Assembly (NCBI GenBank): GCA_964057225.1
Contig: OZ059896.1
Span: 6,882,001-6,946,000 of the forward strand
DNA: 64,000 nucleotides
From: Auanema rhodensis
Taxonomy: Eukaryota > Animalia > Nematoda
Reading direction: 5' to 3'
Positions 1 to 64,000 of the stretch are shown here, piece by piece. Position numbers and translations under genes: made by a program. Positions within the stretch are counted from its first letter, which is position 1, and every line of letters begins with the position of its first letter. The notes under the pieces were generated by a model. The model worked only from the letters and a program-made list of their open reading frames with translations. It made no database searches and was not told the DNA's origin.

Positions 1-808
1 TACCTACTCTGCTTATCCCAGCTGTCTCCTTTTCCTTGTCTCTTTCATGCTCTATCTTTCGTCTTCTTTTCCCTTCCTGTCTCTCTTTCTCCCTCTATCT
101 TTTCTCTTCTCTTTTCATCTTTCTATTACTAGATATCCATCCTTATCTCTTGTTCCTTTGGGCTTTGCTAGCGGTTGCCATTCTGCCTATCATCAAACGA
201 ACGAGAAATCGTTGTTCATGATGTGAAATAATTGAAGACATTGTCTCGAATGAGAGAAAATCTGTAAGATAGTGAAAGGGTATTGAGCAGCAAACGAGGG
301 GGAGGAGTGGGGGAGGCAGTTCAACATCAATTTGTTCAATTTTCAAAAAAAAAGAAAAAAAATTCCTTTCTCATGTTTTGAAAAGTTAACTATACTTTTT
401 CCTATAGGCTAACAGGGTACATAAACAGTATATCATATGATTTGAAAAATATTAATTATATAACGAGGATTTATGCTTTATACATCTGTTCTCATGCACC
501 ATCATTGAGTTGTACTTGAATATCAACTGATGAGCAATATCATCTATGAACTCCATGCTTGTTGCTAATTTCATTAAATTTCAAAGAAAGTTTATCACTT
601 GTCTACTTATTATTAATGTACTTTTGTTTTCTCTTTTTCTCTGTATCTCTTATATTCATTTGATATTTTTTATTCTGTTTCTTCGTTTTACTGCTCTCAA
701 CAGAAAACAGGCGACCAGTTCACAACATGACGTGATATTCTGGAAGACAGAATAGTATGTTGTGACAAAGTAGCTTGACGATGAGAGAGATAAAGATGTC
801 TGTGTGTG

Positions 809-811
<3 letters not shown>

Positions 812-847
<36 letters not shown>
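812..847. repeat. (GA)n microsatellite
   Basis: About 18 uninterrupted GA units. Confidence 0.95.
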
Positions 848-857
<10 letters not shown>

Positions 858-1201
858 AGGAGAATGAGAACGAAGTATAAGATCTCTATGATTATGAGAA
901 GAAGCTTCAGATAGATCTTGCTTGTTCGTTGTCTCATCTCAAATTCAAGATAAGATGAGTGAGGAATGATGAAAAAACTGGAAGTGAACAATCAACTCTT
1001 AAGTGGGTAAAGACAATTGAACACCTCCATATAACAAAGTAAAATGTGATACATAGATGATTCATATCCTAATATTTATGTACATGTTATATAAATATTA
1101 AAAAAATATATAATATAATAAAGAATTATGAGAATATTGTTCTGAACATCTCCATGGTTTCAAGCTTCAAGATATGCTTCACAATTGGTACTATTATCTC
1201 T

Positions 1202-1207
<6 letters not shown>

Positions 1208-1235
<28 letters not shown>
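1208..1235. repeat. (CT)n microsatellite
   Basis: 14 CT units. Confidence 0.9.
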
Positions 1236-1239
<4 letters not shown>

Positions 1240-2278
1240 GAAATTTCTCTCTTTATTTCTCTCCAAATATATTTCTTATTCACTCTTATATGTTCATCTT
1301 TGTATTTCTTTCTTTCTTATCTGTCTCTTCATATTAAGATCATGCTCTTTGGTTTCAAACGTTATTCCAACAAGATATATTAATCTATATTGATTATAAT
1401 TTTATTTTCATTTATAGAATAATTATACATATTCATATATTTAAAAAACAAAAAAAAAATACAAAAAGATCATGAAGTTTTAAGAAAAATACTACAATAC
1501 TATCTGTTTGTCTAAAGATAATTGGATGCGGGAGCAGTGAGAGAAATGTGTTCGAAAATTTTTTTTTGTAATTTTCTGACGTACAGCTTGACCAAAATTC
1601 AATTAAACTATTTATTTACTTCATCTAAACTGAAACGATATCATGACATTAAGATTTATTATTGAAATGTAAGCTGAAATTTAAAAAAAAAAAGATTTTT
1701 TTCTTATAATTTTCATAAAAATCTTCTTATTAATTTATATTTCAAATAATTTAAATAAATGTAATAATCGATAGATTAACAATCTTTTTCTTGTTTTTCG
1801 TTTAGAAAGATTAATAAAAGTATAGAACATTTTAAGTTTTTGATGATGAAAGCTGATGCTTCTCAAATATTTTACTTGTACATTCATTCCTGACGATTTT
1901 TTTGTGTGAAAAAGAGCAAGTTTAAAAACAGGAGGGATAACTCATATCACTTCTGAACTGCGTAACCTTAGATACTTTCTTATCTTCCCTCTCTCTTTCT
2001 CTCTCTCTCTCTCTTCCTGCTACTTCTAACAAACCATTTTCTTCGTTTGTGATCTTTCAATTTTTTTCTATTCCTAACTTACTAGTTCATCTTCTTATCA
2101 CAATGAATATATTTCTAAGTTAAAACACAATGGAAAAGTATTTGAGATCAGTTGAATGTCAACCTATTCTAACAGCCGCGATGCTTGACAACTTAACTAC
2201 AATATTTCAAAGTGCATTTTATATAGTTGAAATGATAGAATCTGAATATATCTTAGAAGTTCAGCTTAGTGTATTGAG

Positions 2279-2284
<6 letters not shown>

Positions 2285-2313
<29 letters not shown>
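2285..2313. repeat. (AG)n microsatellite
   Basis: About 14 AG units. Confidence 0.9.
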
Positions 2314-2316
<3 letters not shown>

Positions 2317-2667
2317 GTGACAATGAGAAAAGAAGATGGTGAATGATGCCATTGAGATGATCATCACATCTGTTATATCACATCTTTGCTTGAAATTGAA
2401 AGAACATGCTTAAACTTATATATAAAATTGAATAAATTAGCATAAAATATATGAAAACTTGTAAAAATTAATTTAATTGTCTGTTTTATCATAAAAATAG
2501 ATATTAAAAATATTAATTTAAAACTGAAAATAAATAGTTTCTGATTTGTTCTATTGACTTTTCCCACATGTTTTTCTATAAAACCTTTTGAAAAAGTTGG
2601 TTTCAAGTTTTAGGTTCATAATGCTAAATTAATTTTTATATAAATCAAATGTATTTTATTACTTTAG

Positions 2668-5600
2668 GAGCCTAATGCAGGTGATGGAGGAGCATACAAA
2701 TGTACAGCAAAAAATCAATTTGGAGAATCCAATGCGAATATTAATTTGAATTTTGCTGGTAAAATTTGAAATATAATCATATTAAGTGAATAATATAATT
2801 AAAGGTGGCGGTGGCGATGAAGGGCGTAGTAGAGGACCTTCGTTCGTTAGTAAGCCAAGAATTATTCCACGAGATGGAGGTGCATTGATTGTTATGGAAT
2901 GTAAAGTTAAAAGTTCTACAACACCTACAGCAAAGTAAATATTTAATTGATTGACGGTGATTCAATTAAACTTTTGTTTAGATGGATGAAGGATGGAACT
3001 CCATTAAGCATGGGAGGTTTATATCATGCTATTTTCACTGATTTAGGTGATCAAACATATCTTTGTCAATTGGAAATTCGTGTATGTTCTAATTTCTATT
3101 TAATTTCTTTTTCGTTATAATTAAGTTTTTAAATTATATTTATTATAATTAATATTCTAGGGACCATCTACTGGTGATGCTGGTAACTACAGATGTACTA
3201 TCCGTAACGATCAAGGTGAAACAAATGCTAATTTGGCATTAAATTTTGAAGAGCCAGATCCAAATGAAAGAATGGTGACTACAGATGTTTCTTTTATAGT
3301 TTTTCTTAATTTTTAAAATTTAGTCTCGACGTTCTCCATCTGTGAATCGTAAAGATGCTACCAGTCCACGACCACCTTCTCGAGGACCTGGTTCAAGACC
3401 AGGAAGTCCAAAGAAAAACATGAAATCGCGTGAAGGAACTCCTAAGCGTAATTTGAAAACCAGAGAAGGCTCTCCTAGTGGAAAGCGATCGATGAGGTTT
3501 TATAGTCACTTCTTTTGATTTTAGTACTATTTTCATAAAACAGGTCCCGAACATCGACGCCAACACAGGACGTTGACGCTGGAAAAAATACTCTTGCTCC
3601 AGAAGATGCCATATCTGGCGATTCATCAAGACGAAGTAGCCGAACAGATAAAATGGATACAGATTCTGGTATATTCTTCATTTCACCTCGGTACATATGG
3701 CTCTATTCAATTTAGTAACGTCTAAGAGAAAACCAGACGGACTACCTCCCGCACCAGGTGCGGGAGATGAGAAAAAGCTTCGAGGAGCCAGCCCTGCTCT
3801 TGGTGGAGCACATGGTGAACGTCTTCGATCCCCAGCGCCCCCATCCGCTGGTTCAAGCGCAAGAGACAAGTATACTAGGCCACCAATTGTCATGGAATCA
3901 GTGAAATCACAGGTAATCTAAAGAGAAACCAGAAGGAAATACATAAAAACTTTTATAGTTAGTTAGTATTATATTAAAAATAATTGTAAGATGAAATGAA
4001 ATAAGTTTAGTATGAGAATAATTCTGATCAAAAGAAAATGGGATTAAGAGAGATGTTGGAAGAAATTTTAAATGTGTTTTACTACAAAAAACATCTGGAT
4101 TAGTAAACATCAGTGATGTATATATTAGAAAAAATGATTTTCCTATTGCTATAGCGAAATATATTTTTAAGATTTGAGAATAAAAATGTTTTAAAACCAA
4201 ATGAATGAATAGGAAAAAGGTGGGGGAGGGGAGGATGAGGGATGAAGATGAGTAAAATAATGTTTTAAATACTCAAATAATACATATATATATATTAGAT
4301 AATTAAAAAATAATAATAAATTGAAATTAATTTAGCTTGGTAAACCTGGATCATCAGTACAATTACATGTTGAATGGCAATGTCATTCATCAACCATTAT
4401 TGAATGGTTTAAGTAATAATTATATAAAAATATAAATTATATAAAATATAATTTCAGAGATGGTTCACCATTACGTCCATCATCAGATTTATCAGCTTCA
4501 TTTGATGGAATTAATGCTTATTTAAATATTCGAAATTTAACAGAAGAATTGACTGGATTATATAAATGTCATGCAACATGTGAATATGGTGAAGGCCAAA
4601 GTTCTGCAATGGTAAAAATGGAACAAAATGGTAAATCAACTTAATTATATGAAAATTAGTTTAATTATAATATTTATTTTAATTATTTTAATGAAATTCA
4701 TTGATTTAATATTATTATTTAAGATGCTGATCTGTTTAATCATCATACCCAAACTCCTGAATTGGTTGAACCAGCCAAACCAGAAAGAAAAGCCTCTTCT
4801 TCAGCGAAAGAAAAGGAAAAAACACCACAGAGAATGAGTACTTTATCAGTAAATCAAGCTGAAGATGAAGATGAATCTAAAACACCAAAACGCAAACGAA
4901 GCAAAAGCAAGAGTCCGGTAAGCATTCAAGCTTATAACCTTTATCATAATTCACTATGATTGATGAGATATTACTTCACATCTTCAAATGTGTTGACCTA
5001 GGTCGACCAAGTGTGAAGAGTCTTTGGTTTACAACTAGTACACTCCAGTTATTCCTTATAATTTATAATGCATATAATTATATTTCAGGCACCTAGTCCC
5101 AAGGTAAGCCGAGCAGGCAGTTCTCGTCCAGATGTATGTTTTTCTTAGCTTTATTCATTTATAAGATTTTTTAATATTATTGATATTATGTGTGAATTTA
5201 AACCAAAAAAAATCTGTGAATGAGGGAGAACGAAGTAGATTTTATTCTTCAAAGTTTAAACTTTCGATGTGTCTGTTAATGGGACATCCGGTTAAAGTAG
5301 ATTCAACAATCGTTGATGTTTCGAAAATCTTGAAAATATAAAAAAGCTTTAATGGCTATTTGCCACTTGACAACAAATAAAAGTTTCTTTCCCAAAAAAA
5401 AATAAAAAACGTTTCTAGTTCTTCTGCTTCGTTTGTCTTTTTTTTGTACAAAAAATTAAAATCATTAAATAATAATAATAAATTATTTTTATTTTTATAA
5501 ATTATATTTTAGTCATCTGAAAAGGAAATTGTTAATCAATCCAGAAAAGGAAGTTACAGACAAGATGGCGATGACGTGAGTTTTAATCATTTCTAAAATA

Positions 5601-8600
5601 TATTCTTCTAATTATGTTTTAAAAAAGTTGAAAAAGCTGAAAAAGATAAATTCATGCCGTAGGTTTCAATCACTTTTGTGTGAAGTTTGATTTGATTCTT
5701 TTCTGCAAAGTCAAGTATTTTATGCAGAATATGCTATTACCTACAGAAAGAAAAATAGATTAAACTGTTGACGCCAAATGATTTCTGCTCATCGGACACA
5801 CATCAGCTAAAGAGTTCAATGAATCAGTAAAATTGCTCCATCTGGCCGTTTGGTACGGTAGTGCTTAAGCTGTTAGTGGCTGATATTGCCTGCCGTGCAA
5901 TCGTCGTTGCACGTCGACAAGGAGGAAAAGCATTACGCTGACAATGGAGATGAAGATGAAGAAGTAGAAGTGACGATGATAAAGGACAGATGGCGAATAC
6001 GTCACGAATTCGATGAACGTGCTACGAAAGTAAAACGGAAAAGCTAACAAGCAAATGAAGTATAGATACAAGAAAACTGCCGATCCGAAGAGCCCGACGT
6101 GTGATAACAAGTGTTCTGCTTCTCACACGTCTTCTGTAGACAACTCTTATCTGTCTATTGCATGTTGTTCTGATCTTCAATCTCTCGTTCAACTTCACAG
6201 AACTATCTCAGCACCCTACTCTTTTTTTGCTCTTCTCGATCTTTTTGAACAAATTTCATTTTTTTTTGCTTTTCATTTTCAATTTCACGTCCTACACAAG
6301 AGGGTGGCAATAGCTACTACTAACTTCTGATAACACTTGTGTTGGCACCATCGTGGCGTCATTTCACAAATCTCTAAATTGAAATTTCCAAAAAAAGTCA
6401 TTTAGACAATAAAACATTATAAAATAATTTCAATTATTTGATTAATTATATTATATAATTAAGAATTTTTAATTAAATTGATAATTATATAATATAAATA
6501 TTCATATTTATTTTAATTTTATCATCTATTTCATTCAATTTTATTCCAAATGTTCTTATTTTTTTAAATCATTATGTCACCTATAATGATTTGATTCAAT
6601 ATTTCTTCATTACATTATTTTTTGTATGAAATATCGTTTACAGTAAATTTCGACAGCACTTCTGCCAAATTCAGAAGTCTAACCTACCTCATGACGAACG
6701 ATGCCAACGCCATTTTATCACACATTCCTGTCCAGCAAGCAGCACAATGCTACTAAAAATGACTCAAAAGTTCGAGCATTTTCACGAAACATCGAGCGAT
6801 CCTTATCCGACAACCCTGCATCACAAGCTACTGCTTCAACCACTCCTTTGCCTTGGAGACGGCAAACCACTACCACTTACGAATCGTCTTCTAATTCCAG
6901 TACATACAATGAAGATCGGCCAGCATCTATTGCTTCAACACGATCTTGCCGTAGTTCAGACTCTGTAACTGATGGTTTAGAAGGTCTTTCTCAAATTCAT
7001 AAATTCATTTTGAGTCGAATGCCTGAAGGCATTGCAAAAGAAAAATTCTTGAGAACCTTGATTGATTTTGATACACCGTATCCGTCGAGATTGGTTCGAT
7101 CCAACAGATCGAACAAATCGCTTAACAGCAATGAATCGACGAATCGCCGCAGTTTATCGGATTCAAGCGTAAGTATCTTTCCAGAATTACAAGTTTAAAC
7201 TTCACATAGAAACGATGAATACCATGTTTAATTGTTTTTTATTGAGAGAGACTGAAATCGAAATAAGTAAAAAGATTTTCATGAAAATCGGTCTTTTCTG
7301 TTATACGATTTCTTCTGATTTTGCAACTTTTTCTCAATCTCTGCTTATTATTTTACTATATTTTCGTGAATAATAACACCAATATTTGTATTTTTCTGTA
7401 ATCTTCAAAACAATTCACTTTTTTTCCAAAAAATCATAATAATACTTCACCTGCGACTTCTCTTCTATAAAATCATCAAATATTGAAGAAACATTTGATG
7501 AGAATTTAAAACGAAGGGAAACAAAAAAACATGTTATAGCCCGATGCGGGGCTCGAACCCGCGACAGCCAGATTAAGAGTCTGGTGCTCTACCGACTGAG
7601 CTAACCGGGCTGACAATGTTACAACTTTCTTGCCAAATAAAATTTTAATTGTAATTAATATCTATGGGTAATTGAAAAATATTGATAAGAAACTTGATTT
7701 CATACCAATAATTCATCATATAGTTAATAATTACAAAATAGAAAATTTCACACAAATACATAATTTTCTACGCTAATTTAATTAATATAATTTTTCATTT
7801 TGATCTCTCTTTCACTGTATTCGAAACTTGAACAATATCAACCTTATTGGCTCCTTCTGAGAAATTTTTTGAAGTTTTTAAAGTAAATTTTCATATATTT
7901 TTCGTTCGTTTAAATTTATAAATAAATAAATAAATAGAAATTAAGTAATATCAACTAAAATTTCTAAAAAATTAATATATTTTTATTAATTTCTCCAAAC
8001 TATAAAAATAAAATTCAAACTTTAAAAATAAACAAAAATAATTAGTATAAAGTTTCATATAACTATATTCTAATATTACCGTATTTTCAGTGTGTGACAG
8101 TGTTTTTTTTCTCAAAAATTTAAATAAATATATAAGTATTTATATTATATATTTATAAGTTTTTATATTAAATATTTAAGTTTTAACTTTAATAAAACTT
8201 TGCCAACCCATTCTTATGGTCTTTGGATAGTTGTGAAAGATTGAGAAAACGAGATAGAAAGGAAAGACAAATAGTGAGAGCTTTTTTCAAGACAACGTCC
8301 TTCATCTAACTGTGCTTCTCTGGCCGTCTCAGGATATTTTCTTTGTTGAACAGAATTTCATTCCTCGATCTGTTTTAAGCTTATTCACAACTTTTTCTTG
8401 ATCTTTTAAAAAAATTATCAAATAGTATGAACATTTTAATGTTAAAATCACAAATACTATATTAATGATTTTAATGTTATAGCTATTAATTCATTTTTTA
8501 AGTTCTAAAATCAGATATAATTCAATTTTGTGAATCTTATAAGCTTTATTATACAGTATATTATACTAATTATATAATATAAGTTATGTAACTGTAACAT

Positions 8601-11600
8601 TTCGAATTGTTTCTTCATGTCGAATTTTAATTTTCAAGTGGCTCGATATTCGTTTCTTTCCTTCTCAAAGATAAACCAGTTTCAAGTGAGCAACTTGAGC
8701 TCACATTATTCTTGTTTATCTGAAGAAGAAGTTACTTCTTATTTTATTAAAATTTAATATAATTATATGATATAATTAAGTTTTTTATTTTTTTTTTATT
8801 TCACAAATTAACAATATTCAGCTGATGATTAAGAGAGATAAATATAATTCATATTGCCTTGTGTACATCTTTTGAACGGAAGTACGGAACGTTCTCCAAT
8901 TCACCTATCGGTTTTCTCTCTTATACCTCTCACTCTCTCATTCTCTCTATAAATATTTTTTCTTTCTTTTTCAATATCAAAGACTGATCGGAGACGAACA
9001 GACGAAGAGGAAGAGTTCCTCTTCATAGTATGAACAAGTCAGATAGATCACATCCTGTTCATGAGTGCTTGCGTGGGTGGTCATGAAGAATCTCATTGCT
9101 TTCTTGCCGAAAATTAACAAAAATCAATATAAATACTTTTTAGCACAAATGTATTTAAAATATTTTTAATAATATTTAACTAAAATTTCTATCGTTATCT
9201 TGACTGTTTTGCTGCAAAAATCTGTGTTGCTTGCTCAAGCGGATATGATACAAGCTTGCAGCATAAGAGCCTATCATTACTCTTCTCCGTATAGTTTGCC
9301 TTCATCTCAAACTTATCACTTATCTTTAAAGCATTTTCACCTTTCATGCTCTATGAGCTATTTATAAATGCTGGTACATATGTATATAAACATATGTACA
9401 TATAGTTATTCCATTATATGACTAAATTAAGATAGCTAAGATATGGTCAAAATCTTTAATTATTTGTAATTTGACAAGTTTCACGCTATTAAAATTCATT
9501 CAAGTACTAATTGATGACTCAAATAATCTTGTTTAGTGCTCAAATCTCATTTCTTTTGCGAAATACAAGTCAAATAGATTTGTGTGGGCCGAAGATAAAG
9601 ATGAAGGAGTAACAGGAATGTCCATAGATTTTTGTAACTTAACGAGATTAGAAAATTCGAAGAAAAAAAAAGAAAGTTATAGGATGATAAGTTCTTCTTA
9701 TTGAAAAAAAGTAAAAGAAAAGGACGGAAGATTAGCCTTGAGATGAGATGATGAGATGTGTTGGGCACGACGACACTTAGCAAGTTGTCAAACAATAAGC
9801 ACAAAACGAACAGGAACATATCGATTCATCAAGTTCCGTTTCCGTTTTTCAGTATTTTACTGTATCAGTCTTGTGACTTCAACACTGTTAAGTCCAAGCG
9901 CGTCGTCAGGCTTCAAACAGATCTCAGATCTCACTCAATTCCGGTGTACAATCATCTTTCATCTTCTTTCTATCTCTACTTGAAGTAGAAGTTCTATACT
10001 CACGTGTTATTCTCGTGGCATCGAGAAGTCTATCATCTGAACGGCATAATCATCATCATCATAATCATCAGACTTTTCAGTGTTACACGTTTATTCTGTG
10101 AGATTCTTGTGATATTTCTGATTTTTAAAAATATTAAATCTCTAATTATATATATAAACAGCTTTTTTTTATAAAACAAATTATTATAAGCAATGTAAAA
10201 CATAAATAGATGCGCAATCTTGCAATCTTAACAGTAGTTATCTGCATATTTGGCTTATTCACAATCTGTTTCAGGAATCACAAGCCGACGATATCCCGTC
10301 ATCGGGTTTGACTATTCCCGAGGCACGTCGTCGGCAGCTTTTGGGAGAAGAAAGCGAAGACGAGATTACAGAGAGTATCTCAGAGTTACCATCATTTTCA
10401 GGTCCAAGAACAAGAAAGCGAACAGAGGTGAGTCAAAGCTTGAAACTCTTCATAATATAAAAAAAATAAAGAAGTAAAAGGAAATATCCTTCAATATTTG
10501 TTAAAAATTGAACCCATATCGTGATTGTCCGTCTCGAACTCTTCATGTTTTAAGGTTTTTGTCTAAAGTTTGATGCGTAATTGAAACCATTTCGCATGCA
10601 CATGTTTATTTTTGTTTTCAAACTGTTATCTATTTGTTTGTTTGTGTCTTGTTCATGTTAAGTTGGCCTTTTAGCCGCCTTCAACGGCTGAGGAAGCAAT
10701 GTATCAGAATGCTCGAAGTTTGTTAAAAAAGTCTCAAGTGTCTGATCAAGCTGATACTGACAAGTCCAAGGTTTGTCCGTTGTTACTAATGTCCGAACAA
10801 CATGTTCTACTAATATTTATTGTATAATTGTTATATGTTACAACATTTCTAGCAACCACAACTTCGCAAAGTTAAGCCACGAGAGCCGGAACCGGAGCCA
10901 AAACTGCTCTTTCAGCTCAAAAAAGTGAAAAAGGATGACCCAACTAAAAACCCATTGGAGCGTACAGATTCAGCATCTAGCGTTCGATCCACAGGCAGAC
11001 GAGATGAGCCTGCTCCACCAAATCCATTCGCTCAATTGAAAAAAGTCATCAGATCGGAAGATACATCGTTACGGGGAGGCTTAGAGAAATCGGATTCTGT
11101 CAGTAGTGTTCGATCATCAGGCGGTAGACGTGATGAGGATACAGGAATTCCAACAGTTCAACTGAAGAAAGTTGTAAAGAAGAAAGAAGTAGTCGAAGAA
11201 GCATCCCCGCTTAGCAGATCAGGATCGATAGCAGACGTTGGCGAATTCAAAATTGAAAAACGTCAGAGGACTAAATTACAAAAGTATGAACGTACTCCGG
11301 TCGAAAAGACGCAAGAGAAGAAAGAAGTTAGTGTGTTATGAATGTTTTTATAAATTTTATAGAAAAAATGGAAGGAAACTCTTAATGTTTTTCATGTTCT
11401 GTCCACGTATTCTGTCTTTTTCCTACTGTTTCACGCATGGCTTCTATATTCTATGATTATATCTATCGTTGAGAACCTTTATGAACCCTTTGTCACCCTT
11501 TTCAGGAAGTTAAACGTCAAGCAAGGCCAGGTGAAATCAGTGCTGACAGCAGAGTAAGTTAAAGCTGCAATTCAATCAATATTGATAACTCTATTGAGAT

Positions 11601-14600
11601 TAATCAAATTGATTAAAGTTTTTTTTATTTTTAAACAGCATGTTTTCATTTACATTCCTATTAACATTTCCGAGTTTCATTCGAATGTTGTGATGATTTT
11701 CATATTCTACCACTTTTGAATATTACTTTCTTCTTTTTCTACAGATAACGTGGACCGAAATCATTTACTATTTTTGCCACAAAAATTATTTTCAGTTACA
11801 TACAGACTCAAATTCTTGGATTTTTATAATTATATAGTTGGATGAGTAACATATGTTTCAGTTGAAGCCTGTACAGAAAACGAAACCTGCACAACCAGCA
11901 TTAGCTACTAAAGAAGATATCAGCGATCCCAAAGCATTATTGAAAGGCCGACAAGTCGGACGACGACAACAAGAACAAGCATTGCCTATCAACCAAGTGC
12001 AGCTGAAGCGACCTCCCAAGAAAGGAGAGAAGGAAGCTAATCCTCTTGATGCTATTAAACTCAAGAAAGTTGCACGCAATCCAGAAGACTCGGGCGCAGA
12101 TTCTGGAACAGATTCTCGTCGTGGCAGTATGTTCCAAAAAGAAGAGTTCATCCGAAGAGGATCTGTAATGGATTCTCGACGTGATTCAATCGTAAGAATC
12201 TCTAGCTCATATGAACAGTATTGTGATCATTTTGATTATATCATATAATCAACACGATATACAAGGCTGAATACAATTTTTCCTGCTCGCAATCAAAATA
12301 ATTTTCACATTTTTCCCAAATTATTAATATTCTTTGAATGTATTTGAACTAACTTTCAGATGTTTTTATATGGAATTTTCGGAATGCCTCATTTGTGTGC
12401 GTGTGTGTGTTTCTGTACTTCAACTCCATCATATCAAAGATTTAACATATACAAACAACATCTTATATAGTTTGGAATAATATTTATTGTTTGTTTTTAT
12501 TATATCTAATAGCATGAATTATCATAATTTATAATTTATATTAATCATTACATCTTTAGCGTCGTAGCAGTATTGATATGCGTCGTGAATCTGTTCAAGA
12601 AATCATGGAACGCATTTCCACACCACTTGTCCCAGCTGGTGGACCAGGAAAGCCTCCAAAGATTATTGAAGTCCCAGAAAATGTTACTGTAGTTGAAAGT
12701 AAGATGGTTTCTAATTTTTAATTGACAATTCTACAAGCATTCGGTGCTAGAATGCTTAAGTTTATCAATTTATGTTGTTCTACGAGTACTTCATGCAAGT
12801 GGTTTATCATTATCTATGTTGTATCTGCTAATATTCACTCAGTCTCTCAGTATTTTAGCTAAAGAGAGAAAACGAATATTGAAAGATAAGGGGAGGTTTT
12901 AACGGAGAGATAGGTGGGAATGAAGACATGATCTATGGCTTTTTCTTAATCCTAGCTATTGTCTACAGTTCTCTACATGTTCTTCCTACAGTTAGTTATA
13001 TCTCTCATTTGCTCTATGTCTTGCGTTCTCTCTCAGAAAATCTATTTGGTCAGTTTTTAGCAACATAACCACTTGACGCTATCATCTGGGGGTATTAATG
13101 GTGTTGATTGTTCCGTTCGTAGATCATTTTGAATGTTTCACGTTAACACATAGAAAAATCGATAAAGAGGGATTAAGCTTGAAGCATAAGTTGGAAGAAG
13201 TATCTCTTCTGTGTTCATATACTATATAATAACTTATACTATATAGTTTATATATATATATCAAAACGTATAGTTTTATTTTTTAATTTTGAACGAAAAA
13301 TATTTTTCGTTTACTCCAATGTTGATAAAGTTCAATTCGAAGAGTTGTGTGAAACGAAATCAAAAATTGAATAACATCCCTTGAAGATAAAGTTGCGGAA
13401 AACCTGTTGGTTTGAAAGAAAATTCTGCCAGTGGCAATAGATTTATAGCCAGTGGTTCATTTTTTCTTGTCCGTTGTCAATCTTTAGGTGTTACAACGCC
13501 ATTCAATGAAGTCTGTTGAAATGAAAAGAGAAATATTATATGAAATAGAGAGATATATGAGTGTGAGAGAGAAAATGAAGAAGAGGTTAAGAAGAGAAGA
13601 AAGAGAAATCCGAATGAATGAGGTTATAGCTCTATTGTATGTGTGTATGTGTGTATTCGTATGGAGAGAATCCTAAGAAAATGCCAATACACACATACAC
13701 ACATACTTCAAGTGATAGAAGAATGATAAAAGAATGTTATGAGAATGAAGATATAAGAGTAAGAGAGATAATATGTTTAACAGAGAGTCAAAGTGATAGA
13801 AATGAAAAATACTAAAATGAGCAGTGAGAGGGAGATTAACCCAAATGAAAAGCTGGGAGGTTCTCTTTCTTTCTCTCCATCGCGCTCTCTCTCTCTCTCC
13901 CTTTCTCTCTCTCTCTGTTTTGTTCTCTCTCCCTATATCACTTGAAGGACGGATCAAGGAGAATAACAATACATCAAGCAGTATATTGAAAACATGGCTA
14001 AAGCATTATGCATTATGCTCGAAAGACGTTCTTTTTCGGAAAATCATCAGATTTCAATTCAAAACTCAAATGAATCAAACAAATAAACATAATTCATTAA
14101 TGATTTTCTTATTTCATCTTATGTTATATTCTATTTTATAGATGAAACTGCTATACTACAGTGCAAGATCGAAGGAGATCCTATTCCCACTTTCCGTTGG
14201 TTCAAAGGCAACAGAGAAGTTTTAAATGGAGGAAGGTTCAAGCATATGACTGATGGAGAAAACAATACTATTTCATTGGCTTTACTGAAGTGTCGATCTC
14301 AGGTAAACAAAATCTTTTGAAGGAAGAGATAGGAAGAGAAGAATTGCTGGAATGAAAGTAATGAAAGTAGGGAATAGGAATGGGAAAATAAAGATAGAAC
14401 TGTAGTAGACTTTTCTAAATAAAAGAGATTTTGTACCATAAATGGTATACAAATTTGAGTTTTGGATAATTGATTGATGCCATTGAAGGTATTTGTCTCG
14501 TGTTGATTGAACATCATGCTCATCTGTCGACTGGACGGATGATATGTTGGCAGTCTGATGTCGAAAATCAGACAGTTGGCGGAATAAAAGAAAAAGTGAA

Positions 14601-17600
14601 AGAGCTTAGCATGATAAAGAAAGAAAAATGAGAGAAAGTAGAGATGAAAAAGGTTGAGTTCAAGATACAGGTGAAGAACGAGAGGACGAAAGAAGAAAAG
14701 ATATCGAAGAAAGAGAGTGGAAAAGGAAAAAAGTTGTTAAAAGAGAATAAGAGAAAGAAATTATAGATATGAGAAAGAGAGAGAGAGTAAGAATGAGAGA
14801 GAAAAACAATAGAAAGATTGAGAAGAAGAAGAAGGAGGAAGTTTTCATTTATGTTGTTCTATGATGATGCTGACTGAAATGAAGCACAGACTGAAATGAA
14901 ATTTTAGAATTAGAGTCTTATTGATATACAGAAAGAGAGAGAGTATGTGTGATCATCAGACAGATGAAGAAGTAGTGTATGAAGCTGAGGAGGAGATGGA
15001 TGTCTGATCGAAAACCCCTGGGGCGCTAAAGGTATCTGCAAAAGCTGGCACATCCTGCCACTCTTTCACCTTCAATCCGATAAATTCTTCCTTGGTCTGA
15101 AAGATAGTATCCACGACATCTAATTATAATCAAGAAGAAATTCCTGTTGCACTAAGCATTACTCAAGTACTTCTTCATATCTCTGAAGATCTTCTCTTAC
15201 GTATAAATATCCTAATTCTATGATATTACGAAGACAGTTTCTCTAACGAGTGAGAAATATAACGAAGATATTAGATTCAGAGAAGAAGCTACAACTACTA
15301 TTTTGGAATATTTTCAATTCTAGGATGACGGTCCCTACACCCTGACGATTGAAAATCAATTTGGTAGTGATTCTATTGACGTCAAGCTTCTGGTTACATC
15401 CGATTCAGGCCTTGATTTCAGAGCCATGCTTAAACACAGGTTAGTAACTATTCAATTATATAATTAGAAATAGAAAGATTATGTTTTTTCCTTGAACAAA
15501 CATAATAATTTCAATTTAGAAATTGTATTTCCCTTCTCCGTTTTGAGTGTCATTTAGGACAAAATTTCCTTTTTTTTGTGTGCCATTTTACCTTTGATTT
15601 TTAGTAGTTTTTCACTGAATAATTTTAAAATTATTCTTTATAAACTAGGTTCTATACCCTTCTAGTTTGAAACAAATGTATTCCAATATTCCGATATTCG
15701 AATAAAATTCTAAAGAAAAGAATAAACTAAAACTCAATCTTTTTACTAGTTGAACATATTTCGTTTGATACAAAATATTTTAAAATAACGTATAAAATTG
15801 GTTTAGTGCACATCAGAGGAAAGAAAAAATGATAGGATCCAGGTGCAGAAATGAAGCTTTTTATTATTTTTTTTCTGTTTTGTTCTGTTTTTCTTCACAG
15901 AAAAAGCTTCTACCGTACTTTCCCTATCGCTTCTATGCTTCAAAATTCTTAATGAATTTGAATTTTATAGATTTATACCTATGTAAACTATAACATGTCT
16001 ATTAAAATATGATAATAATCATGTTTTAAGATCAAATTAAAAACAAAAACTTTAAATGCTTATAATAGCTAACATGTCACTTATTAGTATTATAATTTTA
16101 ATTTTTATGCATGATAACATTATTTATTTTCAATTTTAACATACAATTGAATAATCTTTTCACGGATTTTATATAAAATTTATACTTTATAAATGAATAA
16201 ATATAATATTTATTTATTTAAAAGTATAATCGATTTTCTTAAACTATACGTGAATTGTCTTATCAATTAGTTTAAAACTTCTTTTCTTTGCTACTCTTTA
16301 CAATTTGTATTTAACTTCATTCCAGAGACTATGAAGTTGCTCAAAAGAAGGAGGAGGAGCCAAAAAGTGAAGCCGAGCGAAGGCAATCGCTGTTCCCCGG
16401 CAAAAAAGTTGAAAAATGGGATGACCCACTAACAGATAAGACAGTGCAGCAGCAGGTGATTAAGTTGTGATTTTGTTGGAAAAACTTTTTTTTTAAAAAA
16501 AAAAAGGTTATAAGAGAAAGTAATATGTATTTATATACATATAAATGAAATAAGATAAATCTTATTTAATTTTCATTAAATTTGAGAGACATTGATTGGT
16601 TCAGGTTGATAAAATTTGTGAATGGAAATGTGGCTATTCTCGTCCCAATGCCAAAATTAGATGGTATAAAGATAAGAAAGAAATCTTTTCTGGAGGTTTT
16701 ATACTAATTATATAAAAATTTATTTATTTTTTAATAATTAAGGATTAAAATACAAAATTTTAATTGAAAAATGTCAATGTACATTGATTATTAACAATCC
16801 TGAAGTTGATGATTCTGGAAAGTATACCTGCGAAGCTAACGGTATCCCAACACATGCTCAACTTACTGTATTAGGTATACATAATTTATATTTAATACTG
16901 AAATTTAAATTTATTCTTAGAACCTCCTATGAAATACAGTTTCCTGAATCCTCTTCCCAATACTCAGGAAATTTACCGTACCAAACAAGCTGTCCTAACT
17001 TGTAAGGTCAATACACCTCGTGCTCCTCTTGTATGGTTACGCGGTGGAAAAGAAATTGATCCGTATGTTACTTATAATAAAAAATTTATATTTAATTTAT
17101 ATAATTATAGCAACGATAAACGTTATATTGTTGAGAAAGATGCTGTAGGTAGATGTACTTTAACGATTAAAGTTGTCGAAGAAGCTGATCAAGCTGAATG
17201 GACAGCTAAAGTTACGAACGAAGTTTTCTCAAAGTGTCAAGTTTATGTTGAAGGTAAAGTTTTATAAATGAAAATTATTATGTTATGTTTAAAATAAATT
17301 TTACAGAGCCACGTCATACATTTGTCGTTCCACTTAAGTCCCAAAAGTGTAATGAAAATGAAACAGTTACCATTGAATGTGATGTTAACGACAAAGATGC
17401 TAACGTTGAATGGTGGCATGATGGAGTTAAGATGAATATTGATGGAAAGAAGTCAGTTTTAACATGAAAATAAACATAAAAATATTAAAATATTGTTAGA
17501 ATCGTGGAAGAAATCATTAATCGTAAACGTCGATTGATTATTCAAGGAGCCAAAATTGAAGATCATGGTGAATATAAATGTACAACAAAGGATGATAAAA

Positions 17601-20600
17601 CAATGGCACAATTGATTGTTGATGGTATAAGCTTATAAGATTATTTATAGATTATATAATAATATTTTAGCTTTGAATAAGTTCATCATCAAGCTTGTTG
17701 ATTTGGAAGTTGTTGAACGTGATGATGTTACATTAACATGTCAGACTAAGGATACTCGAACTCCAGGAACATGGTTCCGCAGTGGCACAAAGATTACCAG
17801 CATGCCAGGAGGAAAATTCGAGACACAGTCAAGAAATGGAACACATACATTGAAAATTAGCAAAATTGAAATGAACGAAGGTGATAAGTATGAATTCGAT
17901 CAAGCTGGACTTATTGGATACACTACCATTACCGTACTCGAAGCTGAAAAAAGACCTGTTTTGAATTGGAAGCCAAAGAAGATTGAAGCTAAAGCAGGAG
18001 AGCCATGTGTTATCAAGGTGAAATTAATATAATATATTGTTTATATAATTATATGTATTATAGGTTCCATTTTCTATCAAAGGAACACGCCGTGGTGATC
18101 CTAAGACACAAATTCTTCGTAATGGAAAGCCAATTGATGAGAGTATGCGAGATCTTGTTGAAGTCGTAATTAACGGAGATGTAGCTGAGATTCGATTCAA
18201 AAATCCACAAGTAATTGATATTAACCTTCTTCTCAACATAACATGATTTAGTTGGCTGACACCGGCAAGTGGGCTATGGAACTTGGAAATTCAGCTGGAA
18301 CTGTCTTGGCTCCATTTGAATTATTTGTGAAAGACAAGCCCAAGCCACCTAAAGGACCATTGGAAGCAAAGAACTTAACAGCTGAAGGTAATTATTTAAG
18401 AAAATCTTATGGATGAAAAACTTAATTATCAATTTCAAGTAATTTTACGTAAAATTGATTGTTAAAACATTCAGATTAATCATTTATTCCTTTTTAATTA
18501 TACTTTATTCAGGTGTTGATTTGGTTTGGGGTAAACCTGACGGAGATGATGGCTCGCCAGTCAAGGCTTACATCATTGAAGTTCAGGAAGGCCGATCAGG
18601 TAACTGGGTCAAGGTTGCTGAAACAAAAGGAACCGAGTTTAAGGTTTATATTAAAAATACATATTTTAAATAAAATTATATATAACTATAGGTAAAAGAT
18701 CTGAAGGAACATGGCGAATATAAATTCCGTGTAAAAGCCATTAATGAATGTGGAGCTTCAGATCCATTAACTGGAGAAACGATGTTGGCTAAGAATCCAT
18801 TTAGTAAGTCATTTTTCTAGTTTTTAAAACTAAAAAGTTCTAAAAAAAGTTTTAAAACAACATAAAACAAAGTGTTCTAACAGATATTTACATATAATTA
18901 TATAAAAACGTGAAGTTCGATGTGAAATTTAAAAATTTTCAACTTAGTATGTTTTGTATAATAAAAGAAAATTAAGATTTATATTAATAATATAATTAAC
19001 ATAAATATAAATTCAAAACAAAATAATTATAATATGTCTTTATGTTTATAAAACTTCAGAAATAACATTTTTTTTTACTTTTTAATAATATTTTTCAATT
19101 TATTCATTTAATTTTTAATAATTTTTAATTTTCTTTTTTTACATTTTTTGATTCATTTTCTCTGTCTAGAACACATTTTTTTAATTTTTTTTGTATCTAA
19201 CATATATATATATATATACTATATATACATATAAACAATATAATTAAATGGAAGAGATGTTTGATGAGCCCGAGTCATCAATAACTGAGTTTGAACAGCA
19301 ATGTGTCTGACGTCAATGTCTGAATCTGAATTTTTGTAATTTCTGGCCTATTGAAACATCACTTCTTACCATCTACTTCATCACACTTTGACGCATGTCT
19401 GGCTGCTTATAGAAACACCTGGAAAACCTCGTCATATGGAAGTTGCTGATGTGGATAAGGATCATCTTACTCTTCAATGGGAAACTCCCGAGGACGATGG
19501 AAATGCAGCAATCACTGAATACATTGTGGAACGACGTGAAAAATCTGAAAAAGATTGGCATGTCGTTGGCACAACTCCAGCTGAAGATTCAAATGCAGTG
19601 CATAAGTTAACAGATGACAAAGTTGTCGAAGGAAAAGAATACTACTACCGAGTCAAAGCTGTCAACAAAGCCGGACCTGGTGATCCATGTGATCATGGAA
19701 AGCCTGTGCTCATTAAGGCCAAAAAAGGTTATGTCTTGTCTCTTAATCAAAATTTAAGATTATTGCCCACCGTGTTTCTTCCTATTCAATGTTATATCTT
19801 TTTTTGTTCTAAACATTATTTATAATTCTGCAGTATTTAAGTTTTTTTTTTAAATTCTAAAACGCTTTAACAATTTATTTGTCTTTGCTTTTTATTTGTT
19901 TTGGTTTGATTAGTGTTTTTTAAACTTACATTTATTACTTAATTAATTTTACCATAAATTACTTTTTGTCAGTTTAATCAAAACAATTTTTTTGTCTTTT
20001 TTAAGTTTTTTTCATCAATAACCAAGTTTAAAAAACATTTTTTGTTAACTATATCTCTGTTCAAAGTGTATCGAAAATGTTTGTCTATCTTAACTTAGAA
20101 ACTATAAGCTTTAGTCTTGTTTTAAGCTTCTGCAAAAAATTTATTTCAAAGCCTTTTCCATCTTATTTTTTAGTTCCAATTTTCCTTTAGTTTTTACCGA
20201 TTCCCCTAAATTATTATATTTATTATACTTTTAATAATCTTCATATTTCAGCTCCACCAGCTTTCTTAGATGGAGGAATTAAAGATCTTCGACTTAAGGT
20301 TGGAGAAACTATCAAATATGAAATTCCAATCAGTGGAGAGCCATTACCTGAAGTTTCATGGGTTGTCGAAGGAAAACCTCTTAAAGCTGTTGGACGCGTG
20401 AAGATGTCAACAGAGCGTGGTAAACATGTGATGAAGGTATATTCAATACATATGTATATAGATCTGATAATTTAAACATCTAATTCATTCTAGATTGAAA
20501 ATGCTGTTCGTACTGATTCCGGAAAGTTTACTGTCACCTTGAAAAACACTTCTGGAACAGTTGATAGCACAGCTACTGTTACTGTTGTCGGCAGACCAAG

Positions 20601-23600
20601 TCCACCAAAAGGTCCTTTGGATGTTGCTGATGTATGTGCTGATGGAGCTTCATTGTCCTGGAATCCACCTGAGGATGATGGTGGCGATGCATTAACTGGA
20701 TACATTATTGAAGCTCAAGATATGGATAACAAAGGCAAATTCATTGTTGTTGGAAAAGTTGATGGAAACACCACCGACATGAAAGTATCTGGACTTCGCA
20801 ACAAAGGAAATTATAAATTCCGGTCAGTTAGATACTCCTATATATTACTTAAGAAATCAATTTTTTAGTGTGAAAGCCGTTAACAACGAAGGAGAATCTG
20901 AACCATTGTCTGCTGATCAATATACAGTTATCAAGGATCCATGGGATGAACCAGGAAAGCCAGGACGTCCAATGGTTACAGATTATGATGCAGATAGGAT
21001 CAGTTTAGAATGGGAGCCACCAATGAAAGATGGAGGAAATCCTATTAGCGAATACATCATTGAAGTTCGTGATCCTAACACAAAGGAATGGAAGGAAATT
21101 GCCAGATCACCAGGTTATAACTTCAATGAAATATGAAATAACATTATGTAATAACAGATACATCTGCTGATATAACTGGACTTAAAGAAGGCAAGGAATA
21201 CCAATTCCGTGTTAAAGCTGTGAACAAAGCTGGTCCTGGTGCTGCTTCGGAACCATCAGAGAAACAAGTGGCTAAGCCTAAGTTCGGTATGTTGTTTAAA
21301 TAATATGAATCTCACAAAAGCTTTTCAAATTATAGTTCCTGCTTGGTTGAAGCATGATGCTTTGAAGAGCTTGACAGTAAAAGCAGGTCAGACAGTTCGT
21401 TGGGATGTGAAAGTTGGCGGAGAGCCCTGGCCTGATGTTAAATGGACAAAAAGTGAAAAGCCAATTGATCAATCACACAATCTTTCCATTGATGTCAAGA
21501 AGAATGAGAATACAATTCTTTGTATTGTTGCTGCTCTTCGATCTGATTGTGGTCAATACCGATTATCTGTCAAGAATTCTCATGGGCAAGATACTGAAGC
21601 TGCAGATTTGACTGTTTTGGACAAACCAACTAAGCCAAATGGTCCATTAGAAGTTACGGATATCTTTGAAGACAACTGTAACCTTGCTTGGAAAGCTCCA
21701 GATGATGATGGTGGAGAGCCAATCGAATTCTACGAAGTGGAAAAGCTTGATGTCGAATCTGGAAGATGGGTGCCATGTGCAAAGGTACAAAACTTTGAAA
21801 AATGACGAAAAAATAAAAGATATTGTAGGTAAAAGACACCAAAGCTCATATTGATGGACTGAAGAAGGGTCAAACATACCAATTCCGTGTTAAAGCTGTT
21901 AATAAGGAAGGTGCTTCTGACGCTTTAGTTACAGATAAGGATACAAAAGCCAAAAATCCATATGGTAAGATAATATGATCATCCGGATTTAACTTTCTTG
22001 TTATAGATGAACCTGGAAAACCTAAAAACATTGACGTTACGGATTGGGATGCAGATCGTGTTGCGTTAGCATGGGAAGCACCTAGCAATGATGGAGGTGC
22101 TCCAATTACTCAATACGTTATTGAGAAAAAGGGAAAGCATGGAAGAGAGTGGCAAGAATGTGGTAAAGTATCTGGAGATCAAGTTAACGCTGAAATACTT
22201 GGACTGAAAGAAGGAGAAGAGTATCAATTCCGTGTCAAAGCCGTTAACAAAGCTGGACCTGGTGAAGCTTCTGATCCAAGCCGTAAAGTTATTGCCAAGC
22301 CACGTAACTGTAAGTGTTAATTGAGATAGTATTCTTTATTAATGATGTATCTTCTTAAGTGAAACCATGGATTGATCGTGATTCAATGAAGACTATTACT
22401 ATCAAAGTTGGACAAGATGTTGAATTCGACGTTCCAGTTCGTGGTGAACCTCCTCCAACAAAAGTCTGGACTCATAACGATAAGCCTGTCGAAGATCCAA
22501 AGATTAGAGTAAGTCATACTGTATATAAACGTTTCCAAACATTCTTGTATTCAAGATTACTTGTGAAGATTACCGAACACACTTTGTGTTGAAAGGAGGA
22601 CAACGTTGTCATGCTGGTCCTTACACTCTTACAGCATCCAATGCTAGTGGCAAAGATTCACACGCTGTTGAAATCATTGTTCTTGGACGGCCAAGCAATC
22701 CTATTGGACCATTGGATGTAACCAATGTCTATGAAGATCGTGCCGATTTGGAATGGAAGGTATTATCGAAAATGAAATAATTAAACTCAATTTTGAAATT
22801 GAATTATAGATTCCGGATGATGATGGTGGTGCACCTATTGATCATTATGAAATTGAAAAGATGGACTTGGCTACTGGACGTTGGGTTCCATGCGGTCGTT
22901 CTGATACAACTCAATGTACCGTCCAAAATCTTCAACCTGGACATCAATATAAGGTTTTTGACCAATATACATGTATTTTTATAATATTAATTATAATTTA
23001 GTTCCGAGTAAGAGCCGTGAACAAGGAAGGCGAATCAGATCCATTAACTGCTGACACAGCCATCTTAGCCAAGAATCCTTACGATGTTCCTGGAAAAGTT
23101 GAAAAACCAACTCTCACTGACTGGGATAATGATCATGTTGATCTTGAATGGGCCGCTCCAGCTACTGATGGAGGTTCACCTATTGAGGAATACGTGATTG
23201 AGAAGAAGGATAAGCATGGCCGTTGGGAAGAAGCACTTGTTGTTCCAGCCGGACAGACCGCTGCAACAGTGGGCAACTTGAACGCAGGAGAAGAATACCA
23301 ATTCCGTATTATGGCTAAAAACAAAGCTGGAACTGGAGAGCCGTCTGATCCTTCTGATCGCGTCATTGCTAAGCCTCGATTCCGTAAGTTATATGCCTGA
23401 CTAACCTAAATAAAATAATTAATTTCAGTTGCTCCACACATTCATCGTGAAGATCTGGAAGATGTCACCGTTAAACTTGGACAACAAGTCAAGTTTATCA
23501 TTCATATTGATGGAGAGCCTGCACCTGATGTTACGTGGTCATTCAATGGCAAGAGCATTGTTGAAAGCAAGGCTCAAATTGAAAACGAAGATTACATCAG

Positions 23601-26600
23601 TCGCTTCTTGATTCCAAAAGCTGCTCGTAAGCAGTCGGGAGAATACACAATCACAGCTACCAACAGCTCAGGAACTGATTCTGTAACAATCAAGATCAAG
23701 GTCAAATCTAAGCCAACCAAGCCTGGAGGGCCCCTAGAAGTTGCTGATGTCTTTGAAGATCAATGTACACTCGCTTGGACACCTCCTGAAGATGACGGTG
23801 GTGAACCAATTGATCATTATGAGATTGAAAAAATGAGCACAAAAGACGGAATCTGGGTGCCATGCGGACGCACTTCAGATACCGATTTCAAGGTTGATAC
23901 TTTGAACAAGGGAGACCATTATAAGTTCCGTGTGAAAGCTGTGAATAGCGAAGGAGCTTCAGATCCATTAGAAACTGATACTGATATTCATGCTAAAAAT
24001 CCATTTGATCGCCCGGATAAGCCTGGTAAGCCAGAGCCAACTGACTGGGATTCTGATCATGTCGATTTGAAATGGACACCACCAGTTAGCGATGGTGGTG
24101 CTCCAATTACTGAATATCAAATTGAAAAGAGAACCAAATACGGTCGATGGGAACCTGCTATTACTGTTCCTGGCTCTGAAACCGCTGCTACAGTACCTGA
24201 CTTAACAGCAGGTGAAGAGTACGAGTTCCGTATTGTTGCCGTAAACAAAGGTGGTGCTTCTGATCCAAGTGATGCCTGTAAGCCGGTTATTGCTAAACCC
24301 AGAAACCGTGAGTTGAATAATAACATTTGATTTATAATATTTATTATTGCAGTACCACCGAAGATCGATCGTAGTGCTTTGAAAACTATCACCGTTAAAG
24401 CTGGACAAATGATTGGATGGGATGTACCAGTTGAAGGAGAGCCAATGCCAACCGTCACCTGGGCATGGCCCGATGGACGCGAAGTCAGAAATGGCGGTCG
24501 TGTTAAGCTTGACAATCCTGATTACTTGTCCAAACTTCATATTCGTCAAACTGAACGCTCCGATTCTGGAGTGTACATTATTCGTGCGGTCAACCCTAAC
24601 GGAGAAGATGAAGCTGAAGTTAAGGTGAACGTTATTGGTAGGTTTAATCTCTAGCCTTCATTGTTTTTATATAATGCTGTAGATAAGCCAACTTCACCAA
24701 ACGGACCTCTTGAGGTCTCAGATGTTTTCGCTGATCATGTGACTCTTGATTGGAAGGCGCCAGATGATGACGGTGGAATCCCTATTGAGAATTACGTAAT
24801 CGAAAAATTGGATACCAGCACTGGACGATGGGTCCCAGCATGCAAAGTTAATGGAGACGAGACGAAAGCCGTTGTTGATGGCTTAATCCCTGGACATGAC
24901 TACAAGGTATTTGCAAAGCTGTTTCAAGTTCATATAAAAGTTCAATTTCAGTTCCGTGTTGCTGCTGTAAATGCTGAAGGAGAATCTGATCCATTAGAAA
25001 CCTTTGGATCTACATTGGCCAAAAATCCATTTGAAAAACCTGGAAAGACATCTGCCCCAGAAATTACTGATTACGACAAGGACAGTGCGGATATCTCTTG
25101 GACACCACCACTCCATGATGGAGGTGCTCCAATTGAAGAATACGTCGTTGAAATGAAAGAAGAATATTCTCCCTTCTGGACTGAAGCCACTGTTGTACCT
25201 GCTGATCAAACAAACGCCTCTATTGGTAACCTGAAAGAAGGAAGCAAATACGAGTTCAGAATTCGCGCTAAGAACAAGGCTGGTCTTGGAGATCCATCTG
25301 ATCCTTCTGATACTTTAACACCTAAATCTAGAAATGGTTTGATAAGCCTTTATGTATATTTATATTATTTCACGTATTTTCAGTTGCTCCTGTGATTGAT
25401 CGGTCCGCAATACAAGAAATCAAGGTGAAAGCTGGTCAAGATTTCCAATTGAACATCCCTGTATCTGGAGAACCACCTCCAACTATCGAATGGTCATTTG
25501 AAGGCGAGCCATTGGAAGGAGATGATCGTCTTAAAATTACTAATGAGGATTACAAGACCAAGTTTGTCGTGAAGAGAGCTCTTCGTGGTGATACAGGAAC
25601 ATACATCATCAAAGCATCAAACTGTAATGGAACAGATACCGCTGAAGTTAAGGTTACTGTATTGGATCATCCAAGTTCCCCTCGTGGACCATTGGATGTA
25701 TCTAATGTAACTAAGGAGGGATGTGATCTTAATTGGAAAGAGCCTGATGATGATGGTGGTGCTGAAATCAGCCATTACGTCGTCGAAAAGCAAGATGCTC
25801 ATACCGGACGCTGGACAACTTGTGGTGAAGCAAAGGATACCAATTTCCATGTTGATGATCTTACACCCGGACATGAATACAAGGTTATCAGCAACTTAAT
25901 ATAGTTTCTTATGAATATATTTTTAGTTCCGAGTAAAAGCTGTTAACCGTCATGGAGATTCTGACCCTCTTGAAGCTAATCAATCAATTGTGGCTAAGGA
26001 TCCTTATGACAAGGCTGACAAGCCAGGAACTCCAGAAATTGTTGATTGGGATAAAGATCACGCTGATCTTCAATGGACTCCTCCACAGGATGATGGTGGA
26101 GCACCAGTAGAAGAATATCTCATCGAGATGAAGGCAGGAAACGGCGATTGGGTACAATCTTGCAAGGTTGGAAGAAAGTTTAATTTCCAGAATCTAATCA
26201 GCATGTTATTCAGGTACCAGCCGATCAGCTTACCGCTACAGCAAACGGATTGAAGCCTGGACAAACATATCAATTCCGCGTGAAGGCATTGAATAAGGCT
26301 GGAGAATCAACTCCATCCGATCCCAGTAAAACCATGGTTGCTAAGCCCCGTCACTGTAGGTTTCAATGTTCATTTCCTGATAAAATTCTCATTTCTAGTA
26401 CCTCCAAAAATCGATCGTTCAATGTTCAGTGATATTCGTCTTAAAGCCGGACAAACGATTAGCTTTGATGTTAATGTTGAAGGAGAACCAAATCCAAAGA
26501 TTGAATGGTTTGAACCATGCTTTAACCAAATTTAAAGAGTATTTAAGGTTCCTCAATGATACACCGTTAGCTTCTATCGGTAAAACCAAGATTGATAACT

Positions 26601-29600
26601 CCAACAACAACAATACCAAGCTTTGGACTAAGGATTCTGCTCGTAATGACAGTGGAAAATACAAGATTGTAGCTACAAACGAAAGTGGACGCGATGAAGC
26701 CGTAGTCTCCGTTAATGTATTGGACATTCCTGGAACACCAGAAGGACCTCTTCGAGTCAACGACATCCATAAGGATGGTTGTACTCTTCGTTGGGAAGCG
26801 CCAGAAGATGATGGAGGATCCCCAGTTACTAATTACATTGTTGAAAAGCAAGAAGACGATGGAAGATGGGTTCCAGTGAGTTCAACAAACCTTCTGTTTT
26901 ACTTTTCTTGTACATTCATTAATATTTAGTGCGGTGAAACATCTGACACTCAGCTTAAGGTTGGCAAACTTAATGAAGGACATGAATACAAGGTATAATC
27001 TTCGTATCATATTCAATTTCTCAAAACTCTTATTCTAGTTCCGAGTTAAAGCTGTTAATCGTCAAGGAGTTTCTGCTCCATTGACTACTGATCATTCGAT
27101 CTTAGCTAAGAATCCATATGATGAACCTGATCCACCAACTGATCTAACGCCAGTTGATTGGGATAAGGATCATGTTGATTTAGAATGGAAGGTAAGAAGA
27201 AAAGAAATTCAAACGAAAGGTAAAAATGTATTTAGGCTCCTGAAAATACCGGAGGAGCTAACATTGACCAATACATCGTTGAGAAGAAAGACAAATACGG
27301 TGATTGGGTTCCATGTGCTACTGTAGCTGGAAATCAAACTAAGGCTACTGTAAACAACTTGATTGCTGGAGAAGGATATCAATTCCGCGTTAAAGCTGTT
27401 AACAAGGCTGGACCAGGAAAACCATCTGATCCAACTGATACAGTTGTTGCTAAGCCAAGAAAAAGTATTTTAACCGACTATTCAGATCGTTTTATCAATA
27501 ATTCTTATTTCAGTGGCTCCAAAAATCAATCTTGCTGGATTACTTGATATTCGCGTAAAGGCTGGTCAACCAATTAAGCTTGATGTTGCTTTCGAAGGAG
27601 AGCCAGCTCCAACAGCTACCTGGAAAGCGAATGATGTTACAATCAATACTGGAGATCGTGCTGATGTCAATACACTTCCAACTTCATCAGAATTGCATAT
27701 TTTCTCTGCTGTTCGTTCTGATACTGGACTTTATTCTATTCAAGTTGAAAATGAGCATGGAAAAGATCGTGCTCAGTGTACCGTTACCGTACTTGACGTA
27801 CCGGAAGCACCTGAAGGTCCTTTGAAGATCAACGAAATTCACAAAGAAGGTTGTACTCTTAATTGGAAACCGCCATCTGATAATGGAGGATCTGATATTC
27901 TTCACTACGTTGTTGAAAAGATGGACACAACCCGTGGAACCTGGCAAGAAGTTGGTCAGTTTGCTGATTGCACTGCTAAGGTCGGAAAACTTATTCCTGG
28001 AAAGGAATACGAGTTCCGAGTCAAAGCTGTCAATCTTCAAGGAGAATCCAAGCCTCTGAATGCTGAGGAAGCTATTGTTGCCAAGAACCAATTTGGTAAG
28101 TTTTCAATCTTTTATTTTTAAATGATTTTTGAATGTCTAGATGTTCCTGATGCTGTTGAAAAGCCAGAAGTTGTTGATTGGGATAAGGATCGTATTGATA
28201 TTCAATGGAAGCCACCAGCAGACAACGGAGGATCTCCAGTTCAGCAATATATTGTTGAGAAGAAGGAACGTGGTTCGGGATTATGGACCGAAGCTGGAAA
28301 AACAGCTGGTACTTCGTTCTCTGCTACCAATCTTAAACCAGGAGTCGAGTATGAATTCCGTGTTGTTGCTGTTAATGAAGCAGGACCATCTGATCCATCT
28401 GATCCAACTGACCCACAAATGACTAAAGCACGTTACTGTAAGTTTTCCAATGTTTTTTATTGGCAATATGTTAAGCATTTCAGTGAAACCTAAGATTTTG
28501 ACTCAGCAACGCAAACTGAAAATCAAGGCTGGATTCGCTTACACTCTTGAGGCTGAGTTCGTTGGAGCTCCAGACCCAAGTGCTGACTGGAGCCATGATG
28601 GACAACCTCTTGCTCCAGAATTAATTCTTGATCATAAAACTGGTTACACCAGTATTTTCTTCCCAAGTGCTAAAAGATCTGATACTGGTAATTATCAGTT
28701 GAAATTGAAAAATGAAGTTGGTGAGGACGATGGAGTATTTGAACTCATTGTGCAAGGTTAGTGATAAGAATAATTAATTGCTTATGAGCATGTTCTTCAT
28801 TCAGATCGTCCATCAGCTCCTGTTGGACCATTAGAAGTATCAGATGTAACTAAAGACAGTTGCGTTCTCACATGGAAGCCTCCTGCGGATGACGGTGGCG
28901 CGGAAATCAGCAACTATGTTGTTGAGAAGCGTGACACAAAGACCAACACATGGGTGCCTGTATCAACATTTGTGACTGGTACTTCTATCACGGTTCCTAA
29001 GCTTATTGAAGGTCATGAATATGAACTTCGTGTAAGTGCTGAAAATGCTTTTGGCCGATCCGATCCATTAACAACTACTGATCCAGTTGAGGCTAAGGAT
29101 CCATTTGGAACACCTGGAAAACCAGGAAAAGTAAGACATGCATTCTAATCTTTTGAACAAATTTTTGTTTATAGCCTGAAATCACTGATACTGATGTTGA
29201 TCATATTGATTTGAAATGGGATGCTCCTCGTGATAATGGGGGATCACCCATTTCGCATTATGACGTTGAACGTAAAGATGTTAAAACAGGACGTTGGATT
29301 AAGGTATAAATCATTAAAATTGAAATATATAATTTAATTTCTGTTACTATAGGTTAATACTGCTCCTGTACATGGAACCACCTTCTCTGATCAAAGAGTC
29401 CAAAAGGACCACACCTATGAATATCGTGTTGTTGCAGTCAACAAGGCTGGCCCTGGACAACCATCAGATCCATCTGCTCAAGCTGTTGCTAAGCCAATGT
29501 TTGAAGGACCAAAGTTCGATCTTGGTATTGATGGTCGTGAATTCCGTGTGAAGGCTGGAGAGCCTCTTGAAATCATTGTTCCATTTACTGGATCCCCAAC

Positions 29601-32600
29601 TCCCGACATTACATGGACACGTGAGGGCAGACCTCTGAGCTGCGTTGATACTGACGATTCTCGCACTCGCCTGTACATTCCATCAGCTAAGCGCTCTGAT
29701 ACTGGCCCAGCCACCATCAAAGCTAGTAATCCGTATGGCGATGCTGAGGCCAATATCAAGATCACCGTTATCGACAAGCCAGCTCCTCCTGAGAGTTTAA
29801 CCTACTCTGATGTAACTCGTCACAGTTGCGCACTACACTGGCAACCACCTCGTGATGATGGAGGATCTGAAATAACCGGATACAAGATTGAATACCAGGA
29901 ATTAGGAAGTTCTTTCTGGGATCGCGTACCTGGATCCGTAAGCGGAACCAGTTACGTTGTCCGTGGTCTTGAACATGGTCAGACATATACTTTCCGAATT
30001 CGTGCTGAAAACCTGGTTGGATTATCTGATCACACATCTGGATCAACTGTTGTTATCAAGGATCCATTTGATCCTCCTGGTGCTCCCTCCACACCAGACA
30101 TTTTAAGCTACGATACCAATATGGTACACTTGCAATGGAATCCACCACGTGAAGATGGAGGATCTCCCATTCAAGGATACATCGTTGAGCGGTTTGAAAA
30201 ACGTGGAGGAGGAGACTGGGCTCCAGTGAAGATGCCATTAATCAAAGGAACAGATGCCGTTATTACTGGATTACACGAAGGAGAAACCTACCAATTCCGT
30301 ATTCGTGCCGTCAATGCTGCTGGACCTGGAGAAGCTTCTGGAGGAAGTGAACCAGTAACATGCAGGCCATATGTTGGTAAGTATTTATAAATAAAATTTT
30401 TGAATATTTAATTGTTTAATTGTTTAATTACTTAATTAAACTATTCCAGTTCCTCCTGGTGCTCCAGAACAACCACGTGTCGGTAAAGTAACTAAGAACT
30501 CTGCTGAAGTAACATGGATGCGGCCAACTCGTGACGGTGGAGCTCCTATTGATGGCTATATCGTTCAGAAAAAGAAGCTTGGTGATGATGATTGGACAAC
30601 ATGTACTGAAAAACCAGTAAAAGAGACAAGCTTTGTTGTTCCTAACCTTACTGAGAAGGAAGAATACGAATTCCGTGTAATTGCTGTCAACTCAGCCGGA
30701 GAAGGAGAACCATCCCGTCCATCCGACTTAACTTGTATTCAAGATCAACCAGGTCGACCTGTTCTGGACCTCTCTGGACTCAAGGATATTACTGTCCGTG
30801 CCGGCGAAACCATCGAAATTCGTATTCCATATACAGGTGGAAATCCAAAACCAACTGTTGACTTGCTCAATGGAGGACAAGCAGTCTTCGAAGATGATCG
30901 TACCTCAATTGAAGTTAACCCAGGAGAGATTATCATCAAAACCACTGCTGCAAAACGTTCCGATGCTGGACCCTATAAGATTCATGTTTCTAACCGCTTT
31001 GGAAAAGATACTGGCAAGTTGCATGTGAATGTTCTTGATGTTCCTGGTAAACCAACTGGACCTATCACTGCTAGTGATGTTCAAGGGGATGCTATGACAT
31101 TACACTGGCTTCCTCCCAAAGATGATGGCGGAGATCATGTCACCAACTATGTCGTTGAAAAACGGACTCCAGGAGGTGAATGGGTTAAAGTTGGACATCC
31201 TATCGGCACATCACTTCGTGTTCGCAATTTGGAACCAAATCAACCCTACGAATTCCGAGTTATGGCAGAAAACCAATACGGCACATCTGTTCCACTTGAG
31301 ACTGACGATCCAATTGTTGCCAAGAATCCATACGGTATGTTAAAGTTACAAACATTATTTTGTACAATATCTTATTTCAGATGTTCCTGATGCTCCTGGA
31401 GCTCCGGAAGCTCTTGAAACGTCTGAGGAAGCAATTACGCTCCAGTGGGCTCGTCCATACAGCGATGGTGGTGCTCCTATTCAAGGATATATCCTTGAAA
31501 AGCGTGAAGTCGGAACCAATAATTGGACTAAAGCTGTATTTGGTACAATTCCATCTACTAAAGCTCGGGTCACTGGCTTGATTCCAAAGAAGACTTATGA
31601 ATTCCGTGTCTGCGCAATCAATGCTGCAGGAAACAGTCCATATAGTGAGAACAGCGTTCCAATCACTGCTGAAAATGCACCAAGTCGACCAAAGATGGGA
31701 ATGCTTTCCAAAGATGTTCTTGCTTATGTTGGAGAAACAGCTAAACTTCTAGTTCCATTTGCTGCCACGCCCATGCCAAAGATTAAATGGGCAAAGGGAG
31801 AACTAGAACTTCGTGAATCGGAACAAAGATCTAAGATTGATAGTTCAGATTACCTTACAACTCTCATTATCACTGATGCTCAGTTGTCTGATTCTGGTGT
31901 GTATCATATTGATCTAGAAAACTCACAAGGAACTGATTCATGCACTGTACGTCTACGTGTTGTTGATAAGCCAGGTATTCCAGAAGGACCACTCGAAATC
32001 ACGGATATTTGTCCTGATTGTTGTACTCTTTCATGGAAACCACCTAAATCAGATGGAGGAGCCCCAATTACCAATTACATTGTTGAGAAATGTAATCCTC
32101 GCGATGGACGTTGGGAAAAAGTCAGCAGCTTTATTCGCAACACAACATATACCGTTCCTGGACTGCATCATAACCAACAGTACAAGTTCAGAGTTCGTGC
32201 TGAAAATCAATTCGGCATTTCTGATCCACTTGACAGCCTCGATTCTATTACTGCTAAATACCAATTCAGCGTACCAGGACAACCTGATGCTCCAACACTT
32301 CGCGATATGGATTCCAACTGGGCTGAGCTTGAATGGGATACTCCATCAGATGGAGGCTCTAAGATCATCGGATATCAAGTTCAATTCCGAGAGCCTGGAA
32401 GTGGCAAATGGATTAACGCATCCAACGACTTGGTTAAAGGCAATAGCATGCGTGTTACTGGACTCCGAGACTGTGCTGAATATGAATTCCGTGTCGTAGC
32501 AAAGAACGCTGCAGGATTCTCTAAACCATCACATTCATCAGACAGATTTAAGCTCAAGTCCAAATTCGGACCACCTGGACCACCAAGTCAAGCTTCAGCA

Positions 32601-35600
32601 GTTTCTATTGGTCGTAACCACGTTACACTTACCTGGGTGCCACCACTTGACGATGGTGGAAGCAAAATCACTGGTTACATTGTTGAAATGCGTGAATATG
32701 GAAGCACACTCTGGGTCAAGGTTTCAGATTACAATATTCGTGATCCTGAATTCACTGTTCCAAATCTCAAGGAATTCCACGATTACGAGTTCCGCATCAT
32801 TGCTGTGAATTCTGCTGGACGTGGTATTCCATCCCTTCCCACATCACCAATAAAGATTCAAGACCTCAATGGGTCTAAGCCGGTAATTGTGGTCAAGCCT
32901 GAAGATACTGCTCAGCCATACAACCGTCGTGCAGTCTTTGTCTGTGAAGCCATTGGACGCCCAACACCTGTATGCCGTTGGATGAGAAATGGACGCGAAT
33001 TACCAGAATCTAATCGCTACCGCTTTGAAGCTCACGATGGAAGCTACCGGTTTACTATTAAGGAAGTATGGGATATTGATGCTGGAGAATACACTTGCGA
33101 AGTCAGTAACAGTTATGGATCAGATTCAGCAACTGCTCGATTGATCGTGCAAGCTCCTCCAGTTATTGAACGTGATGTACCAAACACTATCTTACCAATG
33201 AGCGAGATGGTTCGTCTTAAGATTTATTTCTCTGGAACTGCACCATTCCGTCATTGCTTGATGTTGAACAAAGAAGAAGTTCCTGAAGACCACCCAACTA
33301 TTCGCACAGTTGATTTCGATGATCATATTCTCATCACTATTCCTTCCTTAACAGCCCGTGAAGCTGGACGATATGAATACACTATCAGCAATGATTCTGG
33401 TGAAGCTACCACAGGATTCTGGCTTAATGTAACCGGATTACCATCAGCTCCACAGGGACCTCTTATGTTTAGTAATGTTGGACCTCACCAAGCTCAATTG
33501 TCTTGGCGACCACCCGTTGATGATGGAGGATCCAGAATTACCAACTATGTTGTTGAAAAGCGTGATGTATCCAAGGAAGAATGGACTGTTGTTGCTTCAT
33601 CTATTCGTGATCTTAACTTCATGATTCAAGGATTATTTGAAAATCACGAATATGAATTCCGTGTTAGCGCCGCCAACATCAATGGCCAAGGAACTCCACT
33701 TGTTGGAGACAACAGCGTCATTGCACGCCTTCCTTTCGACCCTCCATCAGCACCTCTCAACCCAGAAGTCACAGAGATCGGATCCGACTTTGTTTCTCTT
33801 AACTGGCATCGACCACTCAGCGATGGAGGCGGACGTATTCGTGGTTACATCATCGAAAAGAAGGAAGATGGTCAAGATAATTGGATTGCATGTAATCAAA
33901 ATCCATCACCTCCTCACATTTTCAATATTCCAAACTTGATCGATGGACGTAAATACCGTTTCAGAGTTTTCGCTGTTAACGATGCTGGATTATCTGACCC
34001 AGTTGAAATGTAAGTTCAAAAACATATAATCATACGTATATCTTGTTTCTTTTTAGGGAAACCATGGAGTTCCGTTCTGCTGGTTCTGGAACAGCACCTG
34101 AAATCATTTCTCCACTCTCTAATCAATCATGTGAGATTGGTCGCAGTGTAACCTTCGAATGTAAGATATCCGGGGAACCTAGACCCGAGTATCGTTGGTT
34201 CCGAGGATGCAAAGAACTTGTGGACACCAAGAAATACACCATTCTCAACAAAGGAGATACTCAAGTTTTGATTGTAAACGACCTTAACAGTGAGGACGCC
34301 GATGAATACACCTGTCGCGCAACCAACTCTTCTGGTACTAAGAGCACAAGAGCTCAACTTCAACTGAAAAGCAAACCTCGCGTTTTCATACCACCTAAGT
34401 ATCATGGAGGATATGAAGCTCAAAAGGGTGAAACTATTGAACTCAAGGTTCCCTACAAAGCATTCCCCAGTGGAGAATCGAGATGGTACAAGGATGATGA
34501 GAAGATTGAGAACGGCGGTCGCTATTCGATCACAACTGACGACAAGTTCGCAACTCTTACGATTAGAGATGCTTCAAGAGAAGATTATGCTCAATATCGT
34601 GTAGTCGTTGAAAACAGTGTTGGTCAGGACAGTGGAATCCTGACTGTTACTGTTGCTGATAGACCAGAACCACCACGTTTCCCAATCGTTGAGAATATTT
34701 TGGACGAAGCCGTTATTCTATCGTGGAAACCACCAGCACTTGATGGCGGAAGCATGGTCACAAGTTATTTAGTTGAAAAACGTGATATAAGCGGTGGATC
34801 ATGGACTCCATGTGCTAAAACACGGTTCTGCTATCTTACTGTTGAAGGATGTAGAGCTAAGAATACCTATGAATTCAGAATGAGTGCTGAGAACAAGCAT
34901 GGCATCTCAAAACCATGTGAACCAACCGCTCCTGTTGCTATTCCAGGGAATGATCGTCAACGACAACGTAACTACGAAGTTGATGAAACAGGAAAGATTA
35001 TCCGTGGACGCGGCATTGTATCTGGAAACTATGATAACTATGTTATCGATGTCTGGAAACAATATTATCCCCAAAATATTGATATCAAGCATGAGTCAGT
35101 ATTGGATCATTATGATATTCATGAGGAAATCGGAACCGGAGCTTTCGGAGTTGTTCACCGTTGTACCGAACGTGCTACCGGAAACACCTTCGCTGCGAAA
35201 TTCGTTATGACTCCTCATGAAGCTGATAAGGATACTGTACGTAAAGAAATCAACACTATGTCCGTACTCCGCCATCCAAAACTCATCAATCTTCACGATG
35301 CTTTTGATGACCAAAATGAAATGGTAATGATCTATGAATTCATGTCTGGAGGAGAACTGTTCGAACGCGTTGCTGATGATTCCAACAAGATGTCTGAAGA
35401 GGAGGCCATTGAATATACTAGACAAGTTTGCAAAGCTCTTTGTCATATGCATGAAATGAACTATGTTCATTTGGACTTGAAACCCGAAAACATTATGTTC
35501 ACAACTAAGAAGAGTAATGAGCTCAAGTTGATTGACTTCGGATTGACTGCACATCTTGACCCTCGCAACAGCATCAAGGTTACAACTGGTACAGCGGAAT

Positions 35601-38330
35601 TCGCTGCTCCTGAAGTTCTTAACGGTCAAAACGTTGGATATTACACCGATATGTGGTCTGTTGGAGTTCTCGCATACATCCTCACATCTGGCTTATCTCC
35701 ATTTGGTGGATCCACAGATGATGATACCATGAGAAATGTTAAAAATTGCGATTGGAATATGGATGATACAGCATTTAGCAGTATTTCTGAAGAAGGAAAA
35801 GACTTTATTCGTAAACTTCTTCAATCCGACCCTGCTAATCGTCTTACTATTCATCAAGCTCTTGAACATCCATGGCTTGCTAGTAGCTATACTTCTTCCA
35901 GAGATGAGCCCATTCCAAGCAGTCGCTATCATAGCATTCGGGATTCAATCAGAACCAAATACGTAAATTTATTTTTTACATTAAATCTAATTCATTCTTA
36001 TTTCATTTCAGGATGCTTGGCCAGAACCTAATCCAGCAATCGGACGTATTTCAAACTTCAGTTCTCTTCGCAAACATCGCCCAGAGGAATACAAAATTCA
36101 TGACGCATTCTTTGATCGTACTGAAGCTCAACCACGTTTCATCATCAAGCCTTATGGCACCACTGTTGGCGAGGGACAAAGTGCAAACTTCTATTGTCGT
36201 GTAATTGCTAGTTCTCCTCCCATAGTTACATGGCACCATAATGCTCGTGAACTCAAGCAATCTGTCAAATACATGAAGAAATACGATGGCAACGATTTTG
36301 GACTAACTATCAATCGTGTGAAATTGGATGATAAGGGAGAATACATTGTTCGTGCTAAGAACTCATACGGCAGCAAAGAAGAAGTTGTATTCTTAAATGT
36401 TACTCGCACCAGTGAGCCATTCAAGTGTGAGCCTTTAGAGCCAATGCGTAAAGCTCCATCATTGCCAAAGGTGGAAGAATTTGAAGAGAAGCAATGTCCA
36501 CCTAAGTTCTCCTTCCACTTGCGCCCACGTCTTATCCAGAAAAATCATCAATGCAAACTTATTTGCTCATTACAAGGAAATCCAATTCCAAAGGTCGAAT
36601 GGCTTAAAGATGGAGCTCCTGTTGATCAAGATCGTGTGCAACTCATGTTCCGTAGTGGTGTCTGTTCACTTGAGATTTTCAATGCTCGTCTTGACGATGC
36701 TGGTACCTATAGTTGTCGTGCAACGAATGAACTCGGCGAAGATTATACCGAATGTGTGATTACTGTGCAAACTAAAGGAGGCGAGCCAATTCCAAGAGTG
36801 TCTACATCAACCAGAAATAGAAGATCAGTTTATGATAGTTTACGAACTTCTGATGTGGAACGCTCTAGAAGCTATGCCGAAATTAGACGTAGTTCTAGTT
36901 ATTCGCGCGCATTTTCGCCAGATACTAGATCAGCAAAAGATGATCTTAAGATGAGAGCAGCTGCGGAAACACCGAGCTTCATTACTCAGTTACAAAACGT
37001 CGATGTTGACGCCGGAGAAAACGCTGAGTTAAGCTGCTCCGTAAGTTGCCAAACCCAAAAATAAAAATAATAACTTCATTTTCAGGTGTCTGCAACTCCT
37101 GAACCAATTATTGAATGGCTCCACAACGGAGAACGTTTGAACAACTCTAGATATCAAACTACTTTTATCGGAGGAAAAGCTCGGCTCAATATTCTCAATG
37201 CTGAACCATCTGACAGCGGTGAATACTACTGCAGAGCGAGCAACTCTGCCGGACAGGAATCTAGTAAAGCCACCCTGTCCGTGAAACCTTCTCAAGCTAA
37301 TGGCACTGTTATTCAAAGTAACGAAGAAACCAGGTTCGTATATGTACAATAACAATTCAAACATTAAGAATTTCAAAACTAATATATAGTATTCAAAAAT
37401 ATAATTTAAAACAAAACAAATAAATCAAATTCGCTTTATTAATAATTACATTTTTCAGTGTTGTTAAGCATTTAACTAGTCAAATTGTTGCCAGTGGTAG
37501 CCCCATCCATCTTCAAGCAGTCAGTAAAGGAAGCGTTCAAAACGTCCATTGGACAAAGAATGGAAAAGAGGTACTTCTTTTTCTTTCACAAATAGCAAAA
37601 GGAGAGACGTAAACAATTTTCTGTTAAAGATTAAGAATCCGTCTAATGATGTTAAAACAACAACGACAAAATACTTTTTTTTTCTTAAATAAATAAATAA
37701 TGATACATATTTTACATGTTATGTACATTTATTATTTAGATTGAGGGAAATGACAGGATACAGACCCAAGCTGATGGAAACAACTACAGCTTGAGCATTG
37801 CTGATGCCACTGCCGACGACGCTGGTCAATACTATTTGGAAATTACTTCCAGCGACAAATCTCTTGTTACTGTAGCTTCTGTTGTTGTTTTAGGTAAACC
37901 TATTTTTTTAATTTTTTTATCAATAACTCGTGTACATTAGATGTATCTAACGACCCTCCAGTCACAAAATTGCCTAACTCCGTTAGTGTGACAGAGGGCT
38001 CTGCCACCAAGTTCATCCTTGAATTCGAAGATGCCGAAAACTATACTGTACAGTGGTTCAAGGTATACAACAAAACTTTTTTAAATTACAACAATTTTTG
38101 TTTCAGGGATCTGATAAGGTCGAAAAATCTGACCGCCATAAATCCGTGAAATCTGGAAATACCTTCAAGTTGGATTTCAAGGTATAATTTAACCTAAAAG
38201 AATGAATAGTAATATTTTTGATAATTTGTAGGAAGTTTCCAACTCTGATGAAGGAATTTATGTAGCCAAAGTAATCAAAGATAAGAAGGCTATTGCGAAA
38301 TACTCAGCTGCTTTGCTTGTTGAGCATTAA
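2668..38330 (+). CDS. unc-22: Twitchin (giant Ig/Fn3 muscle protein kinase), multi-exon; 5' end (start of first Ig domain) lies upstream of the window
   Basis: First visible exon 2668-2758 reads [31 protein letters not shown] (twitchin Ig1). Dozens of GT-AG exons encode Ig-Fn3-Fn3 super-repeats (WxPPxDDGG, YxFRVxAVN), then a kinase and C-terminal Ig domains. The last exon 38232-38330 ends [15 protein letters not shown]. Confidence 0.97.
6701..7168 (+). CDS. unc-22: Putative internal alternative first coding exon of unc-22 (156 aa, Ser/Thr/Arg-rich)
   Basis: Acceptor-like TTTACAG ends at 6643. Three in-frame stops precede ATG 6701. The ORF ends at a strong donor AGC|GTAAGT (7168/7169), phase 0, compatible with unc-22 exon 10275-10427. 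Confidence 0.6.
7538..7610 (-). tRNA. tRNA-Lys (anticodon CTT), intronic and antisense to unc-22
   Basis: Reverse complement GCCCGGTTAGCTCAGTCGGTAGAGCACCAGACTCTTAATCTGGCTGTCGCGGGTTCGAGCCCCGCATCGGGCT folds into a full cloverleaf with A and B boxes. A T7 run (Pol III terminator) follows at 7523-7529. Confidence 0.97.
19413..19727 (+). CDS. unc-22: unc-22 single-Fn3 exon, candidate cassette exon
   Basis: 315 nt, phase 1-1, encodes exactly one Fn3 domain; flanked by ~610 and ~520 nt introns while most neighbouring introns are ~45 nt. Confidence 0.75.
35110..35880 (+). other. unc-22: Twitchin Ser/Thr kinase domain (CaMK/MLCK-like), within the large exon starting ~34058
   Basis: IGTGAFGVV glycine loop, [23 protein letters not shown] and DMWSVGV motifs are all intact; domain boundaries approximate. 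Confidence 0.93.
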
Positions 38331-39520
38331 TATTCGTCTATGTTTAATATTTAAAACATTTTGACCCTTTTTCCTAAGTTTATACAGTTAATTCAAGTAT
38401 GCCCATAGCTTTCCAGATTTCTATCCTGCCCCCGCCCAGTAAAAATCAAACGTAAAACCCCAATTGTTTATTCAATAATTATTACCTTGAGTTTATTTAA
38501 ATTGCAACTTTATTCTTTTATATTTCTTATTTTAAATCCCCATTTCATGAACAGCTATTCTGAATTTTCTTTAGTACCAGTCCACATTGAGATAAAAAGA
38601 TGTATTCATCAGCGTTGCACAGCTTGGGACACTGTGACAAAGGTTGATTTCTCATCTAATCCTGCCACATAATTTTCCGCTCAGTTTGATTCTGGTATAA
38701 CCCCGCAGGTTATCTACCTACGTTCTGGCGAAGTCAGCTAAAGTTATCGAAATCACTTGGGACATGATTTCCTATCTTATCACTGCTTTGTTAAAACTTG
38801 GTTGATAAATCACAGAACAAGACCATTGGCTCTTTTATTACGACACTACCGAAATTGTACGAGCCGGGACACTCAACGATTTCGGTTTGAAATTATAAAG
38901 AATCAGTGACAATGTTTAGCCCGTTTAGATGTTATCATTTAAATAGTTGTAAAGTAGTTAAGCTTATATTCATATTGCGTGTAATGTCATTTATCTGTTC
39001 GGGACCAGATATCTCTATATCGTATCTTCCATTAAATTTCGAATACAATTGTGCTTTTCGTGCTCTCTTCGGCAGGATAGCTTTTTTTCTTTTCTTTTTT
39101 ATTTAGTGCCTGATAGCCTGAAAGACCTTTCACAATTGTGTTAATATTTCAAAGACTTTCATTTTTTAAAGAACTCATCGCAATAAAACTATATAAATTT
39201 CCAATTTTACACAAATACAGAATCAGGCTGACAGGAAAAAAAACAGCATAGTACACAAAAGCTTGACAAATATCTTCATACAAATTTGTATCAGACTACA
39301 AGAAACAGGTCAATTACATCTTTTACAAAACTACAACCAGCGAATCAAGGAGAATCCTATAGCACAATTAAAAGGGCTCTCCAGCGCCCAGGTGTCAGAA
39401 AATAAATTACAAGTTAATTATTGGATAATAACTAGCAAGTGATGGGATCATTTTGTTGAAGAAGTGTGAAAAACTTGAAAACGGTAAAATGAAAAAAAAT
39501 TCACAGAATTCCTCAAGCGC

Positions 39521-40300
39521 TTAGCGTTGGCTCTTGGAGTGCTCAATAAGCCATTGTAGAGTTAGGTCTTAAATATAAATGTAGACATAGTATTGTGATC
39601 GAAACAAACCAATATTCTCTTTTTCTTTGCAGGAGATGGAATAACAACAAATTTCTCGGTTTTGAATAGCAGACAAATTCCTAAATTACAAATAAACTTT
39701 GAACCAATAAATCAAACTCTTACATTCGTTCAATTAATTGTCTTTCATCAAGTGCACCAGGCAGATCCTTTTTGTTACCCAAAACAAGAACGGGGATAGA
39801 TTCAAGCTGTGGCTTGTCCAAGAGTTGGACCAATTCATTTCGTGAGGCCTTTAATTAGAATTATCATCTAATGCTAACATAAATACGCTTACTTCAAGTT
39901 TATCTTCGTCAGCAGCATCAACCATGAAGACAATAGCGTTCACTCCACGACAATATCGTTCCCACATCGATCTGAATCTCGGTTGGCCTCCAATATCCCA
40001 AAGCTTAAAGAAGCATAACATGAATAAAAAGATATACATTTAAAAATACCTTAATTGTCACGTTACCCTTAGTGATTTTTCTCATATTAAACCCTACTGT
40101 TGGAATCATGTCTTCCGTGAATTGGCCACTCTATGAAAAATATCCTATATATAAGAAAAATTGAAATAGCAACTTACAGCAATTACGTTGACGAAAGTGG
40201 TTTTACCTGAATTTTGAAGGCCCACTAATGTCAGCTCCATCTCCTCTTTCCAGAAGAGACTTCGGAACCAATCCAGCACTCTACTTATCATAGAAAACAT
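39521..40300 (-). CDS. arl-8: ARF-like small GTPase ARL8 (6 exons)
   Basis: [63 protein letters not shown], ending [12 protein letters not shown]; canonical GT-AG introns. Confidence 0.97.
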
Positions 40301-41426
40301 TTCTGAAACTAAATTACATCTTCATAAACGGTATAAAATTGAAAAAGAGCATATATATTGTTAGAACGATGAAATAAAGCACATAAAACACAAAACATTC
40401 TTTACAAAACGAAACTGGAAATGAATATTGATCAGTCAATAACAATATGACTAAGCGCGCACATCGCAAATGTGAGCTACCGTACGAACATAAAAACTTG
40501 TAATAACAAACCAGAGCGAGCTTTTTATAAACTATAAAATGTTAATAAGACAAATATCTTAGAATTAATTAAACAAATAAACATACAACTTGATTATAAA
40601 ATAGATGGAACATAAGATCGATTTGACCCCTCAAAAGTGCCTTATTGGTCCCACCACGATTGTTCAGTAATAATTGTTTGAATTTAAATATGCAATATTA
40701 AGCTTAAAAATTTATGTTATTCTATGATATTTCTAAGTTTATTTGAAGCTTTATGTACATTTTTTCATTATGAAGAATTTATCTAAAACCTTTGAATTAA
40801 ACTAATTTTGCATCATAATTTAAATTGTTCTAAGGCAAATGCATTAAATACTCGGAAATGCGCTATAATCAATAGAATTTTAATTGTTATATAACAATGC
40901 AGAATATATTTTATATATTATATATAATTAATTACAAAAATAATTTAAAATATTTGTTTAAATAATATATAAATATAAGGATTACTTATGCCTTCGTAAG
41001 TATTCTGCTTTAAAAAATTATGTTATTTTACCTGATGGCATATAAATTTTCACTTCCTTAGTTCTCATTACACTCTTCTTTTTGACCTAGAGTACTAAAG
41101 CTATTGGTTGCTTGCGGTGATTTTCTCATCTTGCTGTAACTGCATATCCCGTATGCCAATGGATTGTTGCTTATGGCAAACAAGACACTATGAAAAATTA
41201 ATCTTAGGAACGTATGATTTATTTGGTCATTCTAACTCAATGACGAGTACTGTTCTCACAGTTTTTTGTAATTTTTGCTTATAATTGGTTTGAATTTAAT
41301 TTCGATTCTGCAAAGCAATAAATCCATAAATTTCTAATAGAATTTAACAAATTAGAATATAGTATATATAACTTAAATTGGTTTTCATTTAATTTTATTT
41401 TTCTTGCCTATTTCTATTTTTCTTGT

Positions 41427-41441
41427 GGCGCCAATTTCGAA
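41427..41441 (+). promoter_or_regulatory. Candidate CDE-CHR (DREAM/MuvB) element upstream of the FoxN gene
   Basis: GGCGC-CAAT-TTCGAA: GC-rich CDE, 4-nt spacer and TTYRAA CHR, ~100 bp upstream of ATG 41540. Confidence 0.45.
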
Positions 41442-41539
41442 TTGTTAATTGCCGCACCATTTTCAAGGTTATGTCTTCATTCTCGTTCTGTGGCGTAAAA
41501 TTAAAAAATATATGAAAAGATAATTTTAAATAATTCAGG

Positions 41540-43511
41540 ATGGAAACAGAAGCTTGTATAACATTTTCAGACGGCTTAGAAACTGAAACTCCTGATTTGG
41601 ATGATCTTGAGCCTTCTGTTTATGACATAATACCTGTAGGTTGAAATATTGGCTAGTTACGTAAATTAGTATATTTCAGAACAGCTTCGATTTAACCCAA
41701 AATTTTGTACCCACTAGTAGTAGATCACGTAAATTAAAAATGTACTGACACCAGATTTAATTCTTTTTCAGATATACATATAGACTCGACCATTGGTCCT
41801 CGGCAAAAGTTGCAAAATGCCATTGCTGCAGTGAAGAATGATCATCGTTTGGATAGAAACTCTCAGTATGCTACAAGTATTCTTAAAGGTAGTACTTGGA
41901 CAGTTCAATCACAGCAACAGTACACTGGTCATCGCCCATCGTCGAACCACAAGGTTGAGCTAATACTCAACATACTTTCAATAATAACGTATTCAGATGA
42001 AAGTTGTTCCTCGTACTTATTCTACTTTACCGAAGGAGGAACACTTGTCTAGTCGTCATGGTTTATCTTCAGCTTGGATGAAACGGGATACGTACTGTAA
42101 AGTTTCAATATTTTGAACTATATATATAGTTGCAGATCTCCTTCTCATTGCTCCTCCAATATGTTATTCAATAACTATGACATTCGAACACATAGTCTTG
42201 AACCTGAGTTGGAAGAAGATATAGATCGTTGGGCTCATAAAACTGATATTAGTAAATATAATGAAGATGTTGGCAAAGATTTTGCGGTTGTTAAAAGAAG
42301 AAAACAAGCTGTGGTGGTATTGATTGTTATTGTATTTCTTATTGTATTCCATATTTTAGCGTCTTCCTCCTGAGCCTTCTACTCATCCTAAGCCAGGGTT
42401 CTCTTACTCTAGTCTAATTGGGCTAGCTCTAAAAAATAGTGAAAATGGTCAATTAACTGTTTCTGAAATTTATGCATTCATTCTGTTAGTTTCTAAAGTA
42501 ACTAAAATATTTTTATTAAGTTGTTTAGTGAAAACTTTCCCTATTTCCGCACTGCACCATCAGGTTGGAAAAACTCGGTTAGACATAATTTGTCTCTGAA
42601 TAAGTGCTTCCGTAAAGTAGAGGTAAGAGCAATGTTCTTATCAATTAAACCTATTAATTTTAAGGTGGACCCTATGGAAACCCAAACAGCTCGAAAGTCT
42701 TGTTTATGGATGATAAGTCCTGATAAATTGGAGAAAGTGGAGCAGGATATAAGAAAGTGGCGGGATCGCAATCCTGATCCTGCTGCTCATGGATTAGCCA
42801 GGCCGCGTAAGTGTAATATAATTGTTATATTACGTAGATTTTTTTTATAGAAGACATGCTTGCTATCGAAGAAGGAACTAAAGGCTTACCATCCATGAAT
42901 ACCGAGGGACGCGCCCATAGAACTAATAGTGGAAGCTCATCGGTGAAAACGGAATCTTCTTCTCCACAACATCCTTTTGAGACTTTTGATTTTACGGAAA
43001 CTTCCAATCATTTGGATGTTGATGTTGAGGTAAGCTCAATTAATTACTGAACTTTCTTTACCATAATCCAAATTAATTTCCAGATGAAACTTGATTTTAT
43101 TGAAGATCAACTTTGCTTTTCACCAACACCTATGCATGATTCTTTATCTATTCCCTCGGAAGAAAGTGTTCGGCCTCCTTTTAAGGTTCTTTACAGTATT
43201 TAAAATTAATTAAATTTTTTTTTTCAGCGACCATATTCGCACATTCTGGCTAGTCCACCGAAAGAGTTTCTAATGTCTCGTTCTCTTTTGCTTGTTTCAC
43301 CCCCTCGCATAAAAAAGGAAGTCGAATTGTCTGTATCTCCTATAAGGTAATATCTAACATTTTCTTTTCCTCATTCATCGTTTCATGTTTTAGATATATT
43401 GGTTGTTCGAGTTTTGATATTGCTCGTGATGCCCTTAATGATAATTCGCTTATGAGCGCTGCCTTAGGTCAAAGCCCGTACAAAGGTCCTGTAACATTTC
43501 CTGCGTTCTAA
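41540..43511 (+). CDS. Forkhead transcription factor, FoxN1/4 class (multi-exon)
   Basis: Spliced DNA-binding domain [65 protein letters not shown]...[41 protein letters not shown], including the FoxN1/4-type extension after the wing; stop TAA 43509-43511. Confidence 0.88.
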
Positions 43512-43878
43512 AACTTCCTAAAGTTGTACAAATTTTTAAACTTCCTAATTTATATTTATATTCGGCTGGTCCATTGCTACATGCAGCTTTTCACCATTTT
43601 ATATTTACGAGCGTTTGAGCATTAACTTTTAAGTTTGTCTTTCAACCATTGCTGGTGTTTATTTGTGTACATCAATTATATTATTTCACTTAATAACATA
43701 AAAATCCCTATATATAACAAATATCTTTATCCTTACGATTATTTATGATCTCTAATTCGTTTTACCACTGTTTTTATGTAACTAAACAACAATCCTTGAG
43801 TATTTCTCTATTTCTACCTGTTCATGTCTACTTCCATACCTGTCTATAGTCAAACGGGCATGATTTTGTTTCAGTTTC

Positions 43879-44992
<1,114 letters not shown>

Positions 44993-46441
44993 TTTAATCC
45001 GCAATGCCCTTGACAGGATTGGATTTTGTTGATAACGCCTGTGTACACCCAAATTGTTTTTTAGTAATAAAACATTTTCTATACATTGATTATTCTTAAG
45101 TACACTTTTCCCTTTAGAGTGGGCTCGAAGTTAAAAGAAACGGCCTCGTTTAGAGCAATTATACACCGACGGTCAAGTATGTTAAACTTCAAAATTTTCA
45201 ATACTTTTTCATACTTATCCGTTAAATATTCCTAATACTAATCTTCGGACGGAATTGATGGCTAGCTAAGAAATTTAATTTCTTGAATGTATTTCTTTAA
45301 CGGACAACTTCATTTTTATTTGATCGTTGATTGAACCATGAAGATGATTGAATTCGAAAGATTAAATCTGTATATATATTCTATGTTGCTGGTTTTTGCT
45401 AAATTATTATTTATTAAATCGTTAGTAAGCATTTTTATAAATATAATCTAATGTTATAAAACTAAATGTTTTCAAAATATCTTCGTTTGTTTTATTTTTT
45501 GGTAATTGATTTGAAGACAATATTTCAAAAAATCGATAAGAAAAAGTTTTATTTCTCTATGTAATAATATCATTATATTGGTTCTAATACACAGCTGCAA
45601 TACAGTTCAACAAAAGTTCTTTTCCATTTTCTATAAACTTTCTTTGGGCAGCCTTGAAAATATCTTTGATGAAGCAATTTTAATGATATTAATTACTTTC
45701 TCGTTTTACTATCATCTAATCTTTTAAAACATTGTCACTGAATTATAATAACAAATATATTGCTTGTTTCTGTAATTATTGTTAAATACCGCGCTCCAAA
45801 GTAATTAGAATAATTGTGTTATACTCTATTACGGTATCAACCATAATTGGCGTTATTTAATCTGCTAAATGTTCATAAATAATTTTATATAATTTTTTTT
45901 CTTCAGTTTCGCAAATAAAATCAGATGTTCTACTTTTCTTCATTTACTAGAGGGAAATATATCTTAGCGCGCATCTGTGTTTCGGAAAATCGAAAAACTA
46001 TGCCTGAATTGATTGTCTTGCTTATTCTCCCTAACTTCAAATCGAAAACTACTTTTCCATAACATCTTGATCTTGCCGACTGGCTTTGACTTTCTTTAAT
46101 TTGCTAAGTTTAAAATCATGTTTCTTCTCAATAACTTTTTCAAGATAAGCATTGAATCTAAATAAATTATAACTGCACCTATTATCTTTTGCCGCCCTTT
46201 TAATATACTGACTGAATTTGAAAAGGTTTTTGCTTTCGGAAGCGATTGTTATTAGATATTGAATCATGTATGTTTTTCTGATGATATATGGTTCCGGAAT
46301 TTCAACATAATGACGATCCTGTTACCTATTTTAAATACACATACTGTCCATCTGCCATAATATGTTCCTTATATTTGAAGAAGACGTATCTAATGACAGC
46401 TTCTCTATATGCGGTATGATACTTAGGGTCCTCTGAGTTCT

Positions 46442-46564
46442 GCCCCGCCCATTGGCCTTGGGGTCGCGCGTCCTGTCCATCTGGCTGGCTGCGCACCTTT
46501 CTTTCTATCTCACGACTCAAATACGCATTGAACTAGACTCAACTACTACTCTCTACTTTATAAA
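46442..46564 (+). promoter_or_regulatory. Candidate rig-4 core promoter: GC box, inverted CCAAT, TATA
   Basis: GCCCCGCCC (46442-46450) abuts ATTGG (46451-46455) in a local GC-rich island; TATAAA at 46559-46564. Confidence 0.4.
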
Positions 46565-47030
46565 CAGTCCTTGTATTAGATATGTGACGACGTATGTTCA
46601 TGTCTTTACCATTTAATTACCCCATCCGAAATCTTGTACGCCTTCAGTTTGTAGTAGCCTCCCTACAATCTCACTAGCTAGTTTAACTTGACATATTCAA
46701 CATATTCACACTGCTAACAAAGATTTTGATTTCTATTGAAGCCAATTTTATTATTTGTGATTTTAGGTCTTATTCTTAGCTCGTTTAAGACATGTTATGC
46801 TCTTTTTGTTCTCATACATTTTCTATCTATTTGAAATATTTGTCTTCCTATTTCAGAAATGAAATAGCCTTGAGTCACGCTCGTTTGTATTCCTTATCTT
46901 ATCTAACCTTTTATTTGCCTCCTACATTCTATAGAACTTAAATGTCGATTTTTCTATTAGGTCAATTGGCTGTTACTAATTATTTTTTTAAAGATTGTAC
47001 AGTTGTCATGACGATAGAACCGCGATAGAA

Positions 47031-50000
47031 ATGAGAGAATTTTTAAAATTGTTACTTTTAATTTGCTGCATCACCGCGACAACTTCTGATATTGTGAAAG
47101 GAAGACCGCCATATTTTGCTTCGAGCGACACTCATGAAAGAGTATTTGTGAATGAATTTGAGCATCTTTCACTAGAATGTAATGTTCAAAATGCCGATCA
47201 GGTATATTTGCCAAGTGACTATTTTAACTATGTATCATTTTTCAGAATGTTTGGTTTAAAAATAATGTAGACACGGGTGTACGTTCGAAAATATTTTTTT
47301 TAGAAACTGTTAGTAGAAATGATTCAGGAAAATATAGGTAATATCTTATTCTTTTATTGCTTTTATTCACTTCTTTCAAGATGTCTGGGATCGAATGCTA
47401 TTGGGTCTGTATTTTCCGATGAGACCTCGGTGGTTGTTCTATGTAAGTTTTACTTGTTATTCGTATGCAATGAGACAGGGTCAGTTTTTCATTGGAAGAT
47501 ATTTGTTACTAGTCTATTTGCATGAGATCATATTTCTTCTTAATTAGCCGCATGAACTTTATTTTATACTATCACTATGATTATTAATTTGTATGTTTTA
47601 GTTATCGATGATTTTAATCATGTGTCTACTACATACTCTGCTCGAGCTTTCTTAGAAGGCTATTTTATGCTAAAAAGGCCTGACGTTATTGCCAGCCCTG
47701 AAGTAGAAATCGAATTCTCTTGGATGAAAAATGATGAAAAGGTACATTTAATTTTTTCTTTTTTTGTTTGCCTGCTTCGTTAGATTGTTCGTGCTTCTAT
47801 ATTCTTGTGCATTGACCGTCTCATTGACCTCTCCTATTTGCTTTCTAGCTTAGTGGGTTCAGTTTACAATCGACAGTTCGTCTTTTTTGGTATTTTTCGA
47901 TACATTCCACATCTGACATCTTTCTGTGTTTTTCTGAAATGTGGGGTGTTCAACGTGCGTAGAGTTTCGAATATTTTAAAGCGATAGATTTCTGCGACAA
48001 ATTGATCAGTAACCCTTCATTTCCTAACTAAGTGTTTACTCCCCTCAACTTCGATTGACTTATGTCTACGGAAGGGTCTCTTCGTTTTCTTCACTATCAT
48101 CTGGGTATTCTTTGACCAAATTCGCCCAGCCCTATTTGTGAGGTTAAGCTCAAGCTTACAACGCTATTGAAAGATTGGTTGATAAGCATAGCCTGTCTTA
48201 GAATATCTGAGGGATATAAGTCAATACAAAACTTTTGTCGATAGTTATTTAATCTTAATTTTTTTTGGGATTTAGTTTTTTCATAGAGTGAACCATATTA
48301 CCCTAATTTCTGGGCTATTTTACGAAAAAAATTATCGTTCCTCCTATAAAATGTTATGGATTAAGGTTAACCCCGATGGATCGCATTATGTTACTACAAG
48401 AGGTGATCTCGTTGTTACTAATGTTAAGAAATCTGATTTTGGAAGTTACAAGGTTTTATACATTTATTGAGAAACAAAAGTTACCAATTATATTCAGGTG
48501 CTTGGAAGCACCAGTAATTTCGGGGAGTTAATTTCAAAAGAATATCTGGTTATTGAGGATGAAGCAAGGTATTTTTTTTCAAATCTCATTAGTAACATAA
48601 ACAAGTTTTTAGCCGAAATGACTTAGCTTTCGAAATTGTTGCCTCACCAGAAAGTAAAACTATTGTACTTAGAGAAGGACCATTGGATCAAATGTTTGAC
48701 TGCGTAACTTCATTCAGGTCAGGACTCTTTATTCCCACAAATAATTATCCGCTTGTTATAGTTCGGATTATGTGATTCACTGGTTTATGGATGGTTCTCC
48801 CATTACCACAAATACAATAGGTGTTCGATTAAGTAATAGTAACAGGAAATTAACCTTTTTGAATAGTAGCGGCTTTTCTGGTTATAAAAAGGTATGTATA
48901 TTTTTGTGGGCTTGTTAAGACTTTTATATTTTAGGGAGCTCATAACTTGCAATGCAAAGCATCTTCCCGTTCCGGGTTGCTCTTTAAAGAAGCTGTAGCA
49001 GTTGTTAATCTTATTGGTAGTACTAAAATATGTTTTATGATCTCACTGCTTTGAGTTTTACAGGTTTCCCTGTTATAAAACCCTCTTCTTCGGATATACA
49101 GAAGCCCATAGGCTCTAGTGTCTCAATTCAGTGCTATAGTCAAGATACTGAAGCAAAAATCAAATGGTATTTTAACGGAAACAAGGTTTGTATACTTCCT
49201 TTTTTGTTTCGTGTCATTTGTTAGCATCGTGAAACTTTTGAAGTACCTCTTGAGTACTAGATTTTGTGTATACGGAGCTTTCTAAACTTCCCTGCGCAAA
49301 GATTTTCGGTGCAATCAAAAACATATGCCAAAACCTATTAGGCATACTATGTGTTGTAGAATGCGCAATATATGGTACGGTAAATCGTTTCATAACCTTC
49401 TGCGTATGGCTGTTTATTCATTGATTTGTCAATTGTTTATGATTTCCACTAACATTTGCCGTTCTAACCATATGTGGTACCCTCTTCATTTTGTCTTTTG
49501 TTCCATCCTCTCTATGACTAGAGCTGAGATTTGAAGTGGCTTTGCACAATGATGGCAGTACAATGGCGTATATGCTGTTAGTCCTTCACTTTCTCTATCT
49601 AAGAGATGCTGTGATGTATGGGGTGTGAAGAACAGTCAGTAAGGTTTTTGTCATAAGGTCTATGGCCAATTAATAACAGAAACTCTTTCCCCATGATAGC
49701 CATTAGGAGGGTATACTTGTGTTCAACCGGTTCCCGATCTTCAGCATGAAATCGGAGCTAATCCAGGCGAATATTCTTTTGTTGGGTTGTCTTAAATGAC
49801 AAAGTACAGAGAGAATTTTACCGACTAAGAGGGCTAACACCTTACGCATCCAATATATATTTCATTTTATTTCAGATACCTTCTAAAGGGAGATCGTTGT
49901 CAATTTCTCCGATATCTAGTGCAAATTATGGTGTATACCAATGTGAAGCTCGAAACGAAGCTGGTAGCACTTTGCAAACAAGTTGGCTGAAAGAAGGCGA

Positions 50001-53000
50001 GCCAATAGCCGGTGTGTTTGAAGTGTGAAAATTTAAACTAATTAAATAATATAGAAGAAATAATTGTTTTCGACACACCTGCTACAGAACCTCAAGGTGC
50101 TGAAGGCTCAGAACCTTCTATTCTTGAAGGACCATCGTCTGCCACCATTCCTGCTAGTATTGAATCGTTCACCTTGAAATGCTTAGCTGACGGTGACCCC
50201 AAGCCGACTTTACTTTGGAAGTTTGGAGGTGGAAATGTTGTGAATAATAATGTGTATAACCTTCAAAATATTTCAGACAATGTTTTAACAGAAAACACTG
50301 GAAAATATGAGATGAATGCAAATAATTTAATAATTCATGATATAAAAACAGCTGACACAGGACAATATTCATGTATTGCTCGTAATGTTCATGGAACAGA
50401 ATTCAAAACAGCTTTCATATCAGTATCTGGATCAGGTACAATTTATAATTTTTTTTTGTAAATTAGCTTAACGTACAGATCAAAAATTCATTTCGCAACC
50501 TCCTACCAACCAGAGCATGTTAATTGGTACCAGCCTCGACATTCCTTGTGGCGTTCATAATGATTATCGTCAAGACGCAAAAGTTTCTTGGTTTTTCAAT
50601 GTACTTTTTGTGTTATATATACTTTATAATATTTAATACATATTGTAGGATGAAGAAATAACTAATGCAGGAAATTCTCAGTTAAGAATTAGTATAAATC
50701 GAAAAGGAGGACTTCATATTAGTCAAGTTGGACCAGATAGTATCGGAGAATACAGGTATTAGTTTGCGTAATAATTTCTTCTCAGTTGCTTTATTTAAAG
50801 ATGTGAAGTTGCTATTGGAAGTAAAACTGAAGGTGCTTCTATGTGGTTAGAAATTATAGGTAATTCAACGTATGAAGATTTCATGCCATTGAATATATTT
50901 TTAAGAAAAACCAAGCATGCCGACATCTGTATCAGCTGTTCTTGTTAATGACAGCTTACCTGCAAAAATTCGTGTTGATTGGGAGGAAGGTTTTAATGGA
51001 AATTCTCCTATCATCAGGTTTTTTGTCCTATGGTTCATTCATTATCTCATACTTGTTATTTGCAGATACATGATTCAAATGAGAACAATTGGACCAACAG
51101 AATTGTTTAGTGACTGGGAAACTGTGGGCGAAACAGACCCTTCAGAGGTACTTTTTATATATACTGTAACCTTTTGATTTTTTTCGTTTTTAGAGTTGCT
51201 GCTCTTTTTTATTGGATAATCTTAAACCATCTGTCACAGCAGAATTCAGAGTTATAGCTTCTAACAAACATGGTGGTGGCAAACCTTCTTTGCCTTCAGG
51301 TTTGTATATGCAATGCTTAGTTCTTTTATGTTAGATGTATAGATAAGGTAACAATGCCTCAACAACCACCCGCCGCTGCTCCCAAAAATGTTGCAGCTTC
51401 TGCTAGGTCTTCGAACAGTATCATCGTGCAATGGCAAAAGCCACAAGATGAGCAGTTCAGTGGGGATATCTTGGGATATATCATCAGGTGCTTGCTTAAT
51501 GTAACAATGTCAGTTAATTCTAATTTTCCAGATATCGCCTTTCTGGATATACTTTACCTTGGACTGAAAAAAATGTTACTACTCGAGATGCTCGAAATGC
51601 GGTATTATGATCACTAGTTCGACAAATTTCTTATTGTATACTTAAAGGTTATCGATCAGTTAATAACTTGGCAAGAATATGAGATACAAGTTGCGGCATA
51701 CAATGAACGAGGACTTGGTGTATTTAGCAAAAATATATTGGTTACGACAGCTGAAGGAGGTTATTACTTTACAAAATAGTTATTCGAACACAAATTATTT
51801 TCAGTACCAAATCAAGCTCCTAAAAAAGTTAAAGTTGATGTCATTAACTCTACTGCTGTTACTGTATCCTTTATATCTCCAGACCAACAAAGAATTCCTG
51901 GTGTTAACCTCGGATATAAAGTTTGTGTTTGTGATGCAAACTGTAAATTACTCTAAAATTATAGATTCAATTTTGGAAAGGCGATACTGAAAAAGAAACT
52001 TTATTCAAACAAGTAAAAGTTGATCCAACTGCTAGAATGATTAAAGTAGATGTTGATGGACTTGAAAAATTTGGTTTGTTTTATATTTAATAACAACAAT
52101 CATTTCAATGGTTTAAGGACACTATAAATTGACCGTTTTGTGCTATACTTCGCCTGGTGACGGACCCAAGAGTAATCCCGTTGAATTTACAACTAAGGAA
52201 GATATCCCTGATCATGTACATTCTCTTACATTACATGATGTAAATAATACCTATTAACTTATTTTAATTTTAATTTGTCGTTTCTAGGTAACATTTGATG
52301 GAGCGACTGTGATGTGGAATCCGCCTCTTCAACCAAATGGTATTATAACACGATACGTTTTACGTTATTGGAATGATCAAACTCCTGAGGCTAAAACTAC
52401 CATGGAACAAAAAGGAGATCAACACAGTGTTGTTATAACAGGCCTTCAGCCAACTACAAAATACTCAATTGAAATATTTGCTTCAACCTCTGTTGGTGAT
52501 GGGCCACGTGATGAATCGAAATTTGAATCAGGCCGTCCACCAGGCATGTACTTTTTGCTCTTTTTATAATAACCGTTAATTCAGTGTTACCTGAACAACC
52601 CAATTCTCTATCTGTTTCGGATATACAAGCTCGATCAATCCATTTGAGTTTTATACCTGGGCATGATGGTTTTACAGCAATTCGTCAGTGGATTGTGGAA
52701 GCAAAAGTAGCTGAAATGGGAGTTTATTCTAATGTCTTTAATATCAGGTATGTTATATGATATACTCTCTTATTTATCAGTTTTTATAGCGCTCCGAAAG
52801 CGAAGTCCTTTGTAGTTTCGGGACTTCGTCCTTATACACAATATCAACTTCGGTTAGTCGCTGTTAATGTAAAAGGTCGGAGTACGCCCAGTGAACCAAC
52901 GCGAATGTTTGAAGTATACCATTACCGTTACGCCGTTTTTTTAAATTATCTCTCATTAAGACAAAACAAACGGAACCGGAAAGTTTAGCAACGCCTCTTT

Positions 53001-56000
53001 TCGCTGAGCCTGTGTCAGCCACAACCATTTCTTTATCATGGACTCCCTTATTGGCCTCACAATGGAATGGACAACCAAAAGGATATTTAATTCATTATAG
53101 AGTTAAAGGAGAAACAGAATGGGTAATTGAAAAAGTTAGATATGATAAAACCTTACTGATATTATTAAGAAAGAAATAAGAGCTTCATCTCTACGTGCTA
53201 GTGATTTTGTATTGTCGTCTTTATTACCCTTTACAACTTATGAAATTGAGCTTTTTACTGAGAATATGTTTGGAAGAAGTTCCTCTCCAGGCGTTGTGGA
53301 AGCAAAGTGAGACTTGATGTGGATTGCAATTACGCTTCTTACTACATTTAGGACTTATGAAAGTACACCGTCTGCTCCTCCCTTGAATATCCGTGCTATA
53401 AATGAGGGTTTACGCACTGCTGTGGTTCGATGGGCGGATGTACCTCAAGAATCTCGAAATGGTGATATTCTGGGATATACTGTACGTGTTTTGATCTTCA
53501 ATGGTAGCATAATAGAATTCCTTAAGGTGCGAGTTGTTCCTAAAGCGGAGTGGTTAAGGTCAGATGAGACTAGAGTCATTGATGTGCCTGGAACAGAAAA
53601 TCTAATGACCACAATAGCTGGATTGAAAGCCTTTACAGAATACGAAGTTTATGTTTCTGCATATACTATTGTTGGAAATGGCTTAGAGAATACTATTCCT
53701 ACAATCCTTCTAACAGATGAAGATCGTATGTCGTTATAGTGACTTCCAGTATATATTCATTTTTTCTAGTTCCTGGGCCACCGTCGGGAGTCGCATTTTC
53801 AGTGGTCAGTGAAGATGAAGTTCGCCTCAAGTGGACCCCTCCTGAGAATCCTAATGGAAAAATTAAAGTAATTATTGGTTTTTGATTAGTAGACGTTTAA
53901 TTTCTTTTAGAGTTATGTTGTTTCGTATTGGATTACTTCTGAAGGTCCTTCTTCTTCACATCGTACTACTATTCCAACTCTTGGATTTTTCGCTGCAGCT
54001 AGTAATTAATAAGACATTATAAAATATCTAATGATGTTGTTCAGATGTTAAACAGAATACTGGATACACCTTTTCTCTTGCTGCTGTAAATTCTATTGGC
54101 ACTGGACCAGAAGCACAAGTTGAAGTATATACATCATCTGTGAGATGTACGTTTAAGAAAAATCCTTATAATTATATTCTCCAAATGGTTTAGTACCTGT
54201 ACGAAATCCTCCCATGCCTGTTAGGGATGATAGAGCAATTCAATCACCTACTCAAATTTCTATACATTGGGATTATTCATCAAATGGAAAAACAGATGAA
54301 TATGAGGAATCTCCTGTTCGATCAGTTCAAGTTTGTTTTTCTTTTTCTTTTGATACTTAATATCCACATTAGGTTGAATATCAAAAAGCAAATGAAGACT
54401 TATGGACTCCTTCCCTACGTTCTATACCGGGAGATAAAACATCTGTGACTATTAACAGGTAATAAAATTAATATTGAATAGATGATACAATTCCTTTTAA
54501 GACTTTCTCCTAATACTGCTTATCGATTCCGCATCAAATTTGTGGGAGATTTCCAGCCTTCTATTTGGAGTTCTGAATCGGAATGGTTTCGAACATTACC
54601 TGCTGCTCCGGTGGCTATACCTTCTAAAATTACTGTTACTCCATATGATTCTAGTAGTATATTATTGCATTGGACTACGCCCTCTAGGTACCTACCTATA
54701 AAGTATATTAATTAAGAATATTTTGTTTTTAAGGTCGGAATGGAATGCCGATGCAATCGGATATCATATTTCTTATAAGGAATATCCCTCTAATGAAAGT
54801 TGGAGGAGCGATGATTTACCAGCTCAAAGTGAACGTCCAGATGTAGAACAGTATATTTTACCCAAATTGGACAGGTAAAAACATGTATTAAACTTTTTTT
54901 ATCAATATATTATAGTTTCCGTCATTACATAGTCCGAATGAGTGCATATAACTCTGAAGGAGATGGTTCATTTTCCGTTCCTTTATTCGTTTATGTTGGA
55001 TATTCGATTCCTAAGAGGAACATTACACATTTGTCTGGTGAAGCTAAATCATCATCTTCCATTTCTCTAAAATGGGATGAATGGCTTGATGACGGTAGCG
55101 ATTATATCAGTGGATTTAAGGTATCAAAAGTTTATGTTTGTTACATAAAGATTTTTGTCAAGGTTCGATTTGTACCTGTCACATCAATTTTATCTCCGAC
55201 AACTGAAGAAGAACTTATTGTTGTTGAAAACAACTCTTGTGTACTGAGTGATTTGAAAAAGTTTACTGAATATCAGGTAATTGAGTATATTTTACAAATG
55301 TTACAACTATTGGTCTGCAGATAACCGTCTCAGCTTATAACAGAGCTGGAGAAGGAGGAACAAGCGCTGTACGTTTAAGAACAATGGAAGACGTTCCTGG
55401 CCCAGTTAGCAATCTTCGATTTGTTGATGTTCTTCTTAACTCTGTTAAAGTGGTTTGGGATAAACCATTGCTACCCAATGGAGTTGTAACTAAATATACA
55501 GTTCATTACAGAACTTCCAAAGATAAGGTATTTGTATGCATGCAAACCTCTTTTAATAATAGCAAATTTTAGTCTGAGTACACTAATGAAGTTCAAACAT
55601 CAACTGATCATTCCTACTTCATTGCAACTAATTTACGTGAAGGTACAGACTATATATTTACTGTCTGGGCGGAAACATCTGCTGGACGAGGAACAGAATC
55701 TATAGCTAATGTAACTATTGGTCCTAGTACAAGTACGTGCATCGTGTTTTACAAATTACAACCTCAAATCTGTTAAGGCGGTCCACCAGCACCTACAACG
55801 CCTACGGTAATTCCGGGCCAATCATCTGTCACCATCTCATGGAAAGATTCAATCAACCACAGAATTGTGGGGCATCTGATTCAAGCTAAACGAGTTTCTG
55901 TTGTTTCTCTTGTAAGCATTTTTCATTGATCTTTTTAGTTTTTATGCCTAATTTAGCCTACAAGTACCCCGATACAAAGACGACATTCGAGATCACCACC

Positions 56001-57329
56001 TCATCTGGCACATACCATGGGAGAATGGGTGACTCTCAAAGTTGTAGATGGAACCTCAACAAAGCATGAAGTACGTGCGCTATTGCGCGGAAGTAATCAT
56101 ATATTTTTTCTTTAGATAAGCTATAGAGATCTAGAACCATCAAGTCAATATGTTTTCCGTGTCTTCGCACGAGATGAAAAGGGTATAGGTTATCCTAGTA
56201 CTCAATCTGATGAGTTGGAAGTTCCATGTATGTTAACGCTTCATTAAGAAAAATATTTCAATGTTATAGCATCTATTCCTGATGATCCTTTCTATACATC
56301 ATGGTGGTTTATAGGATTGGTTGCTATGTCAACATTTGTAGTTATTGTAGTTGTAATTGCTTTTCTCTGTGTTACTGGTTAGTTGCATTATCACGTATGC
56401 TTAATTTATCTTGATATTTTTAGGTTCACAAGCCAAATTCAAGAGAGAGAAACGAAATTCTGTAGACAGCTTACAGCTTGCAGATGGAAATTTCGTTGCT
56501 TATCAAATGAAAGGACCAAGAGGGATGAACAGAAGCAGGTAATCCGCAAAACAAAAATCTCAATATCATTATGATTAAGGACGGATTTGATGATACGTCC
56601 AGGAACTACGCAGTCCTGGCTTTCTGACAGAGATCCTCCTGCCTATGGTAGTGTTCTTGGAGTTGACAGAGAAAGCACTGCAAATGGGGGAAGTGTTGTG
56701 AATATGTATGGCCTGGCAACAGATGTGATCCCAGCTCAACCAAATCATCAGGCTATGCAAAGGTATTGACCATTTTGCCAATATCTTTCAGAATGTTCAC
56801 ATTCTAGACTATCTGCCTTAGTTGGAAGAGACATTAGAAGCTCGGGAAGTGCCTATGTAGCTAACTCTTGTCGGGGTACTGGAGAGCAAGGCGAATACGG
56901 TACAAGAGGCGAATACACTATTCGGTGAGTTCGCTACTTGATATTACTCTGATTCATACATCGTATTCAGGCCTGAGTTCGGTTATGAATCAAGATCCGG
57001 GTATGGTTCCACTCTTCGGCAGAATGAATATGAAGATGGAGATTCTTTTGATGAAGAAGATCCTAGTGCTGATGAAGCTGAAAATCACGAAGCTGGAGAT
57101 ATAGCTAGTCATTATGGACAGGTTGATCAATACAGGTATTGAATTCTGCTTTTTCCTCATCTTATTCGGTTTTAGGGATACATGGAGAAGAGTACGTGAA
57201 ACGGATGCCGTCCAAAGCAATTCTGACTCAAACAAAGCACCTACAGAAAGTCCATCAAGTGAATCAACATGGCCATCCCAACCGGCCCCGGCCCCGGCGT
57301 TGGCTAATGGATTTTCCTCATTTGTTTGA
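47031..57329 (+). CDS. rig-4: Sidekick-family IgSF adhesion receptor (signal peptide, ~6 Ig, ~13 Fn3, TM, PDZ-binding tail); roughly 60 small exons
   Basis: Signal peptide MREFLKLLLLICCITATTS; GFNGNSPI and MPQQPPAAAPKNVAASARS Fn3 motifs; DDPFYTSWWF followed by a hydrophobic TM segment (~56280-56378); C-terminus GFSSFV*, typical of Sidekick. Confidence 0.93.
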
Positions 57330-57881
57330 ATTTGTTTGTATTTTCGAGGTTAAAAACCTTTCTCTTCACTTCTCTACTCTCATCTTGCCTGTTGATATTT
57401 CTGTGATAGCAGGTGCCGTTTCTCAAATTTTTTGACGGTATTCCTTCAAAATAGTAATATTTATTTTGTATATGTGCAGGTCAGCCTCGGGTACTTTTTA
57501 AAGTTAACAGATTATTAACGCTTATGTAATTTGTAATTCTCTGACTATTTCGATCTCTAAGATATTGTATTGTGGCAGAGCCAATGAATATTCTTGCATT
57601 TTCACATGCATCATTTCAGTGACCAAAACTTGAAGTCTCTAGAATAAAACACAAAACGATCTATAAATGAAAAGAATTGTATGATACTTCTTTCATTCTG
57701 TACATTCATGAGCCAGAAGGATTTAATGTATGAATGAACGGGCGGATCCGCAGCTGTGTAGTTAGATATGCATGAGAAAACCATGAAGATCAGAATCTTT
57801 AATAAGTGACAGAATCAGGAAGAAGGTCTTCTGGTAGTTGCTTCATCGTCCACTTCGTTTGTGGTGATCCAAACATCTATA

Positions 57882-58361
57882 ATGGAAGTTGCTGCTGATC
57901 TTCGCCCAATTCTTGGACCATCTCTTGTAAGATTGGATCCTATGAGAATTAAGCAATTACAGTGAGTTTTCGCTGCAGACACATGTGCACATCTGCACTA
58001 GTGAAACTTTTTACTAATTTGAATATTATGTATTTACGTGTTTACACGTATTTTTTACGAGAATGTTATGCTTGTTTTATTCAGATCTCCCATTGTTTAC
58101 AAGGCTATCGATGATCTGGCTAAACTTTCTGCTCAATGTATGCAATTAAGAGCTCCTCTCACTTGCTGTGAGAAGTTGATTTCATCTGAGCACACCTTAT
58201 ATTTGTGCTGGAGATATGATGAGTGAGCTCTGAACAATAATTGCTTACAATCTAGAAATAATTTTAGAGAACAAAAGGTTTCCCAACTTCTTGGCTTTGC
58301 TAAAGTTGGTAGGAAGCAGCTGTTTCTCTATGATGCTGCAATGCAAACATACGAAGGAGAG
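57882..58361 (+). CDS. mec-17: Alpha-tubulin acetyltransferase MEC-17, exons 1-3 only (57882-57961, 58085-58222, 58268-58361); remainder not in window
   Basis: [59 protein letters not shown]...[25 protein letters not shown], followed by a GT donor at 58362. Confidence 0.93.
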
Positions 58362-58463
58362 GTGTGTTTTCTTTTTTCTTTTCAGTTTTATTAACAATTA
58401 TCATAAACTGTTTATTTTCTTTAAAAAAAATCGGAATGTTATTCTGTTAAAAACTTCATAATA

Positions 58464-61400
58464 TTAAAGTCGACGGCGGTAAGATTGCTCTGGTTCGGGT
58501 TCTGGTAATTTGAGCTTCTTAATGGTATCGTAGCTGAAATATGTTTATTAAGTCTTCTTAGCATCATAACTGAACACCCATTATAAATGTTTGATTTTTT
58601 ACTTACCTTGGTGTGGCATTCTTTCCATTTTCGTTGGTTTGTCCGATGTTAATGGCGTTTGAGTTGTTTCCTACATTGGTTTGGGCTCCTCCGACTTGGG
58701 TGTTAGATTGTCCTTGGTTGTTGTTTTGTCCGAGGTTTTGGGTGTGGATGAGGTTGTTCTTGATCAAGTCAGCGGCTCCAGCTCCAGTTCCGTAAGTTGG
58801 GAGTTGTGGCATGTAGGTGGATGGGGATGGCATGTACTTGGAGGCATCGTATTGTGGTCCCTTTCCATTGTTGTTGGTTTGTCCGATGTTGATGGCGTTT
58901 GAGTTTTCTCCAACGTTGGTTTGGGCTCCTCCGACTTGGGTGCTGGATTGTCCTTGGTTGTTGTTTTGTCCGAGGTTTTGGGTATGGATGAGGTTGTTCT
59001 TGATCAAGTCAGCGGCTCCAGCTCCAGTTCCGTAAGTTGGGAGTTGTGGCATGTAGGTGGATGGGGATGGCATGTACTTGGAGGCATCGTATTGTGGTCC
59101 CTTTCCGTTGTTGTTGGTTTGTCCGAGGTTGATAGAGTTAGCGTTGTTTCCTGCATTGGTTTGAGCTCCTCCCATTTGAGCATTGTTCTGTCCTTGTGAG
59201 TTGGTTTGTCCCAAGTTCTTGGTGTTGAAAAGGTTTCCGGCAACTAAGTTTTGTGGAAGATATTGGGCAGCATTACCATATCCTGGTTGAACGTATCCTG
59301 GTTGAACGTATCCTGGTTGGACGTATCCTGGTTGGACATATTCTGGTTGACCGTAGCTTGGAGCATTAGTAGCATCATATTGTGGTCCCTTTCCGTTGTT
59401 GTTGGTCTGTCCGAGGTTGATAGAGTTAGCGTTGTTTCCTGCATTGGTTTGAGCTCCTCCCATTTGAGCATTGTTCTGTCCTTGTGAGTTGGTTTGTCCC
59501 AAGTTCTTGGTGTTGAAAAGATTTCCGGCAACTAAGTTTTGTGGAAGATATTGGGCAGCATTACCATATCCTGGTTGAACGTATCCTGGCTGAACGTATC
59601 CTGGTTGGACGTATCCTGGTTGGACATATTCTGGTTGACCGTAGCTTGGAGCATTAGTAGCATCATATTGTGGTCCTCCTTGTCCTCCGTTGTTGTTGGT
59701 TTGTCCGAGGTTGATAGAGTTAGCGTTGTTTCCTACATTGGTTTGAGCTCCTCCCATTTGAGCATTGTTCTGTCCTTGTGAGCTGGTTTGTCCCAAGTTC
59801 TTGGTGTTGAAAAGATTTCCAGCAACTAAGTTTTGTGGAAGATATTGGGCAGCATTACCATATCCTGGTTGAACGTATCCTGGCTGAACGTATCCTGGTT
59901 GGACATATCCTGGTTGACCATAGCTTGGAGCATTAGTAGCATCATATTGTGGTCCTCCTTGTCCTCCGTTGTTGTTGGTTTGTCCGAGGTTGATAGAGTT
60001 AGCGTTGTTTCCTACATTGGTTTGAGCTCCTCCCATTTGAGCATTGTTCTGTCCTTGTGAGCTGGTTTGTCCCAAGTTCTTGGTGTTGAAAAGATTTCCA
60101 GCAACTAAGTTTTGTGGAAGATATTGGGCAGCATTACCATATCCTGGTTGAACGTATCCTGGCTGAACGTATCCTGGTTGGACATATCCTGGTTGACCAT
60201 AGCTTGGAGCATTAGTAGCATCATATTGTGGTCCTCCTTGTCCTCCGTTGTTGTTGGTCTGTCCGAGGTTGATAGAGTTAGCATTGTTTCCTACATTGGT
60301 TTGAGCTCCTCCCATTTGAGCATTAGTCTGTCCTTGAGCATTGTTTTGTCCCAAATTTTGGCCAAATACATGATTTCCTAAGAAGAAGTTTTGTGGAAGG
60401 TATTGAGCAGCTGGTCCATAGTTTTGTGGAACATATTCGGGCTGTAAAAGAATTAATTTTTTTGGTCTTTTTTTTTCTGATTACTCTTGGCTGGTCGTTA
60501 TGCTGTCCTTGTCCAACATTGTTCTCAGTTGTGCCGGCAGTGTTAATAGCTCCAGATTGTTGAGTTGTTCTTGGATTGATGATGTTACCCTTAAATTAAC
60601 TTTGATTTCAAAGCTAAAAAGATATTATTACCTTTCCAAGAGCCAAGTTGAGTAAATTGGAAGCTTGAATATTTGGTAATCCCAGGTGGATTAAACCATC
60701 GTTTTGAGGATGCTGCTGAAATTATAAATTTGCGTATAACAATCTAATGCTCATTGTTGTTTACTTGCAAAGTAAGTCTGTTATCTTGAACTCTGATGAT
60801 TCCGACGCCTGGAACATCGTATGCTGGTTGTTGGTTACCCCCCTTAAAATAATAAAACCATTGAAATGCATTGGGAAAAGCTCATTTGTACATTGTTATT
60901 AACTTGAGAAACTTGTACATTATTAACATTATATCCAACATTGTTCTGTGCCCCACCCTGTTGAATACTATGTTGTCCCTGAGTATTATCCTAAAACAAC
61001 CATTTTGTATAGCTTATGAGGGGCACCCTAACTTGTTTCCCTGTTAACATTCCTACGGCATTTCCTAAGAATCTCAGGACGTCATAACTGGGACGAGGGC
61101 TGGACTGTGGCAACTTTAAAATTAATGTTACTGGGAACTTTTGGTGGGTGTGGAACTTACGTTGTTGTTGTTTACTTGAGATACTTCGATGTTGTTAGTA
61201 TTAGACAGTATATTTGTCATCTCACCTCCCACCTGAACATTCCCTTGACCCTGCTGATTATTCTAAACCTTTTCCCATTTTTTTTTCTCTGCAGGTCTTC
61301 TGACCTGTGTGGCTTGGTTATTTTTCACGTTGTTGAATCCCAGAAGTCTCCCAATACCAAGAAAATCGTTACTGGGTCGTGCCTTGAAAGTTATTAAAGA

Positions 61401-61912
61401 GCAGTATATAAAAGTGATTAAGATATGCCCCATGTGTTTTCCTGTTTTCAATAAAAATTATATACTCACAGCAGTTTGAGAAGCCTTAATATCAGTTTTT
61501 GGTGCGACCTGGCTGGTAATAGTTCCAGTGTTGTGAACATTTCCTCCACTTGGTCCTGTGCTCTGAAAGGCATAGAGTTGGTTTTGCATGCTTTGTTATA
61601 AATTTACAATCAATGTTCTTGTTGGCAGCATAGCCACATTGTGTAACAGAGTTCCTAATGCTGAGGTGATAGTTGGAGCATCTTGACTGGGCTTCTGAAC
61701 TCATGAAAGAATGAAAATTGTGATAATTTTTCCGAATATACCTTCTCATCGACAGTCTTTCCATTTGCGGTGTAATCCTTTGGTTGAACTCGAGGAGAGC
61801 TAGCAGCTACTCTCTTCACTTCTTTGGGATCGTTGTTAGAATATCCAGAATTCTGAAGATCGTACTGGCATGCTACAAGTGTAGCCAGAGCCAGGAGACA
61901 TACTACACGCAT
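58464..61912 (-). CDS. Secreted Gln/Asn/Gly/Tyr-rich block-repeat protein A (~960 aa, 12 exons), unknown family
   Basis: Exons 61912-61742, 61694-61608, 61562-61470, 61382-61305, 61262-61161, 61113-61033, 60990-60892, 60842-60765, 60715-60632, 60589-60485, 60441-58607 and 58533-58464 join via GT-AG introns into one 2883-nt frame. Signal peptide MRVVCLLALATLVAC; TATAAAA at 62010-62004; AATAAA at 58416-58411 and 58392-58387. Confidence 0.85.
58620..60350 (-). repeat. Coding tandem repeat array: four 279-294 bp units with nested 15-bp (YVQPG) repeats, then two 240-bp units
   Basis: Near-identical units recur at offsets of 279, 294 and 288 bp, then 240 bp; the nested motif tatcctggttgaacg varies in copy number. 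Confidence 0.95.
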
Positions 61913-62895
61913 TGTCTAAAACATTATTATTATTAAAAAGAAAAAAAGACATAAAAGAATATGAGCGTAAGATCATGGTCTCCTTAATGCATGGAGAGAA
62001 CGCTTTTATATAACTCTTGATCTGACTAATTTAAATCGTTTCGGTTTTTTAACTGAAATTTAGGTTACCACTGCCTATATTAATTAAGTATTATCAACGA
62101 ATTCTAATAAGTGGTAGATTGTTTTCAAGGACAATATTGCTTTCTGTGAGTGACAAGTTTTTTTGCTGTTTTGCACTCATTCATTGACATTAGATACTCG
62201 ACCAGTTTTGTTTCTGATAAAACTAATTAAGAATATTGTTGTTAGAAGTGGACCTTATTTGTTTTGATATTAACGCTGCATTTATTTCTAATCATGATAT
62301 GTTTGCAGTTCTAAATCATCTGATTTATAAGTGAACAGTTTAAATTTATTTCATATAATAATAGAAATAGTCCTATCTTTAGTTCTATCAATATGAAAAG
62401 AACAGGATTTTATCATTATTTTTCACTTCGTTTTCTTATCCCCGTAAACTAGTAAAACTCAAAGTTAATTCATCGCTTTCTCTTCAGTAATACGAAGAAA
62501 AACATGAAAATTGTTGATTTTTTTTTCAAATATGCTATACATAAGATAGTGAAATGTTTTCGTTACTACTTTTTGTATTAATTCTAATTCGGTATGACCT
62601 TAATAATCTTCAAATTAATGTAACGTTAATTAGTCTTAAGAAGTAATATAGTATTAATTAATCTTGAAAGTATTATAGTTTCAATTTTATAATCATGATA
62701 AGCTATTATAATTATGATTTTAACGATTAGGTTGAATTGTTTCTTTCAAGTTTTTTATGGACTCTTTTGTTTTAGTTTTAAGTAAGAAGTAGATATATGA
62801 TATATAAACTTTATTTTGCAAATCATACATAGTTAACCAACACCATACAACATTTGCACTTATTATTAAGTATCAATCTTTAGAGTTTCAATCGG

Positions 62896-62917
62896 CTTCT
62901 AAAAATATTTTTAGAAG
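62896..62917. repeat. Perfect 22-bp palindrome in the 3' UTR of gene B
   Basis: CTTCTAAAAAT|ATTTTTAGAAG is its own reverse complement. Confidence 0.85.
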
Positions 62918-62926
62918 GCTAGAAGT

Positions 62927-64000
62927 TTAAGCACGGCGACGGTAAGATTGCTCTGGCTCTGGGGCTGGGAGGATGTGCTTTCTAACGGTATCGTAGCTGA
63001 AATATGTTGATTAAGTAATGAAAGTTTGGAAGCATTGTATTACCTTGGGGAGCTTCCTCCGTTGTTATTGGTTTGTCCAACATTGATGTTGTTGGAGTTG
63101 GTGTTGTGGTTGATCATATCACCTCCCTTTTGGACGCTGGTTTGTCCTTGGTTGTTGGTTTGGGCGAGATCCTTGGCGTTGAAGATGTTTCCGGTAACAA
63201 CGTGTGGTGCAACGTAGCCTCCGTAGCTTCCGTAGTTTGGTTGGGATGGGTAAGATATATATGGTTGTGGGTAGCTTGGTTGAACGTATTGGGTATCGTA
63301 TTGTGGTCCCTTTCCGTTGTTGTTGGTTTGTCCGATGTTGATGGAGTTGGTGTTTTGTCCAACGTTGGTTTGGGCTCCTCCGACTTGGGTGTTGGATTGT
63401 CCTTGTTGGTTGGTCTGTCCAAGGTTTTGGGTGTTGATCTTGTTAGCGGCCAAGAGTTGTCCAATGTTGTGTGGGTATACTGGGATAGTATGGTAGGAAT
63501 CCAACAATTTGATGTTAACATTTGGGCTGAGGATAGATTGGCTGTTGGAGTTTCCGTTTCCAGTTTGCTTGGTTCCCAAAAGACCGCCGAGAAGGCCTCC
63601 GAGGAGTCCACCAGACTTTTCTGAAGAAACAGCGGTAGTCTGAACGGTTGGCTCATTGCGAGCTGGTTGTCCGTATCCTGGTTCTGGTTGTCCGTAGCTT
63701 GGCTGTCCGTAGCTTGGTTGTCCGTATTGGGAATCGTATTGTGGTCCCTTTCCGTTGTTGTTGGTTTGTCCGATGTTGATGGCATTGGAGTTCTCTCCAA
63801 CGTTGGTTTGGGCTCCTCCGACTTGGGTGCTGGATTGTCCTTGGTTGTTGTTTTGTCCTAATCCAGTGTAGTCAACCTTGTTTCCGGCGAAGATGTTTTG
63901 TGGAAGGTATTGTCCAACGTTTCCGTAGCTTGGTTGAGATGGGTAGCTTGGTTGAGCTGGGTAGGTGGTTGGGACGTAGGTTGGGGCGTACTTGGAGGCA
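62927..64000 (-). CDS. Paralogous Q/N/G/Y-rich repeat protein B, 3' part (5' end beyond window)
   Basis: Open frame from 63999 to the donor at 63044 (ASKYAPTYVP...GQNNNQGQSSTQVGGAQTNVGENSNAINIGQTNNNGKGPQYD...). Last exon 62996-62927 reads (S)YDTVRKHILPAPEPEQSYRRRA*, with the same intron position and phase as gene A. AATAAA at 62815-62810. Confidence 0.88.

Follow-up and report, generated by a model that had tools for sequence, protein, structure and literature searches.

In the Pseudomonas biofilm amyloid FapC, imperfect repeats pile up as strand-turn-strand units, and the long, variable-length linkers that join them remain outside the stack (bioRxiv 10.1101/2020.03.09.983882; PMC12392863). 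In the pharyngeal cuticle of C. elegans, ABU/PQN and other low-complexity proteins are thought to form an amyloid-like extracellular lining (PMC4232772; bioRxiv 10.1101/2022.03.11.483951). Here we describe genes A and B of Auanema rhodensis, found in a 64,000-nucleotide stretch of DNA (the window), which are two members of a lineage-restricted, abundantly expressed family of repeat proteins shared by Auanema, hookworms and Nippostrongylus. The original prediction, of two paralogues built from alternating blocks, proved correct for this place: both genes lie there on the minus strand, head-to-tail and about 1 kb apart in the window, and both are spliced and abundantly transcribed. The features of gene A are as follows.

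62096-61916, minus strand: 5' flank of gene A (motif scan)
62096-62091, minus strand: TGATAA, putative GATA site in the 5' flank (motif scan)
62012-62003, minus strand: TATATAAAAG, putative motif in the 5' flank (motif scan)
61921-61916, minus strand: TTTTAG acceptor in the 5' flank, 3 nt ahead of the ATG
61912-58464, minus strand: gene A, 12 exons, about 961 aa
61912-61742, 61694-61608, 61562-61470, 61382-61305, 61262-61161 and 61113-61033, minus strand: exons 1-6
60990-60892, 60842-60765, 60715-60632, 60589-60485, 60441-58607 and 58533-58464, minus strand: exons 7-12
61912-61868, minus strand: signal-peptide-like N-terminus MRVVCLLALATLVAC, 15 aa, hydrophobic (translation)
61867-61742, minus strand: conserved N-terminal stretch QYD...DYT, directly after the signal-like peptide
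61382-60765, minus strand: exons 4-8, an alternatively spliced cassette that codes for two diverged modules
60441-58607, minus strand: large exon 11, seven spacer-plus-core modules (ORF, Tandem Repeats Finder, P-x-Y-D split, core profile)
60220-60396, 59941-60117, 59662-59838 and 59374-59544, minus strand: exon 11 cores 1-4
59086-59256, 58846-59016 and 58621-58776, minus strand: exon 11 cores 5-7
58533-58464, minus strand: tail exon, ending ...YDTIKKLKLPEPEPEQSYRRRL, then stop (translation)
58466-58464, minus strand: stop codon

Spliced contigs from four public runs (X1-X4) cover exon 1 to exon 11, and all 10 introns in between are GT..AG on the minus strand. The frame is open through all exons, with introns in phase 0 except the last (translation), whose presumed position rests on its GTAAGT/TTTCAG sites and on its homologue in gene B. 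The TTTTAG acceptor is likely a trans-splice site; one X4 contig extends to 61921, with one mismatch. Tandem Repeats Finder detected 279-bp units x3.8 (59294-60361) and 240-bp units x2.3 (58621-59172), together with 15-bp units x4-5 that code for YVQPG runs. The exon 11 spacers contain (YVQPG)3-4 runs or are of the ASKYMPSPSTYMPQLPTYG type, and the cores between them match the core profile at E values of 1e-26 to 1e-35.

Only the 3' part of gene B lies in the window; its open frame runs past 64000, leaving the N-terminus outside as had been foreseen.

62927-64000 and beyond, minus strand: gene B, 3' part
63044-64000 and beyond, minus strand: gene B body
63733-63903, 63295-63459 and 63055-63204, minus strand: three cores (core profile matches)
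about 63460-63732, minus strand: non-repeat insert (GGLL x3 ...)
62997-63043, minus strand: last intron, confirmed by loose ends
62996-62927, minus strand: last exon, tail ...YDTVRKHILPAPEPEQSYRRRA, then stop

The loose ends in question lie at 62998 and run on into sequence from 63047 onward.

Transcripts of gene A come in three splice forms, all in frame and about equally abundant: full, minus exons 4-7 and minus exons 4-8. In each of the four runs the exon-skipping joints (61469->60841 and 61470->60715) coincide exactly with exon borders, and the summed depth of the three forms approximates that of exons 10-11 (755+882+705 against 2293 in X1). High expression, which had been guessed from C-ending AAC, TAC and ATC codons, was borne out by very deep spliced contigs in the four runs, and the word depth of the gene B tail exon was 16,000-36,000 in three of them. 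The codon claim itself held in part: bias is strong in gene B (AAC 0.89, TAC 0.96, ATC 0.87) but only moderate in gene A (0.67, 0.53 and 0.66), compared with 0.51, 0.44 and 0.35 in a neighbouring twitchin-like gene.

The protein plan begins with a signal-like start and the conserved N-terminal stretch, continues with 3 to about 11 modules and finishes with the PEPEQSYRRR tail, which is likewise conserved. Each module pairs a Tyr/Pro/Gln spacer with a core of about 45 aa that lacks Pro, and closes with P-x-Y-D; the core carries three G/A-Q-T/x-N motifs 14-15 residues apart. Much of this had been read correctly from the letters: the core with its three sub-repeats recurs in 10 window modules, each fitting the core profile (E 1e-16 to 1e-35), the tail is present in both genes, gene A opens on a signal-peptide-like stretch, and its mature part has neither Cys nor Trp. 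Its only two Cys are both inside the signal-like 15 aa, and the part of gene B in the window has none. Asn makes up 16.1% of residues, Gly 13.7% and Gln 12.5%, 42% together. The densest stretch of either gene has 29 N+Q per 80 residues, a borderline miss of the prion-like threshold of at least 30.

An exhaustive profile search of 1.84 billion proteins returned only 13 clusters, from Necator, Ancylostoma, Nippostrongylus and Auanema sp. JU1783 plus two without a name, and none labelled Caenorhabditis at E up to 0.001. Its nearest relatives are fragments from Auanema sp. JU1783 and proteins of strongylids, in keeping with the nematode origin that had been proposed. Members include Y032_0132g1713-21, Q1695_007654-76, NECAME_09018/20, RB195_002928-34 and the JU1783 fragments; phmmer against 28 proteins gave E values of 1e-117 to 1e-25, with the shared core module repeated at least three times, and the core profile matched 170 times across the protein set. 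The ends are shared as well. Residues 1-48 of Nippostrongylus P0012 align by tblastn to 61912-61769 (52% identity, E 2e-9) within a shared N-terminal region made of the signal-like peptide plus QYD..SGY..DYT. The tail PEPEQ(S/A)YRRR is common to JU1783 fragment P0036, and Y-[RK]-[RKS]-R-x closes the strongylid members. In A. ceylanicum, six same-strand genes within 22.9 kb (locus L001) form a head-to-tail tandem array like that in the window.

No Pfam match was found for window exons or homologues, no PDB chain matched the core profile at E up to 10, and a literature search found no description of the Auanema/strongylid repeat family. The family is undescribed and without annotation, as the failure to recognise it had hinted, and these searches gave no orthology to any characterised family. 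None of the outcomes named in advance as counting against the original prediction turned up. Two Nippostrongylus members are automatically labelled 'Fibroin heavy chain-like'. The family is absent from the listed part of the adult A. ceylanicum ES proteome table, which insoluble material and plain absence would explain equally well.

Several described groups were compared with the family. No sequence match ties it to curli CsgA/CsgB, there being no Curlin-repeat Pfam match (window exons, homologues) and no PDB chain match. ABU/PQN proteins are Cys-rich, and membership is excluded by the lack of Cys after the gene A signal peptide and in the gene B part and by the lack of a Pfam match; the contrast with them drawn in the original prediction stands. 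Cuticle collagens are excluded since there is no collagen Pfam match and no Gly-X-Y run in the translations. Nematode polyprotein antigens (ABA-1/NPA type) have units cleaved at dibasic or tetrabasic sites; the borders here, G-(K)-G-P-Q-Y-D-A or K-P-S-Y-D-A, contain no such site.

Conservation was computed over 81 non-redundant modules from six species, which could be aligned readily: five columns never vary and another 15 are at least 90% conserved, nearly all of them N, Q or G. Over two stretches flanking an invariant Gly-Gly, conservation alternates with a period of two, giving a conserved face (Q13 L15 Q17 N19 Q21 Q23 N25 Q27, G29 G30, Q32 N34 G36 N38 N40 V42 V44 Q46 N48 Q50) with a mean entropy of about 0.28 bits, against about 1.64 on the other face. 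Because of this period around Gly-Gly, the pattern reads as a two-strand signature rather than plain low complexity. At module ends, Y is present in 98%, D in 100% and P in 84% of the 81 modules, and the P-x-Y-D is rebuilt even across the last intron (translation). Core length is fixed while spacers range from about 23 to 91 aa within the window; pN is below pS for cores in every paralogue comparison, and spacer pN is higher.

AlphaFold had been expected to yield a parallel beta-solenoid, and did so in part. The 611-aa exon was modelled with five cores (modules 3-7) stacked as a beta-solenoid at low confidence (mean pLDDT 41.7, pTM 0.41), the cores being strand-turn-strand with pLDDT 57-72, the spacers disordered and modules 1-2 unstructured; a single core, given an 81-row alignment, was disordered (pLDDT 51) with no secondary structure. 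The suggestion of three 14-residue rungs per core was not borne out: in the model a whole core makes one strand-turn-strand rung. AlphaFold is known to over-predict solenoids for repeats. Foldseek found no match for the model. Another structure search matched it mainly to beta-helices and beta-rolls, including SufB/SufD-type proteins (Z 8.5-6.5, about 148 residues aligned), UreD, the CsgA fibril 8enq and, at Z 4-5.6, RTX beta-rolls, adhesins, tailspikes and a beta-helical antifreeze protein, Z scores within the range that the tool itself terms a common arrangement.

Our best explanation, which we hold at a little under an even chance, is that the cores stack into an extracellular structural material with a Gln/Asn ladder. 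Each core of about 45 aa would be a strand, a Gly-Gly turn and a strand, with one face almost wholly of invariant Gln/Asn and a few Leu/Val. A lone core would be disordered, gaining order by stacking; stacking would run in register from module to module along a chain and from one molecule to its neighbours, building a beta-solenoid or a cross-beta fibre. The spacers, variable and made of Tyr/Pro/Gln/Gly, would loop out, giving elasticity and offering sites for cross-linking or modification, the invariant P-x-Y-D included. The product would be a fibre, gel or lining, and alternative splicing and changes in repeat number may tune the cores per chain. We infer secretion, assembly, cross-linking, the structural role and its site. 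The two-residue conservation period and the stacked five-core model with its beta-helix matches speak in favour of ordered beta assembly; since that model has low confidence and the lone core is predicted to be disordered, the amyloid or fibre reading is plausible but unproven.

The strongest rival, with perhaps a three-in-ten chance, is a secreted, intrinsically disordered low-complexity protein with no ordered cross-beta, serving as a hydrated gel, coat, lubricant or phase-separating matrix like the disordered C. elegans pharyngeal-cuticle proteins. The low pLDDT of both large exon (41.7) and single core (51), the 42% of N+Q+G and the lack of a Pfam or PDB match suit it, and nematode cuticles hold many secreted low-complexity, phase-separating proteins (bioRxiv 10.1101/2022.03.11.483951; PMC4232772). 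It sits badly with 20 positions that are invariant or at least 90% conserved in a strict two-residue period from Auanema to hookworms, which is rare in disorder, and with a fixed core length where spacers alone vary.

Improbable, by our estimate, is a beta-solenoid, soluble or bound to a surface, with a flat and regularly spaced Thr/Asn/Gln face that binds some periodic ligand (a polysaccharide such as chitin, mineral, ice), an adhesin or binder rather than a fibre. Q-T-N triplets at fixed spacing and the RTX, adhesin, tailspike and antifreeze matches are consistent with it, but those matches are weak and generic to any solenoid, the Ca-binding GGxGxD consensus is lacking and the locus gives no pointer to a ligand. 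Slightly less probable still is a polyprotein precursor cut at P-x-Y-D borders into ligands, peptides or antigens of about 60-100 aa: that motif closes almost every module, is rebuilt across the last intron and is accompanied by a basic C-terminal Y-R-R-R-x, but the borders lack dibasic or tetrabasic sites, a role in rung-capping or modification would account for them just as well, and no protease specific for P-x-Y-D is known to us.

If the cores do stack as in the favoured structural reading, this would be a rare animal case of a functional amyloid of repeat-and-linker design, as in curli and Fap, in a genetically tractable free-living nematode, A. rhodensis, where RNAi is effective (PMC6469403). 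Relatives occur in human hookworms and the Nippostrongylus model; there, a polymer that is extracellular, abundant and specific to the lineage could bear on cuticle, feeding or reproductive biology and be of interest as an antigen or marker. Even should the amyloid reading fail, a family so highly expressed and positionally conserved, without annotation, is worth attention.

Silk fibroins and suckerins resemble the family in alternating beta-forming with amorphous Gly/Tyr/Pro-rich blocks, in high expression and in tandem gene families; there is no homology, and polar Gln/Asn ladders take the place of their Ala/Gly/His-rich beta blocks. ABU/PQN proteins are likewise nematode, secretory-type and Gln/Asn-rich. 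With E. coli CsgA the family may share strand-turn-strand repeats (predicted here at low confidence), conserved Gln/Asn ladder positions and Gly turns. The two-residue conservation period fits such a design, and the 8enq match (Z 5.7, rmsd 9.9) is non-specific; the rung here is about 35-40 residues, against 19-23 in CsgA, and long spacers part the rungs. Pseudomonas FapC, a functional amyloid, likewise has imperfect Asn/Gln/Gly-rich repeats and long linkers of variable length, a likeness of architecture alone: no sequence similarity was found (core profile against PDB chains, E up to 10), and ours is a gene of an animal, interrupted by introns and alternatively spliced, with no Fap-type export operon, 7-11 repeats against 3 in FapC, and Tyr/Pro-rich linkers. 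We give perhaps one chance in four to the idea of an independently evolved animal counterpart of curli and Fap, a genetically encoded, alternatively spliced, multi-rung Gln/Asn-ladder amyloid that would polymerise extracellularly to form a major structural material, with P-x-Y-D capping or cross-linking; were it true, hookworms would possess an abundant parasite-specific extracellular polymer.

The stretch at 58464-64000 contains two tandem genes, both on the minus strand. Four public runs provided spliced contigs, which were aligned to 60300-63060. In gene A these contigs skipped ten short introns (42-87 bases, GT..AG on the minus strand), and the ~1-kb intergenic spacer (61974-62810) had no contig coverage. 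The runs therefore hold RNA, and genes A and B are both transcribed and spliced. The spliced contigs rule out an artefact or non-gene reading and, together with the open frames, bear out the original prediction of tandem repeat genes here. Both genes are real, expressed and undescribed. The features discussed below are as follows.

58464-61912, minus strand: gene A
62927 to beyond 64000, minus strand: gene B
60765-61382, minus strand: alternatively spliced cassette of gene A, found in full, without exons 4-7, or without exons 4-8, all in-frame
63460-63732, minus strand: non-repeat insert between modules of gene B, GGLL three times and then a stretch ending ...IPVYPHNIGQ

Gene A was modeled with 12 exons and ~961 codons, with phase 0 at all introns but the last. 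That intron, and likewise its equivalent in gene B, falls within the Ser codon of a final P-S-Y-D, so that the P-x-Y-D motif is put together from both sides of it. Two extra joints linked exon 3 directly with either exon 8 or exon 9, exactly at the exon borders. The three resulting forms were roughly equal by contig depth in all four runs, and their summed depth matched that of the downstream exons, indicating that 120 codons are missing from about a third of the transcripts and 146 from a further third. The codons removed are those of diverged N-terminal modules.

Word depth, a poor measure of expression, was several hundred to ~2,300 over gene A. It reached 16,000-36,000 in three runs at the last exon of gene B, a figure that probably sums several paralogues. 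One contig of run X2, among the four RNA runs, shares the gene B tail exon (62927-62996, minus strand) as far as the stop codon, beyond which it runs into a 3' UTR unlike that of gene B (loose end at 62928). At least one further paralogue therefore seems to carry this tail and would inflate the depth there.

Motif scanning of the 5' flank of gene A found TGATAA at -184 and TATATAAAAG at -100. A TTTTAG acceptor lies 3 nt upstream of the ATG, where a contig ends with one mismatch; this fits a candidate SL1 trans-splice site. AT-rich tandem repeats with 27- and 33-base units occupy 62600-62722, between the two genes.

Elsewhere in the window, a very large plus-strand gene at 6700-37400, with Ig/fibronectin-III modules and a protein-kinase exon (ORF 34043-36031), looks like twitchin (unc-22-like). 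With a GC of 0.40-0.44, vs ~0.32 around it, it is the GC-richer block in the window. More fibronectin-III-like ORFs at 53314-55324 (plus strand) mark a separate gene between it and gene A. Measured against the twitchin-like gene, gene B was strongly biased to C-ending codons for Asn, Tyr, Ile and Thr and gene A only moderately, so the C-ending preference proposed for the repeats stands in full for the former only.

The gene A protein begins with a hydrophobic signal-like peptide carrying its only two Cys; Trp is absent, and the mature protein has neither residue, as had been read from the sequence. After the peptide comes an N-terminal stretch conserved in strongylid homologues (52% identity, E 2e-9), then diverged modules on small exons, seven clear modules all within one 1,835-base exon, and a short tail. 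Composition is 16.1% N, 13.7% G, 12.5% Q, 6.9% P and 5.1% Y. Each module pairs a Tyr/Pro/Gln/Gly spacer with a Pro-free core ending in P-x-Y-D. The spacers vary in length and are either (YVQPG)3-4, encoded by 15-bp repeats, or of the ASKYMPSPS... type. Gene A's modules are young copies, made of 279-bp and 240-bp repeat units that are 92% identical. The N-terminus of gene B does lie beyond the window, which holds 318 codons plus the tail, with three cores. Its insert has a recognizable counterpart in an Auanema sp. JU1783 protein fragment (P0039, residues ~420-480), and is thus conserved.

We searched for relatives using the large exon of gene A as query. This gave 28 clear homologues (E 1e-117 to 1e-25, 34-45% identity), all unnamed proteins, from Nippostrongylus brasiliensis, Necator americanus and three Ancylostoma species, with locus tags that were mostly consecutive. 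The gene B piece led to the same taxa. In A. ceylanicum, six family genes lie on the same strand within 22.9 kb; tblastn HSPs there run across repeats, blurring exon structure. A profile of 81 non-redundant cores (alignment A1), run with no word index over 1.84 billion representative proteins, matched only 13 clusters at E 0.001, comprising the same strongylids, two assembly fragments and partial sequences of the free-living Auanema sp. JU1783. None of the 13 was labelled Caenorhabditis or Pristionchus. Repeat genes are frequently collapsed or unannotated, and clustering at 50% identity may hide close relatives, so the result does not imply absence from Haemonchus, Heligmosomoides and others. 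The JU1783 pieces are closest in detail, with a common AQYLPQNIFAGNK lead-in, PQYDSKYAPSYPQ spacers and the tail PEPEPEQAYRRRA, at ~50% identity overall to the window proteins, so the window belongs to a related yet distinct species. The two assembly fragments (P0037 and P0034, from loci L002 and L003 in SRR33891916/7 contigs) combine family cores with a strongylid-type tail; they probably come from a further species.

Across Auanema-type and hookworm sequences, 20 of the ~47 core columns in A1 show no variation or a conservation of 90% or more, and conservation follows a strict period of two. The first stretch (columns 13-27) reads Q. L. Q. N. Q. Q. N. Q, followed by an invariant Gly-Gly turn (columns 29-30) and a second stretch (columns 32-50), Q. 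N. G. N. N. V. V. Q. N. Q. Mean entropy was ~0.28 bits on the conserved face vs ~1.64 on the other, whose intervening columns are mostly variable. The conserved columns and their strict period show that the core is not merely low complexity; the pattern is what two beta-strands with one constrained Gln/Asn face would look like. The three G/A-Q-x-N motifs noted earlier in each core are present, 14-15 residues apart within the period-two pattern. In every paralogous core comparison pN was below pS, and pN was higher in spacers. The maximum N+Q count was 29 of 80 residues, one below the classical prion-like count. At the end of every module, P-x-Y-D (A1 columns 70-73; e.g., window 60220-60231, minus strand) hardly varies within the family, with Y at 98% and D at 100%, and is a candidate for capping, for Tyr modification (sulfation or cross-link), or for a recognition site.

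The original prediction expected AlphaFold to give a parallel beta-solenoid for single and for stacked cores. A single core with the 81-row alignment came out disordered (pLDDT 51, no secondary structure). The 611-residue exon, folded with 29 homologous rows, was predicted to have disordered spacers, with modules 3-7 each modeled as two strands joined by a three-residue turn at Gly-Gly, at low confidence (cores pLDDT 57-72, overall 41.7, pTM 0.41). The expectation thus holds in kind, a low-confidence solenoid, and fails in rung size, with one rung per module. Foldseek found no match to this model in PDB. An independent wide structural search matched mainly beta-helices and beta-rolls: SufB/SufD-type helices (Z 8.5-6.5, ~148 residues aligned, ~30 per module) and the CsgA fibril 8enq (Z 5.7, rmsd 9.9), where Z below 8 may reflect merely a common arrangement, and also UreD, RTX blocks, CAP/TBCC helices, adhesins and tailspikes. 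AlphaFold tends to build solenoids out of repeats. For this reason, and given the low confidence and the Z caveat, the model is weak evidence for one rung per module stacked into a two-sheet solenoid.

As the most likely mechanism we tentatively propose an extracellular structural polymer, whose cores would stack as a Gln/Asn-ladder beta structure with the Tyr/Pro spacers outside. A non-ordered matrix or coat protein would sit with the disordered single core and spacers, and less easily with the period-two core; we think it rather unlikely. A ligand-binding solenoid is very improbable, as is processing into module-sized products.

Pfam searches with the window exons and four homologues gave only sub-threshold or spurious matches (DUF1801; ivWA-helical_N, with no single stretch passing). 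The core profile had no match among PDB sequences at E up to 10, and an ESM Atlas feature search gave no usable match. The literature, queried by locus tag, accession, automatic name and core peptide motif, yielded no paper about this family. Neither the paper supplements covered nor the listed entries of an adult A. ceylanicum ES proteome contained the A. ceylanicum and Necator members, and these sources gave no record of expression or of protein for the family in hookworms. Collagen membership was rejected (no collagen Pfam match, no Gly-X-Y runs), as was NPA membership (module borders without di- or tetrabasic sites). Membership in ABU/PQN was likewise rejected: the proteins have no Cys after the signal-like peptide and are not homologous, in agreement with the contrast first drawn. 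Judged by sequence, this nematode family belongs to nothing described.

By design, its closest likenesses are FapC and CsgA, an architectural likeness without sequence match. FapC is closest in repeat-and-linker layout: its imperfect Asn/Gln/Gly repeats stack, with long variable linkers between them (bioRxiv 10.1101/2020.03.09.983882; PMC12392863). By biology, its nearest counterparts are in C. elegans, where Gln/Asn-rich proteins have been proposed to build a pharyngeal cuticle of amyloid-like nature (PMC4232772; bioRxiv 10.1101/2022.03.11.483951), although the family lacks their Cys and is not homologous to them.

What the first reader, a model, noticed from the sequence alone, without database searches (positions are those of the whole stretch)
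58464..63750. P-x-(Y/N/Q)-D motif starts almost every module: possible polyprotein processing code
Seen: gene A has QYD immediately after the signal peptide, then PSQD, PSND, PSYD, PAYD and PQND in the divergent N-terminal exons, six PQYD in the repeat array, and a final PSYD created across the last splice junction. Gene B has two PQYD and the same junctional PSYD. The motif persists where flanking sequence has diverged, and Asp is otherwise scarce. Established: BMP1/tolloid-type astacins prefer Asp at P1', and Tyr next to acidic residues is a sulfation context. Inference: the precursor is cut into single spacer+core monomers, and a conserved C-terminal propeptide (D...PEPEQSYRRR) is removed to trigger assembly.
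Basis: partly seen in the sequence, partly recalled or inferred. Interest (0 to 1): 0.7.

Follow-up and report, generated by a model that had tools for sequence, protein, structure and literature searches.

The report
Conserved Asp motif in worm repeat proteins
A short Pro-x-Tyr-Asp signature really does head every linker of two secreted repeat proteins in this Auanema-like roundworm and in their hookworm relatives, and it fits a protease cutting site, but no data yet show that the proteins are cut.

Summary
Gene A (58464-61912, minus strand) and gene B (62927 to beyond 64000, minus strand) are spliced nematode genes for secreted Q/N/G/Y-rich modular proteins. In gene A, 12 of 22 Asp lie in P-x-(Y/N/Q)-D, against 0.5 expected by shuffling. 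Both junction-spanning PSYD are real.

The genes belong to an unnamed family found only in Ancylostoma, Necator, Nippostrongylus and Auanema. It has no Pfam, PDB or literature match. Family-wide the motif reads [K/R]-P-S-Y-D-A-P-x-Y-G. An Asp occurs in 111 of 112 inter-core linkers, and D-x-P or E-x-P in all 23 first linkers, where no Tyr precedes it. Synonymous codon variation shows selection on the protein.

Published peptide work names YVA|DAPK as the best substrate of Asp-P1' astacins. However, the array linkers here lack Pro at +2, the conserved block also resembles Tyr cross-link motifs, and nothing shows cleavage.

The scan had already noted this stretch (s1-409944, s1-419251).

Verdict: real, conserved, uncharacterised motif. 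Cleavage is plausible (about 0.35-0.4) but unproven.

The parts
58464..61912 (-). Gene A: 12 exons, from the ATG at 61912 to the TAA at 58464-58466. A TTTTAG acceptor lies 3 nt before the ATG and an AATAAA lies in the 3' UTR.
61742..61912 (-). Gene A exon 1: signal peptide plus the family's conserved N-terminal domain (..SGY.NN.P..V..A..SP...DYT).
   Evidence: Alignment A3 with 12 relatives, 36-43% identity and 12 invariant columns
60485..61694 (-). Gene A exons 2-10: phase-0 exons that mostly alternate between linker exons and roughly 31-35-aa Q/N core exons. Linker exons 2, 4, 6, 8 and 9 carry PSQD, PSND, PSYD, PAYD and PQND (exons 8 and 9 are adjacent linker exons). Exons 3, 5, 7 and 10 are cores.
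   Evidence: The Necator P0021 gene has the same layout.
58607..60441 (-). Gene A exon 11: an intron-less array. It starts with a first core, followed by six PQYD-headed modules: four of 93-96 aa and two of 80 aa.
58464..58533 (-). Gene A last exon. It completes the junctional PSYD and encodes the conserved tail ..PEPEPEQSYRRRL plus the stop codon.
   Evidence: The tail is conserved in P0035 (Auanema sp. JU1783) and in hookworm proteins.
62927..64000 (-). Gene B, whose 5' part lies beyond the window. The last exon is 62927-62996 and the large exon runs from 63044 to beyond 64000. It carries two PQYD, a junctional PSYD and the tail ..PAPEPEQSYRRRA.
63307..63744 (-). Gene B long module, with a GGLLGGLLGGLLG stretch and a hydrophobic segment before its core. 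Its core-proximal half has a counterpart in the sister species.
   Evidence: BLASTP against P0040:421-542, 62% identity over 74 aa, E 3e-24

Best explanation
SHOWN. Genes A and B belong to an unnamed, lineage-restricted family of secreted Q/N/G/Y-rich modular proteins. The family was found only in Auanema, the hookworms Ancylostoma and Necator, and Nippostrongylus. A module is a linker followed by a 33-residue Q/N core (GQxNxQGQ..GG[A/D]QTN..VNVGQxNNQ). In the ancestral gene layout each of the two parts is its own phase-0 exon.

Family-wide it reads [K/R]-P-S-Y-D-A-P-x-Y-G. The Asp is the near-universal residue and is normally followed by x-Pro. The motif is under protein-level purifying selection. 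In two low-confidence models it lies in coil between strand-prone cores.

INFERRED. The Asp marks a scissile bond (x|D) for an Asp-P1' astacin metalloprotease acting after secretion. Nematodes have many such enzymes working on extracellular matrix. Cutting would give 8-10 kDa units that begin with Asp and would also detach the conserved C-terminal tail.

For: Family and homology:
- 26 relatives at 34-45% identity, all strongylid.
- A module profile against 1.84 billion representatives gave only 13 hits, which carry only Ancylostoma, Necator, Nippostrongylus or Auanema sp. JU1783 names; two unnamed Logan contigs have no taxon.
- The N-terminal domain is conserved.
- The exon layout is shared with Necator.
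- A MEC-17-type acetyltransferase is the neighbour in both the window and Necator.

Motif:
- 12 of 22 Asp in gene A lie in the motif, against 0.5 expected.
- When linkers are anchored on the cores, 111 of 112 strongylid linkers have the Asp: 86 as P.[YNQ]D, 21 as YD, 4 as D.P.
- Position frequencies are Y-1 94%, A+1 80%, P+2 93%.
- All 23 genuine first linkers have D-x-P or E-x-P with no Tyr before it, so the element is centred on Asp, not on Tyr.
- In gene A's diverged linkers Tyr is replaced by Q or N in 3 of 5, while Pro and Asp stay.
- PSYD codons vary synonymously, including Ser encoded as both TCN and AGC.

Enzymology (PMC3186203):
- Astacins with an S1' Arg prefer Asp at P1'.
- D-A-P is cut far better than D-P-A.
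- YVA|DAPK is the best substrate for meprins, LAST_MAM, LAST, BMP-1 and ovastacin.
- The zebrafish hatching enzyme has the same preference.

Nematode context:
- DPY-31 astacin is proposed, from genetic and in vitro work, to cleave the C-terminus of SQT-3 (PMC11304992, PMC10538796, PMC4406453).
- NAS-6 helps degrade the low-complexity pharyngeal cuticle (PMC9629831).

Accessibility: AF2 puts the motifs in coil between strand blocks, at low confidence.
Against: - There is no direct evidence of cleavage.
- In this window the array linkers read PQYD-ATNAP, -ASKY, -SQY and -TQY. Pro at +2 is missing there and is present in only 2 of gene A's 5 N-terminal linkers.
- The conserved block extends four to five residues on the non-prime side (K/R, P, S, Y). 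From my own knowledge, that is more than astacins usually read.
- Also from my own knowledge, BMP1 sites usually have a small residue at P1, not Tyr.
- The block holds up to three tyrosines (-5, -1, +4) plus Lys, like known Tyr cross-link motifs.
- Repeated structural proteins often keep short motifs without being cut.
- Both AF2 models are unreliable (pLDDT about 40).
Confidence: 0.37

Rival explanations
1. Tyr-centred modification or cross-link site in an uncut protein. The K-P-S-Y-D-A-P-S-Y-G block would be where tyrosines are sulfated (TPST-1 type, with an acidic neighbour) or oxidatively coupled (DUOX/MLT-7 di- and tri-tyrosine). That coupling would tie the Q/N cores into an insoluble or elastic matrix, as in resilin or mussel foot protein repeats.
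For: - Tyr is frequent at -1 (94%), +4 (74%) and -5 (44%), with Lys/Arg at -4/-3.
- The spacers are Tyr/Pro/Gly-rich, for example GYVQP repeats.
- Hookworm members end in PPAYKP repeats.
- Tyrosine cross-linking and TPST-1 sulfation are established for nematode cuticle proteins (PMC11304992).
- After the signal peptide the Tyr is kept while the Asp varies.
- The resemblance to the resilin repeat (GGRPSDSYGAPGGGN) and the Mfp-1 repeat (AKPSYPPTYK) is recalled from memory only.
Against: - All 23 first linkers keep D-x-P or E-x-P with no Tyr before the acidic residue.
- Three of five diverged linkers in gene A have Q or N in place of Tyr but keep the Asp.
- Many other tyrosines nearby are not individually conserved, so the invariance of Asp is left unexplained.
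Confidence: 0.22
2. Structural boundary or docking motif with no enzyme acting on it. The Pro..Asp(-x-Pro) head would cap or terminate the beta-prone Q/N core, or bind a partner such as chitin, another matrix protein or a cation. It would set the register when cores stack.
For: - The motif always sits at the same place, a few Gly-rich residues after a core and before the spacer.
- It persists in gene A's N-terminal modules, which have no Tyr-rich spacer at all.
- The best AF2 model gives regular four-strand blocks per core, separated by coil at the motif.
Against: - AF2 confidence is too low to show any contact (pLDDT 39-40).
- A cap would be expected to keep a fixed distance to the core, but the distance from the motif to the next core varies from about 20 to over 100 residues.
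Confidence: 0.2
3. Cleavage on the other side of the Asp (P-S-Y-D|A). The enzyme would be an Asp/Asn-specific endopeptidase such as legumain at acid pH, or an astacin lacking the S1' Arg, which cuts D|A.
For: - Crayfish astacin and LAST cut YVAD|APK mainly between Asp and Ala (PMC3186203).
- The N/Q/Y-D variants in gene A put an Asn next to the Asp.
Against: No data support it. Legumain prefers Asn at P1, and Asn is everywhere in these proteins, so specificity for this one site would be unexplained.
Confidence: 0.05
4. No function: the motif is only a by-product of recent tandem duplication and biased composition.
For: The six array copies are 92% identical duplicates.
Against: - The motif is kept across Auanema, hookworms and Nippostrongylus at 34-45% overall identity.
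- Codons turn over synonymously.
- Composition shuffles give 0.5 against 12 observed.
Confidence: 0.01

Closest known systems
Astacin (BMP1/tolloid, meprin, hatching-enzyme) substrates, e.g. procollagen C-propeptides, DSPP, and nematode SQT-3 with DPY-31
   Same: Secreted matrix proteins with an Asp at the presumed P1'. The family consensus D-A-P equals the best in-vitro prime-side context. A short conserved C-terminal piece lies behind the last site, as in SQT-3.
   Different: Known substrates have one or a few sites, not one per repeat. Cleavage here is not shown. This window's array lacks Pro at +2. Tyr at P1 is unusual for BMP1 (own knowledge).
Nematode polyprotein allergens (NPA/ABA-1) and neuropeptide-type polyprotein precursors
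   Same: Secreted tandem arrays of similar units, about 8-15 kDa each, with a short conserved signature between units.
   Different: Those are cut at dibasic (RxKR-type) sites by furin-like convertases and their units are helical lipid binders. Here there are no dibasic sites between modules, no Pfam match, and the units are Q/N-rich and beta-prone.
Secreted low-complexity proteins of the C. elegans pharyngeal cuticle (IDPA/B/C, ABU/PQN groups; PMC9629831)
   Same: Signal peptide, Q/N/G/P-rich disordered repeats, amyloid-like or phase-separating matrix, and turnover helped by the astacin NAS-6.
   Different: No detectable homology, because no C. elegans hit appeared in any search. The family here lacks the Cys-rich repeats of ABU/PQN. 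Its tissue of expression is unknown.
Curli subunit CsgA and other Q/N-ladder functional amyloids
   Same: Short imperfect repeats with regularly spaced Gln, Asn and Gly that are predicted to be beta-strand rich.
   Different: No Curlin_rpt match even at E<=1, no PDB relative, and no confident solenoid model. The cores here are separated by long Tyr/Pro-rich spacers.
Tyr cross-linked elastomer and adhesive repeats (resilin, mussel Mfp-1, filarial sheath proteins)
   Same: Pro/Ser/Tyr/Gly/Asp/Lys-rich short motifs repeated many times in secreted structural proteins. The resemblance is recalled from memory only.
   Different: No homology was tested or expected. The Asp, not the Tyr, is the near-universal residue here.

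Membership tests
Unnamed Auanema/strongylid Q/N-core repeat family (e.g. NECAME_09020, Y032_0132g1720, Q1695_007669) | Signal peptide followed by the conserved N-terminal domain ..SGYGNNNP..V..A..SP.NKPVDYT | tested here: met
   Exon 1 aligns with 12 relatives and has 12 invariant columns
Unnamed Auanema/strongylid Q/N-core repeat family (e.g. NECAME_09020, Y032_0132g1720, Q1695_007669) | Repeated 33-residue core GQxNxQGQ..GG[A/D]QTN..[IV]N[IV]GQxNN | tested here: met
   E 8e-118 to 1e-25 against 26 relatives; alignment A1; nine full GGAQTN cores in the window, plus a tenth divergent one in gene B (GGDMIN), all in genes A and B
Unnamed Auanema/strongylid Q/N-core repeat family (e.g. NECAME_09020, Y032_0132g1720, Q1695_007669) | Linker head with an invariant Asp (P-x-Y-D, or Y-D-A-P in relatives) | tested here: met
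Unnamed Auanema/strongylid Q/N-core repeat family (e.g. NECAME_09020, Y032_0132g1720, Q1695_007669) | Alternating phase-0 core and linker exons, and a C-terminal tail ending ..PEPE..Y-R-[RH] | tested here: met
   Exon maps; tails
Astacin substrate | Asp at P1' in an accessible segment | tested here: met
   Asp is present in 111 of 112 inter-core linkers. Coil is predicted, but at pLDDT about 40. This is a sequence feature only.
Astacin substrate | Small residue at P2' and Pro at P3' (D-A-P preferred over D-P-A; PMC3186203) | tested here: inconclusive
   Met in strongylid relatives (A+1 80%, P+2 93%). In this window it is met only in exons 2 (DAP) and 8 (DVP), and not in the array.
Astacin substrate | The bond is actually cleaved by an astacin in vivo or in vitro | not testable with these tools
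Nematode polyprotein allergen (NPA) type polyprotein | Dibasic convertase sites between units; helical ABA-1-like units | tested here: not met
   No KR/RR/KK between modules in the large exon; no Pfam hit
Curlin repeat (CsgA) amyloid | Match to the Pfam Curlin_rpt profile, or a confident beta-solenoid model | tested here: not met
   No hit at E<=1 or at E<=0.1 in relatives; AF2 pLDDT 39-40
Tyrosine sulfation or dityrosine site | Modified Tyr at position -1 or +4 | not testable with these tools
   Only the sequence context (Tyr next to Asp, Pro nearby) can be seen

The most novel reading that the evidence does not exclude
These proteins are true astacin-processed polyproteins. One Asp-P1' astacin would cut at every x|D(-A-P) linker head and before the conserved tail. 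That would release 8-10 kDa Q/N-rich units which then self-assemble into a functional amyloid-like matrix in Auanema and in hookworms. This would be a processing code not described for any animal polyprotein.
Probability: 0.17. Interest if true: 0.75.

Novelty: new variant of a known kind. Interest (0 to 1): 0.48.

Why it matters
The family consists only of 'hypothetical proteins' in hookworms (Necator, Ancylostoma) and Nippostrongylus. There it forms tandem clusters, with at least four adjacent members in Nippostrongylus and two to three in Necator.

Finding clear members with the same motif, exon layout and gene neighbour in a free-living, culturable Auanema-type worm gives a tractable system for studying a parasite matrix or secreted protein family.

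If the Asp motif is an astacin site, it would link an orphan substrate family to the large and druggable nematode astacin family. It would also give a defined peptide (..K-P-S-Y|D-A-P-S-Y-G..) for enzyme assays. If it is instead a cross-link or sulfation site, it defines a new nematode structural repeat.

Tried and rejected
- **Family libraries.** Pfam on the large exons and on four relatives gave only sub-threshold or compositional hits: DUF1801, Penaeidin and glycine zipper for the window, and ivWA-helical_N with no individual domain stretch for P0001. NCBIfam, a PDB profile search and the ESM Atlas gave nothing usable.
- **N-terminal domain search.** A second word-based search using only the N-terminal domain found the same family and no C. 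elegans link.
- **Literature.** Searches by locus tags, by peptide strings and by UniRef names found nothing relevant. No supplementary files are held for the two A. ceylanicum papers. Novelli 2006 is not held.
- **Structure.** Two AlphaFold2 runs, one on three modules of the window and one on five modules of P0006, each with family alignments, gave pLDDT 39 and 40. I therefore ran no fold search, because matches would be meaningless.
- **Reads.** Splicing, transcript ends and expression are unverified.
- **Spliced model.** Exons were searched by reference, and junction codons were read by eye. Exon residues were pooled only for a local composition shuffle.
- **Rejected readings.** An NPA-type polyprotein is rejected because there are no dibasic sites. 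Curlin membership is rejected because there is no profile match. Chance or a duplication artefact is rejected by the cross-species conservation.
- **Gene neighbourhood.** No astacin, peroxidase or tyrosinase gene was seen next to the Necator or Nippostrongylus clusters or among the window ORFs I scanned.

Full report
**1. What is there**

The region holds two minus-strand, nematode-style spliced genes.

Gene A runs from the ATG at 61912 to the TAA at 58464-58466 and has 12 exons.
- Exon 1 encodes a signal peptide and a short N-terminal domain.
- Exons 2-10 are small phase-0 exons.
- Exon 11 (60441-58607) is an intron-less array of 611 codons.
- Exon 12 encodes a 22-residue tail.
- Acceptors are TTTCAG- or TTTTAG-like, and donors are GTAAGT-like.

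Gene B (62927 to beyond 64000) has the same last intron and tail and runs off the window.

Exons were used by reference, and the junction codons were read directly: CCA AG | C TAC GAT in both genes gives P-S-Y-D.

It is also supported by an annotated sister-species protein fragment that carries the same junction peptide..KTPSYDAKIKKAPEPEPEQAYRRRA (P0035).

**2. The observation**

- Gene A has 22 Asp in 959 exon-encoded residues, and 12 of them lie in P.[YNQ]D.
- Composition shuffles give a mean of 0.5 and a maximum of 5 in 20000.
- The six array copies are recent duplicates and amount to about two independent cases.
- The five diverged N-terminal linker exons, the two gene B copies and the two junctional copies are independent enough.

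**3. What the genes are**

The large exon finds 26 proteins at 34-45% identity. All are 'hypothetical' and all come from Nippostrongylus, Necator and Ancylostoma.

A profile of 30 single modules, searched against 1.84 billion representatives, finds only 13 proteins. By name these are the same genera plus Auanema sp. JU1783; two unnamed Logan contigs have no taxon.

The window is 78-82% identical in DNA to a JU1783 contig.

Pfam, NCBIfam, PDB, the ESM Atlas and the literature hold nothing on the family.

Several features support orthology rather than mere compositional likeness:
- The N-terminal domain aligns with 12 invariant columns.
- The tail ..PEPE..Y-R-[RH].. is shared.
- The Necator gene for P0021 alternates 33-residue core exons with linker exons, as gene A exons 4-7 do.
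- A MEC-17-type acetyltransferase lies next to the family both in Necator and here.

In Nippostrongylus the family forms a dense tandem cluster.

**4. The motif family-wide**

I anchored on the cores, not on the motif, to avoid circularity. Of 112 strongylid inter-core linkers, 86 have P.[YNQ]D, 21 have only Y-D (mostly [KR]-[GS]-Y-D-A-P), 4 have only D-A-P, and one has none.

Around the Asp, in 95 distinct contexts:
- Y-1 94%
- A+1 80%
- P+2 93%
- Y+4 74%
- P-3 66%
- S-2 63%
- K/R at -4 or -3, 85%

This selection fixes position 0 by construction and biases -1 and +2.

The first linker, between the N-terminal domain and the first core, has D-x-P or E-x-P in all 23 genuine cases (S-N-D-F-P, H-D-A-P, E-D-T-P and similar). 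It never has a Tyr in front. Gene A's PSQDAP in exon 2 is its counterpart.

The 'QYD' after the signal peptide behaves the other way round: the Tyr is kept and the Asp is present in only 7 of 13.

PSYD is written with many synonymous codon sets in Necator, including both Ser codon families. Selection therefore acts on the peptide.

The better description of the motif is an Asp-centred linker head, [K/R]-P-S-Y-D-A-P-x-Y-G. In the Auanema lineage two to three residues are inserted between D and A-P-S-Y (PQYD-ATN-APSYG, PQYD-SKY-APSYP).

**5. Structure**

Two AlphaFold2 runs with family alignments gave pLDDT 39 and 40. The better one shows four strands per core and coil at each motif, but neither model can be trusted, so I ran no fold search. 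The safest statement is that the monomer is not confidently foldable, the cores are strand-prone, and the motif lies in a flexible segment.

**6. Mechanism**

Becker-Pauly et al. (PMC3186203) report the following:
- Astacins with an Arg in S1' prefer Asp at P1'.
- Pro is favoured at P2' or P3', but with Asp at P1' it must sit at P3'.
[quoted passage not shown] - The zebrafish hatching enzyme shares the preference.

Nematodes use astacins on matrix. [quoted passage not shown]

This, together with the Asp-centred conservation, makes x|D cleavage the single best-fitting mechanism. I put it at about 0.37.

Several points count against it:
- Nothing shows cleavage.
- This window's own array lacks Pro at +2.
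- Conservation extends well onto the non-prime side.
- The tyrosine cluster with Lys resembles cross-link or sulfation contexts that are well established in nematode cuticle.

The rivals are a Tyr modification or cross-link site (0.22), a structural or docking boundary (0.20), cleavage after the Asp (0.05) and no function (0.01).

**7. Verdict**

The processing itself, the monomer products and the 'propeptide trigger' remain untested.

The scan had already flagged this stretch and the neighbouring window as N/Q-rich secreted repeat proteins (s1-409944, s1-419251).

Noticed in passing
window 58038-58358 (+): There are two exons of a MEC-17/alpha-tubulin acetyltransferase-like gene (Pfam Acetyltransf_16, profile positions 25-65, E 2.6e-07). 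They end about 100 nt before gene A's stop codon, on the opposite strand. I found no exon for the rest of the catalytic domain downstream in the window. The gene is therefore either truncated or continues beyond genes A and B, which would then be nested in its intron. An Acetyltransf_16 gene also neighbours the family in Necator (L001 7169-9553).
   Followed up: partly
window about 20000-38000 (+): A GC-richer block (40-44% against about 32% elsewhere) encodes a giant Ig/FN3 protein with a protein kinase domain, which is a twitchin/UNC-22-like architecture. It has unusually long open exons (811 and 662 codons).
   Followed up: partly
window about 50100-57400 (+): A second multi-exon gene with I-set Ig and FN3 domains, of the cell-adhesion or receptor type. 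I did not identify it further.
   Followed up: no
window 63307-63744 (-), gene B: One linker is far longer than the others. It holds a GGLLGGLLGGLLG glycine-zipper-like run and a hydrophobic segment (..IKLLDSYHTIPVYPHNIGQLL..). The core-proximal part is kept in the sister species (P0040:421-542, 62% identity over 74 aa), so this is a special, conserved module.
   Followed up: partly
P0002 (Necator RB195_002930) and P0022 (A. ceylanicum ANCCEY_05648): Both database proteins contain a second, internal signal peptide plus N-terminal domain (..MYFFALLLLGVGCAFANYDTQPSGYG..). They are probably two adjacent family genes fused by gene prediction.
   Followed up: no
window 59279-59355, 59567-59643, 59859-59922, 60138-60201 (-): Inside each type-A spacer, a 15-nt unit encoding G-Y-V-Q-P is repeated 4-5 times, and the copy number differs between modules (4.3 against 5.1). 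This is a micro-array nested in the module array.
   Followed up: no
P0034 (Nippostrongylus, 128 aa): A minimal family member as annotated: signal peptide, N-terminal domain, one core, G-Y-D-A-P and the tail. If the gene model is right, a single module with the Asp site before the tail is a viable protein.
   Followed up: no
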